Assembly: GCA_051362555.1 (NCBI GenBank)
Contig: CM120640.1
Coordinates: forward strand, 43,130,788-43,194,787
Source: Lingula anatina
Taxonomy: Eukaryota; Animalia; Brachiopoda
DNA: 64,000 nt
Reading direction: 5' to 3'
Part shown: positions 1 to 64,000 of the stretch, in pieces
How positions within the stretch are numbered: position 1 is the first letter of the stretch
How the letters are laid out: every line of letters starts with the position of its first letter
Notes under the pieces: generated by a model
Told to the model about the DNA's origin: nothing
The model's database searches: none
What the model saw: only the letters and a program-made list of their open reading frames with translations
Program-made: the position numbers and the translations under genes

Positions 1-210
1 TTTGCAAATTTTCTATCCCTTATATCTCAAAAACCGGCAGAGATACACCCAAAGTTGATGTGGAATTTGAATAGGAAGTCATACAATGGTTATCTGTGAC
101 CTTGAAATTGACCTTTGACCTACTTTTTCACCATGAACTGAGCTTTGCATATTTTCTTGCCCCTCATATCTTCAAAACTAGCAGAGATATGCCCAGTGTT
201 GCCCCTAGGT
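1..210. repeat. Fragment of a degenerate ~145-bp-period repeat (truncated by window edge)
   Basis: atatctcaaaaaccggcagagatacaccca (~22-51) recurs as atatcttcaaaactagcagagatatgccca (~166-195); gaccttgaaattgacctttgacct lies between them. Confidence 0.45.
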
Positions 211-809
211 TTTCTCTTTCGTCAGCATATATGCAACACTGACAACATATTTCAAGGAAAACCAATAGGCCTATTGTCTAGAGAATCACAGGAGTGATCA
301 GTTTTAGGAAAATACAGGTCAATTCGAAAATCTGCTTGATTGTACCATTTTAAGTTATGTTATTTTGCTTTTTTTTTTTTTTTTTTGCATATTTTGAGAA
401 CTCTTGTTGATTGCATTTTGTAGAGCTTGTCAAGCACAAGACTGGTGGTGGTGTCCCTTTTTTTTTTTTTTTTTGGGGGGGGGGGGGTTCCATACGAATG
501 CGCTTACTCCAGCTGTTGGTACAATATCTGGAGGCGGTATCGCTTCTCTGATCCTCTAGTTTATCAAACAATTTTACTCAAAGTTTGTTTTATAAGAAGA
601 TAAATAACACACCATATTCTTTTCCTCAGGCACTGCACAATTCGTTGAATTATTGAGAAATGAAAAAGCAGTGTTTCATTAAGCTATAAATTATCGCCTT
701 TGTCTTAATGTAAATGTGAGATTTTACAATAAACGCTGTCCTTGGATTCGGACCTTTGGTTTGTACACGCGTTGGGCGATTTTGGGAACCGGCAATAAGA
801 AAACATTGC

Positions 810-1185
810 ATAGCGGATATAGATGCGGGGGAGTAAAGATGCGGGGCAGTATCGATGCGGGGAAGCAATGATGTGGGCGAGTATCGGTATGGGGAAGTAA
901 CGGTGCGCCTACATCGGCAATTTTACTGGGGATGTACCGATGTGGGGTCGTATCGATGCGCATAATACAAAAATTTACTAAGGGGGAGTATTGGTGCTAC
1001 CGTAGGTAGATTCTGCTATTGCCAGCTCGATCTTGATTTCATATATAACCCATATCAGCAATACCAGTAAATAGTCTAAAAAGCGACTCCATCACAAGGT
1101 ATATTTAACAAGCTACATGTAGCTTTTACGTTGCTCTGACACTCAGGGTAATATATTGGTGCGGGGGAGTATCGACATGACCCCA
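810..1185. repeat. Degenerate ~20-bp tandem repeat (gatgcgggggagtatc-like), probably subterminal repeats of a non-autonomous DNA element
   Basis: Units gatgcgggggagtaaa, gatgcggggcagtatc, gatgcggggaagcaat, gatgtgggcgagtatc and others at 820-965, plus a further copy gtgcgggggagtatcg at ~1160-1175. Confidence 0.65.
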
Positions 1186-2121
1186 CGCATTTTATGTAAA
1201 CAAAGTACAACTGTTACTTTGCAACAAAATATAACACTTCACATAGTAGTGAACGTCAACAAGTGCATCTGAATTAAGCGAAGGGAGGTTACTCCAAAAT
1301 CATTTCTATACATTTCGGCGCTTACGTAAAACTTAGTGAATGCAAAAAAGACTCACATACAATAATACAAAATTTTCGTCGGAATTGAAATGTTCATTTT
1401 ACATTGTTTGTTTACATCATGTTTTAAATGAGCAAAAAGGTTCATTAGCTTGGTTGTTGGATAAATCCGTAAGCTAACGGTACGGAAAATTTTAGGCTTG
1501 TGTCTGAGAATTTTCATATTTATCATGTTTTAAAGTTTATTCTTCGAAAGTTTCAAGCAGGATAATGGGTTATTTACAGAGTTTCATGGATTTTAATAAC
1601 AGCTACGGATTTTGCAAAATATGGCGCGAAACACACGTCGCGTACTATTTTGTGCAAGTGCGGAGGTTTTTTTTTTTTTTTTTTTGTACTAATCACCGCT
1701 TACGCATTGATATGCCAGATCATTAATATGCCTGACACGAACACCCCAAGTTTCCAGCTTCCTCTTGCCCTAGTTCCGTGAATCGGATTGGGGTCGAATT
1801 TTACCACTCATAAACGATGGCTCTTGTCTCTAAAACGAAGCAAACGCTGATATATCTGACTTAAATTTACCTACAACTGTCTTACTAAATGATATGAAGG
1901 CCGATATCAAGCGTAAAAAAAAATGGCGGTCATTGACCTCTTCCACTTTGCCTATGCATATCCCGGGCCTACACAACATTCAACAAGGCAGCCTGCCTGC
2001 ATAACTCTCTACTGACTCCCTTTGCCCAAAAATATGAAATGAAGAATAAACTTACAGATCACGTGATAACTGATTTTTTTGCCACAACTAGAGTGAACGG
2101 CTGCAAGCCACAGCATACAGG

Positions 2122-4380
2122 ATGTTAGGGTTTCTAGTAGGCCTACAAGTTCTTTGGGTTGTTCTTGTTGGACTGAACACTGCAAAAGGACAGCAATTTA
2201 AAGGTACTGTAATAGAGCAGGATCCCAGAGGGTTAAGCATGCCCGAAAAGATCACCAATTTTCTTGTGCCTGGCCTACATGCTTACCTATATATGAAAAT
2301 GGGAGTCTGCCGTATTTCCAGTGGTGGGTGTGGTCAGGGGTGGGTCCAAAACAAAGGCCCTCAAATCCAGCTAGCTGGAATTTTTTAGGGGAACCCTTGA
2401 TGTTGTTTTTATGCTATTGCGCGGTGCATACAAATCTTAATTGCTAAAAATTGAACATCGGTATTGTACAAAAGAAGCCGCAAAGTTCCTAAAAAAATCA
2501 CGCCCAAAGAGCCACACCCTTTATGTACAGCTAGCATGCCCTTAAACTTAACCCTTAAACTTAACTTGGAAAATTTTCATTAGAGTCCCAGGAAGCTGGA
2601 ATGACCATCGACAGACAATTTAAGTGGTGGGTTGTGCCCAGCAGAAACGCTCAAAGAGCCACGCCCCTAATGTACAGCTAGATGTACCCGTAATGTAACT
2701 CTTTCAAAATGGCTGGAAAATGTTAGGTAGAGTTCCAGGATAGATTATTGACCGGGCACTACCCACCACTTAAATTGTCTGACGACGGTCATTCTAGCTT
2801 CCTGGGACTCTAAGAAACGTTTTCCAGTTATTTTTTAGGGTTAATTTTTGGGGCATGCTAACTGTAGGCCTACATTAGGCATGCTACCTTTACAATAAGG
2901 GTGTGGCTCTTAAGGCATGTCTGCCGGGCACTACCCAGCAATTAAATTGTCTGCCGATGGTCATTCTAGCTTCCTTGGACTCTAAGGAACATTTTCCAGT
3001 CATTTTTTAGGATTAACTTTTGGGGCATACTATCTGCTCATTAAGAGTGCGGCTCTTTGGTTTTGTCTGCCGGGCACTACCCACCACTTTAATTGTCTGT
3101 CGTTGGTAATTTCAGCTTCCTCTAAGGAACATTTTCCAGTTGGAGCATGCTAGCTGTACTTAAGGGGTGTGGCTCTTTGGATGTGTCTGCCGGGCACTAC
3201 CCATCACTTAAATTGTCTGTCGATGGTCATTCAACTTTCCTGGGACCCTAAGGAACATTTTTCAGTTGTTTTTTTAGGTTTAACTTTTGGGGCATTCTAG
3301 CCGGATTTCCACCACCTATAAATCAGGGTCTGCCAGCCACACCCCATCACTCAGTTTATCCGCCAGTATCTATTTGATATACCTGAGACCATGCTGAAAG
3401 ACCCCCAATAGGTTTCTAAGGGTTCCCCTAAAAAATTCCAGCTAGCTGGATTTGAGGGCCTTTGTTTTGGACCACCCTGACCACACTCACCACTGGAAAT
3501 ACGGCAGGCTCCCATTTTCATGTTTAGGTAAGCATGCAGGTCATTGCCAGGTACAAGAAAATTGGTGATCTTTCGGGCATGCTCAACCCTGGGATCCCGG
3601 ACTATAAATTTACCACCCAAAAATAAGCATGTTAGCTTAAATCGGTCACCCATTAAAGAAGGCATGCGTGTTTTTTTTTTACTATTGCTAAATTTATAAG
3701 ACAGATGTTTTAGAAGACAACATTTTGAAATGAATTGCTGTAGCTATAGTTATATGGGGTATGACTGCCATTTGAGCTTGCTTGCCTTTAGAAATAAGTA
3801 TCGTTTTGAGTGAATAGTTAGATTGTGGAAATACAGTGCAGGGAGAAATTGAGGAAAGGTGACAATTAGGCATTTAAGATGCTTTCCATGAAAAAAAATT
3901 ACGGTATACAACATGGTTTAAACAATGGTCTAAAACGGTTAAGTTTCCACAGAATGTGCAGCTCTCCCGGGTCTGAGAAGAAACCGTGTGGTCGGTGGAA
4001 ATGAAGCGTCACCTAACCACTGGTCCTCTGTCGGTAGCCTCCAAACAATATCCTCTACCTACATCTGTGGCGGAAGCATCATTACTCCAAATTGGGTTGT
4101 TACTGCGGCACACTGTTTGGATTCGTAAGTTTCTAATGATTAGGAGAAAAAAATTAAAATCATGAATTGATGCTAGAAAATCACACACAAAAATGGTTTA
4201 CAAGTCACCTTTTGCATCTGCACACACCCTACTACGTTACGGGTGTAAGCGACAAACTTCTTTTTCTTTTTGTAACAGCACAGATGACAACCACAGACCT
4301 TAAAGATATAAAGCAATTTTTTGGTTAACAAAATAAGGCGTGGAGGTTTGGATTGTATTCTACACCATTTCCAAGAAATT

Positions 4381-4419
<39 letters not shown>

Positions 4420-6056
4420 GATCATATCTGGAGTCCCATTTTTTTCTATTGGTCCCATCATCCATTTATCTGTTGCAGTATCCACGACGATGCTGATGAC
4501 TATCAAGTCGTCTTTGGTGATCATAATCAAGATCCAAGTTCTGGACGGGAAGTAATTGCGCGTGTGTCCAGGATTATCAAGGTACATGTACGGGTGGAAT
4601 TACAGAGAGGTGCGGTCCATGCTGTGATGTCACATTTTTATTGTTTAAAAGTCACATTCCAAACCTTCGGATAATAAGTTATGGTTTATAATCTTGCCAA
4701 TTATCTTTACAACACCAATATATTTTTATTCATTATAATTTATTTATTGCAGGTAGAAACATGGTAAATTTTATATTTATTTCCCCCACAATTAAAAATT
4801 AAAAAACAAAAATACTACGATAAAATTATCAAAATAATAATTAAATGAATAAAGTTTGACAGTTTGAAAGAGGTAGGTAGAGTAATTTTTTAGCATTAGT
4901 TGTGCTGGGACATTGTGTGTGGTTTTGACAGCAGTAGTGTGGCTCTGACCATTTTAATTTTGAGAATTCAGCATTACATGTTTAATTTTGCTTAAATCTT
5001 TTTAACATAAGATTGAAAAAAAAGTGAAAGAAGTTTTTCAGCTTTATTTAGGCTGTCTAAAGTAAATTATAAAATATTTTCAGCATGAGCATTATGGAAG
5101 TGACGGTCCTGGTTTCCGAAACGATATCGCACTGCTGAAGTTGAGCCAGCCGGTGCAGTTTACCCGGTACATACAGCCTGCTTGCCTGCCGACAGTGAAC
5201 AACGTATTTACTTCGTCAGACGAGTGCTTGATACTAGGTTGGGGAGAGACAAAAGGTACGTAGTTACGTGTGTCCGCGCGTTCCTCACATAGAAATCAGA
5301 GAGAGAGAGAGAGAGAGCAGCATTTCATAAAAACGAGGACCTATGAAACGGTTTGATGCGCTAAATATATTAAGAATTGCGAAGCGCAGACATTGAGGTC
5401 AAGAACTGCCCCTTGAGCTAATGAGCAATTGTAATACGCTGACAACATCAAGCTGATTGCGTATGTTGTTTTAGGTACAAGAGAAAGTAACGTCCTGCTG
5501 AGGGAACTGCGCCTTGACATCATACCCAACACCAACTGCTCTGCCATGTGGTCCAAGTACCCGCATCCAGGAGCCAGGGTGTTGCCATTTCACATCTGTG
5601 TCGGGGTTGTAGGCAGTGAAACTTGTAACGTACGTGCAGCAATGATCCTCATTGAGACTATAATCAAATATTATATTTTATGTATTCACGCGGTTTCAAG
5701 TGCTTTTGTAAGTGCGGTTATAAAAAATCGAATCGGTAAGAAATGCTGTGGTGAGTGAAAATATTATAACGAAAATGAAATCATAAATATATATTTACTT
5801 TAAGGTGGTCACTTTTTCCTCAAATAAATTTTCCACTTGTTTATTATTACTTATTTTACAGGGTGACAGCGACGGCCATGTCTTCTGCAAGAAAGGAGAT
5901 CAATGGGTGACGGTGGGCGTGTCCTCGTGGGCAGTTGGCGACTGTGACACCCCCGAGTTTCCAGCAGTATATTCAAGGATCACCTCCTATTTGTCCTGGA
6001 TACGACACATCATACAGCAAGATACTACTACCACCCCAGGGGCTGCATTTGGATGA
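2122..6056 (+). CDS. Secreted S1A (trypsin/chymotrypsin-fold) serine protease, ~292 aa, 6 exons
   Basis: In-phase GT-AG exons 2122-2203, 3953-4124, 4479-4581, 5084-5255, 5475-5629, 5862-6056. Signal peptide MLGFLVGLQVLWVVLVG, activation site R|VVGG, CGGSII..VVTAAHC, NDIALLKL, GWG, TCNGDSDGH, GVSSW, PAVYSRI. Confidence 0.93.
2215..3602. mobile_element. Foldback/MITE-like non-autonomous DNA element with ~180-bp terminal inverted repeats, in protease intron 1
   Basis: ~2219-2397 is the near-identical reverse complement of ~3417-3597; TA on both flanks (2213-2214, 3603-3604); internal repeats in opposite orientations; no transposase ORF. Confidence 0.8.
2500..3300. repeat. Internal 120-170-bp repeat array of the foldback element
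   Basis: ccgggcactaccca(c/g/t)ca..ttaattgtctg starts at ~2752, 2924, 3070 and 3190; about two copies in reverse orientation at ~2500-2745. Confidence 0.8.
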
Positions 6057-6811
6057 AGCGTTTGGAGCCTTAAAAGCTATTTCAGGCAACAGTAATAAAT
6101 ATCATATTATCTGCAGTTTAAGCAGATCAAACTACTGCCATGAAAGTTTCCTACCTCCTTCACGTCACTGTGGGTTGTTCTTCATTTCTCTACATAAACA
6201 AATCAGGAATAAGAATGGTGATGACAACTTTTATTCATTTTCAGAGAATGAAAATCGTTATTCCATTTGTTATGCAATTATGTCAAATGTCAAACCTTTT
6301 TGTAACTGATAACACCCAAAATATCAATTTTCATTTTGTACAAAATGTCAGAAAAAAAAAAACAATTTGTTCTTGAACACTTAATACACATTCTGAAAAT
6401 AAGCCTATTGGATAATACTCTCCATAAGTAGCTTGGCTCAATAAAGGTCTTCTGATAAAACTTTATCATGTTGCCATTCACCTGCATGATTCACATCAAA
6501 TTAACTGACATCTTGGTTTTATAAAATTACAATCTGCAGAAGCCAGCTGCATTTTTTTATGAAAGGTGTATATTATATGTCACTGTGTTTGAAAAATCAT
6601 ATATCCTGCCACTAGTAATTGTGTAACATGTTATCAGTGTATTACACATCATACTGAACACAATTTATTCACCGGCACTATTATACAATATCAATAAAAT
6701 TATGATTGCTCTTTATAATGAAAATTAATCTTTAAAACCAATTTTAGCTATAGTTTTTCTCATGCCTGTTGGCTGACAAGATGAGCTCCAGGGGCAGATC
6801 TGTTTCTAGGG

Positions 6812-9800
6812 TTATTTCAGTCTTGCTTTCAGGTCTATTGCCACAAGTCTGTCTTGTCTCAAAAACTGCAAAGAATTAGGAAAATATGAAGCTTTAGTAG
6901 ATTACTTTAAATGAATTTGAATATTTATACATTTTACCCCAGAAAATAATTAACCTCTCATATTGTCTGTATGATGTATTTAAATGTTTTCATATTACAT
7001 AAGGTACATGTTGTAAAATTTTGAGTGCTACCCAACCTCTTCATTTGTGTCGGTTTTCTATTACAGTAAATGAAAGGGTATTATATTCTGTTTAAAATGT
7101 TTCAGTGTGTCAGGCATGAATGGAACCTATATAAGTCTACATCTTTCCCTTTTCTCTGCAATTTGATGGAACAAGGCATTGAGATGTAAAGAGCTTAAGA
7201 TATGTGCACATCTTGGATATGAGATAAAACCAAAGAACTGAATGAGAGGACATTAAGAAAAGCTGATAGTTTCTTTACCTGTAGGCATTTTGACATCAAA
7301 TGGGCCAAGACGGCATCTTCCACAGAGGATACATCTGGAAGTCTAATTTGTTGAGTTCTCACCTGAAGTTCCAAGACATTAAATATATTTAGAATCATTT
7401 CCCTTGAATATATGGCTCATATGGAGTCTAATAATAATTAATAAAAGTTTTAAAAATAATCCCATCACTTTTAATAAATAAGTAAATAAATTACAGACAG
7501 GCATACAGATAAATGAATACAAATGTCACAAAAAATTGCAATGGCATTTTACTACAGTATGTCATGTAAGACTTTATCCAACTGAAGGTTAAATATCCAC
7601 CTTAGTTCTGATCATTTCAGGATTATCATGTCTAAAGCTGTGCAGGACGCTCCGACTTGTAATCAGGTGGTATATAAGGCAGCCGAGACCCCAACTGTCA
7701 CTCTTGGCATTTGGACATTCTCCCTGAAGTAACTAGAAAGAAAGTGAGAACAACTTACAGACATTACTAAGCAATAGACAAAATGGTACACTAGGGATGT
7801 GTAAGTAAGGCAGGGACTGTGTGAAAGAACGGTCAAATTATGCCATATGTGTTACATGTAAGTGAGCCAATACTCACCTCAGGTGGAGCTATATCTGTTG
7901 GCAGTCTGAGTGCTATGTCTGCCATACTTTCTTCTGTACCTTGTGTTTCTACAGAGACTGCTGCAGAGAAATTACTCAGCTTGGCAATTTCCTTACTGTA
8001 ATTTAGCACAATGTTTGAATCTGAAATGTAATATGCAAAATATTAAGTATTTAATCAAGATTGTCAACAAAACCCAATTACATTCACATGTATTATTATT
8101 TTCCAAATACTACTTAAATTACTGTTAATGAAACAATTAACAGATCACTCCAGACCCATACTGTATGTGATGTGTATATAAAAATTTAAATCTGTATTCA
8201 AAATCTCATTTTGGCTACTTTCATAAAAAAAACGAAATCTTTGACACAGATACAATTTCAATAACGTTAAGTATATCAAATTAACAAAATCAGGGATGAA
8301 TTGCAATGCACAATTTATAAAAACATTAGATGTGGAGCACTTGATTACTGTCACTATAGCTTTAGGGTGACGAGGTATCCAAGTGATACACATATTTATA
8401 ATATAGTACTAGTACCTGTCCACAAAAGGTAAACTATATTTCTTTGATGCAGAAAGTGTGCTGCTTCCAAAATCTGTCTAAGGTACACCTTGATGTATTT
8501 AGCTCTCACTGCAGGTTGGACTGCACCTATCAGGTCTCCTAGTGTTTGCCCTACATGAATGAAATATGGCATTATGCTATAGCTATCATAAACTGCATCC
8601 ATCAGGTTTGTCAAAATACGGAAAATTGATTATACAGATTAAACTTGATATGACTGATATATTTTAAGAACAAACACTTGATGTCAAATATTATGAAATG
8701 AGTTAAGGTGTTATCCAATTATTTGTCATTGATACAAGTGATTTCTGGTTTCATTGTCTTTTTTTTCTGGTCTCACTATTTTAATAACTATGGAGTCTTG
8801 AGTTACAAAACAGACTTGAGATCTTATTTGCACTTACCAGTTTCATAGCAGGAACAAACATGCATAAACTTCCTATCACTATCCAAGGCTACCCAGAGGT
8901 GCTGGACAATATATGCACTAGCTTCTTGCCAGCTAAGGCTCTTTAACAAGTCAAGAGTTTCTGCATTGTGTTTCATCTAAAAAAAATGCAAATGCTATGA
9001 ATTTTGATACAGTGATGGGACTGGTGTAAATGCAATTATTGTCTAGGTCATTATTCATAATTTAAATCAATCACTTGATTAAAAGAAAAAAAATTATCTT
9101 TGCACTTGGTTTATACTTATTTTGATAAACACAATTAACTAGTATTAAATAATAAAATAACCACAACAGAGTCATCAGCTTCTATAAAATCTTCCCTTTG
9201 AGTGAATGGAATGTAACATTATTCAAAGATTAAAAAAAAGATCAAATTCATATACCTGTATCATGCACACTTCAGACTTAGAAATTAATTAAAAAACATA
9301 AATGTATTATACTTTTAAAATTCATATCTATAGTTTCAATTTTCAAACCCATAATATTTACCTTTTTGATAAACCAATAACAAATGTCATTATTCTTCCC
9401 ATCGCAGTTTATTTCTGGAACAGCCAATACAGCGCTCCCAAACTTGCCCATTCTTGTGATAGGATCCCAGTGTCTTGCCTGACTGTCACCCATGCCACGT
9501 TGTAGCTAAAAAGATATGTTAAAAAAACTTAAAGGACAGCACACTCAACTTAACTCCTCACTATTTTATTTTTACAAAGTCTTTATTGGAACTTCTTGCT
9601 AACAGCTCACTACTTCCCTCTTGAAAAGTAATGGTCTCATCATCCTCTTCTCATTTTATATGGAATGAAAATGTGAGGAATACATTCACTTAACAAAAGT
9701 GAAGAGAAAATATATGGTCTTCAAATGTATATTTAAGGGGTATATTTAAAGTGTATATCAAGTCAGATATACCCTTAAATATATATTTCAAGCGTATACC

Positions 9801-12800
9801 TGCATTGCACTAGATGTGTTACTTAAAATTAGACTCAGAATTATGGGTATTCTTAGACAAGTAATAATTTTATTTGAAAATGTTTGGTTTTTTATAGTTA
9901 TCTTAAATCGAAATTCATTTCAAGTGACAAAATACATTGCAATGCTTCCACCACCATTTGTTAAAACAGACTTAAAAAATAATTTCAAATAAAAGGATAG
10001 TGCTGGTAAAGTCAAGTATAATATTCTTATTAACTGGTATCTCCATTAGGGCCCTACCTTTATGATTTTCATGTCATCTGTAAAAGGTTCCAGCATCAGG
10101 TTTTGATATTCTGAGACTAGTTTAACCATTTGCTCATCAGCGTCCTCATCACTAAAACAGTTAACACAGGCTTTAGTAGCACAGTTTGTCATGCCGATTG
10201 AGTAAAATTCCAAACTAGCTGAAGTCTTATTCATCACCTCACATGTGTATTTTAAAAACAATAATTAGATGTCTCACCAATCTCTTTACAATTTGCCCTT
10301 GATTTCTATACAAAAAAATTATTAAAAAAAGTATAACTGCAGAAAGCATATGCCAAATAATTAATCCTTTTGAAATCCCACCCAACAGTTTTGTAATAAC
10401 TGCAAATATTGAAATATGGCTAAGGTAACAGTGGGAGCTAGGTTTGGCTACATGTAAGTGTGACTGTCTTTTCTATCTGCTTTTCATTTTGATTGCATTT
10501 CTTTGCTTGTCATTTCTTCAGCTATTTGTTGTAATGTTTCATGACTTTTTTATTTCTTCTTTTTTTAACTGCTGAATTATCTCTCATATAATTTCTATCC
10601 ATTCCTGTAGATTTGCAATTAAATTCATTAGAAACAAACATTCAAAATCAAGTAATGAAATTAAAAAGGGACAATATCAAGTAGCACACTGGGATTTTTA
10701 CACTCACCTTAAATCGCAAAAAAAGCTACACCACTGAAGAGGACATCTGACCTCGGCACAGCAGCCAGCATGGTCACTTGCCCATTGCAACACATGTGTA
10801 CATGTTACACACTGCCATATTTGTTTTTCACTATGCAGGTGATCTTCAACATGTTTCAGGCGATTTTTACCCTACAGATATGATAACACATTAGCTACGG
10901 CTAATCTTGGCACTACAATGCATAGGAGAAGTATATACATTTCTAAGCCCATGCCATGAATATCCGAAAAATATTATTTTTATCAAAAGAGTATCTCTCT
11001 AAACCTATTTTCTCAAATAAACCCCAACCGTTTTTAGCATCTCAAAATATGTAAATATAAATAAATATAAGTGGCAGTTATGACTGATTCAATACGCTGA
11101 TAAAGGATGACAAAATGATGTGAATTGAAACTTTACCCGTAAACAACTGACATCAGTACAATGCGGGTCGAAACATCTGGCTGCCTTCAAAAGAATGTTT
11201 TCTAGGCTGCTGTTGGTGCAGGGCGGGCTCAGCTCTACCTGTTGATAGAATACAATATTTATGACTTACACTTACAGCATACAGAAATATTTCACATACA
11301 TGATTCAAAATTTAATACAGACAGTTACATTTCAGCACCCTTTCAATTTTCTAACCTTCCCCAACTATCAAATACAATAAAATTACTGAAATATTTCCTT
11401 AGTTTCACCACTTCAACAGGTTTGTCTCATTTGCATTTTGCTTGAAAATTATGTATTTAGGTGTCTCTGTGTAATTTGCAGTAGCATTTGCACATGGACA
11501 GTAGCACATCTCACACAGTTCACTTCATCTGGGCTCACCTGCACATTGGTGGCCATTACACTTACGTTTATATAAAGATTATAGTTACTTTTTGTGTCAA
11601 AAATTAAACTATAAAGGAAAATGAAATACCTCAATCTCCAGTCTCTGTTCATTTCTCATACCATGTGCATCTAAATTGTGAGCTCCAGGTTCTTCTGGAA
11701 TTGTGTGTAAGTTCCCACCAGCATCCACGTCATCCTCAAAACTAAACACCCTGGAATCTCCTCCACTGCCAGGAGTTTTAGATTTGGCTGAACTAGTACT
11801 GGGGGTGCTAAGAGACTTGCTGCTGTGCTTTCTGTAACACTTTGCATCTGAAAATATATCAGATTTGCTCATTTCTACTTGAAATGTTTAATAGTCTTAA
11901 CATAAATGTTGAACATTCATATCTGTCTGATGATCTCAGATTTCATTTCAATTTCATTGATCACAAATATTCTTAGACACCTATAATTTAGTATAATGTC
12001 TTCAGCAATGATATCTGCATTGTCATTTTTCTTCCAATTAATGATACATGATTTCTATTTAACCTTGTTTTCACAATCTTAAAAATGGCAGCTGTAATCT
12101 AATAGATTTTTTATCTTATTTAAATACTAGTAATGAAAATTTAAAGAAAGTTTTGTAAGCCAATACTAAAAATGCAAAATTTGATTACTTGGTGGTGATG
12201 GTTCAGAATCTGATGAAGCTACAATTGAGGGAAGTCGCTCCACAAGGGTTTCTGGTTCCATATTTGTGAACATGTCACTAACCATTGCCTGGATGTTTTC
12301 TGTACGGAGGCGTTTTTCTAAATCATCTTGATGAAACCTGATAAAACTGGAGGGCTGATCATCCTGTGGCTTGTCGTCCTCTTTATCAATACTAATTTCA
12401 GGTGGATCCACTAACAACATCATATCAAAACCATTGCCTTTTTGTGGGGGAACTGGGGTATGTTCTAACAGTTCTTTTTGAGAGTTTCTGTGCTCCTCTT
12501 GAGAAGATATTTGAAAGGAGGACAACTGAAAACTTGAGTCATTAGTATCTAGTTTACTCATATTTGGTGCATTTCCTTCCAAAGGGTGTGTATAGGGTTG
12601 AGAAGATGAACTTGAAGTGCCTTCTTGGGGTATAAACACATCCTCTTCCTCCTCCTGGTCCCCCTCACCTGTACCATAACCACTAGATTCCTTCTGCTTC
12701 CTAAAGGAGTCCCTCCTAGCAACCGCATCACTGGTTGAGCCAGCTGTAGAAACTTTTTGGTTTGACTCTTCATCATTCTTTTGCTGTTTTCCATAAATTT

Positions 12801-13575
12801 CTTTCCAGGTTTCCCTTTCAAATACAACATCCCTTCTTCCCTGAAGCTGATCAACTGAAAAGTATCTTATATTGACCTCTTTTTGTTTAGGTCCTTCATC
12901 ACTCCAACTGACAGTCTTTTGTAGGCGTGGCCTGTGCTTATTCTCACTTGTTTTACTGGATGTTGACCTGAGGCAACGTGACTTGGGGGTATCACTATTA
13001 CCTAACATAGTACTTGCATCCCCAGGATCACTTTCTTCATCCTGTACTATGGCCTCAAGACTGTCAAGGTGTCTGTTGCTAATGTCCTCTATAACACTGA
13101 TCTGTTTCGACTCTCCTGGTGAAATGGGCGGGGTTGAGCATTCAACAAGGTCAGGGATAGAGCTATGATGTGACAAATTCATAGGTACTGGGGCATTTTC
13201 CAAAGTCGAACTGAATGGGAGCCCTTCTCCTATGCTTTCTGGATCAGGTACAGAATGATCCGTACATTCTCCTGTTGCCGTAACATCATGCTTACTGTAC
13301 CCTTCACTGTTCTGTCTATGTTGTCTTTCCAGGATTCTGTCCCTTGAAGGAACAATTTTGAAATCAGGTGTGCTTGTCTGATAAGAAAGGACTGGTTGGG
13401 TTAGCACAGATATATCTCTGGGAAAATGCTGCTGAACAGCCCTGAAGAAAAAAGCATTTCTGTGAATTAAACTGTTTATCTCACTGGAGTTGCACACGAC
13501 ACTATCACTATCCAGGTTGCTGTCATCTTTGATATCAGTAGAGTTTTTTTCATATTCTTCACTTGAGGCTGTCAT
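6812..13575 (-). CDS. ~931-aa protein: disordered Ser/acidic N-terminus + TAZ-like zinc finger + C-terminal pseudokinase, 12 coding exons
   Basis: In-phase GT-AG exons 13575-12189, 11847-11630, 11238-11137, 10871-10708, 10151-10058, 9505-9362, 8976-8838, 8550-8416, 8020-7878, 7732-7601, 7362-7279, 6865-6812. Kinase subdomains: MGKFGSAV, WFIKK, YLRQILEAAHFLHQRNIVYLLWTDSNIV, AKLSNFS, APPE, KSDSWGLGC, KCL..R. Confidence 0.85.
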
Positions 13576-13663
13576 GTCTACTGTGAAATAAGCCAGGAAT
13601 GGGAATGGTTGAGCTTGTTCAAATTATTACAGTCTGAAATAACAAAATGAACATTTTTTCTAA

Positions 13664-13665
<2 letters not shown>

Positions 13666-13745
<80 letters not shown>
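13666..13745. repeat. (TA)n microsatellite
   Basis: About 40 uninterrupted TA units. Confidence 0.95.
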
Positions 13746-13750
<5 letters not shown>

Positions 13751-14233
13751 ACCTGTAGAGAAATAATATATAAGCTGTTTGTATGACAGTAAATTAATTT
13801 CACATTAAAGATTGTGAGTGTACTGTCCAGTACCAGTATTTAATTTCATAGTTGAAATTTCAGTAATTACATAATTTCCTGACTCAGATGTGTACAAACT
13901 ATATTTTACCCAATGTCAAAAATCTATTTTGTTGTGTCAGTGATAAGAGTTGAGGGATCAACAATAATTGAAGAATAATGTATTTATAATGCATTGTACA
14001 TGTATACGGAACAATAGTCAAATTTATCTTTAATTAATGCATGTCACCATGCACAGTAGCGTCACCCACAAAACATTTTATTTTCAATGTTACCAACCAC
14101 AGTAACAGCCCTTCCGAGTCGAAAAGAACTTTTGATTTAATGTTGTTATGATTCACGAGTCATGATAAGCCATTGCACAAAACTGCATCCTTGTACAATT
14201 ACTTTTTAAGTTAAACGATACCTTGCCGCTTAC

Positions 14234-14895
14234 CGGGTACGTACTGCTTCCGTTCTGGTCAGTCTTTCACAAACGATTTCCGGACACGTTAAATACGTCA
14301 CTGAAACCCTTGATGGGTAACCCTGTGAACATTACAGCAGTGCATTTTCTGTGCCCCATTTTGTTTTCCAAGAAAACCACCGTATGTGTCATATGTAAAC
14401 ATTGCAAGTAATAGCCTGCATTTTCGAATTTAAAACCATGACAATGCTAAAAATTCACTGTACAATAACTTGAATGCTTCGACGTTATGTCTAATTAGCT
14501 TGAATGATATATGACGTTGGTTTATTGGTTTAATTTAAAGAAAAGTTTGCCACTTTCATTTTCAAATTAGAGCACAACAGGGTCAAGGTCATTACAGTAG
14601 TCTCTAATCGCTGATGATTTATATTCATTTATCATTATTTTAAGTCATATATTTTTAGCTATCCACTTCAACATGAATGCAAATATAAATTATGATGTTC
14701 ATGATTCAGCTAAACTTTTCGAGCAGTTTTTACAATTATAACTACGTTTTTCTTGTAAGCCATTCATGGGCTATGTAAAGGTCAGTATGTAGGTCACGCC
14801 TAGCCAATCAGATTCAAACGAGCGACATTTTGATTTTTCTCATGGAGTTGGTAGTGTTTACTTTACAAGGATAAAATCGTGGTGATTCTTTAGAG
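14234..14895. promoter_or_regulatory. Probable bidirectional promoter region between the pseudokinase (-) and TTK (+), with CCAAT and CHR-like motifs
   Basis: Minus-strand donor ccg|GTAAGC at 14234 and plus-strand donor gag|GTAAT at 14895 suggest divergent non-coding first exons. CCAAT at 14804-14808 is followed by TTCAAA (reverse CHR TTTGAA) at 14813-14818; ATTGG at 14524-14528. Confidence 0.55.
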
Positions 14896-15663
14896 GTAAT
14901 GTTATATGCATGATGGTATGGAATATATTTCAAAGACTGTTTTGCCCGTCGACAAAATTTCTCAATTAACGCGTGTCTATACTCTTATAACTAGATTGTT
15001 GTCATCGACTTGCAGTAAGTTGCACTCAAGTCTTAACAAGGTTCCGACTTGCTGCTCGTGTAATTTAAGTTTTCTTACCTAAGAACAAGTGTTAAACGCT
15101 TTTTTATATTCAGCATTATACCGTACTCATACATAAAACCTCAAAAAAGTGGTCAATGTTCTGCTGTCACCTTCTTCGATTGAAAACTTTTAAATTGAAA
15201 TCTTTATCCTTTCATAATGACAGCCTCTCTTTATGACACAAGAAGAAGTTTGTAAAGAACTGATATAAATCCTGTGCAGCAGATTTTAAAAAATCAAATA
15301 GTGATAGCAAAAAAAAAAAAAAATTAATAAAATACTATCAAGGGAATGAGCCTCAGTCGCCTATTTTGTGTGTGTAATGCCACTCTGTTGGATTTTTCAT
15401 GTCTACATTAGGCAAAGAGTATCTATAACTTCCAGCCATTATGGTTTTCTTCCTTACATTATTTTAACCAAGATAGCATGGTAGATACTAGGTGTACTGT
15501 TTGGATTACAGTAAGTACCATCATTATTTCTATTCTATTTTGAGTTATTGAAGAGTTCACAATTACCTGTTTTTGCTTCTTGCCTGCTTTTTTCTACCCA
15601 TATAACCCTGCTGACACTTAAAACTTGGGTCATTGTATTTTATACTTTATTTTCAGTATCAAA

Positions 15664-18600
15664 ATGTCTAGCCTTCAGGCATTGAAGAGCCGTTTGCAGA
15701 AGGTGGAGGAAATAAAAAAAGAAAACACACAAGAAGTAACAGGTTGGTATATCTCTCTAACTTTTTTTGTGAATTTTTGTACGGTCAAACATTTTTATGA
15801 CATACAGCAGTAATAAATAATAATGCTGTTTTTTTACGCACCAGATCACAGCACCTGGATAAAGAAGATAGATGATCTTGGCAATAAACCTGATGACTGG
15901 TTGCAGTACACCAGATTTGTCAAAGGACAGGTCCAGTTTACAGATGAAGAGAGGAGACACTCTTATTTGTGCAGTGTATATGAGAAGGCAATGAAGGTAC
16001 ATATACACCATTCAACTGCTGGGTTAATGGTCAAGCTGAAATGTCCATTGCTGTTGAAGACAGTTCTAGTTTATGTTGCCAGGGATATCTGGACAATAGC
16101 AGTAGCAACGGTTACTTTCTGTCAGTATATTAGAATGTATTCATATACATGTTAGCTGAAGTTGATACTTCAACTTGCCTCCTTAACCCATACTTCTGCT
16201 AGAATTTAAAAAGTTGGGGAAAATTATTAATTACATTTCTTTGATTTTTCAGGCCATAGCTTTTGACAGCAATAAAAAGAATACATCATATGCTCAGCTG
16301 CTTATTGATTATGCAAATCTCAAGGCGTATGTATTCCCATGCCTTTTTTAAACCAATATTCCTGTCTTGGACACATAAATTAAATAAGATCAGTTTCATG
16401 GTGCTGATTAAGTTAAAGACATTGGTTACATTCAGTAGTTCTTTGCAAAAAGAAAGGAATCAGTAGGTTATGTCCCATTGATCATCATTAAAATGATGTT
16501 AGAGTTGGTTGATATGGGAATATGACTAGTGTATAGTTGCATAACATTTCAGTGAATATGACACAGATGAAGCAGAGGCCATGTTCAACCATGCTAGGTA
16601 CAACTTAAAAGGCATCTCTATAGTGCACATAGCAGCTGCACAGTTTCATCTCAATCAAGGTATGTATATGTACATATTGTCCTTCTTTAAAACTTTAAAA
16701 CTGTATTGTCACTGTTATCATCAAAGATATTGTTAAATCTTATCTTCTGAACCTAGATATTTCAGTGATCAATTTTAATTATGAATTGGAGCAGTAATTG
16801 GGGGGAAAGCATCTATTTTTGGACAGACGCAGCACAAAGAATATTGTATTTCACTGTAAGAGTCGGGTCCTGATTTTGACATGCTTGCATTGTTTCTTGT
16901 ATATAGGCAATCCCCAGAAGTGCAAAAAGATCATCGAAAAGGCTAAAGATGTTGGTGCCCAGCCCACAGAGCTCCTGAACATAGCTTTCAAGAACTTCAC
17001 CTATGATAAACGTGTTTTGTTGTCGGAGCAGGACATAGAGGAAGCATTAGGTGTGTGTTTTAATGAATTACTTAAAGTGCCCAATTACCAACTCACTTAA
17101 AACGTGTGTGTAAATTCTTATATCCAGACACTTAAAATTAGACACTCCAAGTGTAATAATGTTAGCAAATCTTTACTAGTATCAAGCTGGCATTAATTGG
17201 ATCTTTATGATAAAAGGAAACGATGAAGAAATTTACATTTTAAATGAAAATAGTGATTTGCACCTTCCCCCTCCCAAGTAAAAAACACTTTAAAATGCCC
17301 ATTCTTTTTACACAATGTTGATACAGTATACATTTTTTTCATGGTCAGGCTATGTTCTTGTGTCAGATAAACTGAGAGGTAACTGTTCAGATTTTTCACC
17401 TGAGCAGATTTTTGTCTTTGCACGCTTACCTGCTTGGCAAGGGCACATACTAAATGGATGATTTTTTTTTTTTTTTTTTAACGGAAGTAGGATGGGGATA
17501 CACACTGTCAAGATGTACTTTGGCATTGTGTTTTAGATTTAGTCAGGGAACAAGCTTTTTATATTTTACCTATAGTTTGGAATAGAAAACCATTTCTTAA
17601 CAGTCTGGCTGGCTACATCAATGTATATTTGCAAAAAGAAATTTTAGTCAAGTAGCATGTACATTGCATGTAACCAGGCAGACGGTAATAATATTCACCT
17701 ACTTGCTTGTCTACCATTTATACTATGTAATGCTTTTACCCTTGATATATTTTATAATCTATTTAACATTATTATGCCTAATGGAAAAGAACAGGCTGTT
17801 TTCCTGTGCTTCATTACATAGTCCAGTCAAAATGCTGCATTGTTGTTCATGAGAGTATGTTAGATTTTATACACAAAGAATTTATCTGAAGGATCTAAAG
17901 GTATATGATTGTGGAATAATGAAATTTCATGCAACAAGTGATAAGATAAGAATACCAACATGGTTATACAATGAAACTTTTAAGTAGATGTTACAGTTGT
18001 GTAATGTGCATGTTAGGACTTGTGTACTAGTATGTGATTATTACTATAATTTATCAAGTACCATTGCCATAATTATGCTTCATAATTTTTTATTGATAAC
18101 CAACAAGATCTACTGAATTCTTTTCAGATCCTAAGTCGAGGCAGGACAAGGAGAATCAGAAACCTGTCGAATTGCTCCCTGCCAGGAAGTCTTGGCTGAG
18201 CAGTTCAGATGTTCAGAAGCCTAAAGGACACCAGTTACCTGCAAGGCATGCTAGTGGTGGTGGACAGACCCCAGTCACCAGTGCCTCAACCGAGTCTCAA
18301 AGTCAGCAGCAAAGAGATGTGGTTGCTTCTGGTTCTGCATCAAGGCAGCAGAGGCCCACCAGCATAGGTCAAGTATCCAGTAGTACTGCAGCTGACCCTG
18401 CAACACCAGAAGAACAAGAAAGAATTACCACTAAACCCCCTTCAGGAAATAACAGGTGCTTTTCAGTGTTTAGGCAGTCTTTTCTGGTGGTTGTGTTTCA
18501 AGTGAAAAAAGTAATTGTGGATAGTGTGTTTGTATGTAAAGCTGCTGCTCTAAGCACCTGATTGAAGTGAATTTGTTTTCCTACAGTAAATATAGCTAGT

Positions 18601-21600
18601 TCACATTTTTGTAATGCAGCAACATTTTTTAATCGGAAAGACTCATATTGTGTTGCTTTTTGTATTATCACAAAAGCCTATACGAAAGTGGGAAGTCTAA
18701 ATTTTGAGGAAGTCGTGTGCAACAACCTAAATGGTGCATTATGTTTCCAGGAAACTTGGTGGTCAGCCCTCTAGCTCCACACCAGATGCCCCTCATCCAC
18801 CAGGAGAACTGTCCATGGCAGACTGTATGCTAACACTGAACCCTCTTGTACTGGTGGATAACACGGTCAGTTTCAGAAAACCTGGATCTATAAGGTAATG
18901 ACAATAAACACATAGTTTTTAGACCTAAATATCTTCTAGTGTTTGAGTTTTAAAAAGGCATCATAAAGATTGGGATTTTGAACTGATATTTCAGACATAT
19001 TTTTAGACCATTTGATTGATTGATATGCTCCTTGTGTTCACAGGACTAGAAACTGCAGCAGCAACAGCTCTGAGGACTCTGACACTATCCCAATGATTTT
19101 TGAGACCTCTAAAACTACAACCAGGCCCCAACACAATAGCACAGCCAATGCAGCACCCCACAGTGTGACCAAGCCTTCATTGCGCTCTAGCACATCTGTC
19201 ACATCTGCCACACTCAGTGCTATCAAGCCTTCACTCAGGGCTTATAACAGTACTCCAGATTGCAAGTCTGCTGGACCAACCAGTTTTGGGTCCTCAGTTA
19301 GGAGAAGGTAATATGATGGAATATACAGAAAAGATACTTCCATTTCTTGTAAATTTATTATTTTGTGAAAGTTGTTGTTTAAAGGGATAATAACTTTGTA
19401 TCAGCCAAAAAATGAATTTTCCTGGAGTAAACAACAATTTTCCCATACTTACTAATGGTTAATGAATTCATTTTTACATTCAAAGTTAGTCCCTGTTTTT
19501 TATTTCTAAAAAGTTTGGTTTTTGTTAAAATCTTTTAAGAGATTTTAACAGAGAATAGCCATCAATGGAGGTCACGTGGTCTAAAGACAAGCTCAGATAT
19601 CAGAATAATAGCTATAACTGCTGTTTTTGTGGTAAAACAGAATATATTATATTTCTATGAGTTATTCACAATGTTTTTATTGTGAAATATAGATCTCATA
19701 CGAAGAGTTATTATCCCTTTAACCTATTATAATGTTGCAACAAGTTCATTGTTATTGTTTGAGACACATTGCTGCAACTTGCATTTGGTAGGATTAATGT
19801 TTTTAAAAAAGAGCATTAGCTTTTTATTTATATTTTTGATGTGTGTTATTGAACAGATAAATTTGAAGAGTACAGTTTTATCAAGTACATTTTCTAGCAG
19901 GGCTAAAAGTATAAGAAGCTGCAACAGAAAAATTTCATGGTCAGTTCAAGTGCAAGTTACTACTGATAAATGTCCCATCATTGCATGAAGGTTATCTTTT
20001 GTATATGTATAATGTGCTACTAATACTGTAACCAATATTTGCAGGCCAGAGTTTGGGCTGCCAATGAGAGTTAAGAGAACATCTCTGCCACAGTTGAAGG
20101 AAGCAAGGAAGGGATTGGACGAGGATGACGAAGAAGAAGAAGAGGAGGATAATGGAGATATTGACAGCAGCCTTACTGGAATCAAACCTCTTAATTTACA
20201 GCATATGAATGGTTGGTTAACTTAGTTTGATTATTTTCCTTATTGTGGGTAATTGTTTCTGTTGTGGAAGAAGTGTTTAAAGATTTTAGGAAGTAAGATA
20301 GATGAGAAGGGACCGTTTTCCATAGCAGTTTGGCAGATGTGGCAGTTTTAATTCAAGTCTGGGGTATCTCCAGCACTTACACTATTGATATGCTAAATGT
20401 TCCCTAATGGCTTTCCTCCATTTAATGCAAATTAGTCCTATGTTGGTGTTTCATTGATAAACTTGTGACATGTCTTGTGGCAGGTTTGCTTGGCTCACAG
20501 TCTGCTTTGACAATTTGTTGGTCTGTTATTTTTCCCCTGTTGCAATAAAATTATATTATTTTAAAGATGAACTTCTCTGTTTTTATCCCATAGGTTCTAT
20601 GAGTAAAGGGCAGGACACTGCTGACAGTGGCGTGTTTGAACAGTGCTCTACAGAACCCATGGAAGTCAATCACATGGAACATAATAGCACAGAGCCCATG
20701 GAAATAGACAGCCCTGTGGCTAAGAAACCACTTAGGAGTTCTGTGGAAATGCAGAAAAATAATACATTATCTTGTGCTAGCAAAACTGGGCCCAAGAAAA
20801 ATGACTCCCAAGCTAATAGGTTACCCCAGAACTCTAATCCACATGGCTATCTTGAGCCCAGGTCAGCTAGAAAAGCTCAACTACAATCTTGCATTCAGGA
20901 CCAACTGCCAATACAGACAGTTCCTGCACCCTTTCCTTTGGTGCAAACACCCTCTCAGCATGGTGTTGGGTAAGTTTGGGCACGTTTTAATCTACCCAAA
21001 TTGAGCCCAAAGTTGACACTTTATAAAGCAAGGTTGCCACTAGGTTTTGCACTTTGGGTTCAGTTTAGGAAGGAATGAAGGGCTGAAAGAATTTAAGGTT
21101 GTTACTCTTTTATCTTGTTAGAAAAATTGTTAATTTTCTTGAAAGTTGGTAAGGTAACCCTCTAATGGCAAACCTAGTGATAGATATTTTTCTCTCACTG
21201 TTTTATGGAAACTTGAAATCTAAATACATGATAATCTGAAATGTGTTGCTATTTGGTGCTGCTATATGTTTTGAAATACATTTGAAATATTGATATCGCC
21301 TTCTCTGTAAGAATGATGCACTATTTCACTTTGAAGAGAAGACCCGTTATTTTAAATTTTGATTGTCTTTTAGATATGTTATGTCCACACCATCTGCCAA
21401 TAGTCATCAGTTCCTTCCACAACAGCAACAACTGTACAGTAACCCATCGTCTTACCCTCACCAGCCTGGTGCTGGCCTGGCTGCCTGTACCCCTGTGGTG
21501 GTAAGTGTTTCATGTGCTATGTTTCTCTTGATAACAAGATATAAGATTATTCATGATCTCAAAGAAAAAATAAGGTGTAAAACAGCTACATTTTGCTCTT

Positions 21601-22476
21601 GTCACAAGATATTCATCAGGCTGAATGCCCACAGGTCTTGTCAGCTCGTGTGCTGCCAGTGCAAATTGTTCATCTTTTTTGCTTGTAAACTGCTCAGTAT
21701 TTTTTAATGCTTTTTATGCTTACAGAAACCCTCAGATATCTTGACAGTGAATGGCCAAGTTTATTCCATACTGAAAGTGGTTGGGAGAGGGGGATCAAGC
21801 AAGGTAAGGTTTACTGTATATAATATTGGAAATCATTGGTAAAGGGAGTCCAGTAAGGTACAAAAGCAGGAAGTGTCCTTGAGGCATTTGAAATAATAAT
21901 GTCTTTTTACATATTCCAAAAACAAATGCACATTGTAATCCAGTAAATAAATGCACAGATGGGAATTTTTTATATGTGGTGAAAAATTGTTAATGGTAAA
22001 AAAAAAGACCTACTATTCTTGAATAGGGATGTTTATTAAAGTATTTGTTTCTTATTATAACAGTTTGTTATTACTTTAGGTGTATAAGGTTATCAACAAC
22101 AACAAGGACATCTTGGCAGTGAAGTCTGTGAACTTGGAGGGTGCTGATGACATGACACTGGAAGGCTACAAGAATGAGATTACATTACTGAAAAGGCTGC
22201 AATACAGTGATAAAGTTATCAAGATGTTTGATTTGTAAGTTAATTGATTTTCTCATTGTTGATTCAGTTGCAAAAGGGGGTACCAGGGAGATAAAAGCAC
22301 TAAAGTATAATTTAGAAATGGAGGTTTGATGGCAGGTATGAAATAATAATTGGTTAGGCCAGTTTTGTGATGATTTATTTGCAACTTTACAGCATTTATT
22401 GATAGAATACTTTTTTGTCAAAAAGTGTGGCTATTATTATTATTATTTTTTTATTTTTTTATTTATTTATTTTTTT

Positions 22477-22507
<31 letters not shown>

Positions 22508-24939
22508 TTGTGTAATTCTTTAGTCAGGTCATGTTTAATAAATAAAACATTTAGGTAGATAGCATTTTTCTTTCTGTGTTTATATACCTTTACAATAGTG
22601 GAAGTCCAATATCACTTCTTGTCTTACTTTGTAGTGAGTACAACAAGGCGGAGAACCTGCTGTATGTGGTCATGGAGTGTGGAGACACAGACCTGGCCAC
22701 CCTGCTGAGGACCCGCAGTAAACAAGGGGGCATCACCACTGCACTCAGGAAGTTCTACTGGGAGGAGATGCTGCAGGCAGTCAAAGTACTGCACCAGGAA
22801 GGTAGGTCTTGTGATATAAAGAGATCAGCTTAGTTATTAGTTATATTATATGTATTATATTTCAGTAAATAATAGTTGGTATTGACATTTCAAGACTGCT
22901 TGCTCTATCGAGCCAACTCAGGTTGAAGCGGTGTTCATTTTCTTTTGTATTCATTCTCATAGACTGTCTTGAGGTGCTATTGTATTTCTTTGATACTATT
23001 TTCCACAGTCTTATTAGCTGAATAAATATAATTCCATTTTTATTATCTTTTCAGACATCATTCACTCTGACCTAAAGCCAGCTAATTTTCTGCTGGTAGA
23101 GGGCAACTTGAAGCTTATTGACTTTGGTATTGCCAATGCCATCCAACAGGATAAGACCAGTGTTATTCGGGAGTCACAAATAGGGACACTGAACTTTATG
23201 AGTCCAGAGGCCATCTTAGACACCTGTGGTGGAACACAAGTAGATGAAAATGGCAAAATTAAGCAGAGGATTAAAGTAAGTGGATATTTGTTATGTGAAC
23301 CACCAGGTATATCAGATTTTTAAAGTTATGGTATGTGAGTGAAAGGATTACAGTTAGAAAAGTTTGAAAGAGGATAGAAACATGAGTAGCCGTTCATATA
23401 TTCATTAACCAGAAGATCAGTGTACATGTGCACAACAAAGTTTTATCAAACTGTTGTCAAAGGGATTATTACAGAATCTTAGAAAAAATAACTAAGCCAT
23501 CCAATTTTATGTTGTGGACTACATGTAGTTTATAATTTTGTAGTATATACTTTGGCACAATAAATGTTTTTTAAGATTGGGTTTAAAGAATTGCCTGCAA
23601 TTTCTTCATTATTTTACAAAACTGACTTTTGGTTCCAGATCGGAGTAAAAAGTGATGTGTGGTCACTAGGCTGCATACTGTACAACATGACATACAGCCG
23701 CACTCCATTCCAACATGTCACCAACCAGTTTGCCAAACTTCAGGCTATAGTTAATCCCAAAGTGGAGATCCAGTTCCCTGAAGTAGAAGACGCACTTTTG
23801 ATGGATGTTTTAAAGGTTTTTCTCTTTGTGTATATTCTTGTATATTTTTTCTTCCATTTTATTCATTGACAGATGGAAATCGGCTGTTGGTGCGAGGTCA
23901 TATTTTTTACTCATCAAAATTTGTATGTAATATTGTCTAACAGCAACATTTGAACCTACTTTTCCTCCATGTTATCTTGCATATTATATAAATTACAAAA
24001 GTCTTACCAGTTCAAGAATAAAATCTACTAGCACTACCTAACAAATTAATTATTTCAACAGCTCCCATATAAATTTCTCTCTTGCTTTAAATTTTATGCT
24101 TTACATTTGCTACATTCCAGAAATGTCTAATCCGTGACCCCAAAGATCGTCCTTCAATTGAGGATCTGCTGGCTCATCCTTATCTTAGAAAAGTTGAAGA
24201 AAATACTGTGCCAAGTTCTTGTAGGTTTTTTATATACAATTATCCACAGTACACAGCACATTAATTTTTTAAATGATGGATAAAAATTATGATATTGTGT
24301 GTAATATGTCAAACTATTTAATAAACTTATATTATGGTATTACACATTTCAAGTATGTCAACTCTCTTAACACATTCCAAATATTTCTATTTTTCAGGTT
24401 CACATACTGAGGAAAGTCTACAAAGGGTAATACTTCAGCTATCTCAGGCCAATGTCAACTCTCCTAGGAGTCTTAGTGCAATATCAAAGGTATAACTCTT
24501 ATGGTGGATCAACATAATCTTTGAGGCCTGGTAATAAAAATTATGAATTTTTTTGATGAACTCTAGCACTTAAGAAATTCTTGATCTATATTAACAATTT
24601 ATTTAAAAGAACTTTTTGTTATGTTGGTTCTGAATTTATTTGATTGTTTTTAAATTAATTTATATTCTAACTCAAGGGTCTTCTGGCGCAACTGCAGTCA
24701 GGGAAAGAACTGGATGTGAGCAGTTTGGTAAAGAAAAGGGTGAGAACAGTTTGTAAACACTTTCATCAGTAATGCTAATGTATACATCCCTGATTATTCC
24801 AAGCTGTAAACCAAATTGCAGATAACAGGACTTGCCATTTCTCCATGTTGTCGTTTTTTTTTTTCATGGTGTGCACATATTTCTCTTCTAGGCTCCACCA
24901 CCAGTATGCCCACCAGAGCTTCACCCAGGTAGCAGGTGA
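15664..24939 (+). CDS. TTK: Dual-specificity spindle-checkpoint kinase TTK/Mps1, ~20 coding exons
   Basis: N-terminal TPR-like region ([10 protein letters not shown]...VHIAAAQF...[10 protein letters not shown]), disordered middle, and a kinase domain with Mps1-diagnostic motifs [82 protein letters not shown]. Last exons and stop (TGA 24937-24939) are less certain. Confidence 0.95.
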
Positions 24940-25565
24940 CCAGACCTGTGGACATGCTGAGACAGTTAATGACCCTACCACTACTTGTATGTACAGAAAC
25001 AGTATCAAGTTTCTCCTGTCTCCAGATCCAGACCCTTGTATGCACAGAGAATAGTGACCAAAAGACAAGACTGTCTGACAAAAACATGGAAGAATTGATG
25101 CTTATGAAACTGCTTATGAAAAGGATTCAGTGCAAATAAATGAAATATCAGGTACATTATCATCACCTGGAAAGATGATATAACCAAACACTGATTGGAA
25201 CATTCCTGTGGAAATGTGAAGGTACTAGTGAGGTTTGTTCCTGTCACTTATACACAGGAGTGACTGAAGTGGCCATGTCACAATAATATTGTTTCAGTTT
25301 TCTGCATTTTTTACCCTTGGCCTTTCCCAAAAATATTTATCAGCAGAAGTGTTAATGTATGCCCATATATTTTTTAGAGAAAAGTAACATTAGGCATGTT
25401 ATGGTTCTTATACTTTAAAGTAGTGCACTTTTTGGTTTGATGATCCATTGTTTAAAACTTACCATATAGTCAATTAGTCTGTAAATTAAAAAAAAAATAA
25501 CACAAAATCTAAATATTCAAAATTGGCTGTTAAGCATAAGTTTGCATTTGTTCAACAGCTTATAA

Positions 25566-25787
25566 AACCCCCTTTACACTGGACGGCGTCCTTTTTGCGT
25601 CCTTTGTGCAACCATGAAACTGGGATTGTGGTTGTAGAAAGGAGCCACAAGCATCACTTTGGTTGCAGAATGAATGCTCAATGATCGCCCAGTTGTCAGC
25701 ACTTGAAGATTTTTTTTTTCTTTTTTACTCTCAAACGGGGCCGTACTTCAGGATGCAGAAAGGACACCGTCTATTGTATAGGGGGCT
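25566..25787. mobile_element. ~222-bp Tourist/Harbinger-like MITE
   Basis: ~38-bp imperfect TIRs (aaccccctttacactggacggcgtcctttttgcgtcct / aggatgcagaaaggacaccgtctattgtatagggggct) flanked by TAA at 25563-25565 and 25788-25790. Confidence 0.75.
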
Positions 25788-26929
25788 TAAGTGCCATTTA
25801 CTTAGTATTTGGTCAGAACATGTGAATAATATTTATTGTAATAATAAGTAATTAGCTGGTACAGGGTGGAGCTGCCATCTATATGTTATTAGTTTATTAT
25901 CTTCTCCCATAGAACTTTTAACACACTAATTATATAAAGTATATACATTTTAACAATATTAGAATATTTGATCAAAAAAATAAAGAATGCTAGTTGCTGA
26001 TAGGAAGAATTTTTTCTATATTTCCTTATTTCCAAGTGTAAGCTTCATCTGTCCTCCCATCAGAAAATGTTTTCTGGAACAGTTTAATTTTGAATAATCT
26101 CACTCTCATTTCTTTCATGAACTTGGGTTTTCGAAGTAGGAAAAGGAAACTTACTTGGTGTAAATGTGTATAGTTTAATCATTTATCCTTGTATATAGTG
26201 ACGAAAATGTAATATCTCCATTTAAGAATGTCATTTGGTTTAATTTTTGTTGCAGCAGTGACTGCAGAAATTCTTGTCTGAATATAAGCATATGTATTAA
26301 CCTTGTAAATATATCATTATATTTAGTACTGTTGTTGTTGTTGTTTTTGATTAACCTTCAAGACTGGTATCGGCATTTATGTAATATTGAGATGTATGGG
26401 ATGAGTTTGAAACTGTCCCTACGAGCAATTACCCCAAAACCATAAGACTAATTTTACTGGAGGCTCAGTACGAAGTATACCCCTGATTAAGATTTGTATG
26501 TAGGTTATTTGGTCCCACTATGTTTGCCAGGTAAACAAAGCTGACCTAGTTGAAGGTGTTCCCCCACTGCCTGTGAGGAGCAATGATAATGTAGCTCAAA
26601 GTCCACTGGAAGAAAACCCCCATGCAAAGGGGTGTGACAAAACCAGCTGATAACAGAGAACACGTGATTGCTCTGTGTGCACTGTTTTAGTCACTATGTC
26701 AGTGGTGTTTCAGGCTACTTTTAGGGTTGCAATTCAAACTGATAACTGCGAGATGGCTATACCTGCATGATTATATAGGACAGGCAGTTGAAATACAGCT
26801 TTCATCCACTAATATTAGGTCTCAGGGCTTTATGCATTGGTGCACTGGGTCTATGTCCTACAAACAAAAGTGATGACTATTTCATGGTAATCTATTACAA
26901 ATCACTGACACTGCATAAAGAATAGAGAG

Positions 26930-29900
26930 ATGTATGTTTACATAGCAGTTGCCAGTTTGGTGGTACTTGTCCTCAAGTTCCTCCTGACTCCAGATCCAGA
27001 CCCAGTGTGTGGTGTCTATGTGAAGCCAGGGAAGTGGTTTACCCTAAAGTACTATGCATTTCTGCTCCTGCTTAAGTTGAGACAGAGGAGGAATGCTGCC
27101 AATGCTGAGAGGGCAGGGTATGGAGTGAGGTCGAGGAACTCGGCAGAGGAGATGGATCAGGCACAGAGTTTGCCCCCTGCGCAACCAAAGGTAGTGAGAT
27201 AGAATATTAATTTTATTTTTATTGACTGTTTTCAAAAATAACTTGTATTGGCAAATTGATAATATTTGAATTGATTTCATTTGCCATGCTTATATAAATC
27301 AAAAAGTGTGAAGAGTATTTTTGCTTCAAACAATACTAGCCATTAAATACAGAGTTAAAATGTTTTATATTCTTTATCTGAAAAATAATTGGTTTTGACA
27401 AGATTTTAGTAGCCAGCAAATGAAAAATATTTGTAATTTCTTGTGAAAAAAGTCTGCTATAATTGTTCCAGGCAGTGGATGCTGTCTACTTCAATGGAGG
27501 AAATGGGGAAGGTTGCTATTTTGTTGGTGCTACAGCAAGACGACACAAGAACATTGTACAGACACTGTTATATATCAGGGTATGTGTGGCTTATGCACCA
27601 AAGTACAGAGTTTTTATGGGGATCTTTCCTTTCTCTGATCCTCTGTTTTATCTCGGAGGTTGTTAAATCAAAGCTGCTATAAAAGCTAGGCTGTATCACT
27701 TGCATGTACCCATCAACATTCATTTGAAGTTAAATTTACAATAAAATGATGTTATACCAGAATCAACCTGGTCTGGAAACATGTTAATGCACCAAAGAAT
27801 TTCTGGGGCTGGGTTAAGTGCCATGCTAACTTTCTGTATATAGGTACAGCGCAACAAAAATATATTAATTAAGAAATAAAATTGTCCTTGTGTTCCTGTG
27901 TATCTTGAAGATTTTGGAGTTTCAATTTTTTTGTTCCAGTTTCCAGATTTAGGTCTTCTAGAACTGACCACTCTTCCAGACACTTCCCTCCAGGGTACAG
28001 AGGAAGGTACTTTTGCTGCTGGAGGATTAAAATTTGAAGCAGTGAAACCAATGCAGACATGGAACTTGACATTTGATGGGAATATGAGGTATCATCATAG
28101 TCTAGATATTATAGTTATTCTATAAAGGATACTCTGAAAAGTAAAAAAAAAAACTATAACTTACTGATGGTCTGATAACCACTTTACTTGACAATCATCG
28201 ATCACTTATGTTTTAAATGTTGCAGGTGAATTATTCCTGAAATCCCCAATTAATAGTTTGCATCCCCAATCACTTTCAGAATAGTGAGAACAGGAGAAGT
28301 AAAACATGTGAAGTTCTCACTGGTCTGGACTGCTACCACAGACTACTTTGACTTTGACACAGATATGGAGAACCATGCTCTGGCTCAGGCCATAGCCAGA
28401 GAGAGGTGGACACGGACATTCTTTGATGCATTAAAAGTGTAAGTTTTCTGTTGTATCGATTTTTTAAAAAATGCTGTTATTTGTTTGAATTTAACATGCA
28501 AGGGGGAATGCTTTAAAGTGTAACTTAAATTATATTGGATTAAGTAATATAATAACTAGTATGGTATAATTGTTTGCATGCATTCACTGAGTTTTTTTAA
28601 TTACTGAAACTCAGTATTACACAATAATAGTTTCTTTCTCCAAAGAGATGCTTTAAAAGATTATAATTATAATCATAGACCATTCAGTTGACATATGATA
28701 ACTGTCGAGAAAAAAATGTATACAATTTTGACAATGATTTATATCACAATATTTCTAATACTTTTTTATTAGAGCTCACCAGACCCACTATGAACAGTTT
28801 GGCAGGATTAGTGGCACAGTCCACATAGAGGGGGTGGGAGAGAAACAACTTGATGTTCAGGGAGTGAGAGACCATTCATATGGTAAGATAACAAGGGGAC
28901 AGGAAATTAAACACAAGCAGGGTGATAATGTTTCAACTTTTGTTTCTCTTGCACAGTGAGAATGAATCACGCAAGAGTTTTCAAAATATTATGCTCCCAT
29001 TCTTCTAATTAATGGATTTCCATTTATAAGTAATAGAAAAGCCTGGATAAGAAGTATCTAACAAGATTTTGATTTCCTGGTAAATTTGACTTCACCACAG
29101 GTAATATCAGAGACTGGAAAGATCTCCACCGCTACTGCATACAGTATATTCAGCTAGAGGACGGGACAGCTGTGTGCTTTGGGCTGATTTGTTTTCCCAA
29201 AACTATGAGCAGGTGAGGAATATGTCAATAATAATAATAATAAAACTGGGAGAGTAGAGTACTCATTAGACTTTCCAAATTGACATGTTCATTTCTCCCC
29301 CATATACAGTTTACAACTTAGGTCTGCTATGATAACGTAATAAATATATCAAGTGTCTTTTTGCCATTTTAGTGGATTTCCATTCATTGATACTTCCATA
29401 TTTTAGGTTACTTATTGGTTATGTGTTCCATCCTGATGGAAGGAAAGATATGGTGTCTTCCACTGATTTTGAATTCATTAAGTTTGGGCAAGATGGACAT
29501 CCACCAGATGTATTTAACTGTAGATTCACTGCAGGTTAGTGACTGTGTTAAGAATGTATTCACTGTATCTAGTACGGAGTGATTAAATATCTGATTAATT
29601 TACTGTTTTAAGCTCAAAAGTTGCTTTTTTGCTTGTTTTACCATAAATGCTCTAAAAGCTTAAACTATTTGATGGCCAAAGTTTCTTTATGCTCATTAAC
29701 ATCATTTCATACAAAGCCTCACCTGAGCCTTCAGTATCACACTGGCTGTAATCACATTCACGTTAAATGCAATAAACCCATTACATTGTGCTAGTTCATT
29801 AGACACAATCTCAGTCATGATCAACACAATCAGCAACATCAGACAACACAGTCATATCCTGAACAGCAGTCACATCCAGGACTGTCAGCAGTCAATTCCA

Positions 29901-30621
29901 GGACTAACAGTAGTCAAGCCAGACACAAAAAGCAATTATGCTCAGTACAATTATCAGTGGTACTTGACAACCAGATTTTCGTGTCTTCATATCACAGCAA
30001 AGAAAACCTATGCTTTAAGATGTGAAGTGGTGGACCAGGCCCACTTCTTCATAGGAGATGGACGAGATGCTCGGATCCATGAGCGCCTGTGTAAGTTCAC
30101 TGTCAATGGAGTCACTGGATGGGGAATTAGTGAGTGGGATTACAGGTGAGATAATGAATGAATGAAAAGATATGTGGTGGTATTACAAAAAAGATTGTAA
30201 ATTAGTTAATATACATTCTGATTAAGTGAATGTATTTAGTCATCCATAACAATTAGAATGAGAACTATTCCTAGTCGTATGGCAGTATATCTGTTGACTA
30301 ATCAATCCATATCATTACATAGAGAAAGGTCTCAGGTTGAGACTGCAATTTTAGTCAGGTGGTAATGTAAGTTCTTGTATCAGACTTATATGTAGTTCTC
30401 ACTCATTCTGATTGTTTTAAATGTGTAAAAGGCAGAATGAAAGTGATTTCTTAAATAATCAAAGAGATTTCTTAACTTATCAAAGAATTTCTCTATTTTT
30501 TTCTATCCTTTATGATTTCTGCTTATGTCAATGCTGCAGTAACTTTATATTGAAGTTTGATAAGTGACTTATCTTATTATGATTCAGGCACAATGCATTT
30601 CATCCTGATCATTTCGAGTGA
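26930..30621 (+). CDS. Uncharacterised N-terminally membrane-anchored protein, predicted beta-rich enzyme-like fold (AttH/CrtC/tocopherol-cyclase-like motifs), 9 exons
   Basis: Approximate exons 26930-27190, 27472-27579, 27940-28088, 28279-28437, 28773-28883, 29101-29212, 29407-29534, 29998-30145, 30588-30621. Motifs AVDAVYFNG, KPMQTWNLTFDG, HYEQFG, GVRDHSYG-NIRDW, GWGISEW; hydrophobic N-terminus. Fold call is inference. Confidence 0.8.
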
Positions 30622-31078
30622 ATGTGTGGTGGAGTATCTAAGAAAAAGTGACACTACCAGTTGCCTATTCATCAGTGTTTTTTCGAGATCTTTGACCCAC
30701 TATTGCCTCTAAATACATGCACCACAAGTCCAACAAGTGACATGGAAATTGGAGATTGCAGGCATTTGTGTTGTATCCAGTTCAGATTAACGGACAGAGA
30801 CTTAATAATAAAAAACGTCCCGTTTTCATTTGAGTATAAAAACTCTGGTCTCTTGCTAAAGGTACCAATGCAAATGCTTTCGATCTGTTGCATTTTTTTT
30901 TTAATTTTCAAATCATACATTTATTCGAAATCTTCATCAGTTGCCATATCAATAAATGTCACTAAGCCATTCGACTTTGATTTGTTAAATTAGAATAACG
31001 TGCACGGTTCTTATAAGAGATTGTTATTGAACTGTTTTGCAGAGTTTGTACTGATATAATGAAAAAGGAACCTTCAAA

Positions 31079-34000
31079 TTAACTTTGCTCTATTGTTGAG
31101 AATGTTTCGTGAGCGCACATTTCCGACAAGAGGTGTTGTAGGAATTCTTCCCTCCTCAAAACGCGTGGCATTTTAAACTGTTGGTTGTGGGTGCCATGCG
31201 ATAGTTTTGTTTTCAACTTTTGGAATGCTCCCTGTTTTACTTGGACAACATGCATTCCAGCAGCGCTTCCGTTTTTCCGCATCGTTTGGTAGACGTCAAA
31301 AACTTCGCACAGGCTTTCATCCACCTGAAAATATATCAACCATTTGGAATGGAAATATTTACTCAGAAGACGTGTGAATGATGGTCTATTTGTCATCTTG
31401 ATACAGTTCAAGTTGAACACTTTTATGTACACAATATTTATTATGCATCATTATCCCTTGGTGTTAAGTCTAGTATATATTTTACTTGCCTTATTTTTAT
31501 GACTTTGCGTCAGAATTTCACAGTCCACCTCCAAGAAGAGAACGTAATGATTGGTCCCCAGGGGACGGCCTAGAAAAAGCCCAAATATCATAAGTAAAAA
31601 AACAGGATACCCTCACAAAGAGGTATTTATACCATATTATATTGGCATTATACACCGACCCCAATTATGGTAACGATAAAATGAAATTATTTAATAAAAT
31701 AAGAAAAAAACTAGTACTCGAGACTTTAAACTATGTTTAGATATGCATTGTTAGTAATAATGTTAAATCTTGTTATTTGCCTTAATTATTTCTAAGTTTT
31801 GTGGGATGTCGGCATTAGACATTGGTTTGATAATCTAACATACATAATTCATTTATTCCTCTGGAATTTTTTAACAAATAACCAATCACTTAAATCTATA
31901 TAGTAGAGAAACTGTATATATACTAAATCTTACCCAACATTCTTTCAAAGACAACGCTTTCTGTCGCCGTGTAATCAATAAGTTTAATGCCTTCCCACGT
32001 CGCCTCTGCAAGTATTATGGCGTCGTAGAATACGCTCTCTGGTGTCTTCTCATTCTTAATATTTAACATCTGCCCTAGCCTGATAACAATCATACATAAA
32101 TCCTCAGGTAATTTTATGGAATAAGGATTCTTAAATACCATTGAACTAGATGCCCGAAAAGTGGTGTGTCATTGTAGAGTTTAATCAAAGGAGACGCGTT
32201 TCTCAGAACTTTTAGAGGGATGTTCTTATTCCAACTCTTTTGTTTTTTAGAATGCATGCCAGGTAAGACTTAATTAAAAACAAAGAACAGGGTCACTGTA
32301 TTATTTACCTATACTGAATCTCAATGACCGGGCACTGATAAAAGAAGTCGACCACTCTGACGATGTCCCCCAGCCTGTACCTGTACATCCCCCGCATGTT
32401 GGTCAGTACTAGCTCGTAGTCACGGCCTTTGACAACCTGGTGAAAGATAACAAATACTTGTAGCAAAAACAATAAAAATAAATAATGGTGATAATAATAA
32501 TAATAAGTTCAAGGTTTTGCTGGGTAATTGAAATATTGCAGCAATGGCAATTTTCACAAGAAGGACATACATTAAATTAATATTCTGCAAAAAATATATT
32601 TGCATTTACTAAATAATCAAACGAAGTACTTAATATCCATTATAAAGCTCCTAAACCACAACAATCTGGGCACTAAAAATGTGTTTCTTCCAAGCACGAT
32701 TTATGTACGTTATTATGTATTATGTATGTACATAATGATACGCTAAAACACACTTCAAACATGCATTGCGACTCGTTCAAAATCTCACCAGACGTATTTT
32801 AGGAAAAATAGTATTTTTTTAAGTTGAATCGTATATAATGAATATATATAATGGTTATTTAATATCTCACCTGATGCATAAGCAAAGTGTCTGGTTGTTC
32901 CTCTTCACAGTTCTCTGCTGGTATAAACTCATAGAAGTTCCACTGTGGAAGCATGACATAGGAATCATCGGCAGACATTGAAAAACCTATCATGCCCTCA
33001 GAAGCCAAATAAAGAGAGTTTCTAATTGGAAGACCTTTCGCATATTTTTCCTCTAAAAGCTTGGCATAATTTATATGACTTCCTGAGCGAATGCAACCGA
33101 TTCGCTCAACAAGGGGCCATATGCGACTTACTATCCCTTCAAATCCTTTACTGAACTCTGCTCTCAGTTCCATTGCTCGCTGTGGATCCGGTGATAACCG
33201 CTGGTTCAGATCAGATCGAATGCTGTCATCAATGGAGAGGGAAGGATCTATCTGCCCCTTTTCAATGTCATCACAAATTTGTTTCCAATCCTCTTCCAGA
33301 ACTTTGAAGAAGGTATAGCCCATTGAAGCCATAAAGGTATCAACCACGTTCACCTCTCGCTCTCTCGCGCCAAAGACGGCATGTATGTACATCGTTTCCC
33401 TCTCTTTGATATGTCCCAACTGAGCCGACAACGGGGTAGTTGTAAAAGGATAGCTTGCCCCTAAAAAGTTACTGATCGATCCCCTCGGCAGACCCTGCTT
33501 CCGGTCAGCGGGTGGCGAGCTGCCACGAACATAGATGACTCGCTTCAGAGCCAACATGTTCCAGTAATCTACTCCTTTGTAAAAGTAGTAACAAGCAGCA
33601 TCGAAAAAGAAGCGCCCTTTATAATCCTCTAAAATAGGCAGTCTCTTGTTTCTGCCGGTGGTTCCACTCGTCATAGCGAAAAATACCACTTTTTGGGACG
33701 ACAGGACATTTTCCTGGCCGTTATCTATCATATCAATGTAGGGTTCGAAGTGTGCGTAATTGGTCAGAGGGTGTGATTTGATGTACTCATTCGGAGAACT
33801 GAACGCCTTGAAGTTGTATTTCCTTCCGTAAAGGGTTTCAGCATTGCGCCTCATTACGCTGAAGAAGACATTTCTCTGTGTGTTTTGAATGTCTTTAGAC
33901 ATTTTTTGCAATTTTGGGAAAGATAGCTTTCCTACTATTATCATGAGGACAACAAAGAGATACTGGGTCAGGAGGCTGGTGAGCGCGTGTGATGATGACG

Positions 34001-34955
34001 GATTTCGCCGAGAGATGTCCAGACAAACTAAGCTGCATAGGGCTACAGTGGTGGCGCAAAGAGCTAGAAAAATATTTGCGTACAAAATCATCATTCCACT
34101 AAAAGACAAGCGTTATAAATATCACATATATATAATCACTGACACAATTTTCTAAATTATTTTCTTAGTTTTGTTTTCTTGGTATTTAAATGTAGGGAAC
34201 AAGTATGCCAACTTCTTTGTGTTACAGTGACAGGTGCCTGTTGCCCCGGTATGCGATGCCACGTGATATCACGATTAAAAAGCACCCCCTTAAAGCAATA
34301 AGGTTTAAAAAAAAAACAATAGGGTTAATTAAAAATGCTCTATTTAACCAGTCTTGAGATATAAGAGGAGACATAAACAACAGCGATACAGAATTTAAAT
34401 TGCAACCGCACACGCCAGCGATATATCTCTCTTTAAATAAATTATTTTTGTCAGATTTGACGTACAGGGTATGTTGTGGGATGACCTATTTTATAGGGTT
34501 GTGGGATGACCTATTCTTAGGGAAGTAGGACAGATTATTATTTGGTGGGAACAAATAATAATCTGTCCTACTTCCCTAAGTCTAGTACAAATATTGTTTA
34601 ACATCCATTGCTTAAGTCAGGTACCGGTACCAGTATGTCAATGGTTTTGTGAAAATTATCATAGTAAAATAGCGAAAAACGAATGTTTCCAATCCGAAAA
34701 TGATTCAGGAAAAAGAGATATATTAGCACTTCGTGAGTAAAAGAAATAATGGAAGTCAAGTTGACTTGTTACAGGAAAGAAAAGTTTGCTGAGATCTTGC
34801 ATAGTCCGTGACTTACCCGTGCAGACAAAAAGCGTCAAAGACGTGGAATACAGTTCTAAAGTCTTGTGGCACAACAGAACTGCGCAGACGGCAAATATTA
34901 CCCCACTTCCGAGAAATATAGTCCTCCATGATGCGTGTTTTCCTCTCACTGCCAT
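31079..34955 (-). CDS. GHDC: GH3 domain-containing protein (acyl-adenylate/amido-synthetase family) with N-terminal TM segments, 6 exons
   Basis: Exons 34955-34817, 34063-32871, ~32436-32309, ~32079-31934, ~31569-31490, 31324-31079. GH3 motifs AMTSGTTG, YLASEG, FYEFIP, YRYRLGD, QFKMPRV. Confidence 0.9.
34516..34580. repeat. Perfect 29-bp inverted repeat (hairpin, 7-nt loop) in GHDC intron 1
   Basis: cttagggaagtaggacagattattatttg-gtgggaa-caaataataatctgtcctacttccctaag. Confidence 0.9.
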
Positions 34956-37055
34956 GATAACTGCTGACAGAAGGGGGCGTTAAGTTTGTATTATATAACT
35001 AGGTCATTGCTTGAATCACAAGGATTGCATGGTGCCCCAATACGACAGGATCCTCTGTTCCCGTAAGTTTATCTGTTAAGTTTATCAATATGTGCATAAA
35101 TTAAGTGGGGCAATTCCCGTATCATGCTGCGTCTTGATTCAAGTTTCGAAAAAAAAACATTATAAATTATGCAGTCTCTCAGTGGGGGATGCATAATGGG
35201 TCCACGACAAAAATTGTACATGTATTGGGTGTGGCGCTGTATAATTTTATTTTTGGCTCAGAATCTGTCAGCAAAAATATGAAATATGATAGGCTCTTCT
35301 GCTTTTTTCATGCCTGTTGAGGGCCATAACTTTGCAACAAAGGGGGCAAATATTTAAACAAAAAGATAGTGTGGATTTACAAATTAAAAATTGAAATGCC
35401 TTATTGATATCTAAAGCTCAAATGGGCATTTACCTGATTAAAAATTGTATTTCTAGGCTAGACGGTACGGGCCTGAAAAACAGTTTTTATTTCCTCGGTG
35501 ATCTATACTCGGTTTGACACTGGATTATAATGGGCAAATGTATGACGGTTTATTTCAGGGTGGTTGTCCTATAAAACCAATGGGCCGTGACATTGATAGA
35601 GGGCGCCATAGTCAGAGAAAGGTGCGAAAAATTGACATTTTAGCCTTGTTATCAATATTTGGTCGGTAATAACGTAATTTTACATGTGACTTAAATCCCC
35701 AAAATCTCTGAATCAATCAACAATATTATTTTAAATAAGATAAATTATTTTGAAGGCTAAGGAACAAACATTCTCTTCATTATTATAATTGAAACATAGT
35801 CTACTTTTCTATACGATTGTGACAAATTTACTATGGTGGTGGTCTTTGGGCGATCGCATTTCTCTTTATATTGCACTGAATAAATTACAATTTTCCCTGT
35901 CCACTAAAAGGTATATTACTATCTGTCATATGAAGTCACATTTATATTGCTTTAATAAATGCCGTAATGCTGCCCATCAAATATCGTAAATAAAAAATTC
36001 TGGACCATCAAGCAACACTTTCTTTCAGTTACAAAAACTAGCTTAAAATGTATTTATTTCACACATTAAGTCTGCGAAGTGCAGGCTAAATGATGATTAA
36101 ATATTTGTAGAGATATGAAAATGCAAAATAAAACCGGGAAACGTATCTATTTGTCATCTTGCGCGACGCGCATCTATCCGCTAATATAGGCCTATATGAT
36201 TCCCATTACACGTGCATTTACTATTGATAAATTGGTTTATAAAACAGGTAATTGAAATATTATCAACATCAATATGTATAATCTATTAGGTGAGGTAACT
36301 TGTACAAGCATGTAACAAAACAGTTAAGATTTAATTCATAGAAAAAAGCCTTACCGTTCTAACGGGATACCAGATCCCTACACGGGCTTATTACTTCTCC
36401 GATATATTCATTTGTATACGTGAATAATTATACCAAAAAATGTTATATTTAATTTTAAAGCCCTCATCACAAAAAAATGGAAATATATCAATCAGTACAT
36501 GACAGTGTATGTTTGTGAGAAGTTAGTACACCTTAACGTCATGTTACAAGGCCGGGGTTTTGAATCGGACAGTGGATCTAATCTTACAAGAGTGAAAGAA
36601 ATCTCACACATGCCTTTACCTCACCCACCGTTGTTCAGACCCCTGAGACTACTGCGGCTAAACCTGCCGCAATATGTACTTTAAAAAATTAAATTGAATC
36701 TATTGATTTGCCATTGTGCAAAAGTCAAATTGTAAATTGGCAAAAAGGCTTACACTTTGCTTTATCTACTGATTAGTACAATGAACAGGTCTCAAATCAT
36801 TCTTGATAAAGCTGGGGCATAAAATAGCGCGCCTATTTTTTGTTTATTACAGAACAGATATCTAACTGTTGCTCAGGCTAACTACGAAGTGTAGGAGTCA
36901 ATATCATGCTATGCACAGAAAAATGTCGAAAAGCACATTGAAACGTTTGGAAATGGCAATTAAGTGTCTGTTGGTGGCTAGTTTTGACATTGCTCTTGAA
37001 TTAGATTCAGAGAAATCTTTCGACTTGGCATTTTGTATAATCCTTGTTGTAAACG

Positions 37056-39207
37056 TTAGCTCGTTGTAAGACTGACAACCCCACTGGAAGAATAAAACAT
37101 ACATGACAGACATTATTTTGTATTCTCAAGCAGGCCCCGAACCCCATTCTCGTCTGCTCCAGTAAAATTTCATTTAGACATGGCATCAATAGGGCTTTGA
37201 AACCCGGTTATGAGAAAGGCAGTACTATGCATGCAGCTAATATATGGATGTGAAAGCATGCATATAAATCCAGTAACATTTGCGGACATTAATCCCTCAT
37301 CCTCGATTTATTTTCTATCTCAGGGGAGGGGGGATCTAGAGGTATTTTCTGAGTCTTCCAAATTATTTTTGTTGATCCATCTTCCATTTTTGACCATATT
37401 CCGACCGAAAAAAAATTATATGCCCGTGAATGTAAACTTTAAAAATTTTGACCGTCTTCCAGAAGACAAAAGACTGCTTTCATCCGCCCTTTATCTATTC
37501 TTGTTGCCGAAAAAAATTATCGTAAAACACCGTCTGGCGAAGCAGTGGTACGCCCTATATTTTCAATCGCACAACATATGAGTCAAGCTGTTACGCTCGG
37601 TATAGACCCTGGTATCACAGGGGCCTCTAAAATAGTATAGAAAGAGAAAACAAAACGTGTGACAATTATAAAATTAATTTATCTATTTATTTTAGAATTT
37701 TAACGAGCGAAACTTGGGTAATAGACGCACTTACTCTACAATGATTCCGAGCTCTTTAGCAAAATCTTCGTCCTGGAAGAATGTGACATGTTCATTGCTG
37801 ATAAACTTATTAGTACATAAAATGAGTCGATGAACTATCTACGTGTCTGCTTCATAAATTTGCCTCACAGCTTTTAATTGTTTTGATTTTTTCTACTGTT
37901 ACATCATGATGCTCGATCTTATTGCGTTAGTTCCTATCAGTCAATAAATTGAAGTAAAGTGACTAAACCTATTAAGTGTGATTACATACGAAAGAATATT
38001 AAAATTAGTAATTATAATTAAAATTTGAGAGGATTTTGATGGATTTGTCTTACATGCTCCTTTCTGGCCCTTTCAATACGGCCCTCTATTATTTCCCACA
38101 ACTCTATGCCGCACACGTCCAAGGTGGTGACCAAGTCAAAAAACTCTCTTGGGCTTTTTGTTTGCTCGGCATAAGACAATTTTTCTACATCAGTGAAATG
38201 AACTTTCCGCGGCACACTAGGGATAAAACGATAAAAATATAACAGAACGTTTTCTCATTCTTTAGTTTTGGGATGAATTCTGCGCGCGTGCCTCCAGACA
38301 CCAGCTACCTTTGTTTATATTAAATGTGGTTATGTAAGAAACGTTAAAGTTTTTATTAGTGGATATAACATTGATAAATATTTTGATTGAAACACAGGTT
38401 ACTTACCAGACTTCATTGGCATCATCGGTCTGAATAAGAAAAGTATCAAATGTATGTAATTGTTTTTAAAAGCTATACAAGTTAAATTTTAATTAATAAG
38501 TGGGTCAAAATGAAAAAAAAATGACATGTAGGCTTATATTAGACCTTCTCTATGCTTGCTGGAAATGGAGGGAAATGTCATCACATTCTATATACTTAGT
38601 TCCCATTCAGTCGCTTTTGTTGTCAAATCTGAAACGTATTTATTTGACTTTTGTATGCTTACCTTAGAATCGATGTTCCTGTGCTTGATAAATTCACTGC
38701 AGCATTGAACTGCAAAAAACGCTAGGTAAGAGAGAACAAACATTGTCAACAAATCCGTTACTCTTTTAGCAAAAAAAATTGCCAAAGCAACCATTTCGTT
38801 GTTAAGACACTGACGTCATAAAGCTCTTGAAAGATGTCACAAGAGAATGTCGACAATACACGTCATGACGTCAAATTGTAATAGGGCTCAGATAGGAACT
38901 AAAACTCATATAAGCTTTGTCCAAAAAAGTAAACTAGACATCCCTTTGTGTCAAAATGGGCTATATTCTGAGCAAATATACAGACACTAAATAGCACAAA
39001 ATATTGATTGCAATAAGTTAAACATACTAGCATGAATGTCAAAATTGATAGAATCAGTGGCTTGATAAAACATCACTTCAGATTCATCGTCGATACGGCT
39101 ATTTATCGGTCAAGGAATTATCAACATCCCTCCTCTTCCCATAGTGATGAGTTTTGTGGAAGTGGTGTATCACGGGGATATTTACCTGCATGGTGGAAGA
39201 CGCACAT
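37056..39207 (-). CDS. Candidate small (~106 aa) multi-exon gene of unknown function
   Basis: In-phase coding exons 39207-39186, 38709-38663, 38429-38407, 38216-38054, 37772-37735, 37083-37056; donors GTAAAT, GTAAGC, GTAAGT, GTAAGA, GTAAGT; upstream TATA box and UTR exon. No family recognised. Confidence 0.55.
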
Positions 39208-39466
39208 GAAGTTGTTTTTTTTTAAGTACTGTATTTCAACAACAAACGGATTTTCGTCATATCTGCTTGTGTGCTGCACGTGAACATTCGTGAACAGTTT
39301 CAGCCACAACCTCTCAACTGAAATGAGTGATACCTGTTGTGATTTGCATGACAATAAGAAGCTCATCGCTGTGCGAGCTGTCGTCCAGAATACTCACTTG
39401 GCAGTTGAACTCAGTTGGATGAAGACGCAACAGTATGTGTAGTGCTGCAGCATGCTTCAGGTCGGG

Positions 39467-39474
39467 TTTTTATA
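39467..39474 (-). promoter_or_regulatory. TATA box of the candidate small gene
   Basis: TATAAAAA on the minus strand, ~70 nt upstream of a donor aa|GTGAGT at 39398. Confidence 0.45.
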
Positions 39475-41810
39475 AGAGGTTGAAGCAAATACATCGTTTT
39501 GTAAGTATCACTACTTCTTCAACGGCCTCTGCCATTAAAAACTAAAGGCGCAGACGAATTTACGGCAAATATTCATAACACGACCTTTATATTTATAATA
39601 TTTTGACCATCTTTACTACAATGTCACTCAGAATATCAGAATGTCATTGTGTTGGTTTTGATTATAAAGCTTTGGGACTGCAGGTACACAGAAGAAATGA
39701 TACTCTCAGCTGATCTTTGATGAAAACTTACGTTTGCACGAATTTTTTACGTCTGCACATTTAGTTCTGTTTGAACGTGTTTTTAGGCCCTACAAGATTT
39801 AAAGAGCATTTATGACCTAATTAAGAATGTTTTAATTTAGATGCAAGTATTTCACAAAGAACACCGACTCATTAAGATAATAATGCTTGTCAGAGTTGTG
39901 AGCTATTGATCCTAGGATCAGTGTAGGCCTACTCCTTCAACGTGTACTCCAATTTCATGTTTAAATTTTATCAACGATTCAAACGTCTGAAGGTTATCAT
40001 GGTAGTTCAAAAAACTTTTAATTTAGATAAACTTAAAGCTAATTTTGATCTCTTTCAGATTTCATTCCTTTTTACTATTAGTTTTAAATCAGTCTTTTAT
40101 AAAATTCAATTAGTTTTGTTTATTTTTTAATGTATAATGTTTGAAAGCAGCACTGAGATCTTTGTGCGGCGCAGTTTATCGTCATCATCATTATAATTAT
40201 TATACAGGCGCAAGATTACATATAGCCTTGATAGTTCTCATATATGTTTCAGGAGAGACATGGGCCATCCGCTTTTGCTTAAGATTGACAGGCTCTTGAA
40301 GACCTTTTTGTAAGATAAGTATGCTTTATGTTATGCAACACGTGCACATACACTCACATGTCAATTATTCATTATACAGAGTCTTTTACGCTTCTCTGAA
40401 ATACGCCAGACTTATAGCCCCTCCCTGCAATGCGTGATACATACTGTTTATAGATGTTTGAACACTCAGAAGAAAGTGCAATTTATACGGTGCAAACGGC
40501 CGAAGTAATAACTTCCACAAGTGGAAGTTTTTGTTTTCGGCGCTTTTAGTAAGATATCTCATTATGTAATATCATTAACTCAATACAGGCCATACAATTT
40601 GGCATAACGCAAACTCGATCTCAGCCTTTTTTTTTTTTTTTGCTGCTAGCTGAGCCTGAGCTTCGAGTAAACCAATGAACACGCACATCATTTGAATCAT
40701 CAGCGTCCTTTCTTCTGTTATATATTAAAATGTTATATTTTAGTATTAAAAATGCATGTGTCTTATGTTAAGAGTATGTTCGTTTAATAAAGAATGTATA
40801 CGTTTTCTCATTTCAGAAGCCCGCCGTACCGTGCAACGTGCGCTTCCAAGCAATGTAGCAATTTGGTTCACAATCAGGAATTCGTCGTACTTACATGGAT
40901 CAATTGTATTAAAATTGAATAAATGCTTTTATAATTCCGTGTTTTTTGCTTTGATTTTTGAAATAAGGACGATAAAGATAGTGGTTATAATAAGGAAAAT
41001 GAATTGCATTACATAGATTTCATAAGTACCAAATAATGGAATTTTAGCATTTAAAATGTCTTAACCCGCTGAAAATTGAATCTAAAAGATTTACAATTAT
41101 ATAAACACATTTACTATCTTGCTTTTTGAAATTTTGTTCCAAATTTGTCGTGTACCAAGCTAGTCTTTCTATCCCATGGAACGAAGGCGTTCATCCTCTT
41201 GGATATCATTTCCTCATATTTCTTGATATACCTTTTTTGTACCGCAAACCTTATATTTGACAAACAAACTTTTTATACCTAGATTTCAAATTTGAAAGAA
41301 TGAATAAAGTAAAAATTCTTTAGCAACACTAGGACCACGTTTTTTAAATGGGATCAGTTGAAGTTTGCCAACGGATGAGGCTCATATATATTCAGATGGT
41401 ATAAGATTGATAGAATTTTGCAGTCTCTCTTCTCTTCAAAAATTGGATTTAATTAAAATATCTTAGATTTCCAATTCCCTCGTTTACGTCTTATTTGACT
41501 TGTTTGAATTCAGATTGTCCTAAATGTGTAGTCAATAACGTTCCATTTTCATTTAATTGTGGAATAAAATATTTTAAGATCAAATTATATAATGTCTCAT
41601 TGTCTGCCAAAAGTTCAAATCCCTTCCTAAAAAATTGCCAACATCTTCATTTTTGAAAAATGTTCTCTTTGGTATGTGGCCCTGCATTTTAATATAGGGA
41701 GTTTCATTATATTTTGTTTGTCTTTTTTTTAAAATTATCGTTGAAATTATCATTTTTAATTTGACTGTTTTTGTAATGTTCTTTTGTGATTTTGCTTGGC
41801 ATTTCTTATT

Positions 41811-42430
41811 TGGAATGGATTCACCCCACCTGTCACCCCTCAATTGGAATGGACTCGCCCCACCTGCCACCCCTCAATTGGAATGGACTCATCCCACCTG
41901 CCACCCCTTAATTGGAATGGACTCGCTCCACCTGCCACCCCTCAAATGCAATGGACTCGCCCCACCTGTCACCCCTGAAATGGAATGGACTCGCCCCACC
42001 TGCCACCCCTCAATTGAAATGGACTCATCCCACCTGCCACCCCTCAATTGGAATGGACTCGCTCCACCTGCCACCCCTCAAATGCAATGGACTCTCCCCA
42101 CCTGCCATCCCTTAAATGGAATCGCCCCACCTGTCACCCCTTTATTAGAATGGACTCGCCCCACCTGCCACCCCTTAAATGGAATGGACTCGCCCCACCT
42201 GTCACCCCTTTATTAGAATGGACTCGCCCCACCTGCCACCCCTTAAATGGAATGGACTCGCCCCACCTGTCACCCCTTTATTAGAATGGACTCGCCCCAC
42301 CTGCCACCCCTTAAATGGAATGGACTCGTCCCACCCCTCCAATGGAATGGGCTCGCCCCACCTGCCACCCCTCAAATGGAATGGTCTCGCCCCACCTGCC
42401 ACCCCTCAATTGGAACGGATTTGCCCCACC
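41811..42430. repeat. Minisatellite, ~34-bp unit, ~18 copies
   Basis: Consensus tggaatggactcgccccacctgccacccctcaa(a/t) repeated head-to-tail. Confidence 0.95.
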
Positions 42431-45224
42431 TGTTCCCATTCGATCAATTTCAATCAATGTTAATAAAACAAAGTTGTGTTAATGTGCTGTTTATTATAGA
42501 AAAGTTGAATTACATTAAATAAATACAAACACTTAAGAATTCTCGCACTTTTAGAATATATCTATTGAGGAAATGGACTGAAACGAGTACAACAATTGTT
42601 TTTTTTTTTTTTTACTTTAAGAAAATTAGAAAATTGTGACTTTTTTTGGTCATTTGACTGTGCATGCTTTATTTTCAATATCACTCTTTCGGGTAGCTTT
42701 CGAACTTAATGCCTTTTCTTTTTGTACTGGAATGTCAATACAAGTATTTATGCTGTTCATTTACAGAGACCATTTCTTAAAATGGTACCAACTAAATAAA
42801 AACTCAGAAAAATGATATGTCAGTTTTTTAAAGACAACTAAATAACCAAGTATTGCATAAAGTGTATAAATATAATAGTGTTAAGAACAGGACTAGGAAA
42901 GATAAACTTTTTTGCTAATGGAAATGATTCCTCTGAAATTTGGCGTATCCAAAAATGATTAATACGGTAATGGCTGGCCATTTCAACCGGAAAAATGTGA
43001 ATTTTACAGATACTGTATTTATTTTAGTAATACATTTAAAAGCACCTAATAGTTCTATTCTATACAGCATAACCACCAAAATGCTACATATAAATGTAAA
43101 TGTATTTTTTATGATTCCAAGATTATGTTTCTGAAAAATTGATAATTTTTCCCGGTTGCAATTGAACTAGCTAATAACGTATATATTCACATTTTGTGAC
43201 AAGTTACTCTTCATCTTTTTACTGTAAAATCGATATGAAGGCATTTTTGTGTTAATTTACAGTTTACAAACCTTAACGACATCTAAAGAGGCAAATACAT
43301 TTCAACTTTAGCACATTATTGATTCTAAACATAATCATAATATAACTTTCATTCCTGTCTTTAAGATCAAATCGAAAACAACCAAAAAAAAGCATTTATT
43401 TTTATATATTGCTCGGTATTCACAAGTGCCAGATAAAAGCACTAATAACGAAAATTTACTTCTATTATATATGATAGCAAATGATACGGTAGCTGATCGA
43501 ACCAATAAACACTCAACTCGCAACATTGTTCAGTTGCTCTTCAAGTTTAAAAGTTGCAATAGACAAACATTTTCATGTACATTATGGCATTTTAAATACT
43601 TAAATGATTATACAATTACATAATTAAATAAAATCGGAGAGCAACTGAATTGGTTTCATATAGAATTAAATACATCCGAACTTGTTCCAAGGTATTGTTT
43701 TAAAAACTCTATGATCAATCCATTGGGTATGATAGAGAATAAAAAATAACAGTCCAATTCTGAGTGTAATTTGATAAGGAAACACAATCGATCTTAGAAA
43801 ACGTTTTCAAATGTGTTAAAATCAAATGAGTAGGCCTAAAATGTTGTGCAGTCTCTGTGTAAGTATGTGCGTGCGTGTCTGTGTCCATTTCCAGCTTAAG
43901 ACCAGGGAAGCTTCTGCCAGACGCATGTGCATTTTGCAGGATCTCGGCAAAGGAATAGGCAGTTCTGAAATATCAAAATAACGTTTTAATAACGATAGAA
44001 ATGATATCGCAACGTAATAAAATTTTTGAACTAAGATTAAATTTGCCCAAGGTGAAAAGACTTGCGCTTAACTTTAAAATTGGCATCGAGGCTAACTGAA
44101 TACCAAACTGAAAAAAAGCATGACTGACAAAGGGTATGTCGTTCAAGATAAAACGTCTCGATATGTCACAAGAAATTTCAATAAATGTTGTACGTCAATT
44201 TCTAGTATAAGTTACGAGGATATTGGCAAGGTAATATACAAATAATACTATTTGAAAGTGTTCTTAAACTAAAGACGCAAACGATCGGAGCAATTCCTCC
44301 AAAAGACGGATTACCACAGTACTGATAAAGGCAAAGCATAATTAGGGTCTAGAAGGCTAATGATCTAATGCATATTCAAGCTTTCTCGTGAACGGCAAAT
44401 TTAATTTAATGAACTGTAAAACAGCCTGCTTTTTTATTTGTATAAAAATAGGTAACTATACACACCGAAAATGTCCAATGCTTATCAAGAAATTTTTGTC
44501 ACCACGAAAAAATTTCAAAAGTTCTCTCATACCCGGTATTTGCTTCAGTTTCAAACAGTAAAAACATTTTTCCTAAAATCATATGATGTAATACGGACCC
44601 GTTTAAAGATCCATGAGGATCATAAGAATATAAAAAATATATATATATTAAAGAAGCGTTTTAGAGATACAAAATGCATTTAGATGGAATCACCAGTTGA
44701 ACTGACGACCAGATTAGAGCCGTAACATGCTCACAGTGAGTGACAGTGTTTTTCGAGATTTTTAGAGATTATCATCATTCAAGTTTTGAAGTAAAATACC
44801 AAGGCAATCGAAGTTTAGAACACATAAAATCAAAGGATATTATTACATGGCAATTTGAACTCGTTAACGCAAGAAAGAAGTTGTAAGAAACATCCTTGGT
44901 ACAAACACATGCAAGCATATAAATGTGAAAAGTTACGTTTTATGTGCTTAATTCAATAATGTGGGACGTACAGGTATTGTCAGAGTAATAAACATACTTC
45001 TCCCTTCTGACTATGATGTGACATTAAATGACAAAGATCCTATGTAACCCATTCCACTAACTTTAGATTTAAAGCAAACTTCTGATAAACACTTTGGTGC
45101 AAGCTATTTCAAAGACAAAGAGGACACGCATTTCCATTTTTCTGACAATAACCGTGCAAACCATACTATAGAATTAGACTGGACTTTTTCCGCATTTATA
45201 TGCTTGTAGAATCATTTTACTCAC

Positions 45225-45440
45225 AAGACATATTTGGTTCAACCTAAGAATATTCACACACGCCTGGCACTAACTTCAGCGCTGAATGAAATGTTCGGCT
45301 CTGCGACTTCACCACACCTGTCCTGCGTCCTCTTCTAACAGTCTCCAGCTGTCAAATGACACGTCAAGAAGATAGTTCGCACTGCGCTGGGCGACTTATT
45401 GTTATGCAAATTACAACCGGAGAGGCCAATTTTGATTGGG
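45225..45440 (-). promoter_or_regulatory. Promoter-like GC-richer patch with octamer and paired CCAAT boxes, possible first exon
   Basis: ATGCAAAT at 45404-45411; ggCCAATtttgATTGG at ~45424-45438; minus-strand ATGTCTT|GTGAGT at 45231-45225. Confidence 0.3.
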
Positions 45441-46764
45441 GGAGTGGCTGCTAAAACCGTTCTCAAAGAACGGCGAATCTATAAGATCTTACAGATTAAA
45501 TTATGAAATCAAAGTTTAGGGAACTCTTGACTGATACAGAACATTTATCCATTCGTTCACGTGTCTTAAAATCCTTCATTGCAGAATGCACGAAGACCTA
45601 ATACTATGCCCAGTTACCACTATCGGCTATTGGTTTGAAGTTCGCTCACCTGCCTTTTATCATGCTAATACATTGATTCGACTCGATATAAAAAGCTGCT
45701 CAGTTACTTCACGGTCAAACAAAAAATACGGTTTTGCAGTTACAGTTGATGTCTCGGACAGTGACGGCAAGAACAAATACAGACCAGAATACATATATAC
45801 ACATGCAGCATACGTACATGAAAAATCGGACAGATGCCCTTTTAATAGTACATCACCGAATACCTTCTTTATTTTTTAAACAATGTGCTCGTGGTGAGGA
45901 TAATATAAACATTACTAAAAGAAATAAAAATACCGTGATATTCCAAGATCTTACGAGAAAGGCACATTGTAACCTTATACCAAAAAAAAAAAAAAAAAAA
46001 AACAGGATCCTGTGGAACGTTTTCATATCAGCAAGTCAAAAGTTACTCACACTGCTAAAGCAATCAAATGTGACCTCTGCTAAGTTTAGCACCATAATTT
46101 ATGTCAACTTCTTGGCCATGGATGCAGTTGCATATAACAGAGTTACTAGCGTATCCCACATTTGTCATGGATTGCGCTTCCAATATTGAATAGGACGAGC
46201 CATAAAAACACTCTGCGACACCAGCCTTGTATGTTTCTTGGAAGTGAGAACACGTTTTGGGTGGCAAACCCGATATGTGACATACCGTATAAAATGACGC
46301 CCTAAATTTCTTACAAACAAATGAGGCAAAATCATGTATCAGGAAATAATTATAATGATGAAGTGAACTCCAAATATATTTTCTTATATGCAGGTCATTA
46401 TTTCTTCTGGCAGAAAAAATAATCTTGTCTTGCTTTTTAAAAAACTATACTTGCAATGATCATTGACAGACCGAAAGTCAATGAATATCAGTTACCAGCT
46501 ATATTGAAAATGTCATGTTTGCTCTTGGCTTATATAATGCAGTTGGGTTTGGGCCAATTTTTTATTCATAGTATCAATAAATCTCCAAGTTCCTTGGTAG
46601 CACAGATTAGGTCGAGCATTGGCTAGTGTATGGCACACAGCATATATGGCATCAATCACTGCCACTTCGTCTATGGTCTCCATGTTTTCCATAACAACTG
46701 TTTCAGCTTTCTTGGCACTCAAACAACGTGTGTGACATTACTTCAAACAAGGTGTGACATAATT

Positions 46765-48021
46765 TCAGTCTTCTGGCTCCTTACTGGTTGCTGCAGCTTT
46801 CTTGGTGGTCAAAGCAAGCTCTCTAACCTGTGGCACAAGCTGGACAAGCTGCATAGATATATCCTCATCTTCGCCATCTTCACTCCCTTGTCTCAGCTGT
46901 TTAACTACAAGATCTGGAAATAAAATGGCATTTAGTAAAGTGTTCTAGCCACGAAAGAAGAATGAAATCACAATTCACCTTTTCATTTAAACATAAGGAA
47001 TCTATACTTTTTGAAGTTATACTCCACTTACTTTCTGTTTTAATGACAACTGGATTCTTATATCATTTATATGTAAAATACTAACAGCTTTTTTTCTGTA
47101 TTACTACATTTTGGTATATGAATCCACACACTTGAAGGGTCTTCTTAAAGTTCCCTTTCTTTCAATACTTTCTCCTTATGCAAAATTAAATAAAAACATT
47201 CCAAGATTATTATGAACACTTTCGAAAGTAAAATTGAAAGAACTGGGCATTTACCTTGGAAAGTAGATAGTTTCCCATAATCCTCTGGGGTCATGTATTC
47301 CTTCAGCTGGCTCAGTATCTGTGGCACACATTTGCCCGGTGCATGCAGCATGGTCTGTGTGAAGGTCTGGATAAGCACCACACAGGCCAGGTGGAGCACC
47401 AGGGCTGGCTCTGTCTCTCTACGGAGCTGCTCAGCCAGGGCTTGACGGTGGTTAAATACCAGCTGTCTGAATGAGTTATGAAAATCACATTGAATTTTGA
47501 ATGGGTAATGAGAATAATGTATTTGTATATATGATCTATCGTTTAAGCTCATGCTAAAAAATGCCTAGGATTGTTACTCTCACTATTAAACAAATATTTG
47601 TTCTTTTTTATCATTATTCCAAAATTTGGTACAGTATTAGCTATAAGACTTACAAATATAAACCCATAAGGATGACCATAGGTGAATCAAGAGAGCAAAT
47701 TACATTAATTTGGGATATGTGGTCAATTTCAAGCTAAAACTTTCTGAATGATACCATTCTAAATGAAAAAAAGCACTGAAATGAAAAATATTACACAAAT
47801 GATGAATGTTACACAAATCAGCTCTCACTTTACATTAAAGAGAACATTAAAAACTATAGAAATAAATTTCCCAGCAGGTACCTTTCTTTCTTTTTGTCAG
47901 GCTTTTTTAGCAAGATGCCTAAATGAGATGGTCCACATGCTTCATCCAGCTGGTTATAAAATACTTCAAGGCTCTGAATGGACAAATTGTAACAAAAATA
48001 AACAAAATAATATTCATTACA

Positions 48022-48060
<39 letters not shown>

Positions 48061-51000
48061 CACAATTAACTACATGGATTACACTTCTACACTGTATCAG
48101 TCTCTATAACACTGCAAGATACATCATGCTCCAATTATTGGTATCCTTTTTATATAAAATTCAATTCATACTTCGTGGTAATTAAAACCAAATTTCTGTA
48201 ACAGCAACATGTTCACCTATCTGAAGCAGAACCAACACCTTTAAACATACCTTATCATTTAATGAACTATGAAGTTTGCTAAGTACAGACTTCGATGGCT
48301 CTGGAATGCTTCCAATTATTTTTACCCTCATCTGAAAATAATTACAAGTGGTATATAACACACTTGTTTTCAACACTTATATAACATATAACATATATAA
48401 CATAAATAAAAACCATGAAAAGGAAAAGCAGAAAACAAAAACAATGCAATTTCAAGCTTAATCCAAGCTTAAGATTAATACAATAATGTATGACAGAGAC
48501 ATTTTAGTCACATTTTATAATCAACAACAGCTATCTTTTGCAATGACTTTCCATTACAGCTGTGGTGAAAACAAACATTCCTAATTGATAGGCAACACTA
48601 CAAAGTTAATATCTAACTGCTGTGGAAAGAACTCGAGAGCAGTATGCCACTTACTTCTGGAGTGAGCTGTGTCTTGTCACTCACAGACATCATGTGATCT
48701 GTTGCTATGGCATTAACAATTAGGTTAGTAATATCAGTACATATTGTCTTGAGTAGGTGCTTGGAGAGTTGTGCCTGGACATCCTCTGAAACCAGTTATA
48801 AAACAAAACATGTAAAAAGTGACAAAAGCTGTTTAAGGTATTTACCAAAAAACTTGTTAATGCTATCTAAATCAAAGTTAAATGAATTTCCTCCAAATTG
48901 AATTCATTGTACATCACTAAATGCAGCTGGTTCAAGACATTAGTATCTTAAATTTTTTTGCCAAGTTATAAAAATTTTTAGCACTGTCATATTCTCTGCA
49001 TTCCACATTATAGCCAAGGAAGAACGTTAAAATACCCAATACAGACAGATAGACAGAAGCAGACAAACTCTACCTTTAAACAGCGCTATCCCTTTCTCAA
49101 ACAGTTTTGTATTTGTCCACAAAGTAACCAGTTTCTCTTGCAGCTCTCCCTGTGTCTTCTTTCTAGGAGTTCCTGATGAGGCTGAACTTTGAAGAAAAAC
49201 GGACTTGGCAATCTCCTGGTACTGTCTCTTTAAAGGCCTGTAACATTAAAAATAATAATGACTTTCTTCTTTAAAACCATACCTAACTATTATTCGAGAT
49301 CTTTCTCTTTTAGGATGAAATTAAAAAATTAACACTGCAAGTTAATAAAATTTTTTGTCTGACATTTTTTTTCTTTGTTATAATACCAGCTTTAGATAGT
49401 GCCTGAAGAGGGTTTTAATGCTCATACCTATAAATTTGTTGAGCAACTTCTGTAAGAAATTCTTCATCACAATCCTTGAGATTTTTCTTCAGTATTTCAG
49501 TCAATTCTGGTACTTTCATGAACTCTGCCTCTCTGGGTTTTCCCTTTTGTGATGAAACAGAGGCAGAAACCTCATCCTCAGAATCCTCGTCATGTCCTCC
49601 TCCACGACCATAATGACCTTTCTTCTTGGTGGACTTCATCTTGACCTCTCTGCCCTGTAAACCACCTCCTGATTTCTGACCACCTGGAGTGACAAACAAA
49701 ACAGCTGTATGACACATGACACCTTCAGACTAGCTTGACAATCCAATAAAAAGTACATCATTATTCAGGATACACATTTGGCATAGACATAGGATGGGGA
49801 ATCCTACATTTTATCATTTTATTTATTCAGATAATTTTTTGATCTACTCACAAAAGCAGCCATTTATTTCAATTAGTGAGAAATACGCAAAGTCTTATAG
49901 TTAAAGTGACCCCCCCCCCTCAAATTAAGTCTTCAAAGTAATATTACAAGGTTGAATATTACAAAAACAAGACTTGATTGACTGTCATACCATCCAATTA
50001 TCAAACACAAAGACCACACAAAAGATATCATGTAGCTAACTCACCAGCAGCTTTTTTCCTCCTTGCTTCTTTCCTGTCTTCTTTTGTATTATCTGCAGTG
50101 TCCAGTTGCACCTTCTTGTCACCATCAGGAGACAACAGGACCAAGTTCAGTTTGGAATCCTAGATTGAACAAATGGTTCAGCTTTAAATCCATGACATTT
50201 TACTTCTTCAAATGGCTCAGAGTAATAGAAAGAATTTCTGTTGTTAAGATTTCTATCACATTGGAGACTGTCATTATTCACCACATTTGCTACATCTCCC
50301 CTCATAAAACATGAAACATTATCTTTTTAACAGCTCCAACTGTAAGTCTTCACTGTCTTTGTCTGCTGTTTAAGCACATTCTGCCAAAACATTTGAAACA
50401 CTTTTCATCTTTTCAGATGTAGATGCATAAATACAACATTATACCTTCTCTGCCTTGTCCTGCATCAACTTGTCAAACATCCTGGTACAGCTACTAATGA
50501 ACTTGTCACTGGCAACAATAGTATCAGAGAACACATGGACTCCCTGCTTATGTTTGAGGAAGTCTTGTAGTAGCTGGGCTGCATCACTGCGACTGAATAT
50601 AGATGGCAGCACAGGCTGGAATTGTGGACAAAGGTGTACATGATTAAATTAAGTTAAACATACTTTTAGTGGTAGCATAAATGGGAGAAGAGTAAGTAAA
50701 TGTACATGTAGTACCTGTTTAGGCATTGCACTGCAGTTACTGGTGAATAAATATTTACTATATGACCACAGCACACTACAAATAGATAAAAGAGAGAAAC
50801 ACAAGACCATGCTTTTCTGTGTGCTATTTCGGAGTAAAGACCTTACTTAAAAATGCAAAGATGATAAGGACAGCCACACAAAAAAATGGTATAACATCAG
50901 GAAAATGGTAGCCTGCCACTACTGCAGTATACCAAACCATCCCATGGATTCATTAAATCATTAAAATATGAAATTAAATTCCAAAATCTGTCTGAAATAC

Positions 51001-54000
51001 CATACCATGACATCTGTCCATGTGCCTCCTGCCAATGCTTCATCAACAGTGGCCTCCAGTTGATCCTTGATGCTGGTGCCTGCACAGCATGTACTCAGGA
51101 AACTCAGAGATTCACCCTTGTAACGCTTTTTCAGGAAACCTTTAGGATCGCTTATACCTAGTCTGCTCAGAGAGTCATATTCTGAAAAATAGGTCACATG
51201 CAGTGTTTATATGGAGGTGCTGATCATTACATACAAAAGTTGCAAAGGTACCGTATTAAAGAATGCAGAAAATCACATGTAGTGAGAAAATACAACACAA
51301 ATTGTTTCTTACTTCTTACAAGATTCTATCAGTAATCACTTTGTGCTGATACATGCACATCGGTTTTGCTCACAAAACATTTTATGGTATTTCATACTAG
51401 GCTTCCATCCAGTGCTCTCAAACCTGCAGAATGATGACAAAAATTATAGAAACAGCTGATGTCCACTGTAACATTGCTCTTTCAAAGCATCTCATCCATT
51501 ATCCTAGCATCCATAAAACATTTTAAATTTCCTTCCAAAAGGATGTCAGACATAAAAGTAGGAGATCTCAGAATACTGACCTAGGTAACCGTTCTGTTTA
51601 TAAAAGGCATCCACCCATTCTGTCTGAGACCTAGTGTAGATATCTGGGATGTAAGAGGCTTTATCCTGACGTCCACCAGATATACTGCCAGCCAACCGTC
51701 CACTGCTGACCAGGTCTTCTAGAATGGCTACAAAATAAATAAAACATTAATGTTACATGGATAAGCCATTTTCACCTACAAATAAACAATTTATGCTTAG
51801 CACTAAAGCAACATTAGCATAGAAACTGGACTATTTATGGCAGAGTGGCATGTAATCATGAATATTTATCTAAGGATGTTTTCCAAAAATTCTAATTAAA
51901 GGAAACCTGATTAATCTTTTGCTAACAAGTTGAACAATAATAAATTCATTTTTGCCAGTGATGATAATTACTGTAAAAAAGTCTCTCTGGAAGGTGGTAC
52001 TGGTTTATTATACTCATCACTGGTGTTGGTCTGAAAAAAAGTTAAAGATAATAAAACATCACAAGCTTTTATTTCTCTGCTTTGTCTCAAAATTAAATCA
52101 ACAAACCTTGTTCTAACTGTCTTGTTAAGAAAATAAGTATCCTCCCAAAAATGCACAATTGCAAATACATTCACTAAGGCACATTTCAGTACAATTACAT
52201 TTGAGAAGACTCCTTACCTTGTAACTGCACTAAAAATCCCCCTGATCTTTGCTTTCTGCCTTGCAACAAAAGTTTCAGTAAAGATAACATCCCTGTCAAA
52301 GTCATCTATCTGCCCTTGGACTATAATGCCCAGACGCTCTTTTATCACCTTAAAAAAATCAGGTCCAGATTGTTAACAGGATAGATCTGGCCAAGATCAA
52401 ATATTGATGGTTGTAATCTGTATGATGCCAATAAATAGGTGTCATGTCTTTTAAAATAGATGTTTTAAAATATCACTTGATTTTTTAAATGTAGGAAGCA
52501 TAGCATGCCCACTCCCCTATCTATTTCAGAGTAAGAAGGATTTTAAGTAACTTTTATTTATTATAGTTCTAAAAAGTTGGCATAAGTAATGTGTATCATT
52601 TTCAGACAAAAAAAAGGAAACTGGCAACCAAATTTTATAGAATGTTAATGAATGTATTAAACCAGTAATGCTGATAAATCCCAAATAAATATTGCTGAAG
52701 TTGTACAAAATGTCAAAACAAGTATTAGTATTGGCAGTGTACAAACCTCAGATAAGAAATCTGCTGGCAAGTCATACAGTTTGGTTAGTTCTGCAATTGT
52801 AACTTGTCCTTGTTCTTGGAGCTTATAATTGATTTCCTCCGCTAAGCGGTCAAGGTAGTCCCTAAAAGCACAAATCCAATATTGTTATAGTAATAATTGT
52901 AAGAGCTGAGATTTGACTTTTTCATATAATTTTAACAATGGTTCCTAAAATTTTTTTCAACTTTTAAATACTGCAATTGTCCATTGCTTCTGTGTTCATC
53001 TATTATCTATTTATACTTCATACAAAATTATAGATCTATTAAGAAGAAATCTCTGTAAAAATATGTAACTAACTTGTCAATCAGCTGTCCTAGGACAAGT
53101 GTAAGGTTTTTGTCAGTCTTGAGGATTTCTTCCACTTCATTTTGGATGTGACTCAAATCAACATTTATGGCATGCTGAAGCTCTACCAAGTTGACACGAC
53201 CTGAAAAGAAATAAAACGTCATCAATAAACATGCTGCATTTTCAACTTTCATCTTATCATTTCAAAATAAACCCAGTGATGATTAACAACTGAGATTGGA
53301 AATCAATTATTCCAATGCACATGTTTACCAATGACCTATTATAACTCAGTCTTTGTTCATATAAACAAATGTGTCACTCTATGGGTACTATTTTTTTAAA
53401 ACTTAATTAATTAATGAATAGTACTATCCATGAGTGGAATTAAAGCTTTTATTCACCTCCATGAACAATCAACTCCTCTCGGATTTCCTTAGATATTTCT
53501 TGTGGAGTTAGGTATTCTTTGCCATCTGTTGTGTAGATTACATCTATCAATTTCAACTGTATCAGTTTAGAGACAATTTCAATACAGTTTCTTTCTGAAA
53601 GTCTAAAAAAGAGGAAAAATATATCTAAAGACTTTTGTAACAAAAGTTAGTTTTAATATAGTAAATAACATAACTCACATAACTGACTTTTTCGTTAGGG
53701 TTGCACTTTCCAAGGAATAAAATTATTGAGACTTGGGAGTCAAAAACAAAAAATGTTATAAAGGGTTGTTACTTTTTAGTTTATTCCCTTCGAAGCTAGT
53801 AAATACTTGGTACAAGCTGGCGATTAGTTTTTATGATCTAATCAGTCATACTTTAAACAACTTTAAGGCCACTTTCTACATCAACAAACACCTGTCGTCT
53901 GAAGCGAGTAGTCGACGTGTCCAGGTTGTTGGTATCAGGTCGATTACGCTTTCAATGGAAATTTTGATTGTTTTTTAAATACTTTAACAGTAAAGATATG

Positions 54001-54106
54001 GACAGGGCTTTCAGTTCATGTATATGTCATACCTCTGGACAGTACTACTCAGCTGTGCGCGCTGAAAATCTGCTGCCAGTCGTTTCACCTCTTCCCAATC
54101 AGCCAT
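46765..54106 (-). CDS. UFL1: E3 UFM1-protein ligase 1, ~17 exons
   Basis: Diagnostic N-terminus [39 protein letters not shown]...[11 protein letters not shown]...GGRVNLVEL; also [35 protein letters not shown]. All junctions checked are in-phase GT-AG; stop TGA 46767-46765. Confidence 0.97.
48024..48058. repeat. (GT)n microsatellite in a UFL1 intron
   Basis: About 17 GT units. Confidence 0.9.
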
Positions 54107-54242
54107 GCTTGATCTCGTGGTATTCAGCGAGAAATGTTGAATTGTGGGATATATTGTTTTTAGCGACGGCAACATGGCGGATGCAGGTGGTTAATGTACA
54201 CAAAAAGACGCATGACTCTAAGAGAAATTTTATAAAAGAGAG
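54107..54242. promoter_or_regulatory. Very compact bidirectional promoter (UFL1 / uncharacterised + gene)
   Basis: UFL1 ATG at 54106 (-); plus-strand donor gag|GTGAGG at 54242; YY1-type caacATGGCGg at ~54170-54180. Confidence 0.5.
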
Positions 54243-54930
54243 GTGAGGTTATACAAGCAACCTTTACTTGAATTTTGATATTGTGCAAAATGGAAACTTC
54301 CGCTTAAAGATATCGTTAATTGTAGTAAAAGGCAAAGTTGTTACTCTTAACATAGCATAAAAATGGACTCGGAGCTAATCGCACGAAGTTCCCCGCATTT
54401 GTTAGGCTAACACTCCTGATTACGCCCATGATTTGTTCACTTTAAGAAACCATAAAAAGAGCGCTTATGTTAAGTTCGTGTTGAGCCTATCTTTCCAACA
54501 ACTCCGACTAAGTTCTGCTTTAAAAACTTATATTCCTAAAAGTGTTCAAACCAAAAATTAACTAACAGCATATTACAAAGCTTTGGTTAAGATGCAATAA
54601 GAAATAATATTAACTTTGAGAATTTATATTTGGAATGGGCCACGCCTATGCAGATATATTAAAATTTGTAGCAACACAATTCTTTATTGAAAGTTGGATC
54701 TAGCATGGTACTAGCACAAATGTATAATGTTACACGTTTGTGAAGTTATGCATTTGAGTGAAGGGAAAAATCACAAATTTATTGACTTTAAGCCTGCGTG
54801 TCAGTTATGATAACAAGACACCCATGTTACATTTTTTAAAGAATTTTCAGAGATATTCCATCTTTTATATAGATAAATTACAGCCAAAAAACTGCAGCAA
54901 TACAAGAGGGGAACACACTTACCATCCAAA

Positions 54931-57900
54931 ATGGCTTCAGCAGTAAAACAAAGTCCACCAATTAAGTCTACCTTGCCAAACTTACTTAATGAATATGGAA
55001 TGCCAGAGGAAAAATCACCAAAGAAGAAGCATCATAAGGTATATTCAGCAGTGTCAAAGCAGGTGCAAATTATTATAATAGTTTAACACTTTTATTTCCT
55101 TTTTCTACATAGATCTTTTAGAAATTGTCAATGAATAGATGTTTTAATTATCACAAAAGGAAGTGGTTTATTGGAAATAACAACTTGTTCAAGTATTTTT
55201 TACTCATTTTTCAGAAGCACCACAAGAAAAGGGTAGAACATTCAGATAAACCTGAAGGTGTTAGAAGAGAAAAAAGTTCACTGGAAGTAGAGGAGAGAAA
55301 AAGAATAAGAGATCATGTATGTAGACATGGCACTTATGTAAACCTTAAAAAAAAATTTTCAATGCCTTTCTACAAATGTAATTAATAAAATACAGACAAC
55401 CACATGAGATTTCATTGTATTGATAAAAGGCATAAGAAAAACCACAAGCTGGGCAACCAGGATCAAGAACCCAATTTTATCTCTACTGATACCATCACAG
55501 ATTTCATCTTACACAGTATTGTTATTTCCATCAAAGTAACCTTTGTTTTTCTTTTTTGAAGAAATTTCAGCAGATGTGCCAAAATCCAGAGAAAGTCCGT
55601 GGATATTTTTTTGATGAGTACAAGGAAAAAGTAAAGGAGAAGATTGCAAAACAAAATGAAATGTACGAAAAGAGAGTTCAGGAATTGGACCAGGAAATAA
55701 GAAAAAAGGAAGAAAGGATGGTGAGCTGTTAAAAAATAGGAAAAAATGAGTAAAACAGAAAGATGGTCTATGTCAGAAAAGTTAAATTCTTGTTTCTTGC
55801 TTATTATTTTACACTATAAGAAGCAAATGCTTTTTTAAAATATTTTTTATATTAGTCATTTCTAGTTACTCATAGCAGGAATTACTGTTTTGTGATGAAG
55901 TTTGCAAAGAAAGTTGTCGCTTTCGAAAAATTAATAAAATGACTGCCCATTTGTGAGCTTATAAGTTTTAGACAAATATATAAATTAACATTTTATTTGT
56001 TGCAGATTAAAAAAGGACTAGCTTATAGGAAGAAAATAATGAAGAGGCATGATCTGACAACAGATAATACTTATCTGAACAAATCATACAAGTCGTATTA
56101 CTATAAGGTACTTGGCAGTAATTGATAAAAATCCCTCTTGATGTTTTAGAAGTAGCATAAAATACTTCTCACTTGACTCTGCCCATGCCTGTGCACAGTT
56201 TAGAATTGCAGTTTCAGTAAAATTTGTTCTCCAAGATTGCATTTGCATAAATTACTCAACCTGAATGTAAATTTGCATTTGTGTATCTTTTTTCCGTAGG
56301 TGTTGTCTATCCAAGAGAAGCTTCAGAAAGAAGGAAAACTGAAGACTCTCACTGATGTTGATGCTTTTTGGGAAAAAGCCAAAAGCCCAGCAATATTTGA
56401 GGCATACTTGTCTGACAAACATGTACTGAAAGGTAATGAGAAATGTGCTGTTTTCTGATCTGAAATTACATCAGCACCCATTGTTAGTATTTTTGTCATG
56501 GTTACATTATGTTATTGAGTGATGCATGATTTAAAACAACACGCTTTTTTGCTGTTTTAAATATGTTAAATATAGTCAGTGTATATAGTAATTACTGAAA
56601 CCATAGTCATTCACCTTTAACTTAGATATTGCTTGTAGAAACTGCACAATGAAATTCATGTTTGTTCACCATCTGTATTAATTAGTACAGTAGTAGCACT
56701 TATTCAATGTTGAACCATTTTGTTCATAGATTGCATATTTTGCAATCCTAATTTGTGTGTGACACACTTAACATAAGCAACTATTTTGACCTTGCTGTTG
56801 TAAATAAAGCAGAAGACAGTTAATACTGGTATAGAAGATGTTGATTGCATTTTGTCACACTGGGTCCATGCAACATAATAAGTCAATCAACCTTGCAAGG
56901 GTCTTAATGGTTTCTTGTGAATATGCATCCTAATACTGCTCTGTCAAGCTGAAAGAAGAAAAAACAGTGGACTTTTGCACATTGTAATGTAGTATAATAG
57001 ATTGCATCACCTTGTGTTTTTATTCAGAGAGATTTTCAGTGTCTCCCTCTTCTGTACCTACATCTGCATTTTCGTCAAGGACCCCATCCCCCTCTGGTCG
57101 TAGGACAGGATCTCCATCCTCTCCTGTCCCACATTTTGCAGGTTTGTGAGCATAAGCGACTAAGGTTTGATAAAGCATTAAAGCTTGATAATTGTTATTT
57201 GATTTGGCTTGTATTGATTGTTTTATTCTAACATGACACATGTTGCTTGAAAAGCAATTAAGAGAGAGAGTTAGTTTTGTTCAAGGTTTGTTGGTATTGG
57301 TAGCTAAGGTTTAATAAAGCATTAAGGCTTTATAATTGTTATTTGGTTTGGCACCTATTGATTGCTTTGTCTTAACTTATGACATATGTCCCATAAAAAT
57401 TTTTAAATGAGAGAGAGAGAGAGAGGGAGAGAGGAGAGCATCAGTTTTAATATTTTATTGACATCATGTTTTAATACATAAAGTTAATTTTTAAATTGAA
57501 CAAATTCATCAACTACATCTTTAAATATAGTATTATTATTTTTAGCAATTAATTTTACGAAATCGGTGGAAACAGTCCAGTAATTAATAAGCATACTTAT
57601 TACATAATGTATAATATGAACAGAACATAAACTTTCAGATTCAGAGACAGTCTCATCCACCACTGACCAGGCTCAGGGGAGCACCATAGACCAGAGCACT
57701 GCAGACTGGCACCATCTGGAAGGAATAGAGGAGGGGGACAGTTCTCCTTCACCAAAAAGTGGTAGAAAAAGTGAAATGGTGGGTGGTTAAATAAAATACA
57801 TGCTGCATGTATTTGTGTTAGCATGTTTGACTTAAAACATGAGTGTTGGTTGTGCCTGTTACAGATTACCCATATCAGACTAATAAAGCTGTGGTATTGC

Positions 57901-59462
57901 TCATATTTCTTATTATTTGAAAGTTTATGGTGTAGGATTGCATATATTATTATTTTTGTTAGTTTAACATATTGCTCAGAGATTACTGAGGGTAGTAGAT
58001 GCTTTTTTCTTTTTCAAAAACATATAAGAACTGCATTACTTTTCAGAGCTCTGCCAAGACTGTTTCTGCCACTCAGGTTGCCAAAGCAGCTGCTCAGCAG
58101 TTAGAAAAAAGATTTCCTAAAGTATGTACCATAATGATTCTCTCTGTCAATGTTCACTTAATTTAATTTATATTATTGAAATGGGAGTTGGGTACATTGA
58201 AATTATTTTAATAAAAGATATGAGATAACATTTTTTCATTCATACATATATATATATATGAAAGAAAAAACAAGTTTTTTTTCTCTGACCATTGCGACCA
58301 TATTTTTACTACAAAGTGGACGCTTTTTAAATGCTAGTATAAGGTGTTTTTATCCAAGACAAACCCTGATGGCACTCTTACTAGTACTGTAACACAACAG
58401 AAAATTGCACACCTAATGCATTTACACTGACAACAACATTTTCGTCCCATTTTTTTTAAAGCAAGAGCTGCCAAAACTGCATTGCTTTACTATGGAATTG
58501 GCAGAGAAACCACCAGATCCAGAAGTGGTAAGAAGGACATTTTTATAAAAGGTCATATGATATAATAACATAACAGGAAAAAATTAAATTTCCTATAATA
58601 TATGAACACAATAAATTCAAGTAAAGAAAAGATCAATGAAAGTAAAACAAACAAAGGATAATTATGATAGTTAATTTCCATTGTTTTCAAGCAGTTCAAT
58701 GGCCAACCCCAGAGGTTTGAGTCACTTTCTATATTACTGAAATGACCTTTTGTATTTGATGAATGTGAAAAATATATTTCAACCATGCTTTTTTCTGTAA
58801 ATTTCAAAGCTCCAGAGAGAGGCAGAGGCTGCAGTGAGAGAGCAGAAAAGAAAAACATTTGTTAAAAAACTCAGAAGAATGTATCAGCTAGCTTTGACAA
58901 ATCAAGCATCATCACAAAGGTAGTGCAAATCTTTATCTTTTTATACCACTTAGTCATGGAAGTGAATCTTTAAATTTTTTGTATTAATGTTCTATGTGAA
59001 TATTACATAAAGCATCGGTATATTGAGATATATCATACAGGGATATTTTGTATGTATTTATTGCAATTGTTGTACTTATACAATTTCTACATAAGATTAA
59101 ATATGTGTTGGTATTAACATAAATTTATGCAGCTAAAAGAAACCAGTTATGGAATGTTACATCCTGGTACATGTACATTTTAAACTTCCCTCACAAGCTG
59201 CAGATACGCTTCCTGTACATCAGAAAAGTATTTATCATTTCAACTTGAAACTAGAAAAGCACTCAGGAAGGGCAGACCTCCACCAAGACATCTGCTAAAT
59301 TCTCATTATAAACAGATAACAGTTAATAAATATTCATTTATCAATGAATGAATGGATTATCACTAAAATATAATCACTTTTAAGGTAGCCCAATTTGTGA
59401 CCTATCCTGAAATATGCATCAAAATCTATCCATAAATTTTTGAGTTAGGCTGGTGACGAATG

Positions 59463-59494
<32 letters not shown>

Positions 59495-60315
59495 GGAGGT
59501 GAAAACATTATTTCCTTGGTAATTAAAAGAATGTCCTTGATGATATGGTTAATTCAACCTCTCTTCTATAGAATCCTTGCTAAGCATGCAGATGAAATGA
59601 AGATGCTTACAGAAGGCCCCAGACTGGCAGATTTGGTAAGTGACACCTATATGTTTTCACATCCAACACATTATAAAACAAGTGCCTGTTACTGTAATTG
59701 ACACTAAAATACTGCTTCTCTTTACTACCAATTTATATGGAATCTGGGTTAAGATATGCAGATAATAGTGTTACATCCTATAAACCTCCTACACCATCTT
59801 TGAGTTGATAGCAATTTGAGAGCAAGTATGCAATGCATTCTATCAACCCTGTAGAATGATGTCTGATGCACTTACAATTCACATAGGATATGTTTTGGAG
59901 AAATGATCAAGAAATTCTTTTTAAGAATAAATTGATTGGCAGCAACATTAGTCTTTTATTTAATTTGTTTGGTGCTTTTCAGTATGAAAGCTATGACAAC
60001 ACTCCAGCCATAGAAGATGATGAACAACCTGCAGAAGATCCACGCTATGTACATCCTGCCCTACCAGCTTTTATGACAGAATCTGCATATTCTCCTATCT
60101 TAGAAGAAGATGAGGATGACCTGTACTCCTCGTCAAACACTGCAAGTTCAAGGTCATCTTCAGTTTACTCCGCAGGATCAAAGTCCAGGTCTACAAGTAA
60201 AAGTGAAGTGATAAGAGCACCATCTGCTGAAAGAAATATTGTGCAGTTAGCACCACTTAGGAAACCAAGTGCTAAGAGCAAGAAAAAGTGAGAATTTAAC
60301 TAAATATTTGAAAGG

Positions 60316-60383
<68 letters not shown>

Positions 60384-60945
60384 TCTTTCTTTAAGTTACT
60401 TACTTATAATATTCAATGTCTTCTCTTAAAAAAAAGGGAAGACCTTAATCCATTATTTTTGTCCAATAATAATAAATGGCCTTTAGTTTATCATTTTAAA
60501 GATATTTCAACACCTGTTTTGTAAAGTTAACTTTATAATAGTACTGGTAAGCCTAATAATGTAAATAGTAGACAATGCAAAGTATATGCTTATTTCTAGA
60601 TCTTCTGAACCAGTAGTGCACACAGTAGAGAACAAACCACCAGGCCTGCATCCTCTGACCATGGGTGCGGTTCTACAGCAGGAGAAAGTACTGGTAAGTT
60701 GTAGAGCAGTGCATACATATACATAGTACTGAGTAGTATATACTGACTGGATGACCTTTGTTGTAGAATGCGGAATTGTTATAAATGTTGAATTGTTATA
60801 AATATATGGCCATTAAAGAAAGATAATAATTTACACAACTGATAATACTGGGCTGTATTCTTTATTTTAGGAACCAAAATGTGTGAGCACATTTTGGACC
60901 AACTACATGCATGCAGGGAAAAGTATATTTGCCAAGTCTACCTGA
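54931..60945 (+). CDS. Uncharacterised charged/coiled-coil protein with Ser-rich linkers, ~14 coding exons
   Basis: Chain of GT-AG exons: MASAVKQSPP..., QMCQNPEKVRGYFFDEYKEK..., VLSIQEKLQKEGKLKTLTDVDAFW..., QLEKRFPK, ELPKLHCF..., LRRMYQLALTNQASSQR, YESYDNTP..., PLTMGAV..., EPKCVSTFWTNY...KST* (TGA 60943-60945). Family not recognised. Confidence 0.8.
57140..57450. repeat. Diverged 144-bp tandem duplication at an intron 5' end
   Basis: aggtttgt...ctaaggttt(g/a)ataaagcatta...attgttatttg...attgattg...(ga)n occurs from ~57140 and again from ~57284. Confidence 0.8.
59249..59523 (+). mobile_element. Short interspersed element, probably non-autonomous Helentron/HINE (DINE-1-like) type
   Basis: Begins aactagaaaagcactcaggaagggcagacctccaccaag, has an internal (CAGA)n tract at ~59463-59494, ends ggtgaaaacattatttccttggtaat. 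Class assigned from recalled architecture only. Confidence 0.5.
60321..60374. repeat. (TA)n microsatellite
   Basis: About 27 TA units followed by poly-T. Confidence 0.95.
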
Positions 60946-62749
60946 TTATCACCCACATGCATGACAGGAACTGACTGATTGTTGCTGGATGAATGAAACC
61001 CAGTAAATGTGTGGGCACAACCATTGAATTCAACAATTTCTTGGTAACAGTGACCTAGTTACAATCAATAAACCTGTCAATAGCCTGAGCTGCCAAAGTG
61101 AGTTGTGGGCAACTTAATTACTGCATCACCTGGATCCCTTCACTGCTATGAACTGACATAATTGCACAAGTGAAAAAGAAATTTATATAAAAGAACCCAT
61201 GACCCATGTGTTGCCTGGCAATTCCAATTACTGCTGGATTTTTTTTATCAATGAAGGGGTTGATAGACTTAAAGGGGGAGGAGAGAGAGTTTGTTGGTGG
61301 CATAATCTTTCTTAATTAGTACATATGTCAATCAAAAGCCTAACTGTGGTTTATATATTTCAGTTAAATAATTAGTGTTTGCCAAAACAGGCATGAAATT
61401 TCAATATACTGAGTAAACATCTATAAATATTTTGTATATTTAATGTAATAAAAATATTTATTCATTTTTGAAATATATGGTGCCCAGTTTATTGTGAATT
61501 TAAATCAAATATGGTATACCATACAAAAATGGTATGAAATCATATAATAATCCGATTTGTATATAAGAATATTAATTTGCAATATTATTTTTAATTTGCT
61601 GATTTGAACATTGACCTAAGTAAATTTATTAACAGATAAAAATATGATAAGAAATAGATAAAAGAAATGCTTGCCAAAATGAAATATTTAACAGTTGTCA
61701 GTTGAACATCCACAAAAACAGTTTAACTCAAAAAATTTGGAATGCAGCCACATTCTTCTTTCTTCAGTAGAAAACAATGTCAAAACAGTGTGTTTCATTC
61801 CGTAAACGAAAATTGAGCAGGCAATTAATTCTTCCCAGAAACCCAATCAGCGCAGGGATTTTTTCCTGGGGAAGGGGGGGGGGGCAACATAAATACATAA
61901 AATACATACATAAATACATAAAACTGTTTACCTTTCCGTGCTTTTAGGTTAATGAAACTTTGGCGCAGCATGGGAATATAGGGGCATACCTGACAGCTTT
62001 GGATCTTAACTAAAATGTTTGCTTGTTTTGCCCTGTGACCCGTAACATTTTACGGATTACCTTTTTTATTTACTTTCTTTTCAAAAAGACTATGGGTTTC
62101 TTACTGCCTTCTGTGTGTTTTTTTTAAAAAATGACAGAAAAACTATCATTATATGTCAATAAAAATCCCGAGTTTCTATACCAGCGCCAGATGTCTCCAT
62201 AGTGGCGCGTTAGAAGCCCCCCCCCCCCCCCCCCAAGTCCTACCCTGTACCTCTATCCTATAGTCTCAGGCCTGTTTCCAGTCAGATAATCAGAGATTGG
62301 TCTAGCCAACTAAACTGAACTCACCCTAACGAGGCATTAGTTGTTAAAACACGTATCAAGATCAAAATGGGTTTGTCATCTTTCGCCGTCTTAAACCCAC
62401 GATCTCGATTTCTGATAGTTTTTGAAGGTAAAACTTGAACACGTTTAAAAATATGCCATGTCACCCCCTATTTCTAAATCCCTTACAAAGCTACTTATCT
62501 TTCCTAATTCAGATTTTAAGAGCGATAACCCACCACCACCACCACCACTTGAGCCCCCCCCCCCCCCCCCCCCCCCCTCAAAGTGATGTTGACACTGAAC
62601 ATTAACTGAAAAAAATCTTTGTATATTCCTCAATATTCTTATCGCACTCTAAAATTATCAGTGCCTTTCAAATATTCGGTCCCGTTTTTTGTGGTCGGCC
62701 CAGATATTTTGTTCATGGTCAAATGTTTTGAGGTGAATTCCAAGTAGAG

Positions 62750-64000
62750 AGAATGGCATTCGAAATGTATCCGTACTGCACTATGGCTGCATTCCTATTA
62801 CTTACATACATATTGATCCACAGCTAAGTAATGCAGCTGGAATGCACATCAAATATGCCGTCGGAATATTTTGATTGTGGCTCGAATCTGGGTCGAATGC
62901 AGTCTCAGCGTCCCGGGAGGCCCTCGAATGAGTCAGAACACTAGCGAATTGAATATAAATGCGGTCAGCTGCCGCTGGAACGTCAGTCAGAATTGAGGAA
63001 TTGCATGGTCTCCTAACAGCACGTTATGCTGCCAAGGAAGAAGGTGAAGGCCAGGGTGAAGATCGAAAACTCCTCAACATGCAGTGACATTGGATGGGGA
63101 AGAGGTGCTGCAGCCCAATTAGCCCCTGAAGAGCCAGCTTCTATTGTTGATGGGGCCCCAGGACCTTCAGTGTCTGAAGCTGAATCAATAGCTTCCCAGA
63201 TGTGCACAATGGCCGCGATCCATCTGCAAGCTGCACAATCATCCTCTGACAGTGATAATGAGCGTCCTCCCAGTGAGGCTACTCAATCCCACAAGAAGCG
63301 AAGGAGGGAGATGGTGACGGCTGACTTCACCGAGCGGCAGGAGCAGGAGATGGTTGACTGGCTCCAGGCCCCCGAGCAAGATTGCCTCCTCAACAAGAAG
63401 CACCCTAATTACATCAAGAAAGGCTTAAAGGACGCGCTGTGGGAGCAGAAGGCCAGGGAGATGGACAAGACCAGTGACCAGCTGAAGAAGTGGTACGTGA
63501 ACATGAGATCAAGGTTTGGCAAGTTGAAGCAGGTTTTCCCAGGTTCGGGCAGCAATGAACTGACTGCAAGAGACTGCTGGATCTTACGCCACTTTGAATT
63601 TCTCAGGCCCCATCTCATAGTCCAGGTCAAAAAGAGGATGTCTGTAAGTGTAAATAATATTTCATTTCATTATTTTCATGTTCTCATTTTCATGCTTTTG
63701 GCGAAATTGCGACAATTGTTCACGTGCTTTCACATTATTTATGACTATTTCTTATTACTATTCTTCACCAGATGAAGGCTAAGGTCCGCGCCCGGGCAGC
63801 TCAGGCTGAAGCACCACGAGTTCCCCAGTGTGAATTTGAGTCTGTTGGCACTGATCATCATCCCCTTGCAGCCGCTCAGCTTGATGCATACACTCCCTTG
63901 GTATCCATGCCCGGGGCTTCTAATCACATTGAGGCTACTAGGGGAAATATTGCTGAAATGCAAAGACAGATTCTGAACGAGCAGAACAAGCTCTCCAGGG
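62750..64000 (+). mobile_element. Probable PIF/Harbinger DNA transposon (left part; boundary uncertain, truncated by window)
   Basis: Abrupt GC-richer segment, repeated (t)cgaat(g)/gcattc motifs at 62755-62950, TATAAA at 62954-62959, then a MADF/Myb-SANT ORF of the kind Harbinger elements encode as their second protein. Transposase and TIR pair not visible. Confidence 0.6.
63026..64000 (+). CDS. MADF/Myb-SANT-like DNA-binding protein (partial, 3' end outside window)
   Basis: Exon 63026-63643 (FTERQEQEMVDWLQ..CLLNKKHPNY..KDALWEQKA..LKKWYVNMRSRFGKL..GSG..LTARDCWILRHFEFLRPH), donor GTAAGT, in-phase exon from 63771 open to the window end. Confidence 0.8.

Follow-up and report, generated by a model that had tools for sequence, protein, structure and literature searches.

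What kind of protein results when a TAZ-like zinc finger is encoded directly upstream of a degenerate protein kinase? The question was raised by a sequence-only reading of a locus in Lingula anatina (assembly GCA_051362555.1, contig CM120640.1, 43,130,788-43,194,787). We refer to the whole 64,000-nt stretch of DNA analysed as the window, and all coordinates are positions in it.

Gene structure and expression

The gene lies on the minus strand and has 12 coding exons, and all of its 11 introns are supported by raw RNA reads of the same species (runs X1, X3, X4 and X7; joints listed at 3 reads or more). The spliced open reading frame of 931 aa leads from a long arm through the finger to the kinase exons, as follows.

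14236..14300, minus strand: non-coding first exon, donor near 14236
12189..13575, minus strand: coding exon 1, aa 1-463, acidic/Ser-rich and disordered (RNA reads; pLDDT)
11630..11847, minus strand: coding exon 2, aa 463-535, last part of the disordered arm (RNA reads; pLDDT)
11137..11238, minus strand: exon 3, aa 536-569, TAZ2-like helix 1 and zinc site 1
10708..10871, minus strand: exon 4, aa 570-624, TAZ2-like helices 2-4, sites 2 and 3
10058..10151, minus strand: exon 5, aa 624-655, conserved amphipathic helix of the linker (628-640), then the first part of the kinase N-terminal extension
9362..9505, minus strand: exon 6, aa 656-703, partial Gly loop (G675-x-F-G678) and beta-3 Lys702
8838..8976, minus strand: exon 7, aa 704-750, alphaC without conserved Glu, beta-4/5, hinge
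8416..8550, minus strand: exon 8, aa 750-795, alphaD/E and degenerate catalytic loop
7878..8020, minus strand: exon 9, aa 795-842, NFS for DFG, PPE for APE
7601..7732, minus strand: exon 10, aa 843-886, alphaF DSWG and family-invariant H877
7279..7362, minus strand: exon 11, aa 887-914 (RNA reads)
6812..6865, minus strand: exon 12, aa 915-931 and stop (RNA reads)

Position 14300 is a lower bound because the 5' end of the gene is unmapped. Coding exon 1 starts at 13634, with the ATG at 13575, and loose read ends at 13634 in X3, X4 and X7 match the non-coding first exon. At the other end of the gene, an AATAAA occurs at 6669, 3' of exon 12.

The two finger exons, 11238-11137 (102 nt, phase 0) and 10871-10708 (164 nt), are in frame with AG/GT ends, and the peptide given in the sequence-only reading is encoded there. 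That these exons are spliced into the kinase transcript, as it had proposed, is borne out by reads across every joint: in X1/X3/X4/X7, 5/6/0/5 reads connect coding exon 2 with the first finger exon, 0/3/0/6 connect the two finger exons, and 7/1/3/5 connect the second finger exon with the linker/kinase exon. No exon-skipping joint appeared among the RNA joints listed (threshold 3 reads). The finger exons had been described as missed by the ORF track; the public annotation does include them, as RefSeq XP_013421730 ("uncharacterized") is the same 931-aa protein with 5 substitutions relative to the window, and it is the TAZ domain itself that was missed, by Pfam.

The AlphaFold model is confident over about 545-931, including the linker, and has pLDDT below 50 over most of 1-526. 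The linker blocks encoded by exon 5 reach pLDDT 75-91, and the hydrophobic columns 632, 635 and 639 are conserved. Read variants were divided into 12 silent and 6 changing in the linker and kinase, and 8 silent and 13 changing in the disordered arm; the tally covers 39 of 105 variant places, a small and selected subset, and its trend fits constraint.

The gene stands head-to-head with a divergently oriented TTK/MPS1-like gene, with a common CpG-rich stretch at about 13750-15250 (CpG o/e 0.7-1.0, versus at most 0.25 in the flanking gene bodies) that contains the non-coding first exon. The two genes have no kinase intron position in common, and an origin as a local TTK duplicate was therefore ruled out. 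The five core introns may resemble those of MAP3K1.

The TAZ2-like zinc finger

As reference for TAZ2 we used the CBP/p300 CH3 domain (Pfam zf-TAZ PF02135; PDB 2ka6, 1f81, 3io2). Residues 541-627 are modelled (pLDDT 89; helices 5-16, 25-42, 51-66 and 77-85 in finger numbering) in the CBP/p300 TAZ2 fold, with Z 11.6 and rmsd 2.2 over 83 of 87 residues; TAZ1 scored Z 5.0 and the next unrelated row 3.6. In the Foldseek check suggested earlier, the best 12 rows were all TAZ2, many of them with p53, STAT1, C/EBP or p73 segments bound. Meanwhile, the family profile searched against PDB sequences gave 22 matches at E<=10, every one a CBP/p300 TAZ chain (TAZ2 at E 2e-14 to 2e-9, TAZ1 at E 0.08-0.5), and all 15 matches at E<1e-8 were CBP/p300 chains with TAZ2. 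A profile built without Lingula scored 50.8 bits on the Lingula finger, versus at most 7.0 bits in 1000 shuffles. Profile and structure thus agree with the TAZ assignment made from the letters, and specify it as TAZ2.

Pfam returned only Pkinase (719-924) and PK_Tyr_Ser-Thr on the 931 aa, without zf-TAZ, and gave no match on the single finger exons; KAT11, bromodomain, KIX and ZZ were absent as well, kinase models being the only hits at E up to 10. Of the approaches applied, just the family profile and the structure made the TAZ domain visible. Sub-threshold scores were seen with the zf-TAZ model (gathering score 25 bits) for 8 of 35 proteins in one scan (11-14.5 bits) and for 5 of 8 in another (13.1-17.7 bits); no family member scanned reached its cut-off. 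The profile check proposed with the sequence-only reading therefore has a divided outcome, below cut-off with zf-TAZ and a TAZ2 match with the family profile.

The zinc sites of the Lingula finger are as that reading had assigned them: site 1 is K553 (His in TAZ2)-C557-C562-C567, site 2 is H576-H580-C590-C593, with His for Cys (HHCC), and site 3 is an intact HCCC, H603-C607-C612-C617. Across the family, site 3 is invariant and the three Cys of site 1 occur in 33/33 members, the His position of site 1 being mostly R (13) or K (5), while the site 2 pattern is kept in six members and lost in 27. Neither Lingula nor the family as a whole has three HCCC sites. Near-complete three-site fingers were found in P0043, amphioxus, sea urchin and Lingula, and fingers without site 2 in molluscs, the nemertean and the sea star. 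From this ligand pattern, the finger would be predicted to bind zinc at the invariant HCCC site 3 and at site 1 with its three Cys. The net charge of the finger is 0 in Lingula and -0.5 on average in the family, reaching +5 or more in 4 of 33 members, versus about +12 for the p300 TAZ2 stretch; as judged from residue composition, the basic charge of TAZ2 is gone in the family finger. The near-neutral charge, together with the lack of a family-wide three-zinc HCCC arrangement, weakens the CBP/p300-like binding of acidic transactivation segments that had been implied for this protein. Complex prediction of the finger against the linker and kinase scored 0.00 and 0.20 (mark 0.34, without alignment), which is evidence neither way.

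The kinase domain

The C-terminal domain has a protein kinase fold (Pkinase E 8e-17; Z about 25 to NIK, ASK1 and NEK1). In Lingula, YLLW replaces HRDL in the catalytic loop, which places L792 at the catalytic Asp, and N811 occupies the DFG Asp position; the beta-3 K702 is kept. In sequence terms, a pseudokinase is defined by lacking at least one of the beta-3 Lys, HRD Asp and DFG Asp (PMC4718504). On that definition the Lingula domain is a pseudokinase, and the earlier call to this effect stands, both catalytic aspartates being replaced.

The loss extends over the family. Among 36 aligned members, the catalytic Asp column holds N, Y, A or L, with D in two; the DFG Asp column holds N in 26 and D in eight; both Asp are kept in only two. 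These two, P0043 and P0090, also keep the beta-3 Lys, and catalytic activity is therefore possible in them. The beta-3 Lys is present in 28/36 and the catalytic-loop Asn in 27/36, and the Gly loop is partly kept (G675 in 21/36, F677 and G678 each in 17/36). The alphaC Glu is not conserved, and the catalytic-loop Lys column reads T/K/S/A. W793 is found in 35/36, and E842 and H877 in 36/36. The cores are only about 23-34% identical to Lingula and yet retain these residues, so the fold is constrained.

Conserved motifs in the disordered arm

Four short motifs recur in the disordered arm.

13144..13158, minus strand: motif 1, IPDLV, aa 140-144, in 16/32 members versus 0.19 in local shuffles
12904..12918, minus strand: motif 2, KTVSW, aa 220-224, RVxF-type putative PP1-docking motif, in 15/32 versus 1.03 in shuffles
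12670..12687, minus strand: motif 3, SSGYGT, aa 297-302, beta-TrCP-type putative phosphodegron, strict form in 20/32 versus 0.01 in shuffles
12385..12402, minus strand: motif 4, PEISI, aa 392-396, PxIxIT-like, the weakest of the four, in 13/32 versus 2.64 in shuffles

The sequence-only reading did not mention these motifs; they offer the strongest hint at a mechanism. In 500 local shuffles, none equalled the count of PDLV, RVxF or the degron, and the motif order is kept in 18/18 members with two or more motifs. Motif 1 is preceded by R-x-x-S in nine relatives, a combination that we take to be 14-3-3-like. Motif 2 holds a phosphorylatable Ser. Motif 3 lies in a stretch with pLDDT below 50 in the model; in its broad form it occurs in 27/32 members versus 2.19 in shuffles, and a basic residue stands at most 4 positions upstream in 22/32. 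For motif 4, the PxIxIT-like match presumably denotes calcineurin. The motifs were found through enrichment in the 32 sequences and then counted in them (P0009 being swapped for P0159, same cluster, longer N-terminus); because the 32 are mostly molluscan and served as the discovery set, the counts are inflated by kinship. The generic 14-3-3 pattern showed no enrichment (21/32 versus 20.4 in shuffles), nor did the LxxIxE and LxVP patterns among members; the RSK-docking pattern [DE][DE]VF was weakly enriched (4/32 versus 0.69) and was given no weight here. Inspection of the named deuterostomes of the family revealed no RVxF motif, and all four motifs are missing from amphioxus (P0159) and Tubulanus (P0004).

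Among validated PP1 partners, about 90% have an RVxF motif, and phosphorylation switches it off (PMC6715587); SSG...S/T falls within the beta-TrCP consensus, an SSGY-type degron being used by BimEL and DEPTOR (PMC10317156). A conserved RVxF motif in a disordered region is what would be expected of a PP1-interacting protein, and docking is predicted; likewise, the conserved D/S-S-G-x-x-S/T in a disordered region is a predicted degron of the kind found in SCF-beta-TrCP substrates. From these consensus matches we infer that PP1 docking, degron use and partner binding may all take place.

Family and distribution

The whole finger together with the dead kinase is carried by 33 clusters, which make up a family of marine invertebrates with named members from a brachiopod, a nemertean, molluscs, echinoderms and amphioxus. 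The proposal of an undescribed scaffold family is supported in that the same architecture recurs and our literature searches found no description of a TAZ2 finger plus pseudokinase family. Automatic labels on members read 'uncharacterized', 'MAP3K1', 'Nek8', 'ndrC' and 'Triple functional domain protein'. As a separate observation, the family reaches deuterostomes, a wider range than the molluscs, annelids and brachiopods proposed before. The finger is missing from all HRD-bearing kinases among the proteins retrieved (highest score 2.5 bits), no kinase family occurs in the TAZ clusters listed, and word-indexed homolog searches matched the Lingula protein alone. P0073 and P0084 proved to be ordinary active kinases and were removed from the family.

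In the supplement of an Aplysia study, the gene is 1:1:1 in three molluscs, and the OrthoFinder table lists neither a fly nor a human ortholog of the Aplysia member (PMC9334734). The family is apparently ancient and single-copy, and seems absent from fly and human. A quick-search tree, which included 10 active kinases and lacked animal NIK, COT and MEKK1, resolved the gastropod and bivalve subclades well; its support was weak for a deuterostome group (87) and for Lingula plus Tubulanus (86). No root or parent was inferred, because the 10 active kinases join the tree through a long branch with low support.

A probable phosphorylation-controlled scaffold and its alternatives

On balance, the gene product is probably a phosphorylation-controlled, short-lived signalling scaffold and not an enzyme. 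PP1 would bind the RVxF-type motif as long as the Ser within it is unphosphorylated. A basophilic kinase of the RSK, PKA or Aurora type may then phosphorylate this Ser, the R-x-x-S next to PDLV, and SSGYG[TS], which would free PP1 and possibly recruit 14-3-3; phosphorylated SSGYG[TS] would act as an SCF-beta-TrCP degron, leading to destruction of the protein. Meanwhile, the finger, linker helix and dead kinase may form one folded docking unit, with the finger as structural cap and interaction surface, for a client that is probably an active kinase or the substrate of one.

A different reading derives the protein from the MAP3K branch (NIK/COT/MEKK) as a catalytically dead side line. In immune or stress signalling it would allosterically partner an active MAP3K, MAP2K or IKK, and turnover would control it as it does NIK. 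NIK comes first in the two structure searches (Foldseek ranks 1-10; Z 25.2), MEKK2 tops the sequence searches, the Atlas structure rows are mostly MAP3Ks and the amphioxus record is auto-labelled MAP3K1; in addition, an Aplysia immunome survey was unable to identify NIK or Tpl2 orthologs (PMC9334734). However, the Z values are near-ties (ASK1 24.9, NEK1 24.8, MST2 24.6, COT 24.3), SLK and PAK1 outscore NIK in one sequence search, the shorter-member alignment puts EGFR, ULK3, JAK, NEK1 and TTK first, identity to NIK is 16-20%, and the OrthoFinder table mentioned above offers no human or fly ortholog. We consider this reading rather unlikely; the kinase itself may belong to the STE group, with MEKK, NIK and COT as candidate parents. 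A cell-division (mitotic/meiotic) PP1-targeting scaffold co-expressed with TTK/MPS1 from the common promoter would suit the head-to-head arrangement across one CpG-rich stretch; kinetochore proteins have RV[ST]F motifs that Aurora B switches off (PMC6715587), and beta-TrCP substrates are often cell-cycle regulators (PMC10317156). The lack of a common kinase intron position speaks against it, and we give it a small chance. Very improbable is an atypical but active kinase: the frequent beta-3 Lys and catalytic-loop Asn, the partial Gly loop, the two members with both Asp and the cation-independent precedent of CASK (PMC4718504) favour activity, but in Lingula the catalytic Asp is replaced by Leu and the DFG Asp by Asn, and the family shows no conserved alphaC Glu and T/K/S/A in the catalytic-loop Lys column.

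It also seems unlikely that the finger has retained the ability of CBP/p300 TAZ2 to recognise acidic transactivation segments; on this view the protein would act as a decoy or adaptor, sequestering transcription factors from CBP or delivering them to PP1 or a ubiquitin ligase. Such segments follow a hydrophobic-x-x-hydrophobic-hydrophobic pattern, into which the protein's own PDLV motif fits, and the profile and Foldseek matches described above point to TAZ2, often complexed with activation segments, with TAZ1 far behind. The missing positive charge and the loss of site 2 in most members argue against this reading, as do the PDLV stretch, undocked in the full-length model (pLDDT about 30), and the amphipathic helix directly after the finger, which could fill the groove in cis. 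In an extended version, improbable too, a bilaterian ancestor captured a CBP/p300 TAZ2 and fused it to a MAP3K-derived kinase that afterwards lost its activity, giving a signal-gated adaptor that binds activation segments or its own PDLV, delivers PP1 and is destroyed through beta-TrCP. If true, lophotrochozoans and invertebrate deuterostomes would have preserved a switch from kinase pathways to transcription for more than 500 million years, the lineages of fly and human would have lost it, and the three-Cys site could obtain its missing ligand from a partner protein.

Comparison with known systems

The finger resembles CBP/p300 TAZ2 in its four-helix fold, the Cys spacing at sites 1 and 3 and profile E-values down to 2e-14. 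It differs in the usual lack of the site 1 His, the missing site 2 (27/33), the neutral charge and its position before a pseudokinase, not in an acetyltransferase or BTB protein. Atlas clusters also show TAZ domains outside CBP/p300, in BTB-TAZ proteins of plants and TAZ-only proteins of nematodes; unlike the present family, these have no kinase domain.

As in the Lingula protein, the PEAK layout is a long disordered N-terminal arm before a C-terminal pseudokinase. We know of no zinc finger in PEAK proteins, and they did not appear among the best matches listed by sequence or by fold. The domain before the kinase is TAZ2 in the Lingula protein. PEAK proteins are characterised by split helical dimerisation (SHED) helices. 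The family motifs are RVxF and SSGYG[TS], in contrast to the CrkII/Grb2 sites of PEAK. PEAK1/Pragmin/PEAK3 are similarly catalytically dead scaffolds whose partners, including 14-3-3, bind short motifs (PMC10279719). The kinase domain itself is best or tied-best matched by NIK (MAP3K14), COT (MAP3K8) and MEKK2, and shares with NIK an N-terminal extension, aligned from residue 647. Unlike it, those kinases are active, carry intact HRD/DFG-type motifs that are not present in the Lingula domain, and have no TAZ finger, at 16-20% identity. Degenerate HRD and DFG motifs are shared with MLKL and STRAD-alpha, which bind ATP without a cation, MLKL keeping its beta-3 Lys (PMC4718504); by analogy, cation-free ATP binding is a plausible candidate mode for the Lingula pseudokinase. 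Unlike in MLKL, the N-terminal helical domain is a TAZ2 finger and not a four-helix membrane-disrupting bundle.

With the present gene, animal signalling gains a pseudokinase family that is ancient and apparently single-copy, one easily overlooked because it is seemingly absent from fly and human and carries the automatic labels given above. It places a TAZ2 domain at work outside CBP/p300 in animals, and the series from three-site to site-2-less fingers offers a natural test of which zinc sites folding and binding require. The conserved RVxF and degron motifs are open to experiment in sea urchin, sea star, amphioxus, Aplysia and oyster.

Identity of the zinc finger

The zinc finger at residues 541-627 of the 931-residue Lingula protein is a TAZ2 domain. 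A profile built from 30 family stretches was run against PDB sequences, and all 22 matches at E values of 10 or less were CBP/p300 TAZ domains, with E values of 2e-14 to 2e-9 for TAZ2 and 0.08-0.5 for TAZ1. A profile lacking Lingula gave the Lingula finger 50.8 bits, against a maximum of 7.0 among 1000 shuffles. The best 12 Foldseek rows for the finger model (pLDDT 89) were all TAZ2, and the model matched CBP TAZ2 with a Z of 11.6 (rmsd 2.2 over 83 residues), the next unrelated chain reaching 3.6. The feature comparison of the ESM Atlas brings residues 536-630 next to zf-TAZ clusters (0.89, which the Atlas's rule counts as a lead), and structure comparison with these clusters gave TM scores of 0.66-0.75. 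The sequence-only reading had proposed a TAZ-like finger, to be checked by profile and structure; both matched CBP/p300 TAZ2.

The finger has been remodelled. Zinc site 3 (H603, C607, C612, C617) varies little or not at all across the family, and the three Cys of site 1 are kept in 33/33 members, while most have R or K where TAZ2 has the His of site 1; in one distant member a His stands a residue before that position. A recognizable site 2 pattern occurs in six of the 33 (Lingula, amphioxus, Diadema, Holothuria, and the distant members P0043 and P0090). The site details first described for Lingula, namely site 1 without its His (K553), site 2 with His for Cys (HHCC) and an intact site 3, hold. 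Despite its TAZ2 homology, the finger does not have three HCCC sites and Pfam does not report it, and the protein that carries it does not belong to CBP/p300. Directly after the finger comes an amphipathic helix (628-640) that the family conserves, and confidence in the structure model is good between residues 545 (approximately) and 931, which suggests that finger, helix and kinase domain may form one folded unit.

Gene structure and neighbouring genes

The gene that holds the finger exons runs on the minus strand from 13575 to 6812; its coding exons number 12, their ends follow the GT-AG rule, and together they form a 931-codon open frame. All 11 introns were seen, intron by intron, in short RNA reads from four same-species runs (X1, X3, X4 and X7), which also place a non-coding first exon near 14240. 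In that order of runs, 5/6/0/5 reads support the joint into the finger exons, 0/3/0/6 the joint between them and 7/1/3/5 the joint out. The finger is thus spliced in frame upstream of the pseudokinase, as had been claimed. No exon-skipping joint was found among the RNA joints listed, which represent short reads and not full-length molecules. The finger exons are already annotated, because the near-identical Lingula anatina XP_013421730 ('uncharacterized protein LOC106181796') exists, differing at five positions; the TAZ domain is unannotated because Pfam gives kinase models only. At codon 719 (exon 7, 8931; also listed under 9350), the window has Trp, and RefSeq and most reads have Arg; Trp719 is an allele or assembly variant.

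Neighbouring features are as follows.

about 4000-6053, plus strand: trypsin-like protease gene whose 3' end faces that of the pseudokinase gene (tail-to-tail)
15664-24500, plus strand: TTK/MPS1-like gene (ATG at roughly 15664; the kinase exons span 22080-24220)
26900-30150, plus strand: DUF7064-domain gene
31082-34112, minus strand: nested GH3-domain gene (GHDC-like) that has genes of the plus strand on either side; its first coding exon is long
41580-42520: array of tandem repeats, each strand of which has open frames; probably a minisatellite
47148-53260, minus strand: UFL1 (E3 UFM1 ligase) exons
63017-63999, plus strand: MADF/Myb-SANT-like ORF, possibly part of a Harbinger-type element

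ORF fragments related to the trypsin-like gene, at about 1950-2440 and 3350-3740, resemble a duplicated insertion. The TTK/MPS1-like gene lies head-to-head with the pseudokinase gene across CpG-rich 13750-15250, and at about 14803-14815 there is a CCAAT box with an adjoining TTCAAA, presumably CHR-like, upstream of what is probably the first exon of TTK.

Kinase domain

Aligned to MEKK2, DRAK1 and PLK2, the HRD-type loop of the Lingula kinase reads YLLWTDSN and its DFG reads NFS, so that both aspartates are replaced. At the catalytic Asp, 20 of the 36 aligned members have N, 6 Y, 3 A, 2 L and 2 D; at the DFG Asp, 26 have N and 8 D. No conserved alphaC Glu was found in these kinases; 28 keep the beta-3 Lys, 27 the loop Asn and 35 W793, and all have E842 and H877. 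Judged by sequence, the family kinase is dead and falls within the sequence definition of a pseudokinase, in agreement with the earlier assignment. With the beta-3 Lys and part of the Gly loop kept, ATP might still be bound without a cation, for which PMC4718504 gives MLKL and STRAD-alpha as precedents. Descent by duplication from the TTK-like neighbour was ruled out, as the TTK-like kinase introns fall at other places.

Distribution of the family

A phmmer search against 1.84 billion cluster representatives gave about 30 proteins matching across finger and kinase at 23-34% identity, and two more distant ones, P0043 and P0090, came from the weaker matches; 33 aligned clusters, including these two and P0071, carry the whole finger. 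Of 20 relatives looked up, 15 have species names: the nemertean Tubulanus, the molluscs Littorina, Aplysia, Nucella, Lymnaea, Babylonia, Elysia, Mactra, Saccostrea, Argopecten and Argonauta, the amphioxus Branchiostoma lanceolatum, and the echinoderms Diadema, Holothuria and Patiria. Annelids, cnidarians, tunicates and other groups do not occur among these named relatives, which cover part of the family. In the available part of the PMC9334734 supplement, OrthoFinder gives the Aplysia member a single 1:1 partner each in oyster and Biomphalaria, and the rows listed in the fly and human ortholog sheets lack it. Members in both lophotrochozoans and deuterostomes would imply a bilaterian origin, with which a quick tree, its deep branches weakly supported, broadly agrees. 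P0043 and P0090 have fingers in which the three sites are almost complete (zf-TAZ E 0.005-0.006), as well as both catalytic aspartates, and of all members they may best reflect the ancestral state.

The family is real, expressed and conserved. Full-text searches, judged by the titles and abstracts of their matches, turned up no description of a TAZ or TAZ2 plus kinase or pseudokinase architecture and no mention of six member accessions; subscription journals, bioRxiv supplements and InterPro automatic calls lie outside this scope and might affect how new the family is. Nothing specific to the family came from PMC7586955, PMC8812568 and PMC10248553. The family is apparently undescribed, as the sequence-only reading had suspected; its scaffold role is one that we infer.

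Motifs of the disordered arm

An unbiased motif search in the N-terminal arms of 32 members, mostly molluscs, found SSGY in 23 arms (0.7 expected). Four motifs were then counted against 500 local shuffles.

Arm motifs, with members carrying each and the count in shuffles
Motif 1, [LIVM]PD[LVI][VI]: 16/32; 0.19
Motif 2, [KR]x?V[ST][FW]: 15/32; 1.03
Motif 3, [SD]SGYG[TS]: 20/32; 0.01
Motif 4, PxIS[IV]-type: 13/32; 2.64

We take motif 1 to be 14-3-3-like and motif 4 to be a putative calcineurin motif. Motifs 1-3 keep the same order in all 18 members with at least two of them, and the Lingula arm has all four. Motif 3 lies within the beta-TrCP consensus, like the BimEL and DEPTOR degrons (PMC10317156), and motif 2 is an RVxF PP1-docking motif, a type turned off by phosphorylation (PMC6715587). 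The degron extends to echinoderms, the RVxF motif was not seen in named deuterostome members, and none of the four was found in the amphioxus and Tubulanus arms. Two further motifs are lineage-limited: [DE][DE]LFG near the N-terminus (7/32 members, 0.05 expected) and the RSK-docking-like [DE][DEN]VF (9/32, 0.9 expected), the latter present in Lingula as EDVF at aa 311-314.

Possible working of the protein

The finger might act as a decoy for transcription factors. The basic surface of TAZ2 binds acidic activation segments, and PDB titles of the Foldseek matches include TAZ2 complexes with such segments; the family fingers have a mean net charge of -0.5, whereas a hand count on the p300 TAZ2 stretch gives about +12, and we consider a decoy improbable. 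It is likewise unlikely that the protein is a dead MAP3K serving as a partner in immune or stress signalling. Fold searches place NIK first and sequence searches MEKK2, but both leads are ties and another alignment puts other kinase groups first; the parent kinase is at best STE-like. A cell-division scaffold co-regulated with the head-to-head TTK appears distinctly less probable, and an atypical active kinase very improbable. Both aspartates are kept in P0043 and P0090 only (LLDW...HDFS). The scaffold reading and these four rivals are not fully exclusive.

Architecture, expression, predicted fold, loss of catalytic residues and conserved motifs are shown here; we infer, as the fairly probable reading, a phosphorylation-switched PP1 scaffold that is cleared by beta-TrCP and whose folded unit docks a client. 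PP1 would be held while the scaffold is unphosphorylated, a basophilic kinase would switch it, SCF-beta-TrCP would clear it, and the finger-helix-pseudokinase unit would dock a client protein. Such a working resembles that of PEAK-type pseudokinase scaffolds (PMC10279719), the kinase fold being the common ground. The mechanistic clues to the TAZ2-pseudokinase lie in its disordered half.
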